DNA of 64,000 bases. Source: Leptolyngbyaceae cyanobacterium. Lineage in GTDB: Bacteria; Cyanobacteriota; Cyanobacteriia; Phormidesmidales; Phormidesmidaceae. The DNA is taken from positions 39,599-103,598 of the forward strand of contig JBHJHA010000015.1 in NCBI GenBank assembly GCA_050331235.1, given 5' to 3'. The translations under genes and the position numbers were made by a program. Numbering within the stretch: the first letter of the stretch is position 1; every line of letters begins with the position of its first letter. A model generated the notes under the pieces. The model was not told the origin of the DNA and ran no database searches. It saw nothing but the letters and a program-made list of their open reading frames with translations. This document shows positions 1 to 64,000 of the stretch, piece after piece.

Positions 1-518
1 CCTTTGTCTTCAAACATATCTAGGAGCCGCAGCACACCCAGGGGTAAGCTCTCGCCGTATAACACTTCCTGGCGATTGCCGATGACCGCCTCTGTACTGC
101 CGCCTCCGATGTCAAACACTAAGGCGGTGTCATCCATGAGCGAGATGGAGTTGCGTACAGCCAGAAAAATTAGGCGTGCTTCCTCTTTACCCGAGATAAT
201 CCTAGGCTCAAGCCCCGTCCGTTGGACTAACTCCGCTAAGAAGGCGTCACCGTTTTGAGCTTCGCGGATAGCGCTCGTAGCGGCGGTAATGACATCATCA
301 ACGCCAACTTGCTCAGCCAATTGCACGTAGCGATGAATGGTTTCGATGCCCGTTTGGAAGGCGCGATCGCTCAGCCGGTTGGTGGCAAAGACTCCAGCCC
401 CCAGCTTGATCATGGCCTTTTCGCGCTCGATCACCTTAAAGTTGCGCTGCGAAACGGCCTCCACGATGATCATGTGAATGGAGTTGGTGCCGATGTCGAT
501 CGCGGCCAGTTTCATCAT
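1..518 (-). CDS. ppx: Ppx/GppA family exopolyphosphatase (N-terminal part; runs off the window edge)
   Basis: Hand translation from ATG at 518: MMKLAAIDIGTNSIHMII...ATSAIREAQNG...IISGKEEARL...FDIGGGSTE...SLPLGVLRL, all hallmark Ppx/GppA (ASKHA) motifs. Absent from the ORF track because there is no stop in the window. Confidence 0.93.
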   Translation of the reverse strand, partial: MMKLAAIDIGTNSIHMIIVEAVSQRNFKVIEREKAMIKLGAGVFATNRLSDRAFQTGIETIHRYVQLAEQVGVDDVITAATSAIREAQNGDAFLAELVQRTGLEPRIISGKEEARLIFLAVRNSISLMDDTALVFDIGGGSTEAVIGNRQEVLYGESLPLGVLRLLDMFEDK

Positions 519-554
519 GGCTACTGTTCCCAGGGTTGAGTCTGCTAGGGCGGC

Positions 555-968
555 TTAGCGCTGCCAAATCCAGCCTACCAAGATCCCTAGAAAAGCTACC
601 GAGCCTAAAACTGCCAGAACAATGGAAACAACGAAAGAAGGTGAGCGGCGAGCCACGTAAATCAGATCGTTTCGCTGAATGCGCTGAAGCTGTTGCCGAT
701 GATCAAAAGCTGCGGCCAACATGGCAAAAGTGCCTAGGGCAATGAACGAAAGTCCGAGAATTCGACTCAGGCGAATCGGATTGCCGACACCCCCCAGGTT
801 TTGCTCTAAGACGGCTACGATGCGATCAATCCCTACGCCAAAGCTGATGAGGGACAGGCTTGTGCGAATCCAGGCCATCAACGTTCGTTCTTCGGCGGCG
901 CGGTTGCGTTCCTTCGCCAGCTCGGTGGCCGGATTAGGCGAGTTGGCGGGCTGGTTAGAGCTAGTCAT
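555..968 (-). CDS. DUF202 (YidH/Vtc1-like) small membrane protein
   Basis: ELAKERNRAAEERTLMAWIRTSLSLISFG motif followed by 3 hydrophobic helices. Confidence 0.88.
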   Translation of the reverse strand: MTSSNQPANSPNPATELAKERNRAAEERTLMAWIRTSLSLISFGVGIDRIVAVLEQNLGGVGNPIRLSRILGLSFIALGTFAMLAAAFDHRQQLQRIQRNDLIYVARRSPSFVVSIVLAVLGSVAFLGILVGWIWQR

Positions 969-1065
969 GCGTTTCTCTTCGACTCAACGGTAGGGCAAAA
1001 ACATCGCGATCACAAAAGCAAATTTTCAGGCAAATCACCTTAGAATAAGGCGCAAGTCTAAAACC

Positions 1066-1515
1066 ATGACGTTTGGCCAAAGTCATTTTGGAACTCCATC
1101 AGCCATGACTCCTCTCCAACCAGAACGGATTACCGGCCCCAATAACGAACTCGCCAAGGAACGCAATCGCGCCGCGGCGGAGCGGACCATGACCGCCTGG
1201 ATCCAAAATTGCTTAACTTTAATTGGCTTCGGTATTGCTGTGGACCAAATCAACCAGGCCCTCGATGCGCGATCAGCGGCCACACTGGTTGCCACAGGAC
1301 CCAGTGTGGCGCCGCTGATCGCGATTGGCTTTGTGGGCTTTGGAATGGCTTTATTGGTCATGGCTTGGCTGCAATATCGGTTAGAGATTCGCTCCATTGA
1401 ACGGGCAGATTATGTGCTGCTCTCGGTTAGTCAGCTAAATCAGATTGTCGGGTGGGCCATTGTTCTGTTTGGCGTTTTATCGGGCATTGCCTTGATTATC
1501 TTTGCTAGGGGCTAG
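1066..1515 (+). CDS. DUF202 (YidH/Vtc1-like) small membrane protein, inverted orientation
   Basis: ELAKERNRAAAERTMTAWIQNCLTLIGFG plus 3 TM segments; start could be 1105. Confidence 0.85.
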   Translation: MTFGQSHFGTPSAMTPLQPERITGPNNELAKERNRAAAERTMTAWIQNCLTLIGFGIAVDQINQALDARSAATLVATGPSVAPLIAIGFVGFGMALLVMAWLQYRLEIRSIERADYVLLSVSQLNQIVGWAIVLFGVLSGIALIIFARG

Positions 1516-1528
1516 GGCGGCGACCGGT

Positions 1529-1933
1529 TTAAGTTACTAACCGAAAGGTGATGAGCGCCACAATTACCAAGGCAATGACAAACAGTGCGATGGCTACTGT
1601 TTCCCCCAGGGGATAGCGCGGTGTGAACGCATAGTCTGACTGATTGAGGCGATGCAGTTCACCGCGGTAGTCGATGGCGGCGATGACCAATGCATAAACG
1701 CCTAAGCCAATCAGCACTAATCCTAAAATATGGGCAAATCGACTCGGATTAATCGCATCCCCAATGCTTTGGTACAGCAAACTCACCGTTTGATCAATCC
1801 CAAATCCGATGCCAATCAGGGTTAAGCTGGTGCGAATCCACGCCAAAAGGCTGCGATCGGCCGCAATACGGTTCCGCTCTTTAGCGAGTTCAAATTGCGT
1901 ATTGGGGGAGGGAGATGAGTCAGGGGAGGACAT
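1529..1933 (-). CDS. DUF202 (YidH/Vtc1-like) small membrane protein
   Basis: ELAKERNRIAADRSLLAWIRTSLTLIGIG plus 3 TM segments. Confidence 0.88.
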   Translation of the reverse strand: MSSPDSSPSPNTQFELAKERNRIAADRSLLAWIRTSLTLIGIGFGIDQTVSLLYQSIGDAINPSRFAHILGLVLIGLGVYALVIAAIDYRGELHRLNQSDYAFTPRYPLGETVAIALFVIALVIVALITFRLVT

Positions 1934-1955
1934 CGCGATTTTATATGCAGGTTAA

Positions 1956-3425
1956 TTAGGTTGGAGTCGTAGCGGGCGTCGCCGTCGCCGCCGCCTGACT
2001 GGACTGCTGTTTGAGCTGTAGTTTGACCCAGGCGTTGTAGGGGGTGGCCACCACCGCTCCCACAATTAGATAAGTCACGATGGAGGGCACCGCTGCCGGC
2101 TGCTGGTTGGCGATCGCAATAAACAACGCTAACCCCGCATTACGAGCGATCGTCGCCGTAGCCACGGCGGCTCGGTCTTCGAGGTTGGGACCGCCGAGCA
2201 CATGACCGATGGCGAGACCAATCGCCACCACCCCGGCAAACGCAATGAGCGTCTTCAGGCTAAATTGAGGCACTAAGTTGATGCTGATGGCTACCAAAAA
2301 GAAGGCCAAGACCAAAAACATTGTGTTGGCTACAGTGATCATCAGCGTGGCAATTTCATCGGCAAAGTCAGCCGAGACCCGCCGGATCAAAATGCCGATG
2401 CCAAGGGGGAGCAACTGCACCGTGGCGATTTGCTTGGCCACCGTCAAAAATGGAATCTGCTCCTCGGCTTGGGGAAAGAGCAGCGCAAACGCTGCTAACA
2501 AGAGGGGGGTAATTACCACGGCCGATGTGGCCAGTAAAATTTGTAGGGCCGCGGCGGTGTTGACGCTGCCCCCCGCCATGTTGACCCGCTTAGTCAGCAG
2601 GGGAGCCGCCGGAGCCGCCGCAAGAATGACTAACGCGATGCTGGAGCGCGGCGATAGCTGAAACAGCCACAGGGAAATCGCAGCTGCCAGCGGAAACAAC
2701 ACCAGCACCGCCACGAGCGATCGCGCCAACAAATTGGGCTGTTGGAATAGGGCCAACAGGCGCTGGGGAGCAACGGCCACGCCAATCGCCAACATAATGA
2801 TGAAGACCACTAGCCCCGCCAAACTCTGGATCAACGGGCTGGTCACTGAGAAAATTTCGCCTAGCTTGATTTCCCCGGAAATAAGGGGCACAAACGCCGC
2901 TAATCCGATAAACAGCAGCACCACCCCCACTGTGAAGCCCAGGGATCCCCCAGGGGAATATTTATATTCCCGGGCTTCGATGCTGCGCAGGGTCGTCCAA
3001 TGGCTGATTAACGCCCCCACCAAAGCCACAATGCCCAAGCCGATGAGACTCAGCCCCAGCAAGCGCTCTTCTGACAGCTGATTGATGCCTGTGGGGGCCC
3101 CGGTTTTGTCCACGTACTTGAAAAATCGGTCAATGCCAAAGCCAAAGCTAATCAGCGATAGCGATGTGCGAATCCAGGCCATAAGGGTTCGTTCTTCGGC
3201 GGCGCGGGTGCGCTCGCGGGCAAGCTCAGTACGAATCTCGGCTAGGTCGGTGCGCTGTTCAGCCAGCCCCGTGCGATTGGTTGACATTGCTGTGCGCTGC
3301 TTGGCCAGGTCGGTGCGATCGCTGGCGAGGTGGGTTCTCACCATCGCCAGTTCCGTGTTGCTCATCCCCTCATAGGGGGAAGCCGGCGTCTCGTCAGAAT
3401 TAGCGGGGGGATTGGTGGCAGTCAT
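1956..3425 (-). CDS. DUF202 domain fused to bile acid:Na+ symporter (BASS/SBF) domain
   Basis: N-terminal RT heptad repeats and ERTLMAWIRTSL; C-terminal multi-TM domain with LAAAPAAP, QLLPLGIGILIRR, GHVLGG and ARNAGLAL motifs typical of BASS. Confidence 0.82.
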   Translation of the reverse strand: MTATNPPANSDETPASPYEGMSNTELAMVRTHLASDRTDLAKQRTAMSTNRTGLAEQRTDLAEIRTELARERTRAAEERTLMAWIRTSLSLISFGFGIDRFFKYVDKTGAPTGINQLSEERLLGLSLIGLGIVALVGALISHWTTLRSIEAREYKYSPGGSLGFTVGVVLLFIGLAAFVPLISGEIKLGEIFSVTSPLIQSLAGLVVFIIMLAIGVAVAPQRLLALFQQPNLLARSLVAVLVLFPLAAAISLWLFQLSPRSSIALVILAAAPAAPLLTKRVNMAGGSVNTAAALQILLATSAVVITPLLLAAFALLFPQAEEQIPFLTVAKQIATVQLLPLGIGILIRRVSADFADEIATLMITVANTMFLVLAFFLVAISINLVPQFSLKTLIAFAGVVAIGLAIGHVLGGPNLEDRAAVATATIARNAGLALFIAIANQQPAAVPSIVTYLIVGAVVATPYNAWVKLQLKQQSSQAAATATPATTPT

Positions 3426-3495
3426 AGCTCAGGGTGGAGAAAAGGACCAAGTTCAGCGATGTGATGCAATCGAATGACGGACCCATCAAAGGGTG

Positions 3496-4512
3496 TTAAC
3501 TCGAGACTGGCGCAATCAACCGAAAGCCAATATGGGTTGTTCCCGTGTCGGGGGCTTGGGATTCTCGGGCGGCTGGTCGGTAACGGCTGCAATAGTTTTT
3601 AGCGCAAAGATAGGACCCCCCCTTAATCACGTGTACGGCCCCGTCCGCTGGCTTTTTGGGGTCGTAGCTAATGGCCCGATCCGGGCCCGTGGGGTCGGTC
3701 TTGTTGGCTTTGCCGGTGTGCTTGACGGTAAACCAATCGGTGGTCAGCTCCCACACGTTGCCCGTCATGTCGTAAAGGCCATAGCCATTGGGCGGGTAAG
3801 ACATCACGGGAGCTGTCCCTAAGTAGCGATCTGCTTGGGTATTGAAAAAGGGGAACAGCCCCTGCCAAGTGTTGGCGCGGTCTGCCCGGTATTGCTCTCC
3901 CCAGGTATAGGTTTGCCCTGCTTGCCCGCCGCGGGCTGCATATTCCCATTGGGCTTCGGTGGGGAGCGATCGCCCCAGCCAGTCGGCGTAGGCCACGGCA
4001 TCTTCATAGGCAATGTGCACCACGGGGTGATCGGCCTTGCCCTCAAGGGTGCTGTCAGGCCCAAAAGGGTGTTGCCAGTCGGCACCGGGGGTCCAGTGCC
4101 ACCAGCTTAAGTAGGCCACCTGCTCAATGCCTGCCGCCGGTGGTTCAAAAACTAGTGAGCCCGGGATCCTTTGGGCGTCTGGCAAATCGGGAAACTGAGC
4201 TTTGGAGAGCGGTCGTTCGGCCACGGTAGTGTAGCCTGTCGCGGAGACAAAGGCGGCAAAGTCAGCGTTAGTGACCTCATGAGTTGCCATGCAAAAGCTG
4301 CTGACAGTGACATTGGCAGCGGTTTCTTCTTCCACAAAATCGGGATTGTCAGACCCCATGGTAAAGGTGCCCCCCGGAATCAACGCCATGCCATCGGGAC
4401 AGTGGAGCGCAGTCGGGGCCGCGATCGCAGGCGCTACCAACCCCAGCCAGAGACTCAGACATCCCCCTAGGAATAACCATTGGCATTGATCAAAAGCACG
4501 TTTCAAAGTCAC
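3496..4512 (-). CDS. Formylglycine-generating enzyme (sulfatase-modifying factor) with N-terminal signal peptide
   Basis: HPVVHI, LPTEAQWEYAARGG, NGYGLYDMTGNVWE, KGGSYLCAKNYCSRYRPAAR (both catalytic Cys), HIGFR. Confidence 0.92.
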   Translation of the reverse strand: MTLKRAFDQCQWLFLGGCLSLWLGLVAPAIAAPTALHCPDGMALIPGGTFTMGSDNPDFVEEETAANVTVSSFCMATHEVTNADFAAFVSATGYTTVAERPLSKAQFPDLPDAQRIPGSLVFEPPAAGIEQVAYLSWWHWTPGADWQHPFGPDSTLEGKADHPVVHIAYEDAVAYADWLGRSLPTEAQWEYAARGGQAGQTYTWGEQYRADRANTWQGLFPFFNTQADRYLGTAPVMSYPPNGYGLYDMTGNVWELTTDWFTVKHTGKANKTDPTGPDRAISYDPKKPADGAVHVIKGGSYLCAKNYCSRYRPAARESQAPDTGTTHIGFRLIAPVSS

Positions 4513-4656
4513 TGATATCTACCTGGGCGTCCGACCGACCTGACTAGGTTGGAATCTTAGAAGAGTGACGTTAAGAGTTCACTAAGCTGCTGCTCCGATG
4601 GCTGTGTCACGGGCGGGGGCAATTCAAGCATGAGCCCAGCCAGCGGCGCTCAAGGT

Positions 4657-5622
4657 TTAGCGACGGCGCTTTAGGGTTTGTCGGGGCGTCTCGTCAAACA
4701 TCGCTGCATAGGCTTTGGCAAAGTGGCCGAGGCTGTGAAAGCCCCACAGGTGTGCAATATTTGTCACCGTCTCATAGTGCGGATCACCCCGTAATAAAGC
4801 ATTGCGGACCCCATTAAGTCGTTGGTATTTGAGATAAGTCATGGGGCCCATGCCAAAAATTTCTTGAAAGCCATAGCTGAGCGATCGCCGACTAGCGCAG
4901 ACCGCATCACTCAGGTCAGCCAAGGTAATGGGGCGATGCAGATTACTTCGCATGTAGTCTCTAGCAGATTCGATGATTTCGGCTCGACGTAAAGGCTTCA
5001 GGCATTTCGCTGAGGTTGATGTGTGTAGCGTATCCATGAGCAAGGGCAGCAAATCACCCCGAATTAGCCCCGTGGTTTCTGGCGACTGGGCATAGTGGGG
5101 CTGATGGTGCAACACAGCGACTAACTGCTGTAAATACTGGCGATAACCAATCATGGGATCGGTATTCAGCTCAACGATATTACGTCGCAGAAAGGCTGTA
5201 TCTAGCCCATCTTGACCCCTTCGCTCGATCAGACTGTGAAATAGAGTCTGATTAACCTGCACAACGACCAGTTCAAATCCTTGCTCGGCGGTGGCCACAT
5301 TGGTCTCGCGCTGTAGGTCAAAGCCAAAAATGCAGTTGGTCGATATCGGTGTCGCGTGGGCATGGTGTGAGCGGTGGTCTGGACCTAAGAAGGTGGCAAA
5401 GGGTAAGACCTCATTGGGTTTTTGACCCATAATCTCGACTCTACTGTTGAACTTAAGCCATAGGACTGAGCATTGCCGCAAATCAAACCGCATGACCTGC
5501 GCCGCAAAATTGTTCGGCTCAAGTTGCGTAAACACTAGTCCCCATTCTCGAAATGCCGCCGCACATTGATCAGCGTCGTGAAAGTCGAAGCTTTGCAAGG
5601 GGCTGTTCGAATGCATTGACAT
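4657..5622 (-). CDS. AraC family transcriptional regulator
   Basis: C-terminal double HTH: ITLADLSDAVCASRRSL...IAHLWGFHSLGHFAKAYAAMFDETPRQTL. Confidence 0.9.
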   Translation of the reverse strand: MSMHSNSPLQSFDFHDADQCAAAFREWGLVFTQLEPNNFAAQVMRFDLRQCSVLWLKFNSRVEIMGQKPNEVLPFATFLGPDHRSHHAHATPISTNCIFGFDLQRETNVATAEQGFELVVVQVNQTLFHSLIERRGQDGLDTAFLRRNIVELNTDPMIGYRQYLQQLVAVLHHQPHYAQSPETTGLIRGDLLPLLMDTLHTSTSAKCLKPLRRAEIIESARDYMRSNLHRPITLADLSDAVCASRRSLSYGFQEIFGMGPMTYLKYQRLNGVRNALLRGDPHYETVTNIAHLWGFHSLGHFAKAYAAMFDETPRQTLKRRR

Positions 5623-6035
5623 GCTCAGAAATTGCTCGGTGCGATGAACTGTAGGCTATCTTGTCCCAGACTTTCAACCGGATAAACAGATTCAGTTGGT
5701 CCGCGGCTCCACCTGAAGATAGGCTTCAGCAATATTGCACAAATCGTATATTGCCAAATCTAGCTAGACGCTGATAGCGATTCTAAAGCAGAGGCCCATG
5801 AGCGCAAAAACCCATTCTCAAGTTAGCCCCTGATTTTCGTTACATATTGATACACCCCGCAGTTCACTGATATTTGGCTGACTTCTACGTTCTTTTGCTA
5901 TGCGCAGCTCGCTTCCTCGCGTTCTTTAATCGCAGCTTAAAAGAGTCGCTTTAGCTTGAGAGCTTGAGATTGCCATATCTAGAAGACCTGGATTTTGGCT
6001 CTATCAAAATCCGTTGTTACACATGTGAAACGTTT

Positions 6036-7709
6036 ATGCTGCAGAGTTTTCATCATCCGAATCAGCTTCGGACCTGGTTGAAAAGGTCAGCTGCGATCGC
6101 CCTCACGGCTACCTTTCTCTTCGTGGGAAATTTGTCTTGGAGCAGTCCTGCGATCGCCGCGACGTATTCGTCCTATGGCGAGGCCAAAGCCGCGACCACC
6201 AGCACCTCTGAAAAACCCAATATCATCGTGATTTGGGGTGACGACATCGGGCAAAGTGACATCAGTGCCTATACAAAAGGTCTGATGGGCTTCCGGACTC
6301 CCAACATTGACCGCGTTGCTGATGAGGGGATGATCTTTACCGACTATTATGCAGAGCAGAGCTGTACAGCTGGTCGGTCAGCTTTCATTACTGGCCAGAC
6401 TGTATTTCGCACGGGCTTGAGCAAGGTCGGTCTCCCCGGCGCAGACTTGGGGCTCAGGGCCGAAGATCCCACCATTGCCGAACTGTTGAAAGAACAGGGC
6501 TACAACACCGCCCAGTTTGGTAAAAACCACTTGGGTGATAAGGATGAGTTTTTGCCGACAGCCCACGGCTTTGATGAGTTCTACGGCAACCTTTATCACT
6601 TAAACGCCGAAGAAGAGCCGGAACTACGGGACTATCCGCCTGCTGATCGATTCCCCAACTTTAAGAAAAAGTACGGCCCCCGGGGCGTGCTGCATAGCTT
6701 TGCCAAAGCGAATGGTAGTCAGGAAATCGAAGATACCGGCCCGCTCACCAAAAAGCGCATGGAAACTATCGACGACGATATTGCTGATCGCTCGGTGGAA
6801 TACATCAAACAACAAGCCTCGACAGGCGAGCCCTTCTTCCTGTGGACCAACTTTACCCACATGCACTTCCGCACTCACACTAAGCCCGAAAGCTTGGGGC
6901 AATCTGGTCTCTGGCAGTCTTTCTACCATGACACCATGATTGACCACGACAAAAACGTGGGTCAGGTGTTGGATGCGATTGATGAAGCCGGCATTGCTGA
7001 TAACACCATCGTGATTTACAGCACCGATAACGGCCCCCACATGAACTCTTGGCCGGATGCGGCAATGACCCCCTTCCGTAGTGAGAAGGATACGGGTTGG
7101 GAAGGCGCTTTCCGGGTGCCGGCGATGGTGCGCTGGCCGGGACACATCGAGGCTGGCAGTGTCTCTAACGGCATTGTCTCTCACCTTGACTGGATGCCGA
7201 CCTTTCTGGCGGCAGCAGGGGTTCCCGATGTGAAGGAAAAATTGCTGAATGGCTACAAAGCTGATGGCAAGCGCTTTAAGGTGCATCTGGATGGGTACAA
7301 CGTTCTGCCCTATCTAACCGGCGAAGAGAAAGAATCTCCCCGAGAATCGATCTTCTACTTCTCGGATGACGGCGATCTACTGGCCCTGCGGTATGACAAC
7401 TGGAAGATGCATTTTGCGCAGCAGCGGACCCCTGGCACTCTGGATATTTGGGCAGAGCCCTTTACTGAGCTCCGGGTACCTTTCATCTACAACCTGCGGA
7501 CGGATCCCTACGAGAAAGCTAGCATCACATCCAACACCTACTTTGATTGGATGATTGATCACGTTTACCTGTTGACTCCGGCGCAGCAATATGTGGGTGA
7601 ATTCCTGGAAACCTTCAAGGAATATCCGCCGCGCCAGAAAGCTGCTAGTTTCTCCGTTGATCAGGTCCTAGAGAAGCTCGAAAACGGTGCAGTTGGCGCT
7701 GCCTCGTAG
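6036..7709 (+). CDS. Exported Cys-type arylsulfatase
   Basis: KPNIIVIWGDDIG, SCTAGRSAFITG (CxxxR formylglycine motif), GKNHLG, STDNG; N-terminal signal peptide ending AIA; ATG at 6036 preferred. Confidence 0.92.
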   Translation: MLQSFHHPNQLRTWLKRSAAIALTATFLFVGNLSWSSPAIAATYSSYGEAKAATTSTSEKPNIIVIWGDDIGQSDISAYTKGLMGFRTPNIDRVADEGMIFTDYYAEQSCTAGRSAFITGQTVFRTGLSKVGLPGADLGLRAEDPTIAELLKEQGYNTAQFGKNHLGDKDEFLPTAHGFDEFYGNLYHLNAEEEPELRDYPPADRFPNFKKKYGPRGVLHSFAKANGSQEIEDTGPLTKKRMETIDDDIADRSVEYIKQQASTGEPFFLWTNFTHMHFRTHTKPESLGQSGLWQSFYHDTMIDHDKNVGQVLDAIDEAGIADNTIVIYSTDNGPHMNSWPDAAMTPFRSEKDTGWEGAFRVPAMVRWPGHIEAGSVSNGIVSHLDWMPTFLAAAGVPDVKEKLLNGYKADGKRFKVHLDGYNVLPYLTGEEKESPRESIFYFSDDGDLLALRYDNWKMHFAQQRTPGTLDIWAEPFTELRVPFIYNLRTDPYEKASITSNTYFDWMIDHVYLLTPAQQYVGEFLETFKEYPPRQKAASFSVDQVLEKLENGAVGAAS

Positions 7710-7791
7710 GACGGGCGAGATTCTGGGCTATTCTGGCCACTGTTTTTCCAACAGTAGTCGATAGGAACGGCCCAAACCCTCCATATTGCCT

Positions 7792-7824
7792 GGGGTAGAG
7801 ACGAAAGTTGTCTCTACCCCTTTT
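7792..7824 (+). terminator. Intrinsic terminator after sulfatase
   Basis: GGGGTAGAGAC-gaaagtt-GTCTCTACCCC followed by TTTT. Confidence 0.7.
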
Positions 7825-7890
7825 GTCACATAGGGTCAATTTCTTTTGGCTTTTGGACTCGCTTTGACTGACGATTAATTGCTGGTTTGA

Positions 7891-10350
7891 ATGAAATCTT
7901 CCGTTACTGCAACCATCATTCTGTTTTTCTCGGGGCTGGCAGCCCTGATTTATCAAACCATTTGGATTAAGCAACTGGCACTCGTGGTGGGTGTTGAGGT
8001 CTATGCTGTCACCATTGGCATCAGTGCATTCTTTACTGGGCTAGCACTGGGCAATTTATGGATTGGCCGCTGGACCGATCGCAGCAAAACTCCTTTGAGA
8101 CTCTATGCGGGTTTAGAGTTCGGCATTGCTATTACAGGAGTTGCCACCACCTGGACCTTGGCCCATAGCGATCGCCTTTTTGTCTCCCTGCAAGACACCG
8201 TCGGATTCTTGGCCTGGGGCTGGCCTTTGTTGTTGGTTGGTATTCCCGCAACGCTGATGGGGGGCACATTGGTAGCGTTGCTGAGAGCCTGTGAACCCGC
8301 CGAGGAGTTGGTCGGGCGCACCGCTGGGCTGCTCTATGCTGCCAATACCGCTGGCGCGATCGCCGGCACCTTAATCACCGCTTTTTACCTGATTGTCAAT
8401 TTAGGTATCCAACACACAGCCTGGGCTGCCGCCACTATTAATATCATTCTGGCGCTAGCTGCCCTTTCACTTCAGTCCGTGTGGCAACCCGCAGTACCTT
8501 CTCCCAATCTCTTGGCAAAACCTCAGCAGCGGGTGTCTTTGGCTTTAGTGCTGTACGCGATCGCTGGAGGACTGGCGCTGGGCTATGAGGTCATTTGGAC
8601 CCAAGCCATTGTGCAGTTTTTGAGCACGCGAGCCTACGCCTTCGCCGTCATCCTCGCGACCTATTTATTGGGCCTAACGTTGGGCAGCTGGGTGATCTCG
8701 TTTTGGAGCGATCGCCTGCGTTATCCCTGGGTGGTATTTGGCAGTTTGATTGCTAGTGCGGGCATCTTTGCCTTGGCTAGCTTTACCTTCACAGATATTT
8801 GGCTGCTCAAAGCTCAGCATGATTGGGGGCTATGGGCCTGGCAACTGACCCACAACCGCATGGCCATGAAACTCACCACTTTTGCTGTGGCCACAGGTGT
8901 CTTTGTCTTACTGCCCACCCTTTGCTTAGGCGCTGCCTATCCCCTGGCGATTCGGCTGGTAACCCGCACTCAGCATGTTGGAAAAGACACAGGCTTGCTG
9001 ACGGCGTTAAATACGCTGGGGGGTATCGTGGGGACGGGAGTGACCGGATTTCTCTTGGTGCCCCATTTAGGACTTGTCCACAGTATGGTCTTATTGGCAG
9101 GGGTCGCGACAATCGTAGGGGCGATCGCCGTTCTACAAGCAGCGACGGGACCTGCGAGCAAAGTCGCCATTGGTACCGCTGTAGTCGCGGTGATGGGGTT
9201 GGCAGTCATCACCCCAGCCGACAACTTTGCCCAAATGCTGACGATTCAACATCCCGGCAAATTGCTGTTTCATCAAGAAAGCGCCGGTAATACCGTTGCT
9301 GTGATTGAGCAGCCCACCTCCCAAGGCTCATTTCATCGACTGTATATTCAGGGTGTCTCCAATACGGGCGATGTCTTCCCTTCTCTGCGCTACATGCGAT
9401 TGCAGGCGCTATTGCCGTTGATCATTCATTCCGGGCAGCCTCGATCGGCCATGGTGGTGGGGCTGGGCTCTGGCATCACGAGTGGTTCGCTGTTGACCTA
9501 CCCTGACCTAGAGGAGCAAGTCACCTACGAGCTACTACCCCCGGTAATCGAAGCGGCTCAAACATTTGATGGCAATTTTGAGGTGACGCGCAATCCTCGG
9601 GCGACGATTGAAATTAGTGATGGTCGCCATGAGCTTTTGCGGACTCAAAAGCAATTTGATCTCATTACATTGGAGCCTCCCCCACCTTCTGCCTCTGGAG
9701 TCGTGAACTTGTACTCTCGTGACTTTTACGAACTGGCAAAATCGAAGCTAGCTCCCGATGGCTTATTTGCCCAATGGTGGCCACTAGCTACCCAAAATGA
9801 TGCTGATTCGCGATCGTTGGCACGCAGTATGCTCGATGCGTTTCCCTATGTCACGGTATGGAGTACCGAGTTTCACGAAATGATGCTGATCGGTTCCATG
9901 TGCCCTCTAGAGCTGCAGCCTGAGCAGATCCGCGAGCGGTTTGCCATTCCCTCGATTCAAACGGCGCTAACCGAAATTGGGATCCAATCACCTCAGGCCT
10001 TACTGGCCACCTATGTCACCGATCGCACTGGCCTGGAGAGCTATGTACAGGATGCGCCTGCGGTTACCGATGACCGCCCTTTGATCGAATATGCCGACTG
10101 GGTGCGCCCCGGAGAAATTGCTCGGGTATTGCCAGAAGTCATGAAAACAAATACTGTAGTGCCGCTACCCAAAGATGATCCTTGGCAGGCTGAAATTAAT
10201 CAGGAACGATACAACCTGTCACGTTTGTATAAAGCCCAATTGTCCTTATACGAAGGGGAAGACAATGACTGGTATTACCAAATTGTCGAAGTGTTGGAGG
10301 CCGACCCCGACAATGCTTACTATCGATGGATGTTCAAAGAAAGTACCTAA
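7891..10350 (+). CDS. Fused MFS-like membrane / spermidine synthase-like SAM-binding protein
   Basis: About 12 TM helices with SGLAALIYQ and LYAANTAGAIAG motifs; C-terminal VVGLGSGIT, DGRH, FDLITLEPPPP, NLYSRDFY. Confidence 0.85.
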   Translation: MKSSVTATIILFFSGLAALIYQTIWIKQLALVVGVEVYAVTIGISAFFTGLALGNLWIGRWTDRSKTPLRLYAGLEFGIAITGVATTWTLAHSDRLFVSLQDTVGFLAWGWPLLLVGIPATLMGGTLVALLRACEPAEELVGRTAGLLYAANTAGAIAGTLITAFYLIVNLGIQHTAWAAATINIILALAALSLQSVWQPAVPSPNLLAKPQQRVSLALVLYAIAGGLALGYEVIWTQAIVQFLSTRAYAFAVILATYLLGLTLGSWVISFWSDRLRYPWVVFGSLIASAGIFALASFTFTDIWLLKAQHDWGLWAWQLTHNRMAMKLTTFAVATGVFVLLPTLCLGAAYPLAIRLVTRTQHVGKDTGLLTALNTLGGIVGTGVTGFLLVPHLGLVHSMVLLAGVATIVGAIAVLQAATGPASKVAIGTAVVAVMGLAVITPADNFAQMLTIQHPGKLLFHQESAGNTVAVIEQPTSQGSFHRLYIQGVSNTGDVFPSLRYMRLQALLPLIIHSGQPRSAMVVGLGSGITSGSLLTYPDLEEQVTYELLPPVIEAAQTFDGNFEVTRNPRATIEISDGRHELLRTQKQFDLITLEPPPPSASGVVNLYSRDFYELAKSKLAPDGLFAQWWPLATQNDADSRSLARSMLDAFPYVTVWSTEFHEMMLIGSMCPLELQPEQIRERFAIPSIQTALTEIGIQSPQALLATYVTDRTGLESYVQDAPAVTDDRPLIEYADWVRPGEIARVLPEVMKTNTVVPLPKDDPWQAEINQERYNLSRLYKAQLSLYEGEDNDWYYQIVEVLEADPDNAYYRWMFKEST

Positions 10351-10359
10351 TCCTCGGGA

Positions 10360-10508
10360 TTGATCATCAGCTCAAATCAGCAGAAGCAAGCGCCGAGTTG
10401 TGGCAAGTCAGGGTGGCGACTATTTGCCGTTGGCGAAATCGGCCTTCTTTAACGCCCACCTTGAAGAAGACTTTGGCCCGTGCCCCCGCAAGGCACCACG
10501 CTGGATAA
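10360..10508 (+). mobile_element. IS630-family transposase remnant
   Basis: SAEASAELWQVRVATICRWRNRPSLTPT resembles the HTH of cyanobacterial IS630/ISY100 transposases; short and degraded. Confidence 0.5.
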
Positions 10509-10726
10509 AGTCGTCGCTAACTATCGATGTGCCTGACGCTAGTCCGATTCTTATTCTTAAGTAGAATCACATAGATCGGGCGATCGCGGCGACAGATGCC
10601 GCCAGTCGAGATAATGTACCCAAAAAAACAGATGGGATTTCACAGCTGAAGGAAACTTCGCAAATGACAGAGGTGAGAGCGGTGCCAATCCCTTGAAGCG
10701 CTCCACCGTATGCTTGCTCGACAGCC

Positions 10727-11512
10727 TCAATCCGCTTTGAACAAGCGCCCGACGGCGGTGGTCAAAAATTCACGGGGCACGAAGCGCCCAGCATTGACTA
10801 AAATCTGATTTCTCAATCCCCCTGTCACCACATTAGAATCCCCGCGATCAAGGGCCGCTAGCGCTTGCTGTACCACCGTTTCGGGTGAGGCTAAACTGTC
10901 TTGTCCAGGAATATTTTCCATGGAAGTGGGAAAGTCCGCGGTTTTGAAAAATTCCGTCTCTGTGGGACCAGGACAAACGCCCAGCACCTTGATCTTGTAA
11001 GGGCTGCATTCAAACCACAGCGATTCGCTAAAGCTGAGCACAAAGGATTTAGTGGCGGCATACACTGCAAAGTAGGGAATCGGTTGGAAAGCTGCGGTGG
11101 AGCTGATATTCAAAATGCTGCCGGACTGCCGAGCCTTCATGCCTGCGAGGGCGCGATAGGTGAGCTCAACCAGGACGCTCACATTGAGCTGGATCATGTT
11201 GAGATAGGCGCTGAGGTCGCCTGCGGCCAGCTCCCCGTATACTCCAAATCCAGCATTGTTAATCAGCATATCGAGCTCGATGCCCTGTTGCCCAAGCTGG
11301 GTAAATATGGTCTCGGCGGCGTGATCAGCCAGCAAATCCTGCACGATGACGGTGCTCTGGATGTGGTGAGCTTGGCTGAGGCGATCGCCAATGGCCTGCA
11401 ATTTGTCTTGGGAGCGAGCTACCAAAACGAGGTCGTAGCCTTTCTTGGCCAACTGTTCTGCAAAGGTGGCGCCAATGCCGGACGAAGCGCCTGTAATAAG
11501 TGCTGTTGTCAT
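10727..11512 (-). CDS. Short-chain dehydrogenase/reductase
   Basis: TGASSGIG, NNAG, YAATK. Confidence 0.93.
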   Translation of the reverse strand: MTTALITGASSGIGATFAEQLAKKGYDLVLVARSQDKLQAIGDRLSQAHHIQSTVIVQDLLADHAAETIFTQLGQQGIELDMLINNAGFGVYGELAAGDLSAYLNMIQLNVSVLVELTYRALAGMKARQSGSILNISSTAAFQPIPYFAVYAATKSFVLSFSESLWFECSPYKIKVLGVCPGPTETEFFKTADFPTSMENIPGQDSLASPETVVQQALAALDRGDSNVVTGGLRNQILVNAGRFVPREFLTTAVGRLFKAD

Positions 11513-11633
11513 ATTTGAGATGTTTTCTCAACCTTTTGACTGTAGGCTCAAAAGGGAGAAATGCAAGTCTACCGGAAGTCAGACTTTGAAGGTTGCCACG
11601 GGCTTGTAAGGCAAAGGGCTGACAGATATTTCT

Positions 11634-13412
11634 ATGCTGACGCTAACCCAGGTTTGGGGTGCACTCTTGATCTTAGTCCTTGGACCACTGGTGGGTGCCC
11701 TGCCGCTGAGTCATTGGGTGACTTATTCCTTGGCTGGGACGCGATCGCGCACGCTACCGCCTGGCAATGTGGGGGTACCCGTGGCGTTTGCGGTGGGGGG
11801 CACGCTGGCGGGCGGTCTCGCCCTGCTGCTAGAGGCGGCCAAGGGCGTGGGTGTTGTATGGCTAGCGCGCTACTACTTTCCGACCGACGCCACTTGGGAG
11901 GTGGTGGCGCTAATGGCGTTGGTCATGGGGCGTTACTGGTCGGCCAAGGCCGTGGGGACGACCAGCGTGCTCTGGGGGGCGATCGCCCATCGCCCGGTTA
12001 CAGCTGGACTCACCTTACTCGTCAGCTTTTTAGGCTTTACGATCTTTCGGGAACGGCAGCAGGGGCGCTGGCTGGTCTTGATTTTGTTTCCGCTGATGAC
12101 AGCGCTCAATCAAGCCAGCGGCATGCAAGTTTTGATGACGGTCTGCTTGAGCGGACTGATCGGGTGGATTTACCAAACCATTCCAGAAGACTTGGAGGTG
12201 CCCACGCCGGCTACTCGCTTGGAGTCACGCCGCTTGTTTGGGTTCTTTCGCAGCGATCGCGCATTGCTGTCCCTCGCTCAACCCTTGGATGCCGCAACTG
12301 CCGGGAGTCAAGCGGCTCACTTATCCCAGCTCATGGCGGCGGGGTATCCCGTGCCCCAGGGCTATGTGCTGCCTGCTGGCGATGATCCGACTATGCTGCT
12401 GGAGATTACTCAGCCTACGGTCGCAGCGCCGGTGACCGTGCAGCCATCGCTAATGAGTGACGTCCCGGCGATCGCGGCCAGTGCGGGTCAATACTTTACC
12501 CAGTCGGACATTACCTCGCCCGAGGCGCTATATGTCGCCATCAATCGTTGCTTTAGCACCTACGACCAGCCCCATGCTCGGCAATATCGGCGCGATCGCG
12601 ATTTGCCCGAGGGCGGTTTAGCCGTTTTGGTACAGCAGCAAGTCCTAAGCCTGTGCGGTGGGGTAGCCGCCAGCCGTGCTCCCTTTACTGGGCAGGGGGA
12701 TGCCGTCATCATCGAGGCGCTCCTAGGACCGAGTACTCAAGTGACGGCCGGTCAGCGGTTACCCGAACGCTACGAAGTGACCGTACAGGTAGACGATTTG
12801 CCGAGCGATCGTGCTGATGCCGAGGGTTGGCAGCTACCTGAGGCCCTGACGCTAACGGTCACGGGCACAGGCGAGGTGCCACACCGGCTGCTGCAGGCAG
12901 TTGCCTTTTTAGCCCGTCATTTAGAACGGCAGTCCCATGGCATTCCCCAACTGGTGGAGTGGAGTTTTGATGGCGATCGCCTGTGGCTATTGCGCAGTCG
13001 TCCCCAAATCCCCACGGCTGCCCTGCCTGACGAGCGGGCTGCTGCCCTGCCCGGCACGGGAGATGTCGATGTTTCCACTACTCCCCTCCGGTCGGCCATT
13101 ACTGGGTTACCCGTCTGTCCAGGAACCGTGATGGGTCAGGTACATGTCCTGCAAGCGTTGAAAGATGTGCAAACCCTGCCCGCTGAAAGTATTTTGGTGG
13201 TGCCTTATCTTAAGGCCAGCGAGCTGCCTGCGATCGCTCAGACGGGGGTGAAAGGACTCATTGCTGAAGCCGGAGGACAACTTTCTGATGGCGCGATCAC
13301 AGCCCGAGAATATGGCTTGCCCACGGTCATCCTGCCACATCGGCAAAATCACTTAGTTGCCCGACAGAGAGTCCGCCTCAATGGCGCGATTGGCTCAGTA
13401 GAATTGCTGTGA
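11634..13412 (+). CDS. PlsY-like acyltransferase fused to degenerate PEP-utilising (PPDK-like) domains
   Basis: N-terminal TM domain with GNVGV and EAAKG; GYPVPQG, ASAGQY, AVLVQQQV, VEWSFDG; swivelling domain GGQLSDGAITAREYGLP. Confidence 0.78.
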   Translation: MLTLTQVWGALLILVLGPLVGALPLSHWVTYSLAGTRSRTLPPGNVGVPVAFAVGGTLAGGLALLLEAAKGVGVVWLARYYFPTDATWEVVALMALVMGRYWSAKAVGTTSVLWGAIAHRPVTAGLTLLVSFLGFTIFRERQQGRWLVLILFPLMTALNQASGMQVLMTVCLSGLIGWIYQTIPEDLEVPTPATRLESRRLFGFFRSDRALLSLAQPLDAATAGSQAAHLSQLMAAGYPVPQGYVLPAGDDPTMLLEITQPTVAAPVTVQPSLMSDVPAIAASAGQYFTQSDITSPEALYVAINRCFSTYDQPHARQYRRDRDLPEGGLAVLVQQQVLSLCGGVAASRAPFTGQGDAVIIEALLGPSTQVTAGQRLPERYEVTVQVDDLPSDRADAEGWQLPEALTLTVTGTGEVPHRLLQAVAFLARHLERQSHGIPQLVEWSFDGDRLWLLRSRPQIPTAALPDERAAALPGTGDVDVSTTPLRSAITGLPVCPGTVMGQVHVLQALKDVQTLPAESILVVPYLKASELPAIAQTGVKGLIAEAGGQLSDGAITAREYGLPTVILPHRQNHLVARQRVRLNGAIGSVELL

Positions 13413-13599
13413 TTCTTATGGGTTTGAGCATTTTCATAAAGTTTTCATGAAATGGCTCTGTAATGTTTCAGAAAAGCCACATCAGATGTTCAAAAATGGG
13501 AACTGTAAAAACACCTTGCTGAAAATTTAATCGTCACCCATTTCCTGATTAATCATCTCTCCCTCCAAATTAAATACCAGCTAGGAGTAAATCAGCGGC

Positions 13600-14202
13600 A
13601 TGAGCTACCCCAGTTTCAGTAGTTACTTAAAGATCCTGAGCAGTTTGCTTAAGCACAAAGGACTGTGGCTACAGCAAGAATCAAGAGAGTTAGCCTATCT
13701 TTGTCAGGTTTATGGCAAGCAGCTCAAGCTCAGCCACACTGACCGAAAAATCCTCTTGATGGCAGCCTATTGCAAAAATCTCGGCGCGCTGTATGTGAGC
13801 GATTTTTTACTCGAGCAAGAGTTTCGAGATCACGGTTTGATGATGTCTAGCCTGAGCACCTGGTTTGTCGAAAGTGTGCGCATTGCCCGTGAGGCTGACC
13901 TCGAAGAGGTGGCCATTATTTTAGAGCAGTATCACCAGCGGTCGGTGCCAAAGCATAAACTGGCCCGGATCTTTCAAGTTTTGAATACATGGGTGGCCTG
14001 CCAACAAGAAAAGGGCTGGCGTCATCCGATGACGGAGCGAGAAGCCCGAGTCATTTTGGAGCAGCGGGCCCGCTTACGCTGGGCCGACCCCATCATCGTG
14101 CGTCATTTTGTGCACTACTGCGATCGCACAGGCGGTCTGTTTCGGCGCACCGAGTCCCTAGCCGAGACCGCTGAAATGGATACTGCAGTTGCCCTGACTT
14201 AG
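13600..14202 (+). CDS. Degenerate HD-GYP/HD-like domain protein
   Basis: LLMAAYCKNLG, IILEQYH, LARIFQVLNTWVA and DPIIV align with the HD-GYP scaffold, but HD and GYP residues are absent; AGGAG RBS upstream. Confidence 0.55.
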   Translation: MSYPSFSSYLKILSSLLKHKGLWLQQESRELAYLCQVYGKQLKLSHTDRKILLMAAYCKNLGALYVSDFLLEQEFRDHGLMMSSLSTWFVESVRIAREADLEEVAIILEQYHQRSVPKHKLARIFQVLNTWVACQQEKGWRHPMTEREARVILEQRARLRWADPIIVRHFVHYCDRTGGLFRRTESLAETAEMDTAVALT

Positions 14203-14215
14203 GGGCGATCGCCGC

Positions 14216-15751
14216 TTACTCACAGATGCCAAACTCCTGCCATTTGGGCAAAGTTTTCTGCAAAAAGGTCTCGGCTAAATCCGTTGCGTAGGGCTGCAGG
14301 GCCTCGCGAGTCGTCAGCGCTTGGCCGGCCTGGGTCAGGCCTTTATTCATGGCCAGCAGGCGTTCCGTCAAGCTCATACCCAGATCTGCCGCGGTAGCAT
14401 TGGGGTGCTCAAATCGAGCTGCTAGGAGAATTAGGTCCACGTCGCTGACGGTCACCACGTGGCCGATCTGGCTGGCGATCGCAAATCGATAAGGAGCCCC
14501 ATTGGCCGTAGCGACGGCAATTTCGCGGTTGAGCGCTAGCGCCGGCGCGCGATCGCGGGGGGGGTGATAAAAGGTGATTTGACCGGCACTGAGCATAAAG
14601 GATAGAGCCTGCACCATGTCGCCGAGATTCAACGGCTGTGACCCGGCTGCCTGCATCATTTCTCGTGCCGTTTTGGGGCCTTGGGCCAATAGGTCATAAA
14701 AGGCTTGGTAAATCTTCGGTTTGCCTTTGAGCTCACCCAAGGAAGTTTTAAATTTAATCTCCTCTGACTCCGGGGGACGGCTAACCAACGCATAGGACTG
14801 CTTGAGTAAGGCTGTCTGCCGCTGAATAGCCCAAATCGGAGCGGCCCCACGACTAAAAACATCCCGACGAAAGCTTTGGTTGGTTAAGGTATCGATCATG
14901 ACTTCTTGCACCACGGGATCGGAATACTGCTGCAAAACGTCTTTGAATTTTTGCGGCATGAAGCTGCGGATGTATAAATCGCTCAAGCTGGCGGTGCCCA
15001 CAAAGGTTAGTTTGGCCGGCTTGAGTTCCTCAGCCACCTGATCAAACCAGCGAGGGTGCCAATTGTCATGCAAATATTCCTGCACAAGGTAGGCGCGATC
15101 GTGCTTCGCTACCTTTTCCAACATCGCTTTCATGCCTGGCAGCATCTTGGTCATGCCCGCCTGCAATTCTGTCAGCTCTTGTAGCCGGGCGATGCCGGTT
15201 TCAATGGCCTTGACGGACTCCAGGCTCTCGGTAGTTTGCCACAGCCGCATCAGGTGCTGAATCGGGTGGGAAGAAAACCAGGCAGGCAACGAGTTGTAGC
15301 TGAGATACACGAGCGCGCCCGCCGTGGAGGCAGCCTCAATCACCTGGACGATCGCCCGACAGACATCGGCCTGCAGCCAGCTGTAGATACCGTGGGCCGC
15401 AATGTAATCGAACTGTCCCCAATCGGCGGGCCACTGCTGGGCGAGCTCGACAAAGTCAGCCTCTTCAAAGCGGATATTATTGAGACCCGCCGATTTGGCT
15501 AGGTTGCGGGCATGGCTAATATGCACCGGATTAAAGTCAATGCCCAGAAAGTCGTGGTCGGGATTGATCGCGGCCAACAAGGTCAGGCCAAACCCCTGGC
15601 CGCAGCCCAGTTCTAGATATCGCCAGTTGCCCGTTGGCGGCGCGACCGAGCGACTTAAGGCTACGTAATCAAGCCACTCGGGGCTAATTTCGCGATAAAA
15701 GCCAAAGGTGTAACCTAGGTCAGTGTTGTAGCCAGAAGACCAAGTAGACAT
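14216..15751 (-). CDS. Class I SAM-dependent methyltransferase with methyltransferase regulatory domain
   Basis: YLELGCGQG, FDYIAAHGIYSW, YLSYN, YLVQEYL, NQSFRRDVF. Confidence 0.85.
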   Translation of the reverse strand: MSTWSSGYNTDLGYTFGFYREISPEWLDYVALSRSVAPPTGNWRYLELGCGQGFGLTLLAAINPDHDFLGIDFNPVHISHARNLAKSAGLNNIRFEEADFVELAQQWPADWGQFDYIAAHGIYSWLQADVCRAIVQVIEAASTAGALVYLSYNSLPAWFSSHPIQHLMRLWQTTESLESVKAIETGIARLQELTELQAGMTKMLPGMKAMLEKVAKHDRAYLVQEYLHDNWHPRWFDQVAEELKPAKLTFVGTASLSDLYIRSFMPQKFKDVLQQYSDPVVQEVMIDTLTNQSFRRDVFSRGAAPIWAIQRQTALLKQSYALVSRPPESEEIKFKTSLGELKGKPKIYQAFYDLLAQGPKTAREMMQAAGSQPLNLGDMVQALSFMLSAGQITFYHPPRDRAPALALNREIAVATANGAPYRFAIASQIGHVVTVSDVDLILLAARFEHPNATAADLGMSLTERLLAMNKGLTQAGQALTTREALQPYATDLAETFLQKTLPKWQEFGICE

Positions 15752-15915
15752 TAAAGAGAAATCCTATCTGTGGTTAGCCACTTTAGTTATAGACAGGGAT
15801 ATCAAAGCTGCAACTTTCAGTAACACTCATTCAAACTTTGGGCGATCGCGGTTTACCCGATGCAGCCATGATTGTTCCCGGCCCTGTGTGAGGGCCAAAA
15901 ACTGGTATAGTCTGC

Positions 15916-15933
15916 ACAGACCGATCAGTCTGT
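15916..15933. promoter_or_regulatory. Putative TetR operator (autoregulatory)
   Basis: ACAGACCGATCAGTCTGT near-palindrome 6 bp upstream of the tetR ATG, just after a TATAGT -10-like hexamer. Confidence 0.7.
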
Positions 15934-15939
15934 TTTGGT

Positions 15940-16545
15940 ATGTCAAAAGCTGACCTGACCCGCCAACACATCATCGCTCAAGCTGCCCCACTTTTTAATC
16001 GCCAGGGCTATGCCGGAGCCTCGATGGCCGATATTATGGCGGCCACGGGGCTCAAAAAAGGCGGTATCTATAATCACTTTGCCAGCAAAGATGATCTGGC
16101 GATCGCCGCCTTTGATTACAGTGTGCAAAAAGCTGGTCAGCTCCACCTGCGGGCCATCCGTCGAGCCCGACACAGTCCGGCTCAGCTCCAGGCGATGGTG
16201 CATAGCTTTGTGGCCCATTTTGACGAGATTTGCGCCTGGGGCGGCTGCCCCCTGATGAACACCCTGCTGGATAGCGATGATGGTCATCCCCAACTGCAAG
16301 CTAGGGTGCGTATGGCGATGGACCAGTGGCGCTGCCTGATCAAAAAGATTGTGCAGCGGGGCATTGACCGGGGGGAACTTGCCCCGCCGACGAATCCCGA
16401 TGCGGTGGCAACGATCGTGATTGCGGTTCTTGAAGGAGCTTTGGCCTTGGCCCGGCTGTACAGCGATCGCGTTCACTTGGACGATGCAAAAGCTCATCTC
16501 GATGCCTATATCCACAGCCTCACTGCGGCCGATGACACCTCTTGA
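15940..16545 (+). CDS. TetR/AcrR family regulator
   Basis: GYAGASMADIMAATGLKKGGIYNHFASKDDL; GGCP in the C-terminal domain. Confidence 0.93.
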   Translation: MSKADLTRQHIIAQAAPLFNRQGYAGASMADIMAATGLKKGGIYNHFASKDDLAIAAFDYSVQKAGQLHLRAIRRARHSPAQLQAMVHSFVAHFDEICAWGGCPLMNTLLDSDDGHPQLQARVRMAMDQWRCLIKKIVQRGIDRGELAPPTNPDAVATIVIAVLEGALALARLYSDRVHLDDAKAHLDAYIHSLTAADDTS

Positions 16546-16580
16546 CTTCAACGGTCCTAACGAGGCCCCTTTTTATTTGT

Positions 16581-16610
16581 CCTCGAAAAGACCGATCGGT
16601 CTTTTCGAGG
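16581..16610. promoter_or_regulatory. Perfect 30-bp palindrome, second TetR operator and/or hairpin
   Basis: CCTCGAAAAGACCGATCGGTCTTTTCGAGG has the same AGACCGATCxGTCT core as the site at 15916. Confidence 0.7.
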
Positions 16611-16726
16611 GGGCCTGTCCTGTTAGGGATGCCGTCCTGCGCGCTGTTGCCCAGACCCGCGCCACCGATTGCACTCTGCTTGATACATATTCACTCTGAT
16701 GTCACCCCGATTCTGGATTTTTTCCC

Positions 16727-17389
16727 ATGTTGACTTTTTACTACCACCCGCTATCCCCCATCGCTCGACGGGTTTGGCTAGCTTTGCTAGAAAAGGAGAT
16801 TGCCTTTGAGGCTAAGCTTGTGGATCTCAAGGCCCGGGCAAATTTTGAGGCCGATTATTTAGCCATCCATCCGTTTCATCATGTGCCGGCCCTAGTGCAT
16901 AACCAGCTCTCGATAATCGAGTCGTTTGCCATTTTGGATTATTTGGAGGCGCAGTTTCCCCAGCGGAGTTTGACGCCTGTTGCGCCGGTAGCGATCGCCC
17001 AGATGCGCATGGTGCAAATGGTCATTGCCAATGAACTGATGCCCAAATTGCCTGCTCTGGTATTCAAGCAAGATGCCGATCGGTCACCGGCTGCCGATAT
17101 CCAACAGCAAGTCAATACAGTGTTTACCTTTCTCGAAGGAAAGTTGGGGCCGGCCAGCTATTTTGGCGGCGATCGCCTGTCCCTGGCCGACATTACTGCT
17201 GGGGCAGTGATGCCACTGCTGCGCCGATTGGGGATGACGCTCTCGAAATATCCCCAGTTAAATGCGTGGTGCGATCGCCTCAGCGCTCGGCCTGCCTGGC
17301 AACAGACCGAACCCACTGCCGCTGACCTCCAGGCCTGGCAGCGCTGGATTACGGTCATGGTAAAACGGCATCGCCAGCGGCGGGCTTAA
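16727..17389 (+). CDS. Glutathione S-transferase
   Basis: SPIARRV, HPFHHVPAL, IESFAILDYLE, LSLADI. Confidence 0.92.
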   Translation: MLTFYYHPLSPIARRVWLALLEKEIAFEAKLVDLKARANFEADYLAIHPFHHVPALVHNQLSIIESFAILDYLEAQFPQRSLTPVAPVAIAQMRMVQMVIANELMPKLPALVFKQDADRSPAADIQQQVNTVFTFLEGKLGPASYFGGDRLSLADITAGAVMPLLRRLGMTLSKYPQLNAWCDRLSARPAWQQTEPTAADLQAWQRWITVMVKRHRQRRA

Positions 17390-18636
17390 GATTCCAGCGG
17401 TTCACTAGGTATCGACACTGAGCGGTGAGGGGCACCAGCAATACAGCATCCAGCTAGCAGCAAGGCCACCACTCCCAATAGGGTCGGCAAGATTAGTGGC
17501 TGTGCCCTGAGGCTATCGACAAAGGTGCCAAACAAAGAGGAGGCCGCTGCTCCACCGCTGAAAAACATGCCGGTGCCCAACCCTGCTTTTGGAGAGGGGA
17601 CCAGCGATAGCGCAAAGGGAATTGTGCCGTTGGAGACCAGACTAAACGCAGTGCCAAACAGTACCGCCAGGATAACCGCTGCCCCCGCCTGCTGTACGGC
17701 TCCAACCACCACGCAGACAAATGCCAGTACGGCTAGTCCTGCAATCATGGCTCGGCGGTTACCTAGCCGTACTGCCAGCACTCCAGCGGGCAGCGCGGTC
17801 ATGGCCAGCGCGATAAAAATTACCCCCAGCACCAAACTCGCATTGGCGTTAGGTACCTGGGTATTCAAAACTCGAGAAAATAACAGCATGAGAGAGCGGA
17901 AGCCTAGGGTGACGCCCACCCCGGCACCAAACACCAGGACCAGAGCGATCGCCGAAACCTCTGCAGCCATTGTCGCGGCCTCCGCCTCCGCCGGAGGGAC
18001 TGAGGTAGTCACAGTCGCTTCGGGAGCGGCCCAACGCAGGGCCACCATGGCCAACAGCAACACCGCTGACCCTAGGCCAAATGCCACCACAGGACCTAGA
18101 TTCAAAATGCGTTCACTGGCGAGGGGCCCCATCGCTCCGGCGACACCGCCCACCAGCGTTAAGACACTCGCCGCTTGGGGTAGACGTGTGGCAAAGGCAT
18201 AACGACCTAGCAGCGACATCGCCGGGCTGCGAAACAGGGTCATCGTCAAAGCCCACAACACTAACATCAGCGGTAGTGTCCAGCGTCCCACGGCAGATAG
18301 GCCCCCCAGGGCGATCGCTGGCAAACTGACAAATACCCCCGCTGCCAAGACGCCTCCCAAGCCAATCAGAGGAAACCGAGTGCCCATCTGGCGCTGAAGG
18401 CGATCGCTCAAGCTGCCCATGAGCGGCTCCATCACCATAGCCAGCAGATTTTCAATCACCAATAACCCCGTCGCCAAGGTGCGCTCCAACCCGACCTGGG
18501 TGAGCAAATCGACCAGGTACAGGTTGTAAATGACCCACATGAGCGCGATTGCTCCCTGCACTAGTGCCAGGCTGCCCACCTGAGTCCAGAGAATCTTGGT
18601 ATTGGTATTGGCCGTGCTCGTTTCGCGGGAAGACAT
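17386..18636 (-). CDS. MFS transporter
   Basis: About 12 TM helices, GSLSDR motif A, FRSPAMSLL. Confidence 0.85.
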   Translation of the reverse strand: MSSRETSTANTNTKILWTQVGSLALVQGAIALMWVIYNLYLVDLLTQVGLERTLATGLLVIENLLAMVMEPLMGSLSDRLQRQMGTRFPLIGLGGVLAAGVFVSLPAIALGGLSAVGRWTLPLMLVLWALTMTLFRSPAMSLLGRYAFATRLPQAASVLTLVGGVAGAMGPLASERILNLGPVVAFGLGSAVLLLAMVALRWAAPEATVTTSVPPAEAEAATMAAEVSAIALVLVFGAGVGVTLGFRSLMLLFSRVLNTQVPNANASLVLGVIFIALAMTALPAGVLAVRLGNRRAMIAGLAVLAFVCVVVGAVQQAGAAVILAVLFGTAFSLVSNGTIPFALSLVPSPKAGLGTGMFFSGGAAASSLFGTFVDSLRAQPLILPTLLGVVALLLAGCCIAGAPHRSVSIPSEPLES

Positions 18637-18888
18637 GGAACATAGACCCCAATTAGGGACAAATCAAGCGACAGACACTCGGTGATAGCCAAGACGCAGT
18701 TCCAAAGCCCGTTGCTTGCTTTCCGGGGAATGGATGATCAAGTCTCGTGCTCGCCCACCCTATCAAACCTGGCGGTACGGTGGGCTTGCCGCAACCGTTT
18801 TTAAGCAACCGGAGGTGCATCAGCGTCCAGCCCAATGGACAGCTACGGGCTAACTACAGCGCGTTTCAGGCTGTTCCAGACATGACTA

Positions 18889-19005
18889 ATACCCATTCTG
18901 CAAAATAGCGCTACAGATCGAAGGTCCCCCGCGATCACCGTCCCCTTGGAAAGGGGGCTTAGCCCATACTGTATGGAACTGCGCCCTATTCAAGGGAATT
19001 GGCGG
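18889..19005. repeat. Diverged copy of ~113-bp MITE-like dispersed repeat
   Basis: ATACCCATTC...AATAGCGCTACAGAT...CCCCTTGGAAAGGGGG...GAATTGG, similar to the copies at 40714 and 50533. Confidence 0.55.
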
Positions 19006-19086
19006 ATGAGTTTAATGTGCTGAGCTTTAATTCAGAGAACTGGGACAAACATTGCATTTAAATAAAAAACTGAGATTAACCCACGA

Positions 19087-19116
19087 CAGGGGCGCTAGAC
19101 ATCTCTAACGCCCCTG
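19087..19116 (-). terminator. Hairpin downstream of DUF2811 gene
   Basis: On the minus strand CAGGGGCGTTAGA-gatg-TCTAGCGCCCCTG; no long U tract. Confidence 0.5.
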
Positions 19117-19132
19117 CACAGCTGTTGACCAA

Positions 19133-19369
19133 CTAAGCGGCAAAATCGAACAGCGTATCCAGGTAGATGCGATTCACTCGGCGATCGCTACTTCCGTTCT
19201 GCATCAGGAAAAGAGAAAGCGCCGCACAAAAAGCGCGTTGCTGATTCCAGGCCGGATGAGAATCGAGATAAGACTGAAGTGACTCGTGGAGTTCCTCCGG
19301 AACTTCCACTAACAAGCTAACCATAGGGCCGCTCATCCATTCCTCCTTTGACACCATAGGCATAGGCAA
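19133..19369 (-). CDS. DUF2811 family protein
   Basis: VSLLVEVPEELHESLQSYLDSHPAWNQQRAFCAALSLFLMQNG, a conserved small cyanobacterial protein; start uncertain. Confidence 0.8.
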   Translation of the reverse strand: MPMPMVSKEEWMSGPMVSLLVEVPEELHESLQSYLDSHPAWNQQRAFCAALSLFLMQNGSSDRRVNRIYLDTLFDFAA

Positions 19370-19613
19370 ACACCTGAAAACGGCACCTCCATGAAGCTAG
19401 GTCAAACCCTATCCCCGTTTCACATGGGGGAGTTCAGCCACTGCATTCACAGGCGCAACGTCTTCCGGTCGCATCATTCTGCCTACTCCCTCCGACCCTG
19501 TCAATGTTGAAAAAAAGCGAGGAATCTGTTGGAGGATCCGGCGACAAACGAAACAATCAGGCTTTCACCCGGACATGATGATTGATCCCCAAAATGGTCA
19601 GAGAAATCAATAG

Positions 19614-19718
19614 TGTGGAAACTTTTTTTCCCTCAATCCACAGCTTTAGGGCAAAGCTTTATCTAGCGTTGAATTCTGTGGAAAACGTTGTGGAAACTTA
19701 GATTTAATCTGTGGATAA
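19614..19718. promoter_or_regulatory. Cluster of DnaA boxes in AT-rich intergenic region
   Basis: TGTGGAAAA 19677-85 and TGTGGATAA 19710-18 (perfect), TGTGGAAAC 19614-22 and 19689-97, CAATCCACA 19634-42. Confidence 0.65.
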
Positions 19719-20378
19719 CTTGAAATCCACCAAAAATTTCCCAAAAAAATCACAAAGGTTTGTAATTGCAGAGGGGCTTTTGTTTTTTTGATCTGCTGCC
19801 AAGTTACTCAAGTCCTTATTAGTCAGGCTTTCCAGGCAATTGTCCAACTCCCCCAGCGATTCTGCCATGAACGGTATCAAAAAAAAAAACATTTTAGAAA
19901 ATGGCACTGTTTTTGGGATTGGAAAATATTTACCAGAAAAATTTGGATCCATTTTTCTGGGGCGCCGATCAAGGAAATTCTTTAGTCTTAGTAAGGCGTT
20001 ATTACAATTTAGAATCCTATTTAGATATTCTTAAAAAATATCGAATTGCTTGCTTTCTCATAGCAAACAATTCAAAAGTCTGTAAATGACAATCTGGTTC
20101 AAAGCTGCTTTGTATTGACTTGAAACTGTCTCTGGCAAGCAAGCTGTAAGTTTTCAGATAAAAAATGATTAGTCAGAATTGCGGTCAGTATTTTTGTCAA
20201 TGGGGTGGCTAGCTTGGGGGTTGCCGCCATGACTAACAGGCCGCAGGAAGGCGATAAGGCTATGGGGGAAAGGTCGGCCTGATCGCCCGCGAAAAGTGTG
20301 TAACACTACGGTTACCAGGGCTCAAACCCCTGAAAGCAGCTAGGTGTGATGCTGGAGTGAGCAGAGAGCGGTACGGCC

Positions 20379-21740
20379 ATGACGTCTGAAAATGTAGATT
20401 GGAACAGCTTCATCGAGGGGTTGAATGGGGTGGAGGTGATCCGCGATCGCCCCCAGGTTGAAAAGCTCTCAAAGGACTACTACTACTTCAGCCCGATTTT
20501 GCAGGCCCAATTGGCCGATAAATGTGCCGATTTGGTGGTGCGGCCCACGACTGAAGCGGAAGTCCTGACCGTGGCTAAAGCCTGCGTGGCGGCTCAAATT
20601 CCCCTAACGGTGCGAGGGGCGGGCACCGGCAACTACGGACAGTGTATTCCCTTGGCGGGGGGCGTTATCCTCGACTTGAGTCGCATGAACGAGGTGAAGT
20701 GGGTGCGGCCCGGCATCGCCTGCGTGGCGCCAGGAGCAAAATTGGCTGCCATTGACAAAGTGGCGCGTCCCCAGGGGTGGGAAATTCGTATGTATCCCTC
20801 GACCTATCGTACGGCGACCATCGGTGGCTTTATTGGTGGCGGCAGCGGCGGCATTGGCTCAATCATGTATGGTCAATTGAGCGATCGCGGCAATTTACAT
20901 GCGGTGCGAGTAGTGACGTTAGAAGACGAACCCCGCGTGATTGAGCTGCGGGGTGACGAGGTGCAGCAGGTTAACCACGCCTATGGGACTAACGGCATCA
21001 TTACAGAACTGGAGATTCCTTTAGGGCCAGCTTATCCCTGGGCTGAGGTGATTGTGACCTTTGATGATTTTATGACCGCGGCTCGGTTTGGTCAGGCATT
21101 AGGCGACGCCGACGGCCTGGTTAAAAAGCTCATCAGCATCCATGCTGCCCCCATTCCCAGTTACTTTGTCAGCCTCAAGGACTATTTACCAGCAGGCTGC
21201 CATGCCGCCCTGTTGATGATTGCTGAGCCGTCGATGGAGCCTTTTGAGGCGCTCGTCGCGGAATTTGGGGGCACCCTCACCTATCGTAGACCAGCGGAAG
21301 AGACGGGCAGAAAGACGCTGCTGGCAGAATTTACCTGGAACCATACGACCCTGCATGCCCGTAGTGCCGATCCGTCTCTGACCTATTTGCAAACGCTGTT
21401 TCCCCATGATCCCGAGCTGAAGCTAGTGCAACACATGTACGAGCACTTTGGCGATGAGGTGATGATGCATTTGGAATATTTTCGGGTGCAGGGGGCGGTG
21501 ATTGCCGCCGCTCTGCAACTTGTGCGCTATTCCACCCCGGAGCGACTGCGGGAGATTATCGAATATCACGAGGCCCAGGGAGCGTTCATTGCCAATCCTC
21601 ACACTTATGTATTGGAAGATGGCGGCCGCAAGGAAATCAACCCTGTGCAGGTCGATTTCAAAGCCCAGGTTGACCCCTATGGTTTACTCAACCCTGGCAA
21701 AATGCGGGGCTGGCAAGAACGGCAACTGGCAAGGCGCTAG
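20379..21740 (+). CDS. FAD-binding oxidoreductase (GlcD-like, VAO/PCMH fold)
   Basis: VRGAGTGNYG, ATIGGFIGGG, GTNGIIT, DPYGLLNPGK. Confidence 0.88.
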   Translation: MTSENVDWNSFIEGLNGVEVIRDRPQVEKLSKDYYYFSPILQAQLADKCADLVVRPTTEAEVLTVAKACVAAQIPLTVRGAGTGNYGQCIPLAGGVILDLSRMNEVKWVRPGIACVAPGAKLAAIDKVARPQGWEIRMYPSTYRTATIGGFIGGGSGGIGSIMYGQLSDRGNLHAVRVVTLEDEPRVIELRGDEVQQVNHAYGTNGIITELEIPLGPAYPWAEVIVTFDDFMTAARFGQALGDADGLVKKLISIHAAPIPSYFVSLKDYLPAGCHAALLMIAEPSMEPFEALVAEFGGTLTYRRPAEETGRKTLLAEFTWNHTTLHARSADPSLTYLQTLFPHDPELKLVQHMYEHFGDEVMMHLEYFRVQGAVIAAALQLVRYSTPERLREIIEYHEAQGAFIANPHTYVLEDGGRKEINPVQVDFKAQVDPYGLLNPGKMRGWQERQLARR

Positions 21741-21860
21741 CAGTATATCGGGCATTAAGAGGTTTCCCTGTTTGTAAATTACTGCGATCGCCCTGCCAAA
21801 CGCATCAGGGTCTCTTACACTTTGGATGGATGTGATTAATACTGATGCGCGCCCTTCACT

Positions 21861-22277
21861 ATGTCGCTAGGTCCTCCCCCCGTCGAGGTGCAACGCTTTC
21901 ATCAACGGTTGAGTATTGGTTTGGCTGCGGCGCTAGTGCTGTTGGTAGTGCTGTGGCTAATTAAACTCTTGCTGCCGTGGTTATTGCTGGCTGCGGGGCT
22001 GGCCTCGGTCGGCTACCTGTGGCAGCGGCAACGCGTAGCTCAGCGGCGCCTTTATACTTGCTTTTACGACTGCCTGCAGCGGCAGCAAGGCAAGATCAGC
22101 GCACTGGATTTTGCGATCGCTGCCCAGATTCCCGGTCCCCAAGCCCGGGCCTTTTTAGACGCCCGCGCCCGTGACTTTTTGGCGGACTTTGAGCCCATGG
22201 CGACAGGGGATATTGTCTATACCTTTGGCTATCGGCTGGCTACCCCAGTTCACAGCCTGCCCAAACTCCGAGATTGA
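21861..22277 (+). CDS. Hypothetical membrane protein
   Basis: Two TM helices plus a conserved-looking cyanobacterial C-terminus (GKISALDFAIAAQI...GDIVYTF). Confidence 0.6.
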   Translation: MSLGPPPVEVQRFHQRLSIGLAAALVLLVVLWLIKLLLPWLLLAAGLASVGYLWQRQRVAQRRLYTCFYDCLQRQQGKISALDFAIAAQIPGPQARAFLDARARDFLADFEPMATGDIVYTFGYRLATPVHSLPKLRD

Positions 22278-22294
22278 TACAGCGACCCAGCGAC

Positions 22295-23283
22295 CTAACG
22301 CAAGGCTGCCGCCCGCTCTGCCCAGCGATCAACCGTAACGCCTCGATTCAACACCTCGGTTTGTTCTCCCGTGGGCAAGGTAACGCTTTCTAGGAGGGAG
22401 ACACTGCCCGCGTGAAGCCCCAAGATGTAATACTGGCCATCCTCAAATAGAGCAAAAATAGGAGCTCCCGAGGCCCCCGGATTGGTATCGCAAGTATGGA
22501 TCAAGCTGCCAGCGTATTCTCCCTCCGTCAGCTCGGCTAAAACACTACAGTCAGCACTGAGCCCCGCCGTTTCGCCTGGCGCGCCTAACCCCGACAGGTC
22601 AGCCGTGGGAAAGTCAGCCGCATAGCCCGCTACGCTCACCTGACCATCTAGGGCAATCAGGGTGTCAGCGCTGGTAAAGTCGATTTGCTGCCAGCCTAGA
22701 AAGCCAAACTCGTTACCTAGGGGAGTGTCTAGCGTGAGTAATGCCCAGTCATCGGCATCATCGCCAGTAAAAGGGCTGTCACCGTATTCATAGGCCACAA
22801 CCGTAGCTGCCGCTGAGGACTCTCCCAAGACGACATTAGGGCGAAAGATGATGGTGTGGGTGGTGGGCCGGTCGGTTGCCGGATCGAGCAAGCAGTGGGC
22901 ATTAGTCAGCACCAAGCGGGGGCCCACTAGGGTGCCTGTGCAGGCTCCGAGTACCGTCACATCGTCAGCGGCTAGCCAGTCTACCCGATTAATGGTAGAC
23001 CAGGGATATTGCTGGCTAAGATCGGGGTGCGATCGTCCCAGCTGATGACGGCCCGTAATGGCCCCTCTGTGGGGCGAGGGGAGGCGGAAAGGTGGGCCGG
23101 TTGATAGGCCCCATGGCTCTGCTCAGCCGTCGGCAATGCAATGGGCATCAGCTCAACCTTGCCAAGCTCCTGAGCGCTCACCGCGTAAGGCTGCCACGGA
23201 GCTGTGGCGAGGATCGCCAAGCCCCCTAACATCGGCAATCGGGATAAGCGCCACTGCATAGGTCGACTCCAATCACGGGACAA
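22295..23283 (-). pseudogene. Trypsin-like (V8/Mpr-type) secreted serine protease, frameshifted near 23017
   Basis: LTNAHC, DDWALL, DTNPGASGAP triad in the downstream frame; adding one base at tta(a)gc joins RAVISWDDRTPIL to SQQYPWSTINRVDW. Confidence 0.75.
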
Positions 23284-23598
23284 CAGACGGTCAATTTTGA
23301 CTCACTACTTCAGCTCCGTTTGATTTGATGAGGTGTGGGATTTTCTAAATGTTCTGAATGTGAGGCTGGTCTCATTTTACGCCCTGCGAGCGGCCTTGCC
23401 GGGGAAGGCGATCTCAGGAAATTTTCAGTTAACTAAGCTAGCGTTGGGACGTTTACCGTGGCTGTCTGGACCTACTAAACTTTGTTAGGCTGCAGCCAAT
23501 CGCCCGCTGGGCAGGGTTCGCCATTGCCCGAGCCGCTCGGCGCATCAGCTCGTCCGCGATCGCCATTTAAAGCTCAATGTTTTTCAACTTGATTGTCC

Positions 23599-24378
23599 AT
23601 GAGTAATTCTTCCCCCGACGCCCCTCAATCTGCCGAATCCTCTGCTCAACCCCGCTCAAAGAACTGGCCAATTTGGCTGGGAGTAGGCTTTTTTGGCGCC
23701 GTTGGCATTGCGCTGATTATTTCTTTATGGGGCTTGTTTAATAGCAGTGACGAGTCGCCAGTGGGTGATGCTGTCCCCACCGAAACAGCAGCCGTAGAGC
23801 CCCCAGCGGATTTGCGGGCGCACCAGGCCTTGGTTAGCGAAGCGGTCGAAGACTTAGGTCGAGAGATTTTAGTGGGCGAGTCGCCCACCAAGGGCAACCC
23901 AGAGGCTGAGATCGTTCTGCTAGAGTTCTCCGATTTTCAATGTCCGTACTGTAGTCAGGCCACCCCAGAGGTTGACGCCTTTGTCGCGGCCCATGCAAAC
24001 GATGTCCTGTTAGTGTTCAAGCATTTTCCGCTGACGAGCATTCACCCAGAAGCGCTTCCTGCAGCTTTGGCGGCCTGGGCGGCTGGCCAGCAGGAGCAGT
24101 TTTGGGCCTTTCACGATGCGCTGTTTGCTAACCAAACGGATTTGAGCGAAGACTTATATCTGGAAATTGCCGCTGATCTTGGATTGGACATTGAGCAGTT
24201 CAACCGCGATCGCGATAGTGAGGCGGCTAAACAGGCAGTTGCCCGCGACCTCGCCTTGGCTCAGGAACTGCAACTGCGAAGCACGCCGACCTTTGTTATG
24301 GATGATTTGCTGATCCCAGGCGCTGTACCGCAGGACTTTTTTGCTGAAGCCCTACGCCGATTGCAAGCAGCCCGGTAG
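23599..24378 (+). CDS. DsbA/thioredoxin-fold membrane-anchored oxidoreductase
   Basis: EFSDFQCPYC, KHFPL, STPTF. Confidence 0.9.
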   Translation: MSNSSPDAPQSAESSAQPRSKNWPIWLGVGFFGAVGIALIISLWGLFNSSDESPVGDAVPTETAAVEPPADLRAHQALVSEAVEDLGREILVGESPTKGNPEAEIVLLEFSDFQCPYCSQATPEVDAFVAAHANDVLLVFKHFPLTSIHPEALPAALAAWAAGQQEQFWAFHDALFANQTDLSEDLYLEIAADLGLDIEQFNRDRDSEAAKQAVARDLALAQELQLRSTPTFVMDDLLIPGAVPQDFFAEALRRLQAAR

Positions 24379-24468
24379 CCCCTGCTGGGTCAGCCGCCCG
24401 GGCCTAATCGGCGCAAGGCGAGCTGACACCGCAGCTATCAGGCCACTGCCAAAGCTGCCCCTGAGCTT

Positions 24469-24993
24469 TTAATTAGGAGGCACAAACCCCTCAGGCAGTA
24501 GCGCATCCTCTAGGGTTGCGCCATCGAGAATAGCGCTGTCTAAGTTAGTCTCAGTCAGGTCGGCGCTGCTGAGGTTGGCATCAGTCAGGTCGGTGTCTGA
24601 TAGATTGGCCCCCCGGAGATAGGCCCCACTGAGGTCAGCGCCTTTGAGCGTGGCACCGGCTAAGTTGGCGGCGGTTAATGCTGCTCCGGTCAAGTTAGCA
24701 TTGGACAAGTCAGCCCCTTGAAAGTCAGCGCTATCCAGTAGGGCATTGCTCAAATCGACTCCCACTAACTGGGCATTGCTCAAGTTGGCCCGATTGAGCT
24801 TGGCGGCCTTAAGGTTTTGTCCGGATAAATCAGCACCCGGCAGTTCACACGACAGACATTCTCCCGCTTTTGCTTGGGCGATCGCGTCTTGGGCATCCAA
24901 TTGGGACGATGACGAAGAGCATCCCACAATCACCACATTCGCAGCCACCACCGCCAAGCCTGCCCCTCTGAGCAGAATAGATTTTGCTCTCAT
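24469..24993 (-). CDS. Pentapeptide-repeat lipoprotein
   Basis: IVGC lipobox followed by A(D/N)LxG repeats. Confidence 0.88.
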   Translation of the reverse strand: MRAKSILLRGAGLAVVAANVVIVGCSSSSSQLDAQDAIAQAKAGECLSCELPGADLSGQNLKAAKLNRANLSNAQLVGVDLSNALLDSADFQGADLSNANLTGAALTAANLAGATLKGADLSGAYLRGANLSDTDLTDANLSSADLTETNLDSAILDGATLEDALLPEGFVPPN

Positions 24994-25306
24994 ATCCTCA
25001 GATCGTGTCTAAACCTCCAACAGTCTAGCGTTAGTCTCTTAGATCCTGGGCTATAGGCCAGCCGGTTTTTAAGAGTCATGGTCAGCCTTTTCTCGCAGCT
25101 GAACCAGGGATGGGAATGGACCAAAACTCGCAGGCACTTGACAAATCGTCAGCTTCGACCGAGCTTGAGCATCAGGCGGCTTCGCTCTTATTGCAAGCGA
25201 CTACCATTAAGGCTATGATTACAGGCTAGAGTGACTGTCAGTATGGTTTGCAGTCTGACGGTGGATGTTGGTACTGGCATAGTTCAGCTGGATTGCGGTA
25301 TAGCCC

Positions 25307-26059
25307 TTGGTTTCCTCTCCCTCACCTCAAAAATTGATTGGTATCTCAGTTGGTGTATTGGCGCTCTCAGCGATCGCCCACAGTGTAGTGTTGCAGCTGC
25401 CGATGCCCTCGCCCCCCGTCTCGCCATCGGTGCCAGCGTCAACTCAGGCTCAAGAAAGTGACGAGGTGGAGGTGGTGATTTTGCCAGAGCGCCCGGCTGA
25501 CGCCCCCGAGGTGGAGCCCGGGGCGGAGCCCGTGCCGACGGTGCCAACGGCAGCTGTGGAGCCTGCAACGCCGATTGCCTCCCCTGTCCAGATTCCCAAT
25601 CCAGCGGTGGAGCCAGAGCCACTCCCCGAGGAGCCAACGGAAGAGGCGACGCAATCAGAGGACCAAAGGCCCAGTAACGCCAATCCAGCTTTTCAGGCGG
25701 ATGAGTCGTCTCCAGAAAACGCGGCTGGACCGTTGGCTAGCTATGGGGCTGATTTTCCTCACTTAGCGGGGGCGACCGGTGGCTGTTTTGGCCTGGCCGA
25801 CTGCCGACAGGTGCCAAATGCGGGCAGCTATCGTGCGGTGGCGCGATCGCTCATCGATGGACTCAAGAACAATGGCTACCAAGTCAATTTGCGAGATGAT
25901 CTAGAAGATACGGGCCGCAACGTATATGAGTTGACACGTCCCGGCAATGAAACTGGTCAGCAATATTTGATGGTGTTTTCTGTGCCGGATGGCTCAGCAA
26001 TTTATGTCATGGGTCGTGAAATCCTGACCTTGGCAGACCTGCAAACCCTGTCAAGCTAG
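25307..26059 (+). CDS. Hypothetical protein with N-terminal TM anchor and Pro/Glu-rich linker
   Basis: TM helix ending AHSVVL, Pro-rich spacer, globular C-terminus; stop overlaps the futB start. Confidence 0.65.
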   Translation: MVSSPSPQKLIGISVGVLALSAIAHSVVLQLPMPSPPVSPSVPASTQAQESDEVEVVILPERPADAPEVEPGAEPVPTVPTAAVEPATPIASPVQIPNPAVEPEPLPEEPTEEATQSEDQRPSNANPAFQADESSPENAAGPLASYGADFPHLAGATGGCFGLADCRQVPNAGSYRAVARSLIDGLKNNGYQVNLRDDLEDTGRNVYELTRPGNETGQQYLMVFSVPDGSAIYVMGREILTLADLQTLSS

Positions 26060-27804
26060 TGCCGTCGCGATCGCCCAAAGTTATAGATATGGTTACTCCT
26101 ACCGTTAAGCTCCCCCCCCCGCCTTGGTTTCGACGTTGGCAATTGCCAGCCCTTTCAGGGTGGACAATCGCGGTTTTAGTCATTGCTTTATTGACGGCCA
26201 CACCGCTGTTGGCCGTTGTTTTAGGCGCCTTGAGCCACCTCGGTGGAGAGGCGGCCAACGAGATTTGGCAGCACCTAGCGACGACGGTGCTGCTCAGTTA
26301 CGTCCTCAATTCCTTGGGTCTGATGGTAGGAGTGGGCATAGGGGTGCTGCTATTGGGCGTAGGTACGGCTTGGCTTGTTACCCTATGTCGTTTTCCGGGG
26401 GGGCGACTTTTTGAGTGGGCGTTACTGTTGCCGCTAGCGGCCCCCTCCTATTTGTTGGCTTACACCTATACCGATTTTTTGGAGTATTACGGTCCCGTTC
26501 AAACCGGATTGAGAACTCTGATGGGCTGGGAAAGTGCTGGTGACTACTGGTTTCCCGATGTGCGATCGCTGGGCGGAGCCGTTGTCTTATTTAGCCTGGT
26601 GCTTTATCCCTACGTTTATATGTTGGCCCGGGTGGCCTTTCAAGAGCAGTCCGTTTGTACGTTAGAAGCCAGCCGATCGCTGGGCTGTAGTCCCTGGCGG
26701 AGCTTTCGTACGGTGGCCTTGCCCCTGGCGCGACCGGCGATCGCTGCTGGCACTGCCCTGGCTCTTATGGAAACCCTCAATGACTTTGGCACAGTGGAAT
26801 ATTTCAGCGTCCCGACCTTTACCACCGGGATTTATCGCACTTGGTTTGGCATGGGGGAGCGGCTAGCGGCGACTCAGTTAGCGAGCGTTTTGCTTCTCTT
26901 TATCGCTACCCTGATTGTGCTAGAGCGCTGGTCCCGTCGCCAAGCGCGCTATTACCAGGCCGTAGGCAGCCAGCCCAGCCTGTCACGGTTTGAGCTAGGC
27001 GGGCTACGGGCGATCGCGGCGATCCTATTCTGTGTGCTGCCGATCAGCCTGGGGTTGCTCTTGCCGGGGGGACTCTTGCTCAACATGACCCTGAGCAACC
27101 TTGACAAATCCCTCAATCGGGAGTTTGTAGAGCTCGCCACCCACAGCCTGATACTGTCTAGCACTACAGCAGGGTTGGGCATCTTGCTGGCGCTGATTTT
27201 GGCCTATGGGGCGCGACTCCAGCCGAGCCGCAGCGTTCGCTTAGGTGTACAGGTGGCATCCCTGGGCTATGCCGTGCCGGGGGCCGTCATCGCTGTGGGC
27301 ATCATGATGCCCATTGGAAAGTTAGATAATGCGATCGCTACCTTTGCCGAGCAGGTCTTGGGTGTCTCCCCTGGTCTCCTATTGAGCGGCACCGTGGCAG
27401 CCCTAGTATTTGCCTATCTTGTGCGGTTTTTGGCGATCGCTATAGGCACGCTCCAGGCCGGATTGACCAAAATTCGTCCAACCTTAGACGACGCCTCCCG
27501 CAGCCTAGGCAACTCACCCACCAAAACGCTGACCCAGGTTCACGCGCCCTTGCTATCGGGCAGTTTACTGACCGCCGCGGTGATAGTGTTTGTTGATGTG
27601 ATGAAAGAATTGCCAGCCACCATGGTTATCCGCCCCTTTAATTTCGATACATTAGCAGTACGGGTGTTTCAATATGCCTCAGATGAGCGCCTAGTCGATG
27701 CCGCTGCGCCGGCCCTAGCGATCTTGGTGGTAGGTATCATACCCGTAATTTTGCTCAGCTATCGTATTACCCACAGCGGCAACTACAGTCAAGCTGATGA
27801 TTGA
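26059..27804 (+). CDS. futB: Fe3+ ABC transporter permease
   Basis: Two BPD_transp_1 halves with EASRSLG and DASRSLG, LMETLNDFG, DVMKELPAT. Confidence 0.88.
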   Translation: MPSRSPKVIDMVTPTVKLPPPPWFRRWQLPALSGWTIAVLVIALLTATPLLAVVLGALSHLGGEAANEIWQHLATTVLLSYVLNSLGLMVGVGIGVLLLGVGTAWLVTLCRFPGGRLFEWALLLPLAAPSYLLAYTYTDFLEYYGPVQTGLRTLMGWESAGDYWFPDVRSLGGAVVLFSLVLYPYVYMLARVAFQEQSVCTLEASRSLGCSPWRSFRTVALPLARPAIAAGTALALMETLNDFGTVEYFSVPTFTTGIYRTWFGMGERLAATQLASVLLLFIATLIVLERWSRRQARYYQAVGSQPSLSRFELGGLRAIAAILFCVLPISLGLLLPGGLLLNMTLSNLDKSLNREFVELATHSLILSSTTAGLGILLALILAYGARLQPSRSVRLGVQVASLGYAVPGAVIAVGIMMPIGKLDNAIATFAEQVLGVSPGLLLSGTVAALVFAYLVRFLAIAIGTLQAGLTKIRPTLDDASRSLGNSPTKTLTQVHAPLLSGSLLTAAVIVFVDVMKELPATMVIRPFNFDTLAVRVFQYASDERLVDAAAPALAILVVGIIPVILLSYRITHSGNYSQADD

Positions 27805-27832
27805 ATGCACTGTTCATTGAACATCAATGTCC

Positions 27833-28207
27833 CTAGTGGGCTAAATCCGTCAAAAAGGTAGGCATCTCTAGCACATGCCAGTAGATTAACGCTGTGATTA
27901 CTAAGGTATAAAGCGTTGAGCTACCTAAACCGATGAGTAAATCACGTTTGGGCTGACGGGACGCTGCGGCAAACCAGAGATCGGTAGCGCCAAACTGCAT
28001 CATTACCATGCCCAGCACGTTGGAAAACCAGTATCCAGCCACCGTGCCCGGCAGTAGCCATCCCGGATGCAGCCAGGCCACCCCATAGCCAAAGAGCAGG
28101 GCAATGGGCAGATTGAAAAAGACATCATTCCACCAGGACAGCGGCGACAGCATATAGCCTATCCCCATCAAAGCGCCCCCGCGAATTCTGGTAATCCATT
28201 GCTGCAC
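27833..28207 (-). CDS. Hypothetical membrane protein
   Basis: LSPLSWWND motif, 3 TM segments. Confidence 0.65.
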   Translation of the reverse strand: MQQWITRIRGGALMGIGYMLSPLSWWNDVFFNLPIALLFGYGVAWLHPGWLLPGTVAGYWFSNVLGMVMMQFGATDLWFAAASRQPKRDLLIGLGSSTLYTLVITALIYWHVLEMPTFLTDLAH

Positions 28208-28673
28208 TGGCCGTCTCCTCTATTGTCCCCCACTATCTACTTCAGCTTAGACATTGAGAACCTGGCAGGTTACCCAGCCTAGCCATGATTGGCACATCAC
28301 TTTCCTTTCTGACTGTCAACGGAGAACTCGGATGGCTCAAAAGACCAAAAATATGTCAAAAAGCCGATTTATCTACCAAAAAATTGCCTTTTGTGTTTTG
28401 TAGTGTCAAGCATTACAAGACTTTTTCATCAGGGTGATAGGCTTACACGTTAATTAACGTCTGGCCTCATCCTTGAGCAGTTGTTCAACAACTTTTTCGG
28501 CTGTGGTCGCTGTCCCCAGCTCAAAGTGCATTGCCCCATGGAGAGCCAGAACCTCAAAACAATGGGGCTCGACCGTTGGTTTGAGGAAGTCCAATGTCAA
28601 ATCTAATTGCTGCTTGCATAGGCTTTGGCTGCTTTCGATCGCCTTCACCGTTTTGTATTAATCGCTTGAACCT

Positions 28674-30446
28674 ATGACGCTTTCTTCTCGGATTCAGCCG
28701 TTGCTCGCCAAAGTTTATCCCCCTGATGTGGTCGATGACTTACTGCCCCAGCTACAAGATCTGTTACAGCCGCACATCCAAAGCGGCAGCCGAGAAAACT
28801 GGCGCAAGTGGAGCCATGACAATGTCCTGTTGATCACCTATGGCAATAGTGTGATGGCTGATGATGGGCGATCGCCCTTAGCCGTGCTGGCTGATTTCCT
28901 GGAGACTCACCTCAAAGAGAGTATTACCGGCGTTCATATCCTGCCGTTTTTTCCCTACACCTCAGACGACGGCTTTGCCATCAAAGACTACATGACCGTT
29001 GATCCGGAACTGGGGGATTGGGAGGATATCAAGCGCATCAGCCAGTCTTTCAATCTCATGGTGGATTTGGTCATTAACCATGTCTCAGGTGAGCATCCGT
29101 GGGTCAAGCAATTTCAAGCAGGAGAACAGCCGGGCCGTGACTATTTCATCGAGGTCGAACCCGATGCTGCGGGCATTGCCGATGTCGTCCGTCCCCGGAG
29201 CTCATCGTTGTTAACCAAGCTAGACACCGTTGATGGCCCGCGTCACGTTTGGAGCACCTTTAGCAGTGATCAGCTTGACGTCAATTTTTGCAATCCCGAC
29301 GTCCTGCTGGAATATCTCAAAATCATATTGTTTTATGTGCAGGCTGGAGCCCGCTACATTCGCCTGGATGCAGTAGGCTACTTGTGGAAAGCAATGGGGA
29401 CTCGCTGCATTCACCTTCCTGAAACTCACACCATCGTGCGGCTGCTGCGGGAAGTGCTGCAGATGATTGATCCGCAGATTGCCATCATCACTGAGACCAA
29501 TGTCCCCAATCGGGAAAATCTCAGCTACTTTGGCAATCGCAACGAAGCCCACATGATTTACAACTTTAGTCTGCCGCCACTGGTGCTCAATGCGTTGATG
29601 CAGGGGAGATCGGACTATCTCAAGCAGTGGATGATGAGTATGCCCCCCGCGCCCATCGGCTGCGCCTATTTCAATTTTACGGCGTCCCACGATGGTATTG
29701 GTCTGCGCCCCACTGAAGGACTACTCACCGCCGATGAATATCAGGCGCTACTGGCAACGATGAAGCAGTTTGGCGGCAAGATTAGTATGCGGAGCCACGC
29801 CGACGGCACCGAATCGCCTTATGAAATCAACATTTCGCTGTTTGACGCCATGCAAGGTACCGTGGCCGGTAAGGACGAATGGCAGATTGAGCGATTCCTG
29901 TGCTCTCAGACCATCATGATGTCCTTAGAGGGCATTCCAGCTTTTTACATCCACAGTTTGTTGGCTACCCGCAACAACCATGACGGCGTCGCCAAAACGG
30001 GACATAATCGCACCATCAACCGTTACAAATGGGATGTTCAAGCTCTAGAAGCCGCTTTAGCTGATCCGGACTCTCCCCATGCCCAAGTCTTGTCAGAACT
30101 ATCTCGGTTGATCAAAATTCGTCGTTTGCAGCGGGCCTTTCACCCCAATGCGACCCAGTACACCCTGCACCCGTTAAATCCAGCGATTTTTGCGTTTTGG
30201 CGTCAGAGTATGGCCCGCGACCAGAGCATCTTTTCGATTCATAACTTGAGCAATCAATCGCAAAAGCTACAGCTATCTGACCTTAATTTGTTGGATACCG
30301 ACGACTGGACAGATTTGATTAGCGGCGATCGCTTCACTGCACTAGGAGATGCGTACACCATGCGCCCCTACCAGTCTTTATGGCTGACCAATAAAATTGA
30401 CTCCGCCGAAGACCACTTGACCCCTGACCCCCTATCAGTTGGCTAG
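28674..30446 (+). CDS. GH13_18 sugar phosphorylase, likely glucosylglycerate phosphorylase
   Basis: VHILPFFP, SDDGF, DLVINH, IRLDAVGY, ITETNVP, ASHDGIG, PYEIN. Confidence 0.82.
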   Translation: MTLSSRIQPLLAKVYPPDVVDDLLPQLQDLLQPHIQSGSRENWRKWSHDNVLLITYGNSVMADDGRSPLAVLADFLETHLKESITGVHILPFFPYTSDDGFAIKDYMTVDPELGDWEDIKRISQSFNLMVDLVINHVSGEHPWVKQFQAGEQPGRDYFIEVEPDAAGIADVVRPRSSSLLTKLDTVDGPRHVWSTFSSDQLDVNFCNPDVLLEYLKIILFYVQAGARYIRLDAVGYLWKAMGTRCIHLPETHTIVRLLREVLQMIDPQIAIITETNVPNRENLSYFGNRNEAHMIYNFSLPPLVLNALMQGRSDYLKQWMMSMPPAPIGCAYFNFTASHDGIGLRPTEGLLTADEYQALLATMKQFGGKISMRSHADGTESPYEINISLFDAMQGTVAGKDEWQIERFLCSQTIMMSLEGIPAFYIHSLLATRNNHDGVAKTGHNRTINRYKWDVQALEAALADPDSPHAQVLSELSRLIKIRRLQRAFHPNATQYTLHPLNPAIFAFWRQSMARDQSIFSIHNLSNQSQKLQLSDLNLLDTDDWTDLISGDRFTALGDAYTMRPYQSLWLTNKIDSAEDHLTPDPLSVG

Positions 30447-30544
30447 GGCTAGTAACACGCCACAGAGCGATCAGGCGTTGCGATGACTGAGGGTCATAGC
30501 GATATGATGAAAGACCAGCAATCGTCTCATTCAACAGGTTCACC

Positions 30545-31147
30545 ATGTCTCAGGTAACAGCGATAACAGGTCTTGGTCTTCCCCTGACCGGCGACGATAT
30601 TGATACCGATCGCATTATTCCGGCTCGGTTCTTGCGCTGTGTCACCTTTGACGGGCTGGGGCAACAGGTATTTGCCGACGATCGCGCCCAGCTTGCCGGC
30701 CAACATGCCTTTGACCAACCCCAATATCAAGGGGCTGAGATCCTCGTAGTCAATCGCAACTTTGGCTGCGGTTCCTCGCGGGAGCACGCTCCCCAGGCAA
30801 TCGCCCGCTGGGGCATCAAAGCGCTGATTGGCGAGAGCTTTGCGGAAATCTTTATGGGTAACTGTGTGGCTATGGGGGTGCCCTGTGTGACGGTTACCGC
30901 TGAGGTGGCCACCGCCCTGCAAACACAAATTACTGAGGCTCCTCAAAACCCCCTGACGCTCAATCTAGACTCGATGACCGTTAAGATGGGGGATTTTTCG
31001 GCTGCGGTGGCAATCGCTAGTGGTCCCCGGCAGATGTTTCTCGAGGGGACTTGGGATGCTTGTGGTCAATTGGTGGCCCAGAAGGAGGCAATTCAAACCA
31101 CGGCCGCTCAGTTGCCCTATGTGGAATGGCAGCGGCAGTCGGCTTAA
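30545..31147 (+). CDS. leuD: 3-isopropylmalate dehydratase small subunit
   Basis: DIDTDRIIPARFL, NFGCGSSREHAP, SFAEIF. Confidence 0.95.
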   Translation: MSQVTAITGLGLPLTGDDIDTDRIIPARFLRCVTFDGLGQQVFADDRAQLAGQHAFDQPQYQGAEILVVNRNFGCGSSREHAPQAIARWGIKALIGESFAEIFMGNCVAMGVPCVTVTAEVATALQTQITEAPQNPLTLNLDSMTVKMGDFSAAVAIASGPRQMFLEGTWDACGQLVAQKEAIQTTAAQLPYVEWQRQSA

Positions 31148-31200
31148 GGTAGAGCAGACATCCGTCCCGGCAAAGTCCGCCCCGATACAACGCTGTGGCT

Positions 31201-33728
31201 TTATGCGAGCCGCTTGAGCAAAACGGCCTGACTGTCGCCTAGAGAGAATGCTGTAGGCATGGCCTCGTCAATTGCGAGGGATAACCCGGGGGAGGCGATC
31301 GCGACTTGCCATTCGGCCGGATCAATCTGTAGCCAGTCCCCTAGGGGGATTTCTAGGGAGTCGCCGCCCATGTGGGTCACCATGGCAACCTGATAAAGCG
31401 ATGACGAATCGCTGTTGGGAGCCGTTCTTAACCCGTAAAAAATTGTTTGTTCATCCGTATTGATGCGGTTGAAGCGATCAAGGTTGGACAAGTTCTCTCG
31501 CAGCCAAGGGTGAGCCTGCCGAAACCGTCGCAAGGCCAAGTTGTAAGCCACTTGCTCAGGCTCCAACGTATCTTGCTGGAGCCAAACATTACAGAGCTCA
31601 TGGGCATCTTCCATAAAGTTATGGGCAAACTCCTTCAGCTTGGCCACCGTTAGCTCCGTCAGCACCATCGACTTGTCAGGGACGTTGAGTTTCTGGAGTT
31701 CCTGTGCTGATTTGGGCTGGGTGACTGCGGCGGTAGTGCTGTCGGTGTTGGGGCTAGCGGTAATGTACTCCTGACACAAATTGGCGACTTGGTCTAGGTC
31801 ATAGCCGGTTTCTTCGATCGCGCTGTAGAGCCCCCGAACGAATTGCCGCAGCTCCGGCAGTTTGCCAAAGTCCATCGCCTTCAACCGAGGAAAAATATTT
31901 GGCCAGTCGTAGGTTTCGGGGATAATTTGCCAATCTAAGAAGCCTCCAATTTCCTCCGCGACGACCTTGACGCCGTAGCGATCGTCGGTATTGCGTAAAA
32001 AGCCCCATGGAGCTCGCATTGTACAGTTGATGAAATCCATCGGTAGCCCAGGACTAAAGCCGTAGGTCATCAGCGCGATCGCAGGATTGTCGTAGGCATT
32101 GTTCAACACTTCTGGTAGGCTGTGGCCGAGATTCCAGTTAATGGCTAACGCTGGATCAACCTGGGTGCCGCGTCGCAGCGTATCGTGATTGCCGCAGCCC
32201 GTGATCCACTGCGCCCCCAGTTGCATCTGCTCAGTGACACGTCGCCATTTACGCTCCCAAAACTGACGAATGCTGGGAGTATTGTGGGCAAAAATCAGTG
32301 GCCCCCACTGAATAGCATCGGGTGTGAATTCAATAATGTCGCGATAGGTGGATATCTCCTCCCACCCCTCGGCTGGCCAAGGTCGCCCGTCTTCAAAGAT
32401 CGTGAATGGTTGCCGTACACTATCTCCGCTCGCTTGCAGCACCTCAGCCATATCACTCAGGTAGTTGTCGTCATACTCCACCCGTCCGGAGATGGGGTTA
32501 AAGAACTTGAAATCTTGGGCCCCGTCAACCCGTACTCCGTCGACCCCGGTATTGTTTTTGCGGCGCTGCATTTCGAGAAAATTGCCCGCACTGTTGGATT
32601 TTGATGATTGACATCTTGCCCGTACATATTGGGCCCTTTCAGAAAGCGCCCATTGAGCAAGTCGATCGCTTGGTTATCAGCATGGCCGTAGACCACGTCA
32701 TAAATCACCTGAATCGGCCCAGTTGGAAAGGTGTGCAGCGTTTCGATGAATTCCACCAGCTCGTCGGGGCGCAGGGTTTCTAACACGGAGGGATCGGTTG
32801 CTGAGCAGCCAAAGATCACAATGTCATATCCCCAGTTTTCGGTATCCGGCTTTTTGAGCGTGACGGCAATATCTTCCTTTTCTCGCTCAATTTCTTCCGT
32901 TTCGGGGTCCATGGTGTAAGTGTCTTCATCGCGGATGATGAAAAATCCCTGTCCTAATTCATACTGCCCGCGATATTCCACCGTGGGCTCAATGGGTAAA
33001 AGCTGGACCGCGTCGTAACCGATAAAGTTTTGCTCAGCCGGGGTTAATGGCTCCTGCTGTTGTAGTTTTTGGGCGATCGCCCGGTAAGTGGCGGTAAGGC
33101 CGCTGAGATAGCGGTTGGGCGAGGCCGTATTGACATGTAGCTGCAAAATGTTGGTGGGCGGATGCACTCGCATCACGCCATTTTCATCCTTGTCGCCTTG
33201 GGCGAAATAGGCCAGATCGGCGCGATCGCGCTGTAGCCGTGACATATCGTACAGTTCGGCAGGGGCATAAACGCCATAGGGCAGCGAGTAAGCTAAGCAA
33301 TCGCCGATGACGCGGACCTCATTGGTATTGATGTCGAGGTATCGCAGCCGATAAAACGAGCCAAATTCCGTCTTGGTGCCCGGCTTCATCCCCGATACTA
33401 CGCCCCAAAAATATTCCCCTTGCTTTGCGAGTTCCACCTGATCTCGCCGAAAGATCGCCGTTTGGGTGGGCCGGGTTGGGTCGATGGCGGTTTTAGGCGT
33501 AAATATCTCTAAAAAGATGTTCTTAGGCTGCACCATGTCAGCGCCGAGTTCCGGTGCCCGAAAACCAACTTCAGTGAACCCGTCTGCCCGATAGTGCGCT
33601 CCCAATCGAGTCGCTAGGGTTTGGGCTTTATGAAACAGCGTTTCTTCAGACTGTTGGACCGCTTCAGCCCAATCTAGCAGTGTCTGAGTTTCCGTTTCTA
33701 ACCGTTGAATGCGGTTAACAGCAACCAT
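31201..33728 (-). pseudogene. gghA: Glucosylglycerol hydrolase (Slr1670-like), frameshifted at about 32580
   Basis: LATRLGAHY, NWGYD, YDVVYGHADNQ, then DGVRVDGAQDF and WGPLIFAHNTP in the next frame; one base missing in a T-run (att tt- ctc gaa atg); AGGAG RBS before 33728. Confidence 0.78.
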
Positions 33729-33834
33729 GTAGAAATCTCCTGTAGGGCACGAACAGCCGTCAGTGGTTTGTACAAACACGCAACAGCACGCCATCGACGA
33801 TCAACAACGTGCTGGTCAGATTATGTCAATGGGC

Positions 33835-36087
33835 TTATTGATCAAGCTTAAACACCGCTACGCCCAGCGGGGGCAGCGTTAAACTTAGCGCCTGGGGCCA
33901 GCGGGGATGATCCCACTGGTGGCTCTGTTTGCCGCCCAAATTAGTAACCCCGCTACCGCCATATTTTTGTGCGTCACTATTGATCAATTCACGGTAATAG
34001 CCAGACTGCGGTACACCGACCCAGTAGTCATAGAGGGGTTGAGGGGTAAAGTTGCACACCGTCACAATAAATTGCTCGGAGTATTTGTCCCGCCGGATAA
34101 AGGTGACCACACTGTTGTCAGCGTCGTTGCACTCAATCCACTCAAAACCATCATGGGAAAAGTCATCGGTGTACAACGCGGGTTCCTGCTGATACAGGGC
34201 ATTGAGATCAGCCACGAACTGCTTCAGTTTTTGATGAGGTTCATAGTTGAGTAGGCTCCAGTTTAGGTCTAGCCAAGCGTTCCACTCCGTAGTCTGGCCG
34301 AACTCCATACCCATGAACAGGGTCTTTTTGCCGGGATGGGTGAACATGTAGGCAAAGAGCGATCGCAAATTGGCAAACTTTTGCCAATCGTCCCCCGGCA
34401 TTTTTTGAAACAGATTGCCTTTACCGTGCACGACCTCATCGTGGGAGAGGGCCAGCATGAAGTTTTCGCTAAAGGCATACCAAATTGAAAACGTGATGTT
34501 GTTGTGGTGATAGCGCCGGTGAATTGGGTCTTCGTGGAAGTAGTGGAGCATGTCGTGCATCCAGCCCATGTTCCATTTGAGGTTAAAGCCGAGTCCCCCT
34601 ACATAGGTTGGTCGCGACACATTGGGCCAAGCGGTGGACTCTTCGGCAATGGAAAGCACGCCGGGATAATACCCAAAAATTAAGTAGTTGAGCTGCCGCA
34701 AAAAGTCGACCGCCTCTAAGTTTTCGTTGCCGCCGTAGTGATTGGCGACCCACTGGCCATCTTCGCGATCGTAGTCAAGGTAAAGCATCGACGCTACGGC
34801 ATCTACTCGAATACCGTCGATGTGGTACTTGTCAAACCAAAAGAGCGCGTTGGCAATCAAAAAGTTTTTGACTTCATGACGTGAATAGTTGAATACCAGC
34901 GTGCCCCACTCCTTGTGCTCGCCTCGGCGCGGATCCTCATGCTCATAAAGATGGCTTCCATCAAAGTAAGCGAGGCCATGGCTATCTTTGGGAAAGTGGC
35001 CGGGTACCCAGTCGACGATGACCCCAATGCCATGGGCATGGCATTGATCTACAAAGTACATAAAGTCTTGGGGAGAACCAAAGCGAGAGGTGGGGGCATA
35101 GTGACCTGCCACCTGATATCCCCATGAGCCGTCATAGGGGTGCTCAGCAACTGGCAGCACCTCAATGTGGGTATAGCCCAGTTCTTTGACGTAGGGAATG
35201 AGTCGCTGAGCTAACTCACGGTAGGTAAGAAACCGCGCTCCCGGCTTTTGGTCCACCGGCACCGTGTAGCTGCTACCTGGCGGTGGATTTTCGATGCTGT
35301 CGTGAATCCACGAACCCAAATGCACCTCATAGACGGAGATTGGCTGCTCTTGGGGATTAGTCTGACGACGCTGCTCCAGCCAGTCTTGGTCTTGCCACTC
35401 GTAGGTGAGGTCAGCCACGATAGATGCCGTGTCGGGTCGCACCTGCTGCTGAAAGCCGTAGGGATCGGACTTTAAATAGAGATGCCCTGACTGGTTTTTG
35501 ATCTCATATTTGTAGATTTCGCCTACTTGCAGTTCGGGAATAAACAGATCCCAAACGCCGCCGCTTAGCATCCGCATCTGGTGCTTGCGGCCGTCCCAAC
35601 TGTTGAAGTTACCCACAATCGAAACGTTACGGGCGTTGGGTGCCCAAACCGCAAAGTAAACGCCTCGTACCCCCTCAACCTCGACCGGATGAGCCCCCAT
35701 CTTTTCGTAAATCAGATGGTGGTTGCCTTCCACAAACAAATGAATATCAAAATCGGTAAGCAGCGGAGACTTGAATGCATAAGGGTCCCGCATGATCCGC
35801 TCATGACCGTCTTCCTTTATTTTGATGCGGTAGTTGCGGTCCTCTGCACCAGGGATTTCACATTCAAAAAAGTGAGGGTGATAAACCGCCTGCATAGGAT
35901 ACTCTTGGCGATCTCCCGGATGCACAATCCAAGCGGCTTCAGCATCGGGTAGATAGGCTCGCACCACCCAGCTGGAGTGACCGTTGTCCGAGGCTAGGGA
36001 ATGACAGCCTAAAATCTCAAACGGGTTGCTATGGCGATTTTCGACAACGCTATAGACCAGTTCGGGGGAAAGAGATGCAGTTGGCAT
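33835..36087 (-). CDS. glgB: 1,4-alpha-glucan branching enzyme
   Basis: FAVWAPNA, YEVHLGSW, SWGYQ, DWVPGHF, DGIRVDAVASM, AEEST, LSHDEVVHGK. Confidence 0.96.
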   Translation of the reverse strand: MPTASLSPELVYSVVENRHSNPFEILGCHSLASDNGHSSWVVRAYLPDAEAAWIVHPGDRQEYPMQAVYHPHFFECEIPGAEDRNYRIKIKEDGHERIMRDPYAFKSPLLTDFDIHLFVEGNHHLIYEKMGAHPVEVEGVRGVYFAVWAPNARNVSIVGNFNSWDGRKHQMRMLSGGVWDLFIPELQVGEIYKYEIKNQSGHLYLKSDPYGFQQQVRPDTASIVADLTYEWQDQDWLEQRRQTNPQEQPISVYEVHLGSWIHDSIENPPPGSSYTVPVDQKPGARFLTYRELAQRLIPYVKELGYTHIEVLPVAEHPYDGSWGYQVAGHYAPTSRFGSPQDFMYFVDQCHAHGIGVIVDWVPGHFPKDSHGLAYFDGSHLYEHEDPRRGEHKEWGTLVFNYSRHEVKNFLIANALFWFDKYHIDGIRVDAVASMLYLDYDREDGQWVANHYGGNENLEAVDFLRQLNYLIFGYYPGVLSIAEESTAWPNVSRPTYVGGLGFNLKWNMGWMHDMLHYFHEDPIHRRYHHNNITFSIWYAFSENFMLALSHDEVVHGKGNLFQKMPGDDWQKFANLRSLFAYMFTHPGKKTLFMGMEFGQTTEWNAWLDLNWSLLNYEPHQKLKQFVADLNALYQQEPALYTDDFSHDGFEWIECNDADNSVVTFIRRDKYSEQFIVTVCNFTPQPLYDYWVGVPQSGYYRELINSDAQKYGGSGVTNLGGKQSHQWDHPRWPQALSLTLPPLGVAVFKLDQ

Positions 36088-36466
36088 AAGTTGAAGACGA
36101 AAGTAGGTATCAGGCGAAAATTGCACTTTGCACAGGACTCGTATCGCTGGCGCCTAGGCTGGCCGCCAACTCAATCAGTCAGATCAGCGATGACCAGCTA
36201 AAAAAGTTGCTCGATGGCAGTGCGCTACCTAATCTTTAGAAGATTGTTGAGAAAATAGACATCTATCAGGGGAATGACTTCGTCCATGTGAACCCATTAG
36301 ATATCAGCAAGCTGGCATTGTCGAGCGATCGCGGTTGGTTGTGATGACTCAGCTGGTGAGGTCAGACCGGCAAATCAACTTTTATCGTTTTTAATCGCAA
36401 AAGCCTCATGTAGCGCAAGTCATCTTTGACTGCAACTCATCCATCTTGAGAGTTTGCACAATTTAA

Positions 36467-36512
36467 TGTAAAATTAGATACATAAAACACGATTTTTGTG
36501 TATCTCACTACA
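36467..36512. promoter_or_regulatory. NtcA-type binding site(s)
   Basis: TGTA-AAATTAGA-TACA (36467-82, exact GTA-N8-TAC) and TGTG-TATCTCAC-TACA (36497-512). Confidence 0.55.
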
Positions 36513-36559
36513 TTTGCGATCACAAAAAGTCACGTGATTCCTCCCATGAGCACATCAGT

Positions 36560-36799
36560 ATGAATATCTATCCTGGCTGTTTACTGAGGCCCCGTGTTAA
36601 TCGCGAGCGTCAGACTAATCGGTATCCGGTTTGTCATCTGGCTTATGCAAAAAACACCTGGGTTAATCTTTGGCAAAGCCCCAGTTCCCGTGGGATTAAG
36701 CTGGCCCAGCTCCTGTGTCAAGAGTCTCTCTCGACGTGGATTGCTTGGATTCCCAACCATGGTGAAGTGGTGCTGGACCGCAGCCAGTTTTATTGCTAG
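36560..36799 (+). CDS. Small conserved cyanobacterial hypothetical protein
   Basis: LLCQES..WIAWIPNHGEVVLDRSQFYC motif. Confidence 0.6.
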   Translation: MNIYPGCLLRPRVNRERQTNRYPVCHLAYAKNTWVNLWQSPSSRGIKLAQLLCQESLSTWIAWIPNHGEVVLDRSQFYC

Positions 36800-36849
36800 C
36801 CCCAGTCGGCCATCCCGCCCTTAACTTTGACGCTATCAGCGGAAGTAAA

Positions 36850-37305
36850 TTAGGTCTCCATTAGCCTAACTGGTGCTTTGAGGAATGCTGCCAACCCCTC
36901 TGGCACTAAAGCGATTTCTGATTGTTCCAGCTCTGCGAGCGATCGCCAAGCCGCGGTAAAGGTCCGTTTGCCCTCGGTTACGGTTAACGTTGGTTGCGCG
37001 TACAGTTGCTCATCAACAAACTTACCGTCATACACAAAAACAATTTCGTGGCCCTGTGCGCCTTCGTAGTGGTAAAGCGACTCTAGGATGCAGACCTGCT
37101 CAACGTGGTAAATTTCCGCGTCTAGCTCTTCGCGAATTTCTCGGATTACGGCATCACGACTGTGCTCTCCAAAGTCAATGCCGCCGCCCAATGGCCTAGC
37201 AAATTGAGTGCCTTTGACGGTATCTGTTTTCTCCCGGACCAGGATGCGATCGCCCCGGCGAAACAAACAAACTGCGATTGGCCGGATGCGTGGTTTCTTT
37301 CCCAT
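36850..37305 (-). CDS. NUDIX hydrolase
   Basis: GGGIDFGEHSRDAVIREIREEL Nudix box. Confidence 0.9.
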   Translation of the reverse strand: MGKKPRIRPIAVCLFRRGDRILVREKTDTVKGTQFARPLGGGIDFGEHSRDAVIREIREELDAEIYHVEQVCILESLYHYEGAQGHEIVFVYDGKFVDEQLYAQPTLTVTEGKRTFTAAWRSLAELEQSEIALVPEGLAAFLKAPVRLMET

Positions 37306-37797
37306 CGTGATCTATCAATGACGCCGTTCCCATCATGGCCGATCAGACAGCTTAGAACGTCAGTAAAAAGATACAGGCAACAACCCTATCCACTGTTGGG
37401 ATGCTGGGGGTGATCGTGGCAGTAAATGCCAACCTGAGCAACAGCTGCCGGAAAGCTGCTTCGAAGTTTACTCGCTAGCCCCTAGACGGGGCTTGCTAAG
37501 CGATCGCACTTCAACTGGGTAAGCAAAGCCATTGGCCTATTTAGTAGCCATTGTTACCAGGAAATCTATTAGCCGATAGAGGATGGGTAATCTGAGAGTA
37601 AGCAAGAATTTGAATAGAAGTTGCGATCGCTGACGACTTGACATGACCCAGGTAGTTTACTGAGACATCTCAAAGTCGGTGAGAAGAACGCTCTCTGAGA
37701 ATCGTTGGTTGGGAGAATTCTGGGTCACCCTGCCAGCTTCATCAATGCATTAATTCAGTTTTTAATATGCTCAGTCCTTTAGTTTTATTCGACCACA

Positions 37798-37959
37798 ATG
37801 AGAAAATTGCTTGATAAACTTGACTCTTACTTTGCCGCTGCGGCGATTGTCATTGCTGGACTCACGGTCATGTCTCAAGTGCCGCATCCCTTGATTCCGA
37901 TCAACTTACCCACATTTAACGTGGCGGCTCTTTCGGACCAATTGACCGATTGGGACTAG
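37798..37959 (+). CDS. Putative small (53 aa) single-TM protein
   Basis: Hand translation MRKLLDKLDSYFAAAAIVIAGLTVMSQVPHPLIPINLPTFNVAALSDQLTDWD; below the ORF-track cutoff. Confidence 0.45.
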   Translation: MRKLLDKLDSYFAAAAIVIAGLTVMSQVPHPLIPINLPTFNVAALSDQLTDWD

Positions 37960-38356
37960 ACAACCTGACTAGTCAACGCATCGTCAGGACTAGTGGCCGC
38001 GGGTCTTGCCTCAACCAACAATAGGCTGATGGCTCACTCCAATCCGAGCAGGATCACTACGTTGAAGTGAGACTTGAGAACAGTATCAGAGACCTCTGTG
38101 CACCATTCGTTTTGGTGCAAATATTAACTCGGATTTAATCTTGCCGATGGGGCCTGAGTGGGCGATCGCAGCTGGCAGTTGTCCCTAGGCGGTTGCCAAA
38201 TTCAAACTTTTTTGCTGAAATAACAATTGACAAGGCTATATTCCTAACTCCTGCACCATAGATAAGCGCCAATACTTTATCAAGTTTGTCTGCTGCCCTG
38301 TGCTGCAAATAGGACTTGGCTGAAGTCGTTATCTCCTATAACTCCTGTATCGATTT

Positions 38357-38385
38357 GGGTTGAGCGCTGCTCAGCCCTTTTTTTT
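38357..38385 (+). terminator. Strong intrinsic terminator
   Basis: GGGTTGAGC-gct-GCTCAGCCC followed by T8. Confidence 0.85.
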
Positions 38386-38553
38386 GCGTTTGTCTTGACG
38401 GTACCGTACCGCCGCCGAGTGGCGACACATCTATCAAGGGAGTCTCATTTCTACTGGTTAGACTCTCTATACTTGCGAGAGAGTAAGGCATCAGCCATAA
38501 ACCTCCGGAGTCAGGGTTCCTCTATCTCTTGTGAGGTCCTTAGAGAAGTCAAT

Positions 38554-40617
38554 ATGGATATCGTTCAAGACCTGTTGTTTGATAATCCACTGGTGGCGTT
38601 CACGACGTTACTGCTGGTCAGTCTGACCCTGCCGCCACTCTTTGAGCGAATGCAGTTGCCTGGGCTCGTGGGGCTGCTGTTGGCGGGAGTCCTGCTAGGC
38701 TCCAACGGATTAGGGTTGCTGAATCCGGCCGGAGACGTTGAACAGTTGTTTTCTGATGTGGGCAAGGTCTATCTCATGTTCGTGGCAGCTTTGGAGATTG
38801 ACCCCCAGGAATTTGGCCGCAACCGCCGCCGCTCAATGCTGTTTGGAGGCTTGACGTTTGCGTTGCCTTTGGTGGGGGGGATTCTCCTCGGTCGCTGGGC
38901 CGGGCAGGGGTGGCTGGCAGCGGTGCTCATTGGGTCTCTGCTGTCTTCCCATACCTTGCTGGCATATCCCATTGTGATGCGGCTCGGCGTCGCCCGCGAT
39001 GAGTCCGTCACCGTCACCATCGGGGCCACGATTTTTACAGACATTGCAGCACTATTGGTGCTGGCGATCTGTGCCTCCGTTGCGGAGGGTGACTTTTCGG
39101 TGTGGTCGCTGGCCGGGCAATTAGCGACGCTAGGCCTGTATGCAGCGGCGGTTTTGTTTGGCTTAAACCGGGTTGGCAAGCTGTATTTTCAGCGCACAGG
39201 GGATGAGCAGAGCAATAAATTTTTGTTCATTCTGCTGGCGGTGTTTTTGGCGGCTGTGGGAGCGCAAATTATTCGAATTGATTAGGTAGTTGGGGCGTTT
39301 CTGGCGGGGCTGGCGGTGAATGATGTGGTGGGTGATGGCCCGGTGAAAGAGAAGGTTGAGTTTTTTGGCAGCGTTATTTTCATCCCGTTCTTCTTTGTCT
39401 GTATGGGGCTGCTATTGGATGTGCCGGTATTTTTGTCTGCCCTGACCGATCGCCTAGGGCTGACCCTCGGTATTGTCATGATGCTGCTGTTGACTAAGTT
39501 TCTGGCGGCGGCGATCGCAGGGCTTGGCTTTCGCTATAGCTGGATACAAATTCTCACGATGTGGTCACTTTCTTTGCCCCAGGTGGCGGCGACGTTAGCG
39601 GCTGCCTTGGTGGGATTGCAAGTAGGGCTGCTGACGGCACCGCTCTTTAATGCCGTCATTGTATTGATGCTGATAACGTCTCTGGTGGGCTCAATTGCCA
39701 CGAGTCGATTTGCCCGAGCGCTTCCTTTACCCACCTTAGTGGAGTCCCCCTCTGACCCTGAGGATTGGGCGGCTTGGCCCGCCACCGATTTGCCCTCGAC
39801 TGCTCAGTTTGCGGTGGTTGTCCCCGTTTCCAACCCTACTACGCAGCAATATCTGATCGAAATGGCAGCCCTGATTGCCCACCACGAAGCGGGATATATC
39901 GTACCACTGGCGATCGCACCAGCTCATATGCATATGGACGCCCCTCAATTGACAATCGCGCTGGAGCGCAATCGTGCTTTACTACAAACCGCTGAAGACC
40001 TAAGTCGCGCGCTCGGCACGCCAGCGATCGCTCAAAACCGCATCGATGACGATATTGCCGAGGCGATTAGCCGGACCGCCCGCGAACAGAATGCTCAACT
40101 GATTGTCATGGGTTGGAGTTCAACTGTGGGATTGCGAGCTCGCCTATTTGGCACCGTTATTGATAGTGTCTTTTGGGCGGCCCACTGCCCGGTGGCGGTG
40201 ACGCGATTACAAACGGCCCCGCGCGAGATGCGGCGCATTCTGATTCCCGTCAAAATCATGACGCCCCAAACTATACGCACTATTCGATTTGGTCAGATTC
40301 TGGCGGACACCCATGAGGCTAGCATCACGTTGCTGCATGTTAGCGATCGCACCGATGCAGCGGCTACCCGCCAGCGTTTCAAAGAAAAGCTTAAATCCGT
40401 TATAGCCGCTGGCCCAGCCGTCGACTGCACCATCAAAATGGTGCGCCACGACGATCCGGGGGCGGTGATTCTCAGTGCGGCCCGCCATGTTGATCTCGTC
40501 ATTCTGCGTTCCATGCGTCGCCGCACCGCGGGAGGTCTCGCCGTGAGTGATGTCACCCACCAAGTGTTGGATGGGTTGACCTGCTCGGTTGTCCTCTTTG
40601 GCGAGCGTCATTCCTAG
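38554..40617 (+). pseudogene. CPA2 cation:proton antiporter with C-terminal USP domains; in-frame TAG at 39283-39285
   Basis: LPGLVGLL, SHTLLAYPI, GATIFTD, then (stop)VVGAFLAGL, FIPFFF, PQVAATLAA and USP-like C-terminus; both ORF halves are in the same frame. Confidence 0.8.
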
Positions 40618-40713
40618 GCTACTTTAGCCTTGGGCAAATTCAGGCAGCCCCCCTTTGAACCCAGAACCCCACACCTTGAACCAACCCTCGAATATTCTGT
40701 GCTGGATTCCCTC

Positions 40714-40826
40714 ATACCAATTCTCTGTAATAGCGCTGTAGATTTGACGATCCCCCGCTGTCGCTACCCCCTTGAAAAAGGGATTTTGAAGAACCTATGT
40801 GTAGTCGTGATTCGCAGAAATAGTAT
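40714..40826. repeat. 113-bp MITE-like dispersed repeat
   Basis: ATACCAATTCTCTGTAATAGCGCT...GATTCGCAGAAATAGTAT with imperfect terminal inverted repeats; highly similar to 50533-50645. Confidence 0.75.
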
Positions 40827-41007
40827 TAAAGGCTGCCAACAATAATCATCCGGCAACCTGGGTTTGTGTCCTGGGTCAGTCCGCTTATGGTTAGCATGTA
40901 GGGGCCCTATGGACTTAATTTCAAGAGGCTACGGTTCACCCTTTAAGATGAAGGGATGCACGATTTTGTCAGTGTTTGTCGCTATCCCTTTGCTAGAGCC
41001 ATTAATC

Positions 41008-42075
41008 ATGACCTTGGATGTTCCCGCTATTCTGCAAGTCTTGCGCCCGGTTCAAGATCCGGAGCTGCAAAAGAGCTTGGTCGAGCTCAACATGATTCGC
41101 AACGTAGAAGTCGAGAACGGCAACGTCCGCTTTACCCTCGTGCTGACAACGCCGGCTTGCCCCCTGCGGGAGTTTATCGTTGAAGACTGTGAGCGCACCG
41201 TGAAGCAGCTCCCCGGTGTCGAATCGGTGGAGGTTGAAGTGACAGCTGAAACGCCTCAGCAAAAATCCTTGCCCGATCGCCAAGGCATTGACGGCGTAAA
41301 AAATTTCATCGCGGTATCCAGCGGCAAAGGGGGCGTCGGGAAAAGTACAGTGGCGGTCAACCTGGCGGTGGCACTGGCGCAAGTCGGTGCGCAAGTCGGG
41401 CTGATTGATGCGGATATTTATGGCCCTAATGCTCCAACCATGCTCGGCTTAGAGCAGGCTCAAGTCAGGGTGCAGCAAGGTGCCCAGGGGGAAGTCTTGG
41501 ACCCGGCTTTTAACCACGGGGTCAAGATGGTCTCGATGGGCTTTCTGATTGATCGCGATCAGCCAGTGGTGTGGCGGGGACCGATGCTGAATGGCGTAAT
41601 TCGCCAGTTTTTGTATCAGGTGAACTGGGGAGAACTCGACTATCTAGTGGTTGACCTACCTCCAGGCACCGGGGATGCTCAGCTCACGCTGGCGCAAGCG
41701 GTTCCCATGGCAGGGGTCGTGATTGTCACAACCCCTCAAAATGTGGCGATCGCTGATGCCCGTCGCGGGCTGCGAATGTTTCAACAGCTGCAAGTGCCCG
41801 TCATCGGCATTGTTGAGAATATGAGCCATTTCATTCCCCCAGACATGCCCGATAAGCAGTACGACATCTTTGGCTCTGGGGGTGGCGAAAAGGCGGCTGA
41901 GGAGTTGGGCGTTCCCTTGGTGGGCTGCATTCCCCTAGAGATGCCAGTGCGTGAGGGGGGCGATCGCGGTTTGCCCATCGTGATCCAATCACCTGATAGC
42001 GCCTCAGCTAAAGCGCTGGTCGAGATTGCTAAAACCGTGGCCGGGAAGGTTTCGGTAGCTGCGCTAACGGCCTAG
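41008..42075 (+). CDS. mrp: Mrp/NBP35 (ApbC) Fe-S carrier ATPase
   Basis: LTTPACP, SGKGGVGKST, DADIYGP, WRGPML, DLPPGTGD, ENMS. Confidence 0.94.
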   Translation: MTLDVPAILQVLRPVQDPELQKSLVELNMIRNVEVENGNVRFTLVLTTPACPLREFIVEDCERTVKQLPGVESVEVEVTAETPQQKSLPDRQGIDGVKNFIAVSSGKGGVGKSTVAVNLAVALAQVGAQVGLIDADIYGPNAPTMLGLEQAQVRVQQGAQGEVLDPAFNHGVKMVSMGFLIDRDQPVVWRGPMLNGVIRQFLYQVNWGELDYLVVDLPPGTGDAQLTLAQAVPMAGVVIVTTPQNVAIADARRGLRMFQQLQVPVIGIVENMSHFIPPDMPDKQYDIFGSGGGEKAAEELGVPLVGCIPLEMPVREGGDRGLPIVIQSPDSASAKALVEIAKTVAGKVSVAALTA

Positions 42076-42121
42076 CAAAACCTCATTCCGATGAGACGAC
42101 GGGAGTGCTACTGTAATTACG

Positions 42122-42159
42122 CCGCGACTCCGGCCATGGTACCATGGCCGGAGTCGCGG
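42122..42159. repeat. Perfect 38-bp spacerless palindrome
   Basis: CCGCGACTCCGGCCATGGT|ACCATGGCCGGAGTCGCGG. Confidence 0.9.
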
Positions 42160-42177
42160 TGATCGGAGTTTGGCAGG

Positions 42178-43446
42178 ATGGTTATGTCCAGTTCTTTTGG
42201 GATTCACTCTAATTGGAAACGCTGGCTCAAAGGATGGCAGTATGTTGACTGGTCACTGCTGCTGATCGCGTCCTTGCTAACGGGGTTTGCCAGCGTCGTG
42301 ATTGCCAGTACCCAGATCAACCTCGATGCCACGATCTTTGGCTGGAATCACGCTATTCTCGGCGTGCTCAGTATTGTCATGGCCCTCGGCATTGCCCGAG
42401 TTAACTACAAGGTATTTTTACAGTGGCAGTGGGTCATCTATGGCGTGGTCAATGCGTCACTGCTGGCGGTGATTTTTATCGGCACCTCGGGCTTAGGGGC
42501 CCAGCGCTGGATCACGATTATGGGCTTCAATGTGCAGCCGTCAGAGTTTGCCAAGATTGGGCTGATCATTACTTTAGCGGCTCTCCTCCAGGGACAGAGG
42601 ACCCTTACGCTCTTGGGCATGGTCCGAATATTGGCGATCGCCGCTGTTCCCTGGGGATTGGTTTTTATCCAGCCTGACCTTGGGACATCTTTGGTATTTG
42701 GGGCAATTACCTTAGGCATGCTGTATTGGGCCAATGTCAACCCCGGCTGGCTAGTGTTGATGATTTCGCCATTGGTCGCGGCGATTCTCTTTCATTTTTC
42801 TATTCCGATTTGGCTGACGTGGTCGATTGGCATGGGCGTCATTGCTTGGCTGACCCTTCCGTGGCGACTGTTTAGCACGGTGACGGCCACGGCGCTGAAC
42901 TTGATCTCGGGAAAGTTGGGCGAAGTGTTTTGGGGTTTCCTCAAGGACTATCAAAAAGACCGCCTCATTCTGTTTTTAGATCCCGATAAGGATCCTTTGG
43001 GCGGTGGCTATCACTTAATTCAGTCTCGCATTGCCATCGGTGCTGGGCAGCTCTGGGGACGAGGACTGCATCAGGGTACTCAAACCCAGCTCAACTTTAT
43101 TCCTGAGCAGCACACGGACTTTATCTTTTCCGCCATTGGTGAAGAGTGGGGATTTGTCGGGGCGATCGCAGTCGTGGCGGCTTACTGGTTTATCTGCTTG
43201 CGATTGGTATTGATTGCGCAAAATTCTAAAGACAATTTTGGCTCACTGCTGGCGATCGGTGTTTTTTCGATGCTGATTTTTCAAGTGGTGATCAACATTG
43301 GTATGACCATTGGCCTCGCTCCGGTCACGGGGATTCCGCTACCGTGGATGAGTTATGGTCGCTCGGCATTAGTCACCAACTTTTTGGCGCTCGGCATTGT
43401 GGAGTCAGTGGCCAGCCACCGCCACCGCCTCAAGTTTCGAGATTGA
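42178..43446 (+). CDS. rodA: Rod shape-determining protein RodA (SEDS)
   Basis: GAQRWI, QPSEFAK, QPDLGT, GYHLIQSRIAIG, PEQHTDFIF, GIPLPWMSYG. Confidence 0.94.
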   Translation: MVMSSSFGIHSNWKRWLKGWQYVDWSLLLIASLLTGFASVVIASTQINLDATIFGWNHAILGVLSIVMALGIARVNYKVFLQWQWVIYGVVNASLLAVIFIGTSGLGAQRWITIMGFNVQPSEFAKIGLIITLAALLQGQRTLTLLGMVRILAIAAVPWGLVFIQPDLGTSLVFGAITLGMLYWANVNPGWLVLMISPLVAAILFHFSIPIWLTWSIGMGVIAWLTLPWRLFSTVTATALNLISGKLGEVFWGFLKDYQKDRLILFLDPDKDPLGGGYHLIQSRIAIGAGQLWGRGLHQGTQTQLNFIPEQHTDFIFSAIGEEWGFVGAIAVVAAYWFICLRLVLIAQNSKDNFGSLLAIGVFSMLIFQVVINIGMTIGLAPVTGIPLPWMSYGRSALVTNFLALGIVESVASHRHRLKFRD

Positions 43447-43491
43447 TCCTGGTGACTCGAAAATTTTGGACTCGCACTGGGTAAACGGCTT

Positions 43492-44787
43492 ATGGGAGCA
43501 TCAGTATCGCCAATGGATGTGGTGATTTTGGCTAATGGTCCAGGGGAGATTACCACTTGGGTTAAGCCCGTTGTTGCGGCGCTGCGATCGCACATCCCGA
43601 CTACAGCAGATTTGCGAATTTCAGTGGTGCTCTCCCCTTGTCCCAATGCGACCGGACGAGAAGCCGCTATTGCCCAACAGTATCCAGAGGTTGATCGGGT
43701 CCAGGCGGCGCGACATTTTTGGCCGTTTTTACTGCGTGGCAAAACCGCCGAGCTATGGGACTGGCGCGATTGCGGGGTGGTTCTATTTTTAGGGGGCGAC
43801 CAAATTTATCCCGTCGTGATCGGTCGCCATTTGGGCTATGCCACAGTTGTGTATGCTGAGTGGTTTGCTAACTGGCCGCGCTGGGTTGATGCCTTTGGCG
43901 TGATGAATCAGAGCTTGGTTGATCAGGCCCCTAATCGCTATCGTGAGAAATTTACAGTCGTCGGTGACTTGATGGCCGATGGGCAATCCAGCCTAGCTGG
44001 GCAGGCGATCGCCGCTGGACCGCTAGCCCCAACGGCGACATCGCCCCTTATGGGTCTATTACCTGGGTCAAAACGTGCCAAACTTACCCAGGGCGTACCC
44101 TTGCTACTGGCCACGGCGGCATATATTCATCAGCGGCGGCCGGAGGTCCGATTTGTGGTGCCGGTTGCGCCAACGGTCGACCTGACAACGTTGATGACCT
44201 ATGCTGACCCTCAGCAAAACCCCTTTCACTCTGTTTTTGCCGCTCCCACCGCTGAGCTCGTCACTACCGATGGGACTGAGCTGCCCTTCATCAAGACCGC
44301 TAATGGTGCCCGCATTTTTCTGTGGCAGCCCTTTCCCGCCCATGCCGTGACCAGCCAATGCGAGCTGTGTCTAACCACCGTTGGTGCCAATACTGCGGAA
44401 CTTGGGGCTTTGGGGGTTCCTATGTTGGTTTTGCTGCCGACCCAGCAGCTAGAAGCGATGAATGCCTGGGATGGTCTGCTCGGTCTGCTCGTGGCGCTAC
44501 CGTTGTTGGGCAAACCCCTAAATAAACTGATCAATCGGCTATTTTTGGCTTATCTATCACGACGACGCAAGTTGTTTGCCTGGCCCAATATTTGGGCACA
44601 GCGGGAAATTGTCCCCGAACTGCTCGGCCAACTCAGTGCCCAAGATATCGGCGATCGCGTGCTGGACTATCTTGACCACCCTGAAAAGCTAGAGGCGATG
44701 CGAACGGAGTTGCACCGTGCCCGAGGAGACGCTGGGGCTGCAGAAAAACTGAGCCAGTTGGTGTTGCAAATGGGCGATCGTGCTTAA
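43492..44787 (+). CDS. Lipid-A-disaccharide synthase-related glycosyltransferase
   Basis: NGPGE, FLGGDQ, VGDLM, LLPGSK, TTVGANTAEL, WPNIWA. Confidence 0.78.
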   Translation: MGASVSPMDVVILANGPGEITTWVKPVVAALRSHIPTTADLRISVVLSPCPNATGREAAIAQQYPEVDRVQAARHFWPFLLRGKTAELWDWRDCGVVLFLGGDQIYPVVIGRHLGYATVVYAEWFANWPRWVDAFGVMNQSLVDQAPNRYREKFTVVGDLMADGQSSLAGQAIAAGPLAPTATSPLMGLLPGSKRAKLTQGVPLLLATAAYIHQRRPEVRFVVPVAPTVDLTTLMTYADPQQNPFHSVFAAPTAELVTTDGTELPFIKTANGARIFLWQPFPAHAVTSQCELCLTTVGANTAELGALGVPMLVLLPTQQLEAMNAWDGLLGLLVALPLLGKPLNKLINRLFLAYLSRRRKLFAWPNIWAQREIVPELLGQLSAQDIGDRVLDYLDHPEKLEAMRTELHRARGDAGAAEKLSQLVLQMGDRA

Positions 44788-44853
44788 TCAGCTTCCCGAC
44801 TCTCAGGCACAATAGAAATGTTGTGCGACTTGCAAGCGCGCTAAATTTTGTGA

Positions 44854-45462
44854 ATGGGAGAGACAGTCATGATGATGGGCTTACCTCGAAAATTTCAGCG
44901 CCAGGTCTGGGCCGTAGGGGCGATCACTGGCCTGATTATGGCGTCGGCGTCAGGTTTGTTCATGTCATCCCAGGCTGTACAGCTCAGTGACGGTAGCACT
45001 TCCTTTGTCAATCCTCCCCGCCTCGAGGAGTTTGTGCCCAATCGAAATTTGACCAATCAAAAAGATATCACCTACTACGCAACCATTGACCTGTTGCCCG
45101 ATGCTGGAGAGCCCCTCAAAACGCTGACGGTTGAGCTGATCGAAGGTCGCTTCACTCGCCTCGATTATCATGTAGAGGCGATCGAGGTCTATGGAGAAGT
45201 GGCGGGAAACCGCGAAGACTATGCGATCGCCTCAGCTGACTATGATGACAACACTCAAACATTGACTATTCAGCTGGCAGAGGGAGTACCGCCCGGACGC
45301 CAAGTGACGTTTGCCCTCAAGCCAGTGCGCAATCCCTCTCGTAGCGGCGTGTACTTGTTTGATGTGATGGCTGCTCCAGGGGGAGACCAGCCGCGATCGC
45401 AGCGGGCTGGTTTCGGTCGAGTCCAAATTTATCAGCGTCGATACCTGACGCCCCGTGGATAA
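44854..45462 (+). CDS. DUF2808 family secreted protein
   Basis: Signal peptide, FVNPPRL, AGEPL, PVRNP..GVYLFDV. Confidence 0.75.
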   Translation: MGETVMMMGLPRKFQRQVWAVGAITGLIMASASGLFMSSQAVQLSDGSTSFVNPPRLEEFVPNRNLTNQKDITYYATIDLLPDAGEPLKTLTVELIEGRFTRLDYHVEAIEVYGEVAGNREDYAIASADYDDNTQTLTIQLAEGVPPGRQVTFALKPVRNPSRSGVYLFDVMAAPGGDQPRSQRAGFGRVQIYQRRYLTPRG

Positions 45463-45552
45463 GGTGAGGTGACGCGGGAGAACTGTGAACAAGCGGCGTT
45501 TGCGGCGATCTCGGCAGGGAGAGAGACCTTCGCGCCGGGGGATGACGATAGG

Positions 45553-45897
45553 CTAATCCTCGTCTAAAGGGGGAAATGCCTCTTCAATTTCCCAGAGATG
45601 GCGGTGATGGGCGATCAACCAACTGCGGGCTTCCGGGGTTAGCTCATGCCAAATCACTTCAATGTCGGCGTGGGGCAATTCGTATCGATATTGTTGACCC
45701 AGCAGCTGTAGATTGCTGGCGACCGTGGGTGGAATGCCAAAATTCATCCAGTCCACTGCAACCATGCGACCGGAAACACCGCCGCCCAGATGATCAATGA
45801 GTTGGGCCACCCGAATCAGGTCAGCAAAGTGAGTAGGGGTTAACCCGGTAAGGCGCTGGATTTCTTGACTTTGTTGTTTTGGGGATGACATGTTCAT
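45553..45897 (-). CDS. nif-associated hypothetical protein
   Basis: LTGLTPTHFADL...WEIEEAFP; last gene of the unit divergent from cnfR. Confidence 0.65.
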   Translation of the reverse strand: MNMSSPKQQSQEIQRLTGLTPTHFADLIRVAQLIDHLGGGVSGRMVAVDWMNFGIPPTVASNLQLLGQQYRYELPHADIEVIWHELTPEARSWLIAHHRHLWEIEEAFPPLDED

Positions 45898-46095
45898 GAA
45901 GTTAAAGGGGCGATCGCGCTTTCCCTCTTTTCAACGAGGACTCAAGGAACCTTTAGGGCGCTGGCTTGTCGTCCAATTGAGAGGAACTGATATGTTAAGA
46001 CTGCATGCACCCCCCCAGCAGCTCGCCCCATTGCATCGGGGTCAGGCAATGAAGCAGAGTCTGTTGGCCGCATGCTGCTAGGTGAGCTGGCTGAG

Positions 46096-46827
46096 TTAAC
46101 CCACGGCTTGGTAATTTTTTACCCGCTGCGGGGCCGCTACGCCTAAGATTTTGGCTAGCCAAGGGGGGGGAGATGTGGCGATCGCGTGCTGCAAATGTGC
46201 CAAAACATCTCGAATATTGCCGCCGGTTTCGACCTTCATGGGATAGATATTGGCTTGTACTACTTTGGCGGCGGCAGGTCCACCAATGGAGGCAACGTAC
46301 ACGACCGGGCAGTCCCGAATGAGGTTTACCCGAAACAGGTTTTTATCATCACTCAAGTCAGCTGCTACCGCCGAGCGCACATCGATCAGTTTGAGGGCAG
46401 TGGCCGATAGCTGATAAATCAAAAATCGATGGCAAGAGCCAAAGTGACCATCGAGGTTTTCCCCCGTGTTGGAGGCCACAGCAATCCGAATCGAGTTGGG
46501 TAAATCGCCCGCTTGGTCCGGTTCAACGGGGAGAGCCTGCTGGCACTGTGCGGTTTCACCCCAAAGAATACGCACGGCATCTTTAAACGCGGCAATGTCT
46601 TGGTTGTCGGCGGCTTCGCCTTCCCACTCACCATCAACTTCAAAAATACTGCCAAAGGAACGTTTAAGCTGGGTTACGGTCAGCGTGCCGAGGCTAGCCT
46701 CGGTGAGCTCGCCCTCTAGGTGATCCTGCAGGACCTCAATCAGTTCGGAAATGGAGATATCAGGAAGGGTGCGGGCGGCCAGGGCAATTCTCACAGCGAC
46801 TTCATCGGAAATTGGTGGGTGGGTCAT
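46096..46827 (-). CDS. NifY/NafY-like dinitrogenase FeMo-cofactor-binding protein
   Basis: N-terminal AVRIALAAR domain; IRIAVAS, DGHFGSC, DCPVVYVASIGGPAAAKV, SPPPWLAK; GAGGAG RBS. Confidence 0.82.
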   Translation of the reverse strand: MTHPPISDEVAVRIALAARTLPDISISELIEVLQDHLEGELTEASLGTLTVTQLKRSFGSIFEVDGEWEGEAADNQDIAAFKDAVRILWGETAQCQQALPVEPDQAGDLPNSIRIAVASNTGENLDGHFGSCHRFLIYQLSATALKLIDVRSAVAADLSDDKNLFRVNLIRDCPVVYVASIGGPAAAKVVQANIYPMKVETGGNIRDVLAHLQHAIATSPPPWLAKILGVAAPQRVKNYQAVG

Positions 46828-46904
46828 GGTGGACTCCTCAAAGTAGGGTGGATATAGGAAAACATGATCGATGGCCAAGGCTAGCACCCCTTTGACCATG
46901 GAAC

Positions 46905-47294
46905 TTATGGGCGGTTTTGTTGCCCATCACGGTATTCGGATCGTTCGTCAACTCGCATAGCAAACGGGCTGCCCTTGTCTCTGGGCGGATACACGCGAAT
47001 TTTGGCAAGCGGGCTAAATTGCGCCAGAACTTTGGCGATCGCCGCCAGTCGGTTCAGCACGCGCCAGTTGGTCAAGGCGTTAGGGCAGCGGATTATCAGC
47101 ACTAGGACGGTCCCCACTTGGATATCCCAAGTGCACTCCATCAAGAGAGATTGGACCGCACCGTCACAGGCTTCAAAAAAATGCTTGCAGGTTGACAGCT
47201 CAAGCTGCCGCCGCAACAGGGCATCGAAGTCACCCGCCAACTGCGACGGCTGATCGTCAGGGGGTAAATCGTCAGAGGGTAATACTAAATTCAT
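46905..47294 (-). CDS. Hypothetical protein
   Basis: FFEACD, LIIRCPN, RVDE; operonic spacing. Confidence 0.6.
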   Translation of the reverse strand: MNLVLPSDDLPPDDQPSQLAGDFDALLRRQLELSTCKHFFEACDGAVQSLLMECTWDIQVGTVLVLIIRCPNALTNWRVLNRLAAIAKVLAQFSPLAKIRVYPPRDKGSPFAMRVDERSEYRDGQQNRP

Positions 47295-47315
47295 CGGTAA
47301 TGCTCGGTGAAGACA

Positions 47316-47633
47316 TCAAATTCGGCCACCATTGCGCTCGGTGGCGATCGCTGTAGCAATCGAAGGCGGAAATTCTTGCAAGTCCGCATCTTCGCCCGCT
47401 GGCATTGGCGAGCTAAAGGTGTAGCAAGGGTCGCAATTGCCTGTATCAAATACCTGCAAAATCCACTTGTCAGGGAGTCCCTCGACGCCAATTTCAACGA
47501 CATACCATTCACTACCTGACTCACGGTTGGACAAGACCGCAAAGAACTCGCGATCGTCCATCGGAATTTCTAAATCGGCGACCAAAAAATCTAGGGCAAT
47601 TTGAGTAGCATCTTGGGTTTGCAATGTCATCAT
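47316..47633 (-). CDS. Hypothetical protein
   Basis: WYVVEIGVEGLPDKW...CDPCYTF.SP; operonic spacing. Confidence 0.62.
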   Translation of the reverse strand: MMTLQTQDATQIALDFLVADLEIPMDDREFFAVLSNRESGSEWYVVEIGVEGLPDKWILQVFDTGNCDPCYTFSSPMPAGEDADLQEFPPSIATAIATERNGGRI

Positions 47634-48072
47634 GGGGCAGCTTCCTGTCTGGGATAGAGGTGAATTGAGCATGCTCCCCCATGGTGTGCGCGATCGCCAG
47701 ATTGCCCAACCGAGCCTGCAACAGCCCCGCTGCTAAGTAGGCCTTGAGATATAAGCGGACTCGGGGAGATGTTAGCTGAGTCTGCAAAATGGGTTTGAAC
47801 TGCGGCCAAGCAGCGGGCCACAGCTCAATTTTCTGCAGGCGATCGCAGAGGGCGATCGCCATTTTTAACGCCATTGCCGCATCACTTTTATAGAAGTAAT
47901 CGCGACAGGCACTAATGAGCCCATCTAGGTCAGTCTCTTGAGCCAAGACCGCCTGAATATAGCTCGCTGAAGTTGAATTATCTTCCCAGTGCTGCACAGC
48001 TGCAGCGAGTAAATCGGGCGTCGCAGCTGACGGTCGGTGACCACACAGGTTGTGCAAATTGGGGGGAGTCAT
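47521..48072 (-). CDS. Hypothetical helical (TPR-like) protein; C-terminus doubtful
   Basis: Helical N-terminal ~130 aa; the tail overlaps the next gene by over 100 nt, suggesting truncation or frameshift. Confidence 0.45.
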   Translation of the reverse strand: MTPPNLHNLCGHRPSAATPDLLAAAVQHWEDNSTSASYIQAVLAQETDLDGLISACRDYFYKSDAAMALKMAIALCDRLQKIELWPAAWPQFKPILQTQLTSPRVRLYLKAYLAAGLLQARLGNLAIAHTMGEHAQFTSIPDRKLPHDDIANPRCYSNCPRFFGRRFRNSDGRSRVLCGLVQP

Positions 48073-48301
48073 GGCAAGCAGCCAATATTTTACGAAACGC
48101 TGTTTACTGACTGCTGAATACCATAATCAGCCAGCAAATAGGCACGCCAAATAGCTATTTTCTTGCACACTCTCTTGCTACTTATGCTATCAGAAACTCT
48201 TTGCTTATGCTGAACTTGCAACAATTGAAAACCTAATAACGTATCGGCAGCGGAGAGCTTGATAATCACCGTCAGAGAAAATACTGTTTGTGCGCTTTTT
48301 C

Positions 48302-48539
48302 GTAAACCAGATTACCGTTTAGGGGCTGATTTGTAAGCGTTGCTAGACATGATGGCGAGGCAGAAATTTTCCGAAAAGAAATATTTATACCCGTAAGTTT
48401 TAGAAACATTGTCAGAATTTGCTGTCTAATAAAACTCGCGATCGTAATCAAAGAGACATATTTTTGAATGAGGTCGTTTATTCTGAACTTCTCATCGGTT
48501 TGATGGATTAAAAAAATCTAAAGTGTAATCAAGGATATA
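48302..48539. promoter_or_regulatory. NtcA-like sites upstream of cnfR
   Basis: GTA-AACCAGAT-TAC (48302-15, exact), GTA-ATCAAAGA-GAC (48444-57), GTA-ATCAAGGA-TAT (48525-38). Confidence 0.5.
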
Positions 48540-48709
48540 AATTTCTTTGCTGCTAAATTGTTACTTCTAATGTCGTTAGATAAAGCCATTGAATCAAGCG
48601 CGATCGCGGTCTTACTCCCTCTCGATTTGACTCACCCGTGGCGGTGCTATCCATCTTGAGGGGGGCGGCTTCAGTCGTTGCCTAACTGCTGACAACCCCC
48701 CTTGTGCTT

Positions 48710-50311
48710 ATGCCCTACACCATTAAAGACGGTTGTGTTGCCTGCGACGTTTGTGAGCCGCAATGCCCCAATGGGGCAATTAAGCCCAGGGAGGAAGCTG
48801 TCGAAGGCTACTGGATCGACCCGACCCTCTGCGATGGTTGCCAGGGGTTAGAGGTGCCCCGCTGTGTCGCAGTCTGTAACGTTGGCTCGCCAACGCTATT
48901 GCAACCCAAAAAAGGTCGCCTGAAAAGTACTTTGCTGCCAGCGGCGATTCCTGACATCTTTTTAGATGGTAAAAATACGCCTTTTGCATCCTCCATGGTG
49001 ATGTGGGAAACCTCCAACCTGTTGGCCCAGCGCCAGACGCTGCCTTGGCAAAGCGACGACCAAGGATTTGCCACCTATTGCCGACCTGTTCGCCGGGGAC
49101 AGGGAGAGCTGCGGTTTCGTTTGGCTGCTTGCCCTGATGACCCCGCCATGGAGCCGATGACCCCCGATGCCGCGAACGAGGCGCTGGCTCATTTTGATTT
49201 GCGAGCGGCTTGCGTGCATTTGATTTTTGCCGCCTATGCCGTGACCTGCGATCGCCCCTGGGAAGAGACCTTTGTGCTCAACGATCAGCATATTGAGAGG
49301 TATCTCGGCTTAGACAAACGTAAAGACCTCACTAAGCTAGACAAACTTACCCTGATCAAAAACCTGGTCAACCAATCCTGTTCTGTATTGGTCGCCGTTG
49401 ACTGGCCGCGACAGGGAAAGGTTCAAGCCTTCACCATTGCCGAACAATTTGTCTGGCATTTGCTCGATATCCAATACTTTTTTGAAGAAGATGCCGAGGG
49501 CTGCCGTCATCTAATTGGCCTCAGCTTTACCTTGCGCGCTGGCCTGTGGGCGAAATCTTTTTTAAACTAGCAGGACTTCCGTCGCCAAAGCGCTTTTTAT
49601 CAATATGGGTCGCTCCCCCAGTCCCTCATCGGCGAGGTGATGAGTAATTGGCAACAGCATGAAGGGGCAATTCGGCTGCTGTTGTGGCTTCTATTTAAGC
49701 TCCGACTCGGCGGCGAGCACCGCATGACTGTTCGTACGCTGTTGCGCATCGCCTATGGAGAAAAGCGGCTACACGAAGCAATGACCGTTCGGGGGGCCCA
49801 CAAGCGCTTGCTCAAAACATTTGAGGGAGATTTAGAAACGCTTTACTACTATGGGCTGCGTCCCCTCTTTGATCCAGAAACATATCCCGTCGAAATTCAA
49901 CCACTGTGGGCACAGGTAGCTGCCATTCCAGAAGATGCTGATGACGCACTAGAGTTTTGGACTGATGATGCCAATCAAGCAAGGAGTCTGACGGATACGG
50001 CACCTCGGGATAAGTGGCAGCGCCTGATCAACGCCCGCCTACTGGGGTTTGCCACGCCCGAGGAGTGGCAGCAGGTCGCCAAGCGCCCTACCAACCGCCG
50101 TCGCCGTCAAGCTCAATCGGCGCTGCAGCCACCGGCAAAACGGTTTTCTGGGGAGATGATCAAAGCTGCCAGAAAGCAGCAAAATCTCACCCAACGAGCT
50201 CTGGCGGAGCAGTTGGGCAAGAGCCAAAGCTGGATTCGCGATATTGAGAAAGGCCGATTTAGCGTCAGCGCTGAAGATCAGGATTTGCTGCGCCAAGTGC
50301 TGGAGATGTGA
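48710..50311 (+). pseudogene. cnfR: CnfR/PatB nif master activator (N-terminal 4Fe-4S ferredoxin, C-terminal XRE HTH); in-frame TAG at 49568-49570
   Basis: MPYTI..CVACDVCEPQCP, FASSMVMWE, YLGLDKRKDL, FLN*QDFRRQSAFYQYG, LTQRALAEQLGKSQSWIRDIEKGR; both halves in frame. Confidence 0.88.
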
Positions 50312-50532
50312 GCAGGCCATGCTGGGCGCGATCGCTTGCTGGCCCAAGTCAGTTTGGTCCGTTGCTGAGCACTGTCCAACGTGGCTCGCATGAACTAACT
50401 GATCGAGGGCTTACACCACTTTAGGCAATAAACGCTATCGGCAGGGGTAGGGTTCCCCTTACTGCTTTCCTTATCAAGGGGAGTGGGGTGCCGGGGGCAG
50501 CTTTAACCGGCTGCGCACTCACCCGATGTGTA

Positions 50533-50645
50533 AGACCAATTCTCTGTAATACCGCTACAGATTTGAAGATCCCCCGCTGTCGCTGCCCCCTTGAAACAGG
50601 GGCTTGGAAGAATCTATGGGTAGTCGTGATTCGCAGAAACAGGAT
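50533..50645. repeat. 113-bp MITE-like dispersed repeat
   Basis: AGACCAATTCTCTGTAATACCGCTACAGATTTG...GATTCGCAGAAACAGGAT; colinear with 40714-40826. Confidence 0.75.
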
Positions 50646-51000
50646 AAGTCCTATAGTCCTTGGGGGCAGAGCGAGTAATCCTTGGGGCCAGAGCGCGGGC
50701 CACAGTTAGGTCTAGACCGCTCCAATCGTAGGCCCACCCCAAAACTGAAATAAAGATGAAGCAGGCAGAGGCATCCTCTCCGGGCTTTCCTTGTCGAGTT
50801 GTCAAGAGATTGGGTTATTCGGCGAAGGGGTTGGATGATCGAGAAAAATAGTCGCGTCCTGATGCTTGAGAAATTCGCAATAGTCGGCCAGATTATCCAT
50901 CTCGATGTAGCCCAGGGTGATTTCAGCAAAGATCCAAAAACATCCCTCACAAGATGAGTCGTCGCAGGCGGACTTTCATGGCGGTGACCTCATATATGGA

Positions 51001-51555
51001 CTACGCACACGCCTGCTGTAACCCCCGCATGTGGTCAAACAGTTGCCAGCAATAGGCTTCTGGTAACTGGCAGGTGATAGCCCCCCGTAACACCACGTTG
51101 AAATACCAGTCGTTAGGCGGGATTTCGACGGGCGTTTTTTGCACGACGGCGTAGGTTCTAACGCCAACGTACTGTTGCATCGCGGTTTGAATCGCCACCT
51201 GCTCGTGGCGATAATCGCCTCGGTGTACTCCTTCTCGGGCATCTAAGCGATCGCTTAGGTGCCACGGCAGTCGATAGAGCACCCCGTGGACTTCGCTGGT
51301 TGGATCCGGCAAGATATCCAACGCTCCACATTGCCGTTGGGTGGAGTAGTAGTGAAATCCAAGGCGGTGACCTTTGAGCACGGCTGGCCCGACGACATAA
51401 GGGTGAGTGTTTTCGCCCAGCGATCGCTTCAGGTCAACGGGGCACATGCAGGATCCATAGGCAAAGTAGAAAAACCCGGCAGGATCGTCTGGGGACAACT
51501 TGGCAACGGGTTGCCGAGTCGGTAGAGCCGTACAGCTGGGGGCGAGGGACAGCAT
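51001..51555 (-). CDS. Gamma-glutamylcyclotransferase family protein
   Basis: YFAYGSCM, VHGVLY, LDAREG. Confidence 0.85.
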   Translation of the reverse strand: MLSLAPSCTALPTRQPVAKLSPDDPAGFFYFAYGSCMCPVDLKRSLGENTHPYVVGPAVLKGHRLGFHYYSTQRQCGALDILPDPTSEVHGVLYRLPWHLSDRLDAREGVHRGDYRHEQVAIQTAMQQYVGVRTYAVVQKTPVEIPPNDWYFNVVLRGAITCQLPEAYCWQLFDHMRGLQQACA

Positions 51556-51566
51556 AATAAATCAGG

Positions 51567-52199
51567 CTATGCGTGGGGCGCATCAGGTGAACAAAAATGC
51601 TCCTCAATCAATGCGGTCAGATCCTTCGCATTGACATTTTTGTAGCAATATTTGCCCGGCATGATAGTGAGATTAGGCGCTTGGGAGCAGCGCTTTTGAC
51701 AGCCGGTAGGCTGAATTTCGACCTGATCTTGCAGCTGATAAGTATGCAAGACCTGCTCTAGCGCCGCAACGATTTGGCGACCGCCGCGTTTTTGGCAGCC
51801 TGACTTGCGGCAGATCAAAATTTTGGAGCGTTTTGTTGCTGCTGTGGCGATCGCCGGCTGGCTGGGGATCGGCGGTGGTAAGGCAGTCACCGCATCGGAC
51901 GCCACCGATGTGGGGGCGGGCGGCAGCGCAAAAATTTGATAGGCTCTGAGCTTGATGACACCAGCCTTGAAATCAACTTGACTGCTGCCGATACAGCGCA
52001 GGCGATCGCCCATCTTGAAGGTGGATCGGGCATAGCCTCGCAGTTCTTTTGGCAGCTTGATGGCCATTTGCTCTTGCTCAACTTCGAGAATGAGCGATTT
52101 GGGTTTGTGCTCGTCGTTGCCCAGGAATCCGAGAAAAGTACCTTCTAAGACAAACATGCGAGGGAGCAGTGGGGGAGGGGTAGCCATGGTGATCACCAA
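51567..52199 (-). CDS. Thioredoxin-like [2Fe-2S] ferredoxin domain protein
   Basis: ILICRKSGCQKRG...TGCQKRCSQAPN. Confidence 0.82.
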   Translation of the reverse strand: MVITMATPPPLLPRMFVLEGTFLGFLGNDEHKPKSLILEVEQEQMAIKLPKELRGYARSTFKMGDRLRCIGSSQVDFKAGVIKLRAYQIFALPPAPTSVASDAVTALPPPIPSQPAIATAATKRSKILICRKSGCQKRGGRQIVAALEQVLHTYQLQDQVEIQPTGCQKRCSQAPNLTIMPGKYCYKNVNAKDLTALIEEHFCSPDAPHA

Positions 52200-52228
52200 G
52201 TAAATGGCCAGTGTGTGGAGGGCGGCAG

Positions 52229-52432
52229 CTAGTTTAAGCGTTTGGCATTGACGGTTTTAGGGAGTTGCAGCGGTTCTGCCAGCCCAGAAATGGCCAGCTC
52301 CCAGCCGTTTTCGAGGGTGACGAGGGTCGTATCGCCCTCGCGACTCTGCTCAACGACGTGCTCTTCTAAATCTTTTTTGGGGACGTAAACCATTAAGGTG
52401 CCGTCTTCGCCGTTGTGGAGCATCACTTTCAT
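52229..52432 (-). CDS. nifT: NifT/FixU
   Basis: MKVML...YVPKKDLEE...TLENGW...LPKTVNAK. Confidence 0.9.
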   Translation of the reverse strand: MKVMLHNGEDGTLMVYVPKKDLEEHVVEQSREGDTTLVTLENGWELAISGLAEPLQLPKTVNAKRLN

Positions 52433-52514
52433 AGCAGCATGTCCTTTCAATAGATGAGGGTGAATGGAGTAGACAAAGGCGAAAGCAGGGCGATCGCACG
52501 GTGCTGATTAGGTC

Positions 52515-53654
52515 TCAACAGTTGGCTGATAGGGCGGTGTCAGTGGTCAAGGTGAGCACCTCATCGGGGGTCAGATTACGCTTGAGCTGGGTGGAATAGT
52601 TGCGCACGGCATTGAGCACCGCTTGTCCCCGTACGGCATCTAGCTGAATGCCATAGGTTTGCAATACTTGATTGAGCGCACTCCGTCCGGAGTGCTTGCC
52701 GATCACCAATTGGCGCTGCCAGCCCACTTCTTTGGGATCGAACGGCTCATAGGTACGCGGATTTTGTAAAATGCCGTGGGCATGAATGCCGGACTCATGG
52801 GCAAAGGTGTTTTCACCGACGATCGCCTTCCAAGGGGGGACCGGGCAATCTACCGTCTTCGCGATGAAGCGTGATAGTTCCAAAAAGTGTTGGGTTTGTA
52901 CGCCGGTTTTGATTCCATAAACTTGCTTGAGGGTCATGACCACCTCTTCGAGGGCGGCGTTACCCGCCCGCTCACCCAAGCCGTTGACTGTGGTGTTGAC
53001 CGAGGTCGCCCCAGCCCGGATGCCGGCTAAGGCATTGGCCGTTGCTAAGCCCAGATCGTTGTGGGTGTGCATTTCTACGGGAATGTCGAGGGCTGATACG
53101 AGCTTTTGCACCTTCTCAAATGTGAGGAAGGGATCGAGAATGCCCACCGTGTCGCAAAACCGAAAGCGAAACGCGCCCCATTCCTGCGCAAACTGAGCCG
53201 CATCTAACAAAAAGGTTTCGTCTGCCCGAGAACTATCCTCGCCCCCGACACTAACTTCGAGGCCGTGATCAACGGCAAAGTTGATGGCATCCCGCAGTTG
53301 CTCCAGCATGCGGGCCCAGCGCCCTTGAAACTTGACGCTGATTTGAATGTCGGACACGGGGATGGAAATATGAACCCGCCTGAGACCGCAATGTAAGGAG
53401 GCTTGGATATCGGCCAGAACAGCCCGGTTCCACCCCAATAGCTGGGCATTGAGGCCCAAATCAGCGATCGCCCGAATGGCTGTGGCCTCAGCTTGACCCA
53501 TGGCGGGGATGCCGACTTCGAGTTCTGGGACGCCAATGGCATCGAGAAATTTGGCGATCGCGATCTTGTCCTCAATGCCAAAGGCTACTCCGGCAGCCTG
53601 TTCACCATCGCGGAGGGTGGTGTCGTTGATATAAATCGGTGGTGGAGTTGTCAT
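52515..53654 (-). CDS. nifV: Homocitrate synthase
   Basis: INDTTLRDGEQAAG, GGEDSSRA, MHTHNDLG, GLGERAGNA, FAHESGIH; nif context. Confidence 0.93.
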   Translation of the reverse strand: MTTPPPIYINDTTLRDGEQAAGVAFGIEDKIAIAKFLDAIGVPELEVGIPAMGQAEATAIRAIADLGLNAQLLGWNRAVLADIQASLHCGLRRVHISIPVSDIQISVKFQGRWARMLEQLRDAINFAVDHGLEVSVGGEDSSRADETFLLDAAQFAQEWGAFRFRFCDTVGILDPFLTFEKVQKLVSALDIPVEMHTHNDLGLATANALAGIRAGATSVNTTVNGLGERAGNAALEEVVMTLKQVYGIKTGVQTQHFLELSRFIAKTVDCPVPPWKAIVGENTFAHESGIHAHGILQNPRTYEPFDPKEVGWQRQLVIGKHSGRSALNQVLQTYGIQLDAVRGQAVLNAVRNYSTQLKRNLTPDEVLTLTTDTALSANC

Positions 53655-53723
53655 CAATGCCTCCAGAAGATAAGGGGGATGAGCGATCGTTACAGCGGTG
53701 GGCACCACTGACCCAGCGGCCAG

Positions 53724-53969
53724 TCAGTTCAAATTTGCCTCAGAGCCTGGCGGAGAAGGCTCTGAACTTGCCTGCTCAAAGGTTTTGAGATCAGCGTCGA
53801 TCAGGCGGTTGAGAAACTGTTGCTGGACCCAGGCAAACATAAAAATGAAGCTAACGATAATCAGAGAGCTAAGCATCAGACGGAGACTCCTGAGCGAAGG
53901 GGGCAAGCGGCGGGCGAGGTAGTCAACAAGGGAAGGAGTGGGCTGGAGAGTTCGGAGCCGGTAGATCAA
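53724..53969 (-). CDS. Small hypothetical protein (possibly DUF2949-like)
   Basis: Occupies the dpsA-nifV slot seen in Leptolyngbya-type nif clusters; weak similarity. Confidence 0.35.
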   Translation of the reverse strand: MIYRLRTLQPTPSLVDYLARRLPPSLRSLRLMLSSLIIVSFIFMFAWVQQQFLNRLIDADLKTFEQASSEPSPPGSEANLN

Positions 53970-54038
53970 CTTGCACTAGGTAAGCCTTATGGCTAGACCC
54001 CAATTGCGAGCGCCAAACTCTCGGTGGCGGCCTTGGGC

Positions 54039-54578
54039 CTAGTGGATAAAGGCCAGCGTCAAGCTGTCTTCAGTTAAGAAGTGGTCAAGGTGGAAGGCGC
54101 GGTCTTCGGTTTTGAGTAAAAACTGCTCATACAGATAGCGGGTGGCGCGATCGCCCATGCTTTCTGCCTGCCCGGCTAATCGACGCAGCAGAGCAACAAT
54201 GGCCTGTTCCGCCACCAGGTCGTTTTCAATCATTTGCCGACAGGTGTAGGCCCCGTCGGATTCAGGGGTGAAACAGCAAAGCTCTGACAGGGTGGCAAAG
54301 GCGGCGGCTGGTACGCCGCCAAGCCCATTTAAGCGTTCAGCGACATCGTGGGCGTGGCCTTGGGTGGCGTCATAGGATTCTTGAAAGAATTCGTGAATCG
54401 AGTAAAACTCGGCCCCTTCGACCACAAAGTGATGCTTTTGATATTGCAAATAGAGCGCTTGAAAGCTGGCGTATACCAAGTTCAAACCTTCGCAAACAAT
54501 CGTGGTGACATCATGGTCAAACCCGACGGGGTTGCTACCCACTTCACCAAACGCGCGGACAAGATTTTGGGTGGTCAT
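54039..54578 (-). CDS. dpsA: Dps family ferritin-like protein
   Basis: [33 protein letters not shown]. Confidence 0.9.
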
Positions 54579-54634
54579 ACATTTACTCCGATCATGAATA
54601 GAAGGACAGCGATGCGGTTGAGAAATTTACGCCT

Positions 54635-54904
54635 TTAGTGATCTGCTTTGGCAAGTACTTGGGTAGTCCAGCAGCGCTCTAACCAATCCAGGTCTTCTTG
54701 GCGAGAGGTGAGAAATTGTCGAATCGTGCTGCGAACTAGAACTAAATCGGTGGCATTGTTGACCTGGACCCATAACGTACCGTCGGCGGGACAAAGACTG
54801 GCAATATCCAGTTCTTGTAAACGGCGGTGAATCGACCAGCGATCGCTCCGATTGACTGACACAACAAGCCCCCAAATGGGGGTGGCGGACACAAGATTAT
54901 TCAT
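54635..54904 (-). CDS. Asr1405/Asl0597 family protein
   Basis: DRWSIHRRLQELDI.S.C...DWLERCW. Confidence 0.78.
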   Translation of the reverse strand: MNNLVSATPIWGLVVSVNRSDRWSIHRRLQELDIASLCPADGTLWVQVNNATDLVLVRSTIRQFLTSRQEDLDWLERCWTTQVLAKADH

Positions 54905-55632
54905 CGGTTGTAAGTTCCAGAGAGAGGAGTCGGTTGAGAATGAGAAAGCCTCTGCACTTCGGCTTCCAAGGTTTCCATGCGATCGATCAATGTTCGGAGG
55001 ACTTTGGCCTGGGCATCGGGTAGTTGAGCATGATCGAGTGGAGACGCGGTGGTGTTACAGCGGCAAACATTGCGATTGGGCACTCCGACCGCGGTACAGT
55101 GAGCTGGGACACTCTTTAACACCACTGAGCCAGCACCGACCCGGGCGTAGTCGCCGACAGCAATATTGCCGAGAATTTTGGCCCCAGTGCCGATGACCAC
55201 TCGACAGCCAATGGTGGGATGGCGCTTGCCTGTTTCTTTGCCGGTGCCCCCCAGGGTGACGCCTTGGTAGATCAGGGTGTAGTCACCGACAATAGCGGTT
55301 TCACCAATCACAACGCCCATGCCGTGGTCGATAAATACGCCCCTGCCAAGCTGAGCGCCAGGATGAATTTCAATGCCGGTGGCAAATCGGGCGAGATGGG
55401 AAATGAAGCGAGGGAAAAAGCTGATTTGCCGATTGTTTAGCCAGTGGGCTAAACGATGGGCGGCGATCGCATGTAAGCCGGGATAGCAGCAGATCACTTC
55501 GAACCAGTGCCGGGCAGCGGGGTCCCGCTCAAAGATGATAGTGAAATCTTCGACCAGCGGTAGTTGCTGACTTAGGACGGCAAAGCGCGATCGCCAACGT
55601 TGAATAGATAAGGGTTGCAGAGAAAGGCACAT
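54901..55632 (-). CDS. nifP: Serine O-acetyltransferase (nif-associated)
   Basis: ERDPAA, TGIEIHPGA, FIDHGMGVVIGET, GKRHPT. Confidence 0.9.
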   Translation of the reverse strand: MCLSLQPLSIQRWRSRFAVLSQQLPLVEDFTIIFERDPAARHWFEVICCYPGLHAIAAHRLAHWLNNRQISFFPRFISHLARFATGIEIHPGAQLGRGVFIDHGMGVVIGETAIVGDYTLIYQGVTLGGTGKETGKRHPTIGCRVVIGTGAKILGNIAVGDYARVGAGSVVLKSVPAHCTAVGVPNRNVCRCNTTASPLDHAQLPDAQAKVLRTLIDRMETLEAEVQRLSHSQPTPLSGTYNR

Positions 55633-55728
55633 GGCTCGGGTGGGGCTGTGTTTCCCTGCTTATAGCAATGGCAAATTTGATAGCGCGATCGCTAAGTTCG
55701 CATCCAGATTTACTAGAAGTATTAACCC

Positions 55729-56510
55729 TGTACTCAACTGCTGAAACGCTTAATATCTCTAGAAATCTATTTTTCTAGGGGGGCGGGGGTTGAGTATTTG
55801 AGTGCCTAGGTGCCGGTATTTTTGCTAGGCGGGACATGTATTGTGCACTCAGGGCAAGCCCTGACGGAGCAACTATTAGAGTGGATTTGTCCCATGATTA
55901 AGAACTACCGACTGGATGTACTCAAGGTACGAATTCTCCATCGTCGTTTCATAGATCTCAAATAAAACTGTAGCAGTCATAGCAAAAATGTCTGTGTTTA
56001 ATTCAGCATTCCTTAACACATCAAAACGAGTCCATGTCATCTTGGGGGTCTCCTCCAACTCGCGGCAAACCTAGAGGCAGTGGCGTGGTTTCGATATTAG
56101 TCTGGTCGACATTTCTAACACTTCGATGGAGAAAGTCCATTGGCCTAAGCCCAACCCAGACGGCCTCGCTCAACGCTGATTTACATTCTTTAATACATGA
56201 ATGGTTAATTTGACTACTAATTAATAGAAGCGATCGAAAAGTGGGATACAAAACTGACTGATGCACTTTTTGAGCGACAGTGATTTTTGTAGCAGATATA
56301 GCTAAATGTCGAGGTTTGAGTACTCAAAAGTTGCCCTTGAAAAATTGCGTTAATGGCCGTCAATGACTTGCCTGCTCTGCGATTGGGTTGAGTACATAAA
56401 CACCGGACTCACCTAAGAAAAAACAAGCGCACTGTCGATTAAATACTCGTGCCCTACCCTTTGAGGAAAATTGAGGGTCCTCAAGGCAAGGTCTCTGGCG
56501 GTTGAGTGCA
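55729..56510. promoter_or_regulatory. Divergent nifP/nifB promoter region with repeated TGAGT(A/G)C motifs (probable CnfR sites)
   Basis: TGTACTCA 55729 and 55917, TGAGTAT 55791, TGAGTGC 55799, TGCACTCA 55844, TTTGAGTACTCAAA 56315, TGAGTACA 56389, TGAGTGCA 56503. Confidence 0.72.
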
Positions 56511-57075
56511 TGGTTAATAACTCAATAAACCCTATCGCGATCGCCCCCTGAGCTGGTTTCACCCCCGCTGCTATAACTCTTCCAACGCCAAACGACGAGT
56601 CTTTCAAGAACTCCCAACGGACAAAGTCACGGCAGTCATCGTCAAACTTCAGCTCAGTTAGAGCCCAATAAAAAGATTACGACGATGGTTTCCACGGCTT
56701 GCTCAGTTGCTTTGTTCTGGCCTTAGCAATTTCAGGCGTATCCACCCAAATCTGAGGGCCCTGGTGAGTCTTCCGTAAGATTCCAAGCGCCTCTCCCAAC
56801 CGTACACCGTGGAAATTGCTGGCCATCGATTAAGACTTGCATTGGATGCTTCAACACACTCTCTTAGACCCCATATCGACGTTGCATTGCCCCGCATCTC
56901 TATCTCAGTTCCCTGGTTCTCAACCCCGGTGAACAGCCCATCTGTGCTTACAGACCTGCCCGATGCTGCGGTGCAACGTCTCTCTTTTTTGGGGAGTTCT
57001 CAGAGCGCGATCGCAAGTATCTTGGCATCCTCATCTCCCTAGTGCTCTCCGTCCTTTTCACACTTCTGCAAACCC

Positions 57076-58557
57076 ATGACGCCACCGCCACCCTCTGCCC
57101 TTGCTTCTGCGCCTACTGCGACGCCCGAGCTGGACATCACCTTAACCAAAACCCAAACCAAGGTGAAAAAGTCTGGCGGCGGCTGTGGCTGTAGCACTAA
57201 AAAGGCTGCCGCCCCCGCCATCAGCGAATCGATGCAATCCCGGATCGAAAAGCATCCCTGCTACAGCGAAGAGGCTCACCACCACTATGCCCGCATGCAC
57301 GTTGCGGTCGCCCCCGCCTGCAACATTCAGTGCAACTACTGCAACCGTAAATACGACTGCGCCAACGAAAGCCGCCCCGGCGTCGTCAGCGAACTGCTCA
57401 CCCCCGAAGAAGCCGCTCACAAGGTGCTGGTGGTCGCCGGCAAGATTCCGCAAATGACGGTGCTGGGCATTGCCGGACCCGGTGATCCGCTGGCAAATCC
57501 CGAAAAAACCTTCCGCACCTTTGAGCTGATTGCAGAACAGGCCCCAGACATCAAGCTCTGCCTTTCGACCAATGGCTTGATGCTACCCGACTATGTCGAT
57601 TGCATCAAAGCCCTCAATGTGGATCACGTCACCATCACCATCAATATGGTGGACCCGGCTGTGGGCGAAAAGATTTATCCCTGGGTGCACTATCGTCGCC
57701 GCCGGTATCGGGGCATCGATGGCGTCAAAATCCTCCATGAGCGACAGATGGAAGGTTTGGAAGCCCTGCAAAAGGCCGACATCCTCTGCAAAGTGAACTC
57801 AGTCCTCATTCCGGGTGTGAACGATGAGCACATGCCGGAAGTGAATGCCGCCATTCGAGAGCGGGGGGCTTTCCTGCACAACATCATGCCCCTAATCTCG
57901 GCCCCGGAGCACGGTACGTACTTTGGCTTGAACGGTCAGCGCGGCCCCAATCCCAAGGAGTTGAAGACCGTTCAAGACAAGTGCTCCGGCAATATGAAGA
58001 TGATGCGCCACTGCCGCCAGTGCCGCGCCGACGCCGTGGGCCTCTTGGGTGAAGATCGCAGCCAAGAATTCACCAAAGAGAAGTTCATGGAGATGTCGTC
58101 GGACTACAGCCTGGAATCGCGGCAGGCCGTGCACATCGGCATCGAGCAAAACCGCGCTGCCGTGGCTGAAAAGAAAGCCGCGGCGAAAGCCGAAAAAGCA
58201 GCGAAAGCCGATAGTCCTAAAGTTCTAGTCGCTGTCGCGACGAAAGGTGGCGGCTTAGTAAATCAGCACTTCGGTCATGCCAAGGAATTCATGATTTACG
58301 AAGTGGATGCCACCGAAGCGAAGTTCATCGGCCACCGCAAAGTGGCGGACTACTGCCAGGGCGGCTACGGCGAAGAAGCGGCCCTCGCAGGCATCATCAA
58401 CACCGTTTCTGACTGTAAGGCGGTGCTGGCTGCAAAAGTCGGCCCTTGCCCGCAAAAAGAGCTGAAGCAAGCCGGCCTAACGGTAGTCGAAGCTTACGAC
58501 GTGATCGAAACTGTGGCTCGCCATTTCTACGACGAGCACGTGTTGACCACCGCGTAA
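57076..58557 (+). CDS. nifB: FeMo-cofactor biosynthesis radical SAM protein
   Basis: [32 protein letters not shown]-terminal NifX-like QHFGHA. Confidence 0.97.
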
Positions 58558-58565
58558 CCCTGTGC

Positions 58566-58585
58566 GGCGCACAGCCGTGCGCCCC
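58566..58585. repeat. REP-like palindrome
   Basis: GGCGCAC-agcc-GTGCGCC; same as the element at 63972. Confidence 0.65.
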
Positions 58586-58610
58586 GATACCCACTACGAG
58601 GAACCCAGCC

Positions 58611-58991
58611 ATGACTTACACCATCACGAGCGAATGCATCCGCTGTCAGCGCTGTCTCACTGCTTGCCCCGCCCAAGCGATCGCCACTAACGGCACCACC
58701 TTTTGGATTGAGAGCGATCGCTGTAACCAGTGCGAAGGCACTCACGGGGTTCCTCAATGTTGGGCGGTGTGCCCCACCAACGAAGGCTGTGTCCCGCTGG
58801 CCAGTGGAGCCGTTGCTGTGCCCCTCAGCTCTGGCTCCGAGACCTCACCCGACTACTGGGAGTCGTGGTTTGCCAAGTACACCCGCATGGTCGGGCGTCT
58901 CCAAGATACCCAGCAGTCCCCTTACTGGCAGCAATGGTTTGACGTTTACTCCCGGTCGATCCAGCAGTTACAGACCCAAACCAGTTTTTAG
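58611..58991 (+). CDS. fdxN: nif 4Fe-4S ferredoxin
   Basis: MTYTITSECIRCQRCLTACP...CNQC...QCWAVCP; YWESWFAKY tail; GAGGA RBS. Confidence 0.9.
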   Translation: MTYTITSECIRCQRCLTACPAQAIATNGTTFWIESDRCNQCEGTHGVPQCWAVCPTNEGCVPLASGAVAVPLSSGSETSPDYWESWFAKYTRMVGRLQDTQQSPYWQQWFDVYSRSIQQLQTQTSF

Positions 58992-59054
58992 AACTCGTAG
59001 AGACACCCTCCCCCTGTACTCCCCTAACCCCTTACCTATCGCGGAGATGACGAG

Positions 59055-60248
59055 ATGGTCGTTTACTTAGACAACAACGCCACCACCAAGATTGACGCCA
59101 AAGTCCTAGAGGCGATGCTGCCTTATTTAACTGAGTTTTACGGCAATCCCTCGTCAATGCACACCTTTGGCGGTCAGGTGGGCGAAGCTGTACAAACTGC
59201 CAGGGCACAGGTCGCCGCGCTGCTCGGCGCTGAAGATACCGAAATCATCTTCAACAGCTGCGGCAGTGAAGGCAACAACACCGCCATCCACGCGGCGCTC
59301 GCCGCCCAACCGGAAAAGCGCCACATCATCACCACCGCCGTTGAGCACCCCGCCATTCTCAATGTGTGCAAGCACCTGGAAAAGAAAGGCTACACCGTGA
59401 CCTACCTGTCTGTAGATGGGCGCGGCCAACTTGATCTCCTCGAGCTGGAAGCGGCCATTACCGGCGGCACGGCCCTAGTTACCACTATGTACGCCAACAA
59501 CGAAACAGGAGTGATTTTTCCAGTAGAAGCGGTGGGGGCGATCGCCAAAGAATACGGCGCGACCTTCCACGTGGACGCCGTGCAGGCAGTGGGCAAGGTA
59601 CCCATCGACCTCAGCACCAGCACCATCGACCTGCTAACCCTGTCCGGCCACAAACTCCACGCCCCTAAAGGCGTCGGTGCTCTCTACGTCCGCAAAGGCT
59701 TCCGCTTCCGACCCTTCTTGCTGGGCGGTCACCAAGAGCGGGGACGCCGGGCCGGGACTCAGAACGTGGCTGGCATTGTCGCCTTGGGCAGAGCCGCAGA
59801 ATTGGCGCAGCAAGATTTACAGAACGCTCCCCAGGAAGCTTGGCTGCGGGATTGCTTGGAGCGCCAACTGCTGGAACTGATTCCCCACTGTCAGGTGAAT
59901 GGTGGCGGCTCACCGCGCCTGCCCAACACGACTAACATCGGCTTCAAGTACATCGAAGGGGAAGCCATTTTGTTCATGCTCAACCGCGAAGGTATCTGCG
60001 CCTCCTCGGGGTCCGCCTGCACCTCGGGTTCCCTTGACCCCTCCCATGTGCTGACGGCGATGGGGTTGCCCTACACCATCCTCCACGGCTCCATTCGTTT
60101 TAGCTTGTCGCGCTTCACCACCGAAGCGGAAATTCAGCATGTACTGGCCGTCATGCCCGGCATCATCGAAAAACTCCGGGCTATGTCGCCCTTCAACAAC
60201 GATCAGGCGGACTGGCTGCAGGAACGCACCGTCGCTGTCATTGCGTAA
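59055..60248 (+). CDS. nifS: Cysteine desulfurase
   Basis: YLDNNATT, GNPSS, SGHKLHAPKG, SSGSACTS. Confidence 0.96.
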   Translation: MVVYLDNNATTKIDAKVLEAMLPYLTEFYGNPSSMHTFGGQVGEAVQTARAQVAALLGAEDTEIIFNSCGSEGNNTAIHAALAAQPEKRHIITTAVEHPAILNVCKHLEKKGYTVTYLSVDGRGQLDLLELEAAITGGTALVTTMYANNETGVIFPVEAVGAIAKEYGATFHVDAVQAVGKVPIDLSTSTIDLLTLSGHKLHAPKGVGALYVRKGFRFRPFLLGGHQERGRRAGTQNVAGIVALGRAAELAQQDLQNAPQEAWLRDCLERQLLELIPHCQVNGGGSPRLPNTTNIGFKYIEGEAILFMLNREGICASSGSACTSGSLDPSHVLTAMGLPYTILHGSIRFSLSRFTTEAEIQHVLAVMPGIIEKLRAMSPFNNDQADWLQERTVAVIA

Positions 60249-60316
60249 GGCACAGAAAAAGCTCTCTGCCCGCTCCCTTCTCGCTCCCTCTGTCCACTTC
60301 ACCCCCCAAAACCGCC

Positions 60317-61219
60317 ATGTGGGACTATTCCGAAAAAGTGCTCGACCTGTTCTATAACCCCATTAACCAAGGGGCGATCGCCGATCCGAATCAGCCCGAT
60401 GTGGCGGTGGTCTTTGGCGAAGTGGGCAGTATCGCCTGCGGCGACGCCCTGAGACTGCACCTGAAGATTCAGGTTTCCGCTGATGAGATTCTCGACGCTA
60501 GCTTCCAAACCTTTGGCTGCACCAGCGCGATCGCGTCTTCCTCTGCCCTGACGGAAATCATCAAAGGCAAAACGCTAGACCAAGCGCTGAACCTCTCGAA
60601 CCAGGACATTGCGGACTACCTCGGCGGCCTGCCGGAAGCCAAGATGCACTGCTCCGTCATGGGCCAAGAAGCGCTGGAAGCCGCCATCTACAAATATCGC
60701 GGCATCGAAGTTGAGCAGCACGAAGACGACGAAGGCACGCTCATCTGCCAGTGCTACGGCATCACGGAACCGAAGATTCGCCGCGTCATCATCGAGAACG
60801 ACCTGACCGACGTTGAGCAAGTCACCAACTATGTCAAAGCCGGCGGCGGTTGCGGTTCCTGCCTGGCGGGTATCGAAGACATCCTGATCGAAGTGCAGCA
60901 GGAACGCGACGCGGTGCCCGGACGAGTCGCCGCTGAGATTGCCATTGCCCAAGCCGAAGAAGCCGCTCCGCCTAAACTCACCACGATTCAAAAAATCACC
61001 CTGATTCAGCGGGTGCTCGACACCGAGATTCGCCCGGTGCTGATGGCCGACGGCGGCGATGTCGAGCTGTTCGATATCGAGGGCGATCGCGTGCAGGTCA
61101 CCCTCAAGGGCGCTTGCGGCGGCTGCGCCAGCAGCACCGCTACGGTGAAAAACTCCATCGAAGCCAAGCTGCGCGAGCTCGTCCTACCCACGCTGACCGT
61201 CGAAGAAGTTTCCGCTTAG
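60317..61219 (+). CDS. nifU: Fe-S scaffold
   Basis: MWDYSEKV, ACGD, FGC, KMHCS, ICQCY..GGGCGSC, DGGD..GACGGC. Confidence 0.96.
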   Translation: MWDYSEKVLDLFYNPINQGAIADPNQPDVAVVFGEVGSIACGDALRLHLKIQVSADEILDASFQTFGCTSAIASSSALTEIIKGKTLDQALNLSNQDIADYLGGLPEAKMHCSVMGQEALEAAIYKYRGIEVEQHEDDEGTLICQCYGITEPKIRRVIIENDLTDVEQVTNYVKAGGGCGSCLAGIEDILIEVQQERDAVPGRVAAEIAIAQAEEAAPPKLTTIQKITLIQRVLDTEIRPVLMADGGDVELFDIEGDRVQVTLKGACGGCASSTATVKNSIEAKLRELVLPTLTVEEVSA

Positions 61220-61394
61220 TCCCTACCAGTTCCTCCAAATATCCCGCATTGCCCCTAAACGCTGTGGGGGAAAGGGGGCCCCTTACCCATGAACCCTGAA
61301 ACCTTTGACATTCACTTCGGGCGATCGCCACCAGCTTGACCCCGAATGTCCCAGCTTTCCAGAATTCATTCCTCAACCTGATTTCCGCTCCTGA

Positions 61395-62336
<942 letters not shown>

Positions 62337-62515
62337 CGTTTGACCCAGGACTGAGCGATCGCGGCACGAGTCCAACTCACTCGCCAGCAGGCCCTTGGGA
62401 CATCCCCCGCCTTCGATCAGTCCTCGCCCTCAAGTCCAGCAGACAGTACTGACCCGATTCCTTATCTCCTACTTCCTTTCCCATTCACTCCATCCACCCT
62501 AATTGAGAGGGCACC

Positions 62516-63964
62516 ATGAGTACCGTAGAAGACAGAAAGGCGCTAGTCCAGGAAGTCCTGGAAGCGTATCCCGCCAAAGCTAAAAAGAGCCGCTCGAAGC
62601 ACCTCAACGTCACCGAAGGAGGGGCCTCCGACTGCGGCGTCAAGTCCAACAAAAAATCCGTTCCTGGCGTGATGACCACCCGTGGCTGTGCCTATGCCGG
62701 GGCCAAAGGGGTGGTTTGGGGTCCGGTAAAGGACATGATCCACATCAGCCACGGTCCCGTGGGCTGCGGCTACTATTCCTGGTCCGGTCGCCGTAACTAC
62801 TACGTCGGCACCACCGGTGTCGATACCTTCGGCACCATGCAGTTCACCTCCGACTTCCAAGAGCGCGACATCGTCTTCGGCGGTGACAAAAAGCTGGACA
62901 AGTTGATCGACGAACTGGAAGTCCTCTTTCCCCTCAGCCAAGGCACCACCATTGAGTCTGAGTGCCCTGTCGGCCTCATCGGCGACGACATTGAAGCCGT
63001 AGCCAAGAAGAAGAACAAACAATACGGCAAGCCCGTTGTGCCCGTACGTTGTGAAGGCTTCCGGGGCGTCTCCCAGTCCCTAGGCCACCACATTGCCAAC
63101 GACACCGTGCGCGACTGGGTGCTGCCCAAGGCCGACGAGTATCGCAAGACGCCCGAAGGCTACGAGCCCGGTCCCTACGATGTCAACATCATCGGAGACT
63201 ACAACATCGGGGGGGATGCCTGGCCCAGCCGGCGCTTATTGGAAGCGATCGGTCTCCGGGTGATCAGCCAGTTCTCCGGCGACGGCACCTTTAATGAGGT
63301 GGTCATGACGCCGTTGGCGAAGCTGAATCTGATCCACTGCTATCGCTCCATGAACTACATCTGCCGCTTCATGGAAGAGAAGTATCAGATTCCCTGGATT
63401 GAGTACAACTTCTTTGGTCCTACCCAGATCGCCAAGTCCCTGCGCAAGATTGCGTCCCAGTTTGACGAGACCATCCAGGCCAAGGCTGAGGAAGTCATTG
63501 CGGAGCACGAAGCTCGCATGGCGACCATCCAGAACAAGTACCGCGATCGCCTCGAAGGCAAAGAAGTGATGATGATGGTCGGTGGTCTGCGGCCCCGCCA
63601 CGTGATCCCCGCTTTCGAAGATCTGGGCATGAAGGTCATCGGTACGGGCTATGAGTTCGGCCACGGCGACGATTACAAGCGGACGGCTGATTACGTCAGC
63701 GAAGGCACCGTCATCTACGACGACGTCAGCGGCTTTGAGTTTGAAGAACTCGCCAAACAAATGAAGCCCGACCTGATCGCAGCTGGCATTAAAGAGAAGT
63801 ATGTCTTCCAGAAAATGGCGCTGCCCTTCCGCCAGATGCACTCTTGGGATTACTCCGGCCCTTACCACGGCTACGAAGGCTTCGAGGTCTTTGCCCGCGA
63901 TATGGACATGGCCATCAACAATCCCACCTGGAGCCTAGTGCAGGCTCCCTGGCAAACCGCGTAG
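62516..63964 (+). CDS. nifD: Nitrogenase MoFe protein alpha chain, uninterrupted
   Basis: [44 protein letters not shown]. Confidence 0.98.
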
Positions 63965-63971
63965 GCCATCT

Positions 63972-63999
63972 GTTGGGGCGCACAGCCGTGCGCCCCAAC
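63972..63999. repeat. REP-like hairpin after nifD
   Basis: GTTGGGGCGCAC-agcc-GTGCGCCCCAAC. Confidence 0.7.
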
Positions 64000-64000
64000 G

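Follow-up and report, generated by a model that had tools for sequence, protein, structure and literature searches.

Four adjacent genes of the DUF202/YidH family lie beside an exopolyphosphatase gene (ppx) in a Leptolyngbyaceae cyanobacterium. Do they encode a bacterial relative of the polyphosphate (polyP) channel of yeast, the VTC complex, and what would such a channel serve? The window, that is, the whole stretch of 64,000 nucleotides that was analysed, holds the following features at this locus.

Gene arrangement

1..518, minus strand: 5' part of an accessory ppx; adjoins A, outside the conserved system
555..968, minus strand: DUF202 paralogue A, 137 aa, three helices
1105..1515, plus strand: DUF202 paralogue B, 136 aa from the ATG at 1105; alternative upstream ATG at 1066
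1529..1933, minus strand: DUF202 paralogue C, 134 aa
3425-1956, minus strand: D, whole gene, DUF202 fused to a BASS-fold carrier
3213..3359, minus strand: D residues 23-71, heptad repeat with Arg every 7 residues
2877..3212, minus strand: D residues 72-183, DUF202 domain
1956..2837, minus strand: D residues 197-489, BASS/SLC10-fold carrier with nine predicted membrane helices
3496..4512, minus strand: gene of the formylglycine-generating (sulfatase-maturing) enzyme (FGE) family, on the same strand as D and ending 70 nt before the D start
4657..5622, minus strand: AraC-family regulator, divergent from the arylsulfatase
6036..7709, plus strand: arylsulfatase with a Cys-type motif; N-terminus signal-peptide-like, as judged by eye

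The earlier note had described four consecutive DUF202 genes with a common motif and three membrane helices, and this was confirmed. All four proteins carry the motif and exceed the Pfam PF02656 (DUF202/YidH) gathering cut-off (49.8-65.4 bits vs 23.4), and an AlphaFold2 model of A (pLDDT 75) shows three long helices. They are the only DUF202 matches in the genome, which is 95.5% complete. The 36 nt reported between the stop of A and the start of the same-strand ppx were likewise found; the ppx gene runs out of the window on the left, and its product is a whole 521-aa Ppx-GppA/HD protein. B is read from the other strand, divergently from A and convergently with C, so a single transcript cannot span the four DUF202 genes at this locus. 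The orientation of B, the helix extension of D with Arg at every seventh residue, and the FGE, AraC, and arylsulfatase genes to the right were all absent from the earlier note. A promoter and terminator scan gave counts at shuffle level (2 vs 1.6; 4 vs 3.6). GC and GC3 revealed no clear island border, and D alone stood out in GC3 (0.70 vs a mean of 0.58, sd 0.05).

Homology to the VTC pore

The similarity to Vtc1 that had been proposed from the motif was borne out by both sequence and structure searches. A 100-sequence profile matched Vtc1 at positions 17/18-120 (E 4e-4 to 1e-3), VTC entries being the four best PDB matches. When the model of A was searched with VIA-align, VTC chains took ranks 1 and 2 (Z 12.6 and 12.5; rmsd 2.1 A over 108-109 residues), with BAR-domain helical bundles close behind (Z 11.8); Foldseek placed VTC chains at ranks 1-10, none of which reached E<=0.001. 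The cassette shares the three-helix fold of yeast VTC (Vtc1, Vtc3, and Vtc4; PDB 7YTJ, 8I6V, and 9UMG) and, like it, consists of multiple paralogues that have diverged, one of them bearing a large additional domain.

According to the published account, K24 and R31 of Vtc1 form two basic pore rings and E30 forms an inter-subunit salt bridge (bioRxiv 10.1101/2023.01.27.525886; PMC9911596). Residues R21, E27, and R28 of A correspond to K24, E30, and R31, the R31 equivalence being taken from direct profile alignment and that of K24 from counting seven residues back. R21 and R28 were invariant in 100 of 100 alignment rows, and the upstream ring Arg was kept in 141 of 142 distant representatives. 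Unlike VTC, the cassette has a third ring of Arg (R35 in paralogue A), which is present in A, C, and D and lost in B, only 5 of 60 B-type proteins retaining it. In C-type proteins, Asp replaces the Glu before the ring Arg (46/48), and R72, E78, R79, and R86 of D are kept in 104-105 of 105 homologues. DUF202 proteins retain the acidic partner of the E30-R83 ionic lock; R83 of Vtc1 aligns with Gln93 of A and is not conserved in register (manual count on the profile alignment); R91, R96, and R99 of A lie near this position and could be substitutes.

Judged by profile and model, the four paralogues are genuinely homologous to the VTC transmembrane pore, and we consider it likely that they form rings. 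Such a ring might conduct nothing and instead cluster or stabilise neighbouring BASS, MFS, or SSS carriers, as the DUF202-carrier fusion in D and the unfused DUF202 genes adjoining such carriers would allow. However, many loci have no carrier neighbour, and invariant arginines spaced by seven on the helix equivalent to the VTC pore lining are hard to explain by a scaffold, which we regard as very improbable. Conduction of anions by the ring is slightly favoured.

Test of the polyphosphate link

The earlier note had tied these genes to polyP turnover by Ppx. A ring that moves polyP or phosphate together with the adjacent Ppx would agree with the VTC homology and the basic rings, with the position of A 36 nt before ppx, which makes read-through possible in this genome, and with a genome-wide set of two ppk1, two ppk2, and two ppx genes (the second ppx on C29). 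The surveys argued against it. Among 94 cassette loci, ppx was nearby in one, namely this one, and ppk1, ppk2, or CYTH in none; these counts are at or below the 3.5% background of 20-kb windows. No polyP gene link appeared in 80 metagenome loci of distant homologues or in 38 further loci, some of which repeat earlier genomes, and, in the reverse direction, no DUF202 gene lay within 1.5 kb of any of the 29 other orthologues that this accessory ppx has in the survey. Positive co-occurrence was not seen either: at least three DUF202 copies were present in 6 of the 36 genomes that have the accessory ppx and in 20 of the 56 that lack it, a count which assumes that all genomes of the ppx survey that were at least 90% complete lay among the 123 searched for DUF202.

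The catalytic side of VTC was also missing. None of the four DUF202 proteins has a TTM/VTC catalytic or SPX domain, and the sole CYTH gene of the genome is on a different contig. The earlier note saw no VTC catalytic domain in the window, and this now extends to the whole genome (95.5% complete), where PF09359, the VTC polymerase domain, was not found in a search in which 3 of 14 controls gave a match. The counts made per locus, from the ppx side, and across genomes all led to rejection of the ppx linkage; ppx adjoins the cassette but is not part of the conserved system, and a polyP or phosphate channel coupled to Ppx deserves very little credence. Unlike in yeast, the fused partner in the cassette is a carrier rather than a polymerase, and ppx/ppk linkage is absent.

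Evolution of the four paralogues

One each of A, B, C, and D was present in each of 8 relatives. In trees, the proteins grouped by type (8 label changes vs 62 when shuffled), and dN was 0.03-0.17 vs a dS of 0.66-2.9 in four relatives. On these sequence comparisons, the four are old orthologous groups under purifying selection. Within the same genus, 7 of 13 genomes (this one excluded) had the cassette, and in the other 6 no DUF202 match was found.

The paralogues recur across cyanobacteria, mostly as nested sets (A, AB, ABC, ABCD) in the loci sampled, which were the best 80 of 337 by similarity to A, so that conservation and nesting counts are biased toward A. Single chromosomal copies are A-like, pairs are mostly A plus B, and one genome (G457) has B and C with no A detected, B lying near a contig end. 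The nesting suggests that the four paralogues co-assemble. D-C-B-A lie on one strand in 4 loci, with gaps of mostly 6-32 nt; in most loci B is opposite to the others and usually divergent from A.

Alternatively, each paralogue could form its own homo-oligomeric ring under its own regulation, the set being kept because all serve one physiological role and not as a single complex. In complete genomes an A-like gene can be the only copy, which means that A must be functional without the others; the usual divergence of B from A, the retention of every pore residue in D, and a heptad stalk that would suit a homo-oligomeric coiled coil point the same way. In contrast, B and C are almost never found without A (in a sample that favoured A), B has lost the Arg kept by A, C, and D, and one-strand D-C-B-A arrangements exist. 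There is also a precedent in VTC, described as a heteropentamer of subunits about 15% identical. We consider separate rings unlikely, and mixed rings are moderately favoured. Complex prediction with two copies of A, C, the D domain, and B as partner scored 0.21 against a mark of 0.32, with controls not folded, and speaks neither for nor against a complex.

Beyond the cassette, DUF202 was present in 139 of 401 sampled genomes of the phylum, one genus having the subfamily in 36 of 40 genomes, and the family counts 6127 representatives at 50% identity. No plasmid match was found for an ANERT-type single DUF202 copy. A literature search, mostly excluding subscription papers, returned no function for bacterial DUF202 (an earlier description is possible), nothing on Vtc1 with bacterial or prokaryotic homologues, and nothing joining the YidH family with sulfatase; two papers name DUF202 only as a VTC domain.

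The stalk and carrier of D

The heptad Arg repeat of D (residues 23-71) is in register with its pore arginines, and the repeat and TM1 are predicted as a single continuous helix (residues 23-107). The second half of D belongs to the BASS/SLC10 family, as the earlier note had stated. Pfam placed an SBF/BASS domain at residues 205-384 (PF01758, 59.6 bits vs a cut-off of 24.3), the model had a pLDDT of 88, all 27 Foldseek matches at E<=0.001 were ASBT and NTCP (E 6e-9), and an ESM Atlas search with the carrier domain returned SBF clusters only. D shares the fold, crossover helices, and crossover Asn of ASBT-NM, ASBT-Yf, and NTCP, and differs from them in having a nine-helix, NTCP-like form fused behind DUF202 and in its Na1/Na2 ligands.

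Based on the ligand positions given in PMC9242856 and bioRxiv 10.1101/2023.06.02.543391, the replacements from ASBT-NM to D are Q77>V240, S114>L277, N115>T278, S128>A291, T132>Q295, E260>A424, and Q264>R428, none being identical. An Arg occupies the Na2 Gln position (R428) in 104 of 105 homologues, and the crossover Asn (N429) is retained in 104 of 105, giving the motif Arg428-Asn429. With all six canonical Na+ ligands absent and a conserved Arg at the crossover, the claim of a Na+-driven carrier is unsupported; the BASS fusion stands. In the Proteobacteria Paraburkholderia and Phyllobacterium, plasmids carry DUF202 and this Arg-type BASS as two distinct adjacent genes, next to genes for sulfatase and maturase. 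D therefore joins in one protein what other genomes encode side by side.

The sulfatase island and other contexts

A sulfatase survey, named in the earlier note only as a check, gave a recurrent association. Among D-containing loci of at least 10 kb, 16 of 24 had a sulfatase gene and 15 of 24 an FGE gene, against a background of 1.7% of random 20-kb windows of the same genome. Cassettes that include D are thus part of a mobile sulfatase island, which in Leptolyngbya sp. BL0902 is located on a plasmid. Sulfatase was also present in 18 of 42 loci of at least 5 kb from distant metagenome homologues. In E. coli, the adjacent yidG and yidH, both DUF202 genes of the same Pfam family, adjoin the sulfatase yidJ, the symporter yidK, and the AraC gene yidL. 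They differ from the cassette in belonging to another clade (long branches), in being two overlapping same-strand genes vs three or four here, and in having a separate SSS protein as carrier. YidI is encoded on the opposite strand in E. coli, as B is here, but it is not DUF202 and the likeness is a coincidence.

Long loci with ABC-only cassettes or A alone had sulfatase in 2 of 21 and 1 of 14, respectively. ABC-only cassettes thus mostly lack sulfatase, which makes any substrate tentative; a recurring ABC context is housekeeping genes, which, together with the genus carrying the subfamily in nearly every genome, indicates that use of sulfate esters is not the whole function. The island also holds unrelated membrane genes (MFS, UPF0114, DUF1622, MarC, CLC, MscS, and SulP), and because its copies share ancestry, co-residence may not mean direct coupling. 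Two distant DUF202 genes lay in a sulfite-oxidase/sulfate-exporter context, but none of 6 further relatives repeated it, and the idea of a general tie between DUF202 and sulfite oxidase was dropped.

The ring could be a general leak for small anions or solutes, without specificity for sulfate, that serves ion or osmotic balance, one copy of which is merely carried by the island. ABC cassettes and singles in varied non-sulfur contexts and the CLC, MscS, and SulP neighbours fit this explanation, as does an E. coli yidH clone that is reported to have come through three rounds of screening for D-alanine cross-feeding, the direct assay giving no export (PMC10299036). Against it, DUF202 genes repeatedly adjoin sulfatase genes in two or more separate clades (the subfamily with heptad-type relatives, and YidG/YidH), and we think a general leak quite unlikely.

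Proposed function and implications

The reading we prefer, with a probability of roughly 45%, is a mixed-ring anion pore whose carrier-fused, four-gene version probably serves the breakdown of sulfate esters and not polyP. A, B, C, and D would co-assemble, their first helices forming an arginine-lined anion pore. A would be the core subunit, and B and C would be additions by duplication that alter the pore, B by dropping the third Arg ring. In D, an Arg-striped stalk would prolong one of the pore helices on the cytoplasmic side, and a BASS carrier of the Arg type that works independently of Na+ would be tethered next to the pore. Because the membrane is inside-negative and the pore presumably passive, anions would flow out, so the pore would most likely serve to let out excess sulfate or some other anion, with the carrier taking care of an organic anion. 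The arylsulfatase appears to be exported, however, and would release sulfate outside the cytoplasm, a poor match for an efflux pore. That the cargo is sulfate or a similar oxyanion is on balance doubtful.

A broader and rather unlikely proposal is that the VTC pore persists in bacteria as a channel family in its own right, and that in cyanobacteria four paralogues came together independently as a new heteropentamer of the VTC kind. The polymerase would have been replaced by a tethered Na+-independent carrier and an Arg-striped cytoplasmic stalk, and the resulting combination of carrier and channel would use organosulfates and release sulfate. D points to an Arg-type BASS subfamily that may be unable to use the canonical Na+ sites. 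The cassette would be a small bacterial equivalent of the VTC pore that is inherently asymmetric, as B is without one Arg ring, and could reveal what the pore did before it joined a polyP polymerase and how a homomer becomes a heteromer.

Organization of the DUF202 locus

Four ORFs between positions 555 and 3425 passed the DUF202 cut-off, and one of them (D) also matched an SBF/BASS domain; these were the only DUF202 matches in the Leptolyngbyaceae genome. The earlier note's four consecutive DUF202 genes, one fused to a BASS carrier, were thereby confirmed, as were its motif, three helices, and 36-nt gap to ppx. B lies on the plus strand, which gives the gene order D, C, (B reversed), A, ppx.

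Features of the DUF202 cassette and its surroundings
1-518 (16552-18117 in locus record L001): 5' part of ppx, which runs out of the window to the left
555-968, minus strand: A, DUF202
1105-1515, plus strand: B, DUF202
1529-1933, minus strand: C, DUF202
1956-3425, minus strand: D, DUF202 domain fused to a BASS/SLC10-fold carrier
Right of D, ending 70 nt before the D start, same strand as D: FGE-family gene (formylglycine-generating, sulfatase-maturing enzyme)
Right of the cassette: AraC regulator
Right of the cassette: arylsulfatase
7891-10350, next gene downstream of the arylsulfatase: MFS/spermidine-synthase-like fusion (819 aa)

The MFS/spermidine-synthase fusion was seen in none of 93 other loci. 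Positions 11634-13412 encode a membrane protein of 592 aa; its C-terminal portion is probably similar to a PEP-utiliser mobile domain. Left of ppx were core genes, among them one matching Pfam methyltransferases (prmC) and, from translations, what we take to be hom, petH, prk, and zwf. The zwf-like gene (L001 7975-9504) was split into two abutting ORFs of 206 and 302 aa, which suggests an in-frame stop or an assembly error in a core gene.

Relation to the VTC pore

The likeness to VTC proposed in the earlier note was found by both profile and structure comparison. A four-sequence profile matched Vtc1 weakly (E 1.2-2); a 100-sequence profile matched it over nearly its full length (E 4e-4 to 1e-3). 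With a structure model of A, VTC chains occupied ranks 1-10 in Foldseek, none at E<=0.001, and ranks 1-2 in VIA-align (Z 12.6; rmsd 2.1 A over 108 residues), where BAR bundles scored nearly as high (Z 11.8). A to D belong to DUF202 and are homologous to the VTC pore module. They are not a VTC polymerase complex; a search of the 95.5%-complete genome found no VTC domain. The limited literature covered yielded no description of a bacterial Vtc1-like complex.

According to structural studies of VTC (bioRxiv 10.1101/2023.01.27.525886; PMC9911596), Vtc1 K24 and R31 form the pore rings and E30-R83 an inter-subunit lock. The equivalents of K24, R31, and E30 in A are R21, R28, and E27. The lock partner R83 is not in register, aligning with Gln93 of A, and Arg residues close by (R91, R96, R99) could take its place. 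R21 and R28 were invariant in 100 alignment rows, and the upstream Arg was kept in 141 of the 142 distant representatives with a locatable motif. Seven positions beyond R28 there is a third Arg, which was present in A (81/81), C (48/48), and D (29/29) but only rarely in B (5/60), four proteins without the motif being left out. The first helix of D carries additional whole heptads, in which Arg recurs at 7-residue intervals; of 120 homologues with a locatable motif, 117 had 1-10 upstream arginines, and the structure model of D shows a single helix from residue 23 to 107. In view of the conserved arginines, a non-conducting scaffold appears improbable.

A, B, C, and D as a conserved set

The four-gene cassette was present in 8 of 40 relatives; within the genus, 7 of 13 genomes carried it and 6 had no match. 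It was also found on a plasmid, and some genomes held extra partial sets. In trees the proteins clustered by type rather than by genome, with strong support for B and weaker support for A, C, and D, and all four are under purifying selection. We surveyed 94 loci (the locus itself, 20 loci of relatives, and the 73 that remained of the best 80 of 337 by similarity to A once 7 duplicates were dropped), hand-correcting seven compositions where the motif/ORF filter had missed a gene. In this sample, which favours A and includes loci cut by contig ends, A stood alone in 22 loci, two types occurred in 6, ABC in 26, sets with D in 29, and others in 11. Single chromosomal copies were A-like. The commonest order was C, B reversed, A, D, and four loci had D-C-B-A all on one strand. 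Such nested, non-redundant sets would be the expected trace of a homomer diversifying into a heteromer, which is not proof of co-assembly; that each paralogue forms a separate homomer, as the lone A genes could be read, is unlikely, though the strongest of the alternatives.

Neighborhoods of DUF202 genes

The proposed link to Ppx and polyphosphate did not hold. Among the 94 loci, ppx lay near DUF202 genes only in the window itself (background, 3.5% of 20-kb windows), and ppk1, ppk2, and CYTH in none; all four were absent near DUF202 in 80 metagenome loci. The window ppx is a patchily distributed second, long-form copy that shares 37% identity with the core ppx of contig C29. None of its 29 other orthologues had DUF202 within 1.5 kb, and the accessory ppx and DUF202 showed no positive co-occurrence across 92 genomes (three or more DUF202 copies in 6/36 genomes with this ppx vs 20/56 without). 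A chance insertion site best accounts for the adjacency of A and ppx, although in this genome transcription could continue from A into ppx. A polyphosphate channel working with Ppx, for which that adjacency speaks, is very improbable. Orthologues of the window ppx lie in unrelated neighborhoods, several with an internal stop, and the genome carries two copies each of ppk1 and ppk2.

The neighborhood survey did recover sulfatases. Of the 24 D-containing loci of at least 10 kb, 16 held a sulfatase (background, 1.7% of 20-kb windows), 15 held FGE, 15 an MFS sugar-transporter-family gene, and 16 UPF0114. The sulfatase-link counts here and below are not independent, because island copies share ancestry. 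Only 2 of 21 ABC-only loci of this size held a sulfatase, and many ABC-only loci lay amid housekeeping genes, a setting in which the ring as a general anion leak might be considered; this is doubtful, somewhat more so than separate homomers. The window sulfatase looks exported, which complicates a simple sulfate-efflux model. Of 42 metagenome loci of the heptad-type clade at least 5 kb long, 18 had a sulfatase and 15 a radical-SAM maturase-like gene. In E. coli, yidG and yidH adjoin yidJ (sulfatase), yidK (symporter), and yidL (AraC family) and form a clade separate from the island copies.

Outside cyanobacteria, 8 of 14 plasmid records were viewed. A sulfatase lay beside the DUF202 gene in 3, two of which also encoded an unfused BASS that shares the crossover Arg of D; 2 combined a sulfite oxidase or a molybdopterin oxidoreductase with a putative sulfate exporter, 1 had a cysteine dioxygenase family gene close by, and 2 had no sulfur link. 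On a Sphingomonas plasmid (L147 6826-8348), the ends of a distant DUF202 gene and a sulfite oxidase gene share 1 nt, with a putative sulfate exporter close by, and Methylobacterium (L150 3806-9251) has a similar set. This context occurred in 0 of 6 further relatives of the linked gene and is not general in that clade.

Sulfatase islands (L006-L013, L031, L037, L049, L051, L069; L151-L230) also held recurring uncharacterised membrane genes (UPF0114, DUF1622, MarC-like, CLC, MscS, SulP, DUF1254/1214, DUF3300/2950, and a PF03458 protein) and several ORF clusters without a Pfam match.

The carrier part of D

The C-terminal part of D has a BASS fold with nine predicted membrane helices, which would fit topologically behind the three-helix domain. 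Its Na1/Na2 positions were compared with the ligands of ASBT-NM and NTCP (PMC9242856; bioRxiv 10.1101/2023.06.02.543391). On that comparison all Na1/Na2 side chains are replaced, so the "Na+-driven" carrier of the earlier note is unsupported. The Na2 Gln position was Arg in 104 of 105 homologues; this Arg could take over the role of Na+ or form a binding site for anionic substrates. An Arg-type BASS subfamily, with the crossover Arg and without canonical Na+ ligands, recurs fused or free in sulfatase islands across phyla.

Examples of Arg-type BASS
Window 1956-2837
L008 4027-6008
L144 8505-9326
L145 10157-11023

Our favored reading, at slightly under even odds (about 0.45), is that A to D may work like the VTC pore, forming a mixed ring lined with arginines through which anions pass, the D-containing form being tied to the use of sulfate esters.

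Follow-up and report, generated by a model that had tools for sequence, protein, structure and literature searches.

This analysis concerns a block of genes at the start of the window, a stretch of 64,000 nucleotides from a Leptolyngbyaceae cyanobacterium (assembly GCA_050331235.1, contig JBHJHA010000015.1), in which three small DUF202 genes and a DUF202-BASS fusion gene stand beside genes for a formylglycine-generating enzyme (FGE), an AraC-family regulator and a Cys-type sulfatase. DUF202 and sulfatase genes cluster far beyond chance, sulfatase and cassette were gained or lost together within the genus, the DUF202 units are homologous to Vtc1 and keep both basic ring positions of its pore, and the carrier half of the fusion has lost its Na+ ligands. 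The block is read here as an accessory sulfatase module with a Vtc1-like anion pore, likely passing sulfate, that serves sulfate-ester breakdown rather than polyphosphate metabolism, a reading held with about as much belief as doubt.

Gene content and boundaries

The genome carries four DUF202 genes in total, all in this block (Table 1), with d2 on the opposite strand to d1, d3 and the fusion, and d3 following the fusion gene after 22 bp. Pfam searches bore out the DUF202, FGE, AraC and sulfatase genes named in the original prediction, but the plain Na+ symporter domain listed with them proved to be a BASS domain fused to DUF202. The block had also been called an island. The GC content of its genes (0.51-0.585) is near that of the genome (0.526), so the term rests on a patchy distribution and not on composition. 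The IS630 scar said to bound it on the right came down to a weak helix-turn-helix match, 34% over 41 aa to an IS630 HTH protein (E 0.85 against the full set of fetched ORFs and 1e-5 in pairwise comparison), with no Pfam match at E<=1 and no copy elsewhere in the genome.

Table 1. Features of the block, with positions in the window
Feature	Position	Strand	Basis
Ppx/GppA gene, 5' part (521 aa protein)	1..518	-	PF02541; starts 36 bp after d1
DUF202 subunit d1 (137 aa)	555..968	-	PF02656 E 6e-18, 3 predicted helices
DUF202 subunit d2 (149 aa from first ATG; second ATG 1105)	1066..1515	+	PF02656 E 6e-13
DUF202 subunit d3 (134 aa; ADR motif type)	1529..1933	-	PF02656 E 4e-17
DUF202-BASS fusion (489 aa)	1956..3425	-	PF02656 and PF01758 above cut-off
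Formylglycine-generating enzyme (FGE-sulfatase)	3496..4512	-	PF03781 E 5e-79
AraC-family regulator, divergent from sulfatase	4657..5622	-	Pfam; EutR/AndR-like below their cut-offs
Cys-type S1 sulfatase (CTAGR)	5964..7709	+	PF00884 E 1e-51; likely start ATG 6036
Terminator-like hairpin, 13 pairs, after sulfatase	7792..7820	+	such sites about as frequent as in shuffles (13 vs 11.6)
MFS/spermidine-synthase-like fused protein (819 aa)	7891..10350	+	NF037959 104.9 bits vs cut-off 40
Possible IS630/ISY100-type helix-turn-helix remnant (weak)	10332..10460	+	weak HTH match

An Rfam search of positions 1-12000 gave no match, promoter and terminator predictions were as numerous as in shuffled sequence, and no conserved upstream motif was found among seven sulfatase upstream regions. 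Control of the module by the AraC regulator is suggested by gene position only; among eight relative cassette loci, a 52% orthologue occupies the same position in one (L038). The MFS/spermidine-synthase fusion, omitted from the original prediction, had no counterpart among 40 relatives, and a sulfatase gene was present in 7 of the 16 metagenome loci, many of them short, that carry its relatives.

DUF202 proteins and the Vtc1 pore

To our knowledge, DUF202 is a widespread family whose function in bacteria is unassigned. All four units score well above the PF02656 gathering cut-off of 23.4 bits (65.4, 49.5, 63.0 and 63.7 bits). In d1, residues R21, A25, R28 and W33 are invariant across an alignment of 94 sequences, and the structural model (pLDDT 74) places helices at 13-58, 64-99 and 110-136; d3 was aligned among 17 sequences and d2 also with its own orthologues. 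In a quick, unrooted tree, used for grouping and not for the order of events, the d2-type orthologues form a group of six rows (support 99) and the DUF202 proteins of the window lie separately from YidH and YidG. One candidate source on the family, PMC10434189, was set aside, its 'DUF202' matches being to DUF2023.

The DUF202 profile A2 matched four Vtc1 sequences, and Vtc1 only (E 8e-4 to 2e-3), with the A(N/E)ERT motif aligned between them and d1 R28 falling on Vtc1 R31; Vtc1 K24 lies outside the printed alignment and was mapped to d1 R21 by the seven-residue spacing. K24 and R31 form the basic rings of the VTC pore (PMC9911596; 10.1101/2023.01.27.525886). Both basic positions are kept in d2, d3, the fusion (R72, R79) and YidH, and the -7 position is Arg in 291 of 297 DUF202 proteins and Asp in YidG. 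A phmmer search with d1 alone found no VTC chain, and fold searches with the d1 model (Foldseek, VIA-align) gave VTC chains no better than E 0.7-0.9 and Z 9, mixed in with many unrelated bundles of helices; such searches alone are not discriminating for likeness to Vtc1. A complex prediction with two copies of d1, one each of d2 and d3, and fusion residues 55-190 scored 0.21 against a mark of 0.32 and weighs neither way. The four units likely co-assemble into a Vtc1-like ring with an arginine-lined pore, through which sulfate or a similar sulfur oxyanion would pass.

The homology to Vtc1 also speaks for a retained VTC role, in which the ring, with the neighbouring Ppx, would move polyphosphate or phosphate: ppx follows d1 on the same strand after 36 bp, and some cassette loci contain a HAD phosphatase or 5'-nucleotidase. 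However, ppx was present in none of 198 DUF202 loci (a scoring that left out ppk, pst and phoU neighbours), which leaves the polyphosphate link unsupported. The best matches of this ppx in five genus relatives reach only 40-45%, and it was not found in the cassette-bearing relatives G001, G011 and G012; it is a non-core paralogue and no conserved part of the module. Moreover, the genome, 95.5% complete, has no match to the TTM polymerase domain PF09359, and Pho-box-like tandem repeats are at background level. A polyphosphate role is thus considered very improbable.

The fused carrier

The fusion opens with an RTxLA heptad helix, followed by the DUF202 unit and then by a BASS-fold carrier, and has 174 detected homologues; a genome scan with the single fusion protein as query gave no match, whereas an alignment-based scan did. 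Its model (pLDDT 79) matches ASBT/NTCP structures (Foldseek E 2e-9, TM by target 0.77). Nevertheless, in a profile alignment to 28SV none of the seven Na1/Na2 ligands of ASBT_LB, as listed in 10.64898/2026.02.20.706973, is identical: Q47, S84, N85, S98, T102, E233 and Q237 correspond to V240, L277, T278, A291, Q295, A424 and R428. Arg428 thereby occupies the position of the Na2 glutamine (Q237), and its ARN motif recurs in 118 of 120 homologues. The prediction of a Na+ symporter domain is therefore not supported, and, joined to DUF202 and stripped of its sodium ligands, the BASS domain is no plain stand-in for YidK in the symporter role. The domain likely carries an organic substrate or product, sodium not being used. 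The fusion marks a BASS subfamily labelled sodium symporter in databases yet without sodium ligands.

Sulfatase and maturase

S1 sulfatases share the motif C-x-(P/A)-x-R, present here as CTAGR at C134 of a protein scoring 176 bits against PF00884, with a signal-peptide-like stretch after its likely start. The FGE cysteine pair has the form CxxxxC; in the block's FGE (PF03781, 265.9 bits) it is CAKNYC at C303, common to the cassette FGEs, and hydrophobic residues 13-31 form a signal-peptide-like N-terminus. From these features, both proteins are probably exported, and the FGE would activate the sulfatase outside the cytoplasm. The sulfatase would then strip sulfate from an ester, sulfated sugars being plausible substrates. 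Its nearest solved sequence is 7AJ0 (E 9e-64 over residues 79-555), which is PsFucS1, a fucoidan-active member of subfamily S1_13; the sulfatase motif is given as CXXXRXXXXXG in the same source, which describes the specificity of S1_13 as otherwise unknown (PMC8484680).

Association with sulfatases

Enrichment of DUF202 near sulfatases, by which the original prediction was to be judged, was found well above expectation in two phyla. Among 200 genomes of the window's phylum, the two genes lie within 10 kb in 16 of the 39 that have both (0.44 expected), across six families, and in a second phylum within 5 kb in at least 11 of 54 genomes (1.53 expected). In a third, only 3 of 30 had them as neighbours (0.35 to 0.65 expected), most DUF202 loci there being scored by coordinates only and six stretches read as sequence. 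Of 13 relatives in the genus, seven have both the DUF202 set and the sulfatase, and the other six have neither. Among 23 distinct fusion loci, 14 have the FGE gene directly adjoining the fusion; of the 17 that span at least 12 kb, 15 include a sulfatase. The sulfatase partner varies between DUF202 lineages, and so does the maturase, which is either FGE or anSME.

The association has clear limits. Eleven of the 15 sulfatase-linked class-A loci belong to one tight subclade, kin rather than independent cases, and outside it only 4 of 16 class-A loci have a sulfatase. No sulfatase lies near any of the 62 class B and C loci, nor in any of 16 long loci that hold multiple small DUF202 genes and no fusion, and in L097, L113, L122 and L128 the trio of d1, d2 and d3 is found with neither sulfatase nor BASS. 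Class B (RDHLANERT) has sulfur neighbours of another kind: 18 of its 34 loci hold TauE, CysK, Sbp, CysT or rhodanese, which occur in none of 57 loci of classes A and C; the 28 class C loci have no sulfur neighbours. The preference for a sulfate-ester link over polyphosphate is thus favoured by the enrichment, the joint gain and loss and the absence of polyphosphate synteny, but many DUF202 genes occur without a sulfatase.

These limits give some room to the view that DUF202 has no part in sulfate handling and is one cargo among the small membrane genes (CLC, MarC, UPF0114, DUF1622, MFS, bestrophin-like) of an accessory island for ion, acid or osmotic homeostasis that also carries sulfatases. 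Membrane genes of this kind recur in the same loci (MFS, UPF0114, MarC, CLC, DUF1622, DUF1269), trios and pairs of DUF202 occur without a sulfatase, the parts of the module are spread across more than one contig in this genome, several in all, and the sulfatase-linked loci are related by descent. Against this, three unrelated types of sulfatase and both maturases are found paired with DUF202, the YidHG operon lacks such cargo, and class B has a link of its own to sulfate-assimilation genes, so that this view is regarded as unlikely. Rather less likely still is a role as accessory subunits that form no sulfate pore, and either act as scaffold or gate for the BASS carrier, whose substrate would be an organosulfate or its alcohol product, or aid sulfatase maturation or export with the maturase. 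The fusion to BASS, a free BASS gene nearby in 14 of 29 class-A loci, the adjacency of DUF202 to the maturase gene and the persistence of yidHG-anSME or yidHG-yidF adjacency even without a sulfatase would all fit such a role; however, every class keeps the basic rings, even class B, which lacks both BASS and maturase, and in E. coli the transporter at the locus is of SSS type, with no BASS present.

Function and wider meaning

A passive pore fits both gene layouts: fusion loci have exported sulfatases, whereas those next to YidGH or a lone DUF202 gene are cytoplasmic. Against the reading, SulP genes are already present in the genome, and CysT is present in only 1 of 13 genus relatives, with or without the cassette; sulfur scavenging is therefore no obvious need. 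Replacement of the CysTWA sulfate ABC transporter by the cassette was rejected on the same distribution of CysT.

More broadly, and only tentatively, bacterial DUF202/YidH may be the prokaryotic counterpart of the VTC pore and represent a new class of sulfur-oxyanion channels, hetero-oligomeric in build and brought on repeated occasions into sulfatase operons and sulfate-assimilation clusters; in this block, d1, d2, d3 and the fusion would form a channel joined to a sodium-independent BASS carrier, an arginine replacing the Na2 ion. No paper describing a DUF202 anion pore of this kind was found. If true, a sulfur-oxyanion role would explain DUF202, yidG and yidH, would tell how organisms with sulfatases get rid of sulfate or regain it, and would suggest that the eukaryotic polyphosphate channel derives from a general anion pore.

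Comparison with known systems

The original prediction described the block as mirroring the E. coli yid locus with non-orthologous parts, and its gene list for that locus (yidL, yidK, yidJ, yidI, yidH, yidG, yidF) was correct. Both hold an AraC regulator, a transporter, a Cys-type sulfatase, several DUF202 genes and a maturase in one block, and the parts are indeed non-orthologous: the sulfatase is 22% identical to YidJ, the AraC protein 27% over 109 aa and the DUF202 proteins 37-48% over about 35 aa, with no match to YidK or YidF among the block proteins. The mirror is imperfect, however, since predicted export differs, the carrier is a BASS fusion and not an SSS protein, AraC recurs in only one of the eight relative loci, and the overlapping YidH-YidG pair is not matched. 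The maturase role does fall to a genuine FGE gene where the yid type is anSME, but both it and the sulfatase look exported, while YidJ lacks a signal peptide and looks cytoplasmic. YidF, a putative maturase, matches the C-terminal half of anSME (E 4e-10) but is a truncated 165-aa fragment without CxxxCxxC. An enteric relative (L252) has yidK-yidJ-yidH-yidG-anSME in one run, its anSME being full (370 aa, CxxxCxxC); L253 has yidH-yidG-anSME adjoining a sulfatase, and L250 and L251 have yidHG-yidF without one. Nearly all E. coli genomes (5421 of 5426) carry yidG and yidH; the phenotypes reported for yidH relate to H2O2, NADPH and iron (PMC4054840), and yidH was picked in a D-alanine export screen with D-alanine accumulation unchanged (PMC10299036).

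Among enzymes, the nearest solved relative, PsFucS1 (7AJ0), is an exported Cys-type sulfatase, as the block's sulfatase putatively is. With the BASS/SLC10 carriers (ASBT_NM, ASBT_Yf, ASBT_LB, NTCP, PanS) the fusion shares the fold and a PF01758 match above cut-off, but it scores far under the TIGR00841 and PanS cut-offs and is joined to DUF202.

The closest likeness for the DUF202 units is the VTC pore (Vtc1/Vtc3/Vtc4; PDB 7YTJ, 8I6V, 9UMG). The three-helix DUF202 unit is common to both, as are basic residues at the K24 and R31 positions and the presence of several paralogous units, some standing alone and some fused to another domain. They differ in that the block's genome has no TTM polymerase and the fusion partner is a BASS-fold carrier; VTC is a pentamer with a 3:1:1 subunit ratio (PMC9911596), whereas the block holds four DUF202 genes, and their neighbours are sulfatase genes.

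Gene Content of the Block

The block contains all four DUF202 genes of its genome (95.5% complete), which are three small subunit genes (d1 to d3) and a DUF202-BASS fusion, here called the cassette, with genes for an FGE (sulfatase maturase) and a sulfatase nearby. The named homologues came from cyanobacteria. AraC and FGE are separated by 144 bp, FGE and the fusion by 70 bp, the fusion and d3 by 22 bp, and d1 and ppx by 36 bp. The original prediction lacked the fused MFS/spermidine-synthase-like gene, and of the IS630 scar it had placed at the right-hand edge a weak HTH resemblance was recovered and nothing beyond that. The fused gene again adjoins the same sulfatase type in seven other loci (L256, L257, L260-L262, L264, L265), followed in L257 alone by a DUF202 gene.

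Genes of the block and its right flank, from the ORF list and Pfam/NCBIfam scans of the window
Feature	Position	Strand	Basis
Ppx/GppA gene start (partial)	end at 518	-	Pfam/NCBIfam
DUF202 d1	555-968	-	Pfam
DUF202 d2	1066-1515	+	Pfam
DUF202 d3	1529-1933	-	Pfam
DUF202-BASS fusion, 489 aa	1956-3425	-	Pfam
FGE	3496-4512	-	Pfam
AraC	4657-5622	-	Pfam
Sulfatase	5964-7709	+	Pfam
Fused MFS/spermidine-synthase-like protein	7891-10350	+	Pfam/NCBIfam
PlsY-like acyltransferase domain fused to PPDK_N and PEP-utilising domains	11634-13412		Pfam
200-aa protein, partial HD_5 domain, like NosR-family c-di-GMP phosphodiesterases without receiver	13600-14202		Pfam/NCBIfam

SulP genes are present in the same genome, and Sbp, CysT and TauE had no match there; of the 24 family relatives, just 2 gave a CysT match, compared with 14 of the 16 other families in the sample. 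A second sulfatase cluster of this genome (contig G000:C84, about 18200-27100) has two large sulfatases, one split into frames of 578 and 208 aa. It also includes LOR, CLC and an unnamed protein of 266 aa, which in relatives are found within the cassette locus.

Association of DUF202 with Sulfatases

The predicted enrichment of DUF202 near sulfatases was borne out in the phylum of the window, where 16 of the 39 genomes with both genes, spanning 6 families, had them within 10 kb, against 0.44 expected (random placement; own genome and three marginal hits excluded). The sample comprised 200 genomes, with DUF202 in 77 and sulfatase in 54 (E ≤ 1e-15). In a second phylum (149 genomes, the centre G236 excluded and the unpublished G268 counted solely in the tallies of the DUF202 and sulfatase searches), at least 11 of 54 genomes had the two within 5 kb, against 1.53 expected, a lower bound from 150 of 341 sulfatase matches. 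The signal was weak in a third (251 genomes; DUF202 in 46, of which 43 were searched for sulfatase at E ≤ 1e-40; both in 30), with 3 of 30 against 0.35 (5 kb) or 0.65 (10 kb). One genome, G509, carries three separate DUF202-sulfatase neighbourhoods (L254, L255), one with a bestrophin-like gene.

Of 109 candidate regions in the phylum sample, 100 were taken (the nine omitted were mostly close kin of these), with G226 and G228 retained although already known as sulfatase-linked; L048 and L051 brought the set to 102, and a local profile found DUF202 in 98. Class A, the window's type (29 loci), had sulfatase in 15, BASS in 14 and DUF1622 in 9, and class D had sulfatase in 2 of 4. Class B (RDHLANERT) had sulfatase in 0 of 34 loci; 18 of them carried TauE, CysK, Sbp, CysT or rhodanese, 19 carried Cad and 19 LysR. 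The 28 class C loci had no sulfatase and no sulfur neighbours of the class B type, Cad or LysR. Since DUF202 lies with LysR and a CadD-like Cad beside TauE, CysK and sbp-cysTWA in class B loci (L130, L135, L142, L147, and also L157, L160, L186, L195, L201, L222 and others), a sulfur-related role is suggested for cyanobacterial Cad proteins too.

That DUF202 is simply membrane cargo travelling along with its neighbours seems unlikely to us. As cautions against reading too much into the class counts, a single subclade supplies 11 of the 15 class A sulfatase cases (remaining class A, 4 of 16), and DUF202 trios and pairs without sulfatase exist; in a quick tree with many unresolved forks, the classes came out as groups and sulfatase-linked members fell in several.

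The Cassette in Relatives

Four or more DUF202 genes occur in 7 of the 13 other genomes of the genus, the same seven that match the window sulfatase (in G007 a 50% paralogue adjoining the cassette, in G008 on a different contig from it), and 6 have neither. In G014, of the same family, the cassette is present and the window sulfatase query was unmatched. Across eight cassette loci of relatives, the three small genes reappear together with the fusion, in an order that differs between loci. Their recurring neighbours are FGE, MFS, UPF0114, extra BASS, MarC, CLC, LOR and DUF1622; AraC is retained in L038 only.

Relative loci and a genome scan of 78 loci (best 80 of 550 matches) gave 23 distinct fusion loci after removal of 2 duplicates, these being kin and not independent. 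Among the matches listed, the three small genes occur in 17 of 23, sulfatase in 16 (15 of the 17 loci of at least 12 kb), and FGE adjoins the fusion in 14. With such neighbours DUF202 might be an accessory subunit of the carrier or maturase, a reading we consider decidedly improbable. In L097, L113, L122 and L128, a d3-d2-d1 trio of unchanged relative orientation stands without BASS, FGE or sulfatase.

A polyphosphate role for DUF202, beside which a ppx gene lies in the window, appears very remote. That gene was retained in 0 of the 8 relative cassette loci, its best matches were just 40-45% in five relatives (three with the cassette), and neither Ppx paralogue matched any ORF in 198 DUF202 loci. 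The own genome (95.5% complete) had no polymerase domain of VTC, the yeast polyphosphate polymerase/channel, and no ppk, pst or phoU was among the recurring neighbours in the annotated subset.

Comparison with the E. coli yid Locus

The original prediction likened the block to the yid locus, built from non-orthologous parts. The K-12 region indeed holds yidF, yidG, yidH, yidI, yidJ, yidK and yidL, of the families that the prediction had named, and by sequence comparison none of the block's parts is orthologous to its counterpart. YidF resembles the C-terminal half of anSME (E 4e-10), and CxxxCxxC was not found in it. At 80% cover, yidFGH is present in 5421 and yidJK in 5108 of 5426 E. coli genomes. 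Among stretches chosen after their coordinates were seen, G547 has the order yidL / yidK-yidJ-yidH-yidG-anSME (370 aa, radical SAM plus SPASM) and G635 yidH-yidG-anSME with a sulfatase alongside; G478 and G571 have yidH-yidG-yidF with no sulfatase within the 6.5 kb read, the nearest on the contig lying more than 100 kb off. One study reports yidH as a hit of a D-alanine screen, without a transport effect (PMC10299036), and another links it to H2O2 sensitivity, low NADPH and high iron (PMC4054840).

Proposed Mechanism

The reading we favour, and to which we give an even chance, combines an exported FGE-sulfatase pair, a passive DUF202 oxyanion pore and a sodium-free BASS carrier. The pair would act on a sulfate ester, DUF202 units would form a passive pore, like that of the VTC pore subunit Vtc1, through which sulfate or a related oxyanion would pass, and an organic partner would be carried by the BASS domain without sodium; we infer assembly, conductance, substrate and regulation alike.

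By a hydrophobicity heuristic (not SignalP), a signal-peptide-like N-terminus is present in every sulfatase listed from the fusion loci and in each accompanying FGE for which a value was returned, and is absent from YidJ and from most sulfatases beside single DUF202 genes; a passive pore would fit both layouts. The nearest solved relative of the window sulfatase is PsFucS1. As context only, one study places cyanobacterial sulfatases with signal peptides in mats rich in sulfated EPS (PMC9723792).

The structure model of the fusion (pLDDT 79) matches ASBT and NTCP. Unlike ASBT_LB, with seven Na+ ligands (10.64898/2026.02.20.706973), the fusion has V, L, T, A, Q, A and R at these positions in a profile alignment. 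An ARN motif is shared by 118 of 120 homologues, and most of the free BASS genes in such loci have it too. In other transporter families, a fixed Arg can stand in for a Na+ ion. Members of a BASS subfamily in sulfatase loci, among them the fusion, L141:10547-11398 and L034:4527-5393, have in common an (A/Q)RN motif that puts Arg at the Na2 position, and they are likely to be sodium-independent.

Comparison with the VTC Pore

No published description of a DUF202-sulfatase link or DUF202-BASS fusion was found in the literature covered (most subscription journals and supplements were outside its scope, and supplement gene tables could bear on regulation); a paper indexed under DUF202 in fact concerns DUF2023. 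RTxLA heptad repeats, of differing copy number among homologues, lengthen the first helix of the fusion (window 3180-3425, residues ~20-80).

A 94-sequence DUF202 profile matched Vtc1 chains only (E ~1e-3), aligning DUF202 ANERT with Vtc1 AEERT, which pairs Vtc1 R31 with d1 R28; K24 is matched to R21 from the spacing. These two d1 positions are invariant in the 94 sequences, and Arg stands at -7 in 291 of 297 DUF202 proteins. The VTC pore is a 3:1:1 pentamer in which K24 and R31 make up the two basic rings (PMC9911596; 10.1101/2023.01.27.525886), and DUF202, judged by alignment and spacing, appears to keep a basic residue at both positions. The cassette combines known families in an arrangement not described in the literature covered, and would be a variant of the VTC pore kind.

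Follow-up and report, generated by a model that had tools for sequence, protein, structure and literature searches.

A conserved arginine-threonine heptad ladder in a predicted DUF202-BASS fusion protein of a cyanobacterium

INTRODUCTION

DUF202 proteins are widespread in bacteria, where they have no established function. The window analysed here, a stretch of 64,000 nucleotides from a Leptolyngbyaceae cyanobacterium (contig JBHJHA010000015.1), encodes a 489-aa protein in which Arg-Thr recurs every seven residues ahead of the first transmembrane helix (TM1). This raises the question of whether such a ladder is a product of selection, which way its arginines face and what they might act upon. 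The original prediction, made from the sequence of the window, was that tandem amplification of a membrane-protein motif had produced a coiled coil that could, in an oligomer, be a cationic tunnel or rail guiding a polyanion such as polyphosphate (polyP) to a membrane pore.

RESULTS

Nine in-register heptads precede TM1

Arg-Thr occurs at residues 30, 37, 44, 51, 58, 65, 72, 79 and 86 of the 489-aa protein, in heptad register throughout. The eight places from 30 to 79 quoted in the original prediction were exact; its eight-fold repeat is real but one unit short, the actual count of nine including R86. Ahead of the series, residues 23-29 (NTELAMV) form a cap heptad that lacks Arg. The ladder is unique in the genome, as only one of 39,582 six-frame ORFs had at least four RT in heptad register. 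When residues 1-110 were shuffled 100,000 times, the longest RT run was 3 (reached 26 times), and 4 was never reached. The ladder is not a chance arrangement. Its features and those of neighbouring genes are collected in Table 1, in which the six extra heptads correspond to ~6 nm of helix, reckoned at 1.5 Å per residue.

Table 1. Features of the ladder locus (positions in the window)
Feature	Position	Strand	Basis
Short DUF202 paralog 3 (137 aa), without ladder	555..968	-	ORF list, Pfam, genome DUF202 search
Short DUF202 paralog 2 (149 aa), opposite strand, without ladder	1066..1515	+	ORF list, Pfam, genome DUF202 search
Short DUF202 paralog 1 (134 aa), without ladder	1529..1933	-	ORF list, Pfam, genome DUF202 search
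489-aa gene: Arg ladder, DUF202 (3 TM) and BASS/SBF carrier domain	1956..3425	-	ORF list, Pfam, AlphaFold, Foldseek to ASBT/NTCP
SBF/BASS Pfam match, residues 205-384	2274..2813	-	Pfam, E 4.4e-16
DUF202 Pfam match, residues 72-147	2985..3212	-	Pfam, E 2.2e-17
Three core DUF202 heptads (R72, R79, R86)	3150..3212	-	Sequence; Vtc1 alignment
Six extra heptads R-T-x-[LM]-[AS]-x-x (residues 30-71), absent from short paralogs	3213..3338	-	Sequence, homologue comparison
Cap heptad NTELAMV (residues 23-29); predicted start of long helix, Arg-less motif copy	3339..3359	-	Sequence, AlphaFold, homologue comparison
FGE-sulfatase (sulfatase-modifying factor-like) gene	3496..4512	-	Pfam; recurs in 21/40 loci
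AraC-family regulator	4657..5622	-	Pfam
Sulfatase-family gene	5964..7709	+	Pfam and further profile search; recurs in 22/40 loci

Compared with one another, the ladder units share 6-16 of 21 bases, and the array was not reported by Tandem Repeats Finder; the units therefore appear to be old, with no fresh DNA duplication. A recent DNA tandem repeat or an assembly artefact was considered and rejected in view of the diverged units, the negative Tandem Repeats Finder result, the occurrence of the ladder in homologues and the excess of silent changes described below.

Residues 72-147 scored 63.7 bits against the DUF202/YidH profile PF02656 (gathering cut-off 23.4), and by this profile match the ladder-bearing protein is assigned to DUF202. 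The protein has the ERT..W motif, and R72, R79, A83 and W84 were invariant across 84 sequences.

The ladder unit is found in short DUF202 proteins

The genome contains exactly four DUF202 matches, all within this array. The three short paralogs had been predicted to keep only the last two units. The R72 and R79 units were indeed present in all three, but R86 was retained too in two of them. Paralog 2, which has no R86 equivalent, is inverted, and an inverted DUF202 member recurs in same-genus relatives. All three short paralogs carry an Arg-less cap heptad ending ELAKE. More widely among short copies, the heptad before the R72 equivalent reads x[TN]ELA[KR]E, with E and L in 77/77. By this comparison, the ladder is the x[TN]ELA[KR]E heptad copied with Arg at the first position. 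Tandem amplification, as originally proposed, is thus upheld at the level of whole heptads, while the amplified unit is x[TN]ELA[KR]E plus Arg and not ERT as such.

The ladder is conserved and varies in length by whole heptads

A sequence search with residues 20-190 found 149 relatives of similar length. The best 120 of these 149 were nearly all DUF202-BASS fusions, and every organism-named one was cyanobacterial. An anchor motif was present in 119 of the 120 listed relatives, and the uninterrupted Arg count ranged from 2 to 11. The comparison of repeat number among homologues that the original prediction had called for yielded variation in whole heptads. The ladder consensus in the cyanobacterial fusions was R-T-x-[LM]-[AS]-x-x. 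The cap heptad was detected in 100 relatives and stood in register in 98 of them. Taken from these alignments, copy number varies by whole heptads and appears to be under purifying selection.

Conservation was quoted from 524 register-defined heptads only, as the 100% Arg found in Arg-defined ladders is circular: R at 99.0%, T/N at 98.8% (T 93%, N 6%), L/M at 96% (L 73%, M 23%) and A/S at 99.4% (A 87%, S 13%). Position 3 was mostly D/E/G, and positions 6 and 7 were variable. Among 492 heptads from 92 distinct ladders, position 1 held 489 Arg and no Lys, although Lys was common at positions 6 and 7. Silent and amino-acid changes were then counted in equal-length ladder pairs (70 pairs from 32 loci, not independent of one another). 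Thr codons showed 285 silent vs 24 amino-acid changes and Ala/Ser codons 230 vs 74, whereas the outer positions showed ~100 silent vs ~200 amino-acid changes. The absence of any amino-acid change in the Arg column is circular, since those ladders were defined by Arg.

Unit number changed at least 24 times on a quick tree of 59 of the 112 full-length proteins, built without the ladder residues, and 4 of 27 loci had near-identical neighbouring units that agreed at 19-20 of 21 bases. From these two observations, ladder expansion continues. In one lineage the ladder has eroded while the gene was kept: 14 of 119 proteins had only two Arg, and these clustered on the tree. Members of this lineage (P0083-P0097, P0107, P0111) have lost Arg from the distal heptads and gained Pro or Phe, with the rest of the protein intact. 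The lineage is a natural ladder-loss control. Because the ladder was lost there and changes length often, it is neither essential nor a fixed ruler.

A full HMMER search with residues 23-97 (the ladder and the start of TM1) returned 1,158 clusters at E 0.001. The best 150 matches included 143 new proteins, of which 115 had a DUF202 core, 122 had at least four in-register Arg and 107 had both. Among these best 150 matches, ladders on DUF202 reached 20 units, and some chains carried several ladders of similar length, three in nine proteins and two in two. An MshEN domain was found in all three of the three-ladder proteins tested. Four long proteins (P0278, P0324, P0347 and P0251) bore Arg heptad ladders of another type, 35 units long in P0347, with no DUF202 core detected. 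A description of the ladder was not found in the mostly open-access literature covered on DUF202, yidH, bacterial polyP, the yidJ/yidK sulfatase region and Arg coiled coils, and the ladder is apparently unpublished.

Modelling favours a continuous helix with inward-facing arginines

AlphaFold2 predicted helices at residues 23-108, 117-150 and 162-183 of the DUF202 part. The first of these is a single helix running from residue 23 to 107-108 and into TM1, with block pLDDT of 77-92 over the ladder and TM1. This model agrees with the original view that the ladder helix extends TM1, and in heptad register a helical wheel stacks the arginines on one face, again as foreseen. The ladder would lie on the cytoplasmic side, judging from the positive-inside rule and VTC topology; the charge bias of the loops fits this placement.

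The original prediction held that neutralisation by intrahelical salt bridges would count against it. We reject such neutralisation, as the i±3/4 neighbours of each ladder Arg are Leu/Met and Ala/Ser, never acidic. The supposed cationic character fared less simply. An Arg column does occupy one face, but residues 23-85 hold 11 basic and 10 acidic residues, so the segment is net neutral, with the acids on the outer face. When Arg itself is left out, the hydrophobic moment of the remaining six wheel positions is directed at Arg (0 degrees), and that of the acids is directed away (-153 degrees).

With Ala taken as a, the conserved set is Leu at g, Ala at a, Arg at d and Thr at e, four contiguous wheel positions, with polar or charged residues at b, c and f. 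According to a study of helical barrels (10.1101/2024.09.25.614870), those with at least five helices use g-a-d-e as their interface set. The ladder shows this conserved face in a strict heptad with polar b, c and f. In a toy Crick model (an idealised backbone with seven data points and assumed radii), conservation fitted burial best with Arg ~30 degrees from the axis at every oligomer number. The correlation was 0.81 for two helices and 0.89-0.93 for three to seven, compared with at most 0.46 when Arg faced outward. The fit peaked at five helices (r 0.93), with four, six and seven within 0.03, so that it does not fix the oligomer number. From this fit, the wheel geometry and the register with the Vtc1 pore rings (a weak alignment, described below), the arginines are likely to face inward. 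As a whole, the inward-Arg geometry is better supported than any cargo, because it is shared by three of the explanations weighed below.

The fused carrier domain lacks the expected sodium-site residues

The BASS domain scored 59.6 bits in Pfam (cut-off 24.3) and matched ASBT/NTCP in Foldseek at E 1e-9. When its profile was compared with the solved homologue 28sv, SN was replaced by LL, Glu by Ala and Gln by Arg, so that the motif (SN; E..Q N) was absent. The SN, Glu and Gln positions of the homologue are presumably its sodium ligands. The residues concerned fall at 276-280 and 422-429 (window 1956-2813, minus strand), where R428 was invariant in 98 sequences. Judged from these substitutions, the domain may be a sodium-independent anion carrier. 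Two loci encode ladder DUF202 proteins with no BASS domain in the locus (L068:3918-4604, 10 Arg; L069:7971-8585, 7 Arg).

One ladder gene per locus, beside sulfatase genes

Of 61 genomes searched, 9 contained the long form, and all of these had at least three further DUF202 matches. Forty loci were compared: the long form was present in 39, and in the fortieth, which is deltaproteobacterial, DUF202 and BASS are separate genes. Four DUF202 genes were counted in 27 of the 40. Exactly one ladder-bearing DUF202 gene was present in 37 of the 39 loci and two in none, with 20 of 135 copies unparsed. With only one ladder gene per locus, a closed tube would need the ladder protein to self-oligomerise. 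In a VTC-like mixed pentamer, no more than one or two helices would bear the ladder, too few to close a tube.

A sulfatase or FGE gene lay within 8 kb in 30 of the 40 loci, a count that overstates independence because the loci are related, compared with 1 of 35 loci whose DUF202 genes were all short. Contig ends truncated many loci; among those of at least 15 kb, the figure was 17/20. Other recurrent neighbours were an MFS transporter (20/40), UPF0114 (15) and DUF1622 (14). In the window itself, a fused MFS/spermidine-synthase-like gene lies directly 3' of the sulfatase gene (7891-10350, plus strand). In the deltaproteobacterial locus (L074:7968-9137), a short DUF202 gene is directly 5' of a separate BASS match, with a sulfatase and a SulP sulfate permease nearby; this is an unfused form of the DUF202-BASS module. 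In Escherichia coli K-12, the only two DUF202 genes, yidG and yidH, lie in the yidG-yidL region (L106:4609-10177), where their neighbours include genes for a sulfatase, a sodium:solute symporter and an AraC regulator. The yidGH context thus parallels the cyanobacterial locus, with the same kinds of gene.

For polyP, the cargo originally proposed, the search went the other way. The VTC polymerase domain PF09359 was not found in the 61 genomes searched (a control matched in 3/14, and the window's own genome is 95.5% complete), and Pfam gave no VTC (TTM) polymerase domain in the 489-aa protein. A second ppx/gppA copy (521 aa; window 1-518, minus strand; contig 38554-40116) does follow the last DUF202 gene on the same strand, starting 37 bases beyond it. 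A ppx neighbour was present in 0 of 75 related loci, with the window's own locus detected as a positive; ppx was located elsewhere in four relatives, and in a fifth none was found. The ppx neighbour was for these reasons rejected as evidence for polyP. No polyP genes were among the recurrent neighbours scanned. Judged by gene context, the cargo is most likely a small oxyanion belonging to the sulfatase module, and not polyP.

Searches link the DUF202 domain weakly to yeast VTC

When the DUF202 profile was searched against the PDB, the four best matches were all Vtc1, and weak (E 0.05-0.15). E78-R79-T80 fell on E30-R31-T32, with R79 on Vtc1 R31 and thereby R72, seven residues earlier, on K24. 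A PDB sequence search with the single DUF202 domain gave no matches at E 10. In a fold search with the DUF202 model, VTC chains took ranks 2, 4 and 7 (E 0.38-0.43), with no match at E 0.001. A second fold search placed 9umg_F (Z 9.0, rmsd 3.0, 100 aligned) at rank 32 among generic helical bundles. The fold searches, run on a predicted model, neither point to VTC specifically nor count against it. ESM Atlas gave no structure match, and everything it returned, at 0.80-0.82, was a DUF202 cluster, which is no more than a lead.

DISCUSSION

The ladder is real and conserved, and it would be structurally unusual if the proposed geometry holds. What it does is a matter for weighing. Our leading reading, tentative and at a little under an even chance, is that the ladder protein self-oligomerises into an Arg-lined, anion-filled barrel that extends the TM1 ring and gathers or filters oxyanions of the sulfatase module. 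The nine heptads repeat in tandem a motif from the first helix of a DUF202 (VTC-type) membrane module and likely lengthen the TM1 helix by ~6-9 nm into the cytoplasm, six heptads (~6 nm) beyond the short paralogs. Several copies, probably five, would pack as a helical barrel with Arg toward the axis. Leu/Met (g) and Thr (e) would form the seams between helices and Ala/Ser (a) would leave space in the lumen for Arg (d), with the variable, acidic b, c and f positions facing solvent. Such an Arg lumen would need anions to fold, giving an anion-filled antechamber that gathers or filters oxyanions at the pore mouth. Its cargo might be sulfate, phosphate or a small molecule bearing either group, handled by the sulfatase module. 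Chains that carry two or three ladders of similar length speak in favour of this reading, as does the sulfatase context. The weak points of this explanation are the single ladder per four-gene set and the loss of the ladder in one lineage. A bolder version, possible but doubtful, takes the ladder as a natural α-helical barrel with Arg at every core d position, a cationic nanotube whose length is tuned by tandem copying of a VTC-type pore heptad and which conducts or stores oxyanions; bacterial DUF202 proteins would then be sulfate/phosphate-type anion channels of sulfatase modules.

The same geometry evidence would serve an anion-stapled assembly stalk or sensor, in which Arg again faces inward but the anions are static or regulatory and nothing is conducted along the ladder. 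Such a stalk might zip carrier-fused subunits together, sort them from the short paralogs, or shut the pore until oxyanion levels change. Free variation in length and loss in one lineage suit a stabiliser better than a required conduit, and the restriction of the ladder to one paralog also favours it. An ordinary hydrophobic core would be cheaper, however, and the strict use of Arg over Lys, together with the register with the VTC pore rings, points to a role in a pore lumen; we consider the stalk unlikely, though less so than the other rivals. The remaining proposal with inward arginines is the original one, an Arg-lined tube that threads a polyP chain to a VTC-like pore. It draws on the fact that VTC subunits, whose equivalent rings are needed for polyP translocation, are the only sequence relatives with a solved structure, and on the ppx/gppA gene close behind the array. 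Against this stand the missing PF09359, the lack of a ppx link at related loci, with ppx elsewhere in four relatives and the copy in the window a second one, and the lack of polyP genes among the recurrent neighbours scanned. We regard a polyP rail as improbable.

A lower-order arrangement would dispense with the tube. In a mixed pentamer of the four DUF202 proteins (2:1:1:1, for example), one or two ladders might pair as a coiled coil or bind an acidic partner as a docking rod, with Arg snorkelling out to a neighbour's Glu. The company of four DUF202 genes in most loci, the further DUF202 matches in 9/9 long-form genomes and the heteropentameric make-up of VTC described below all speak for it, as does Asp/Glu at position 7 in 40% of heptads. 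Yet the other 60% have no acid there, near-invariant small residues and flanking Thr would be superfluous in a dimer, the conservation fit was lowest for two helices, and no acidic partner gene recurred among the neighbours; the chance that this arrangement is correct seems small. That the ladder is a tolerated slippage product without function is very improbable. Recent duplication is evident from the near-identical units in some loci, and erosion has occurred, but the kept register and the excess of silent changes at Thr and Ala/Ser codons (in non-independent pairs) appear largely to refute this explanation, and the motif is also present in many distant DUF202 clusters.

The self-assembled, oxyanion-gathering barrel that we favour would have consequences beyond this locus. 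An anion-dependent barrel with Arg inside would be an unusual natural type of coiled coil, useful to designers of charged nanopores, and would reveal the cargo of bacterial VTC-pore relatives that lack the polyP polymerase. The ladder is a short test object that can be synthesized as a peptide of 40-60 residues. The sulfatase context is common to cyanobacteria and E. coli, so that the question of cargo can be put to a direct test in E. coli K-12.

Several known systems resemble parts of this protein. The C-terminal domain shares its Pfam SBF match and fold with the BASS/SLC10 carriers ASBT and NTCP, but scores 49.5 vs 326 bits, far under the NCBIfam bass cut-off, and differs in the motif residues; the ladder is independent of the fusion, as the L068 and L069 loci illustrate. 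E. coli YidH/YidG exceed the PF02656 cut-off and share the tandem paralogs and the sulfatase, sodium symporter and AraC context. YidH keeps the register with three Arg (13, 20 and 27), but has no long ladder and no carrier fusion. YidH is without established function: in the reports on it, it was a candidate from a D-alanine export screen that a transport assay did not confirm, and it had an oxidative-stress phenotype. Designed α-helical barrels of the CC-Hex2 type likewise conserve four adjacent wheel positions and have polar or charged residues at b, c and f. They differ in carrying Leu and Ile at a and d, where the putative Ala/Ser and Arg here would give a charged lumen.

The closest parallel is the membrane domain of yeast VTC (Vtc1, Vtc3, Vtc4; PDB 7ytj, 8i6v, 9umg), a DUF202 domain with three helices per subunit; a table in PMC4400040 lists DUF202 in Vtc4. 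In the structural study (10.1101/2023.01.27.525886, PMC9911596), VTC is a 3:1:1 heteropentamer with a pore lined by five TM1 helices; the two basic rings of this pore, made up of K24 and R31, are needed for polyP translocation, and phosphate ions occupy the pore entrance. VTC has two such rings compared with nine in-register Arg here, and the bacterial protein, known here from its sequence, is fused to BASS. Because the polymerase is missing from the 61 genomes searched, the cyanobacterial assembly would not be a VTC complex. The two nevertheless share the ERT motif at E30-R31-T32, the Vtc1 stretch R-T-x-L-S equals one unit of the ladder motif, and the pore-lining basic residues K24 and R31 are seven apart, which matches the ladder spacing. 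Since the Arg column is in register with K24/R31, the ladder would continue the pore-lining stripe and, by analogy, may work like the vestibule of the VTC pore.
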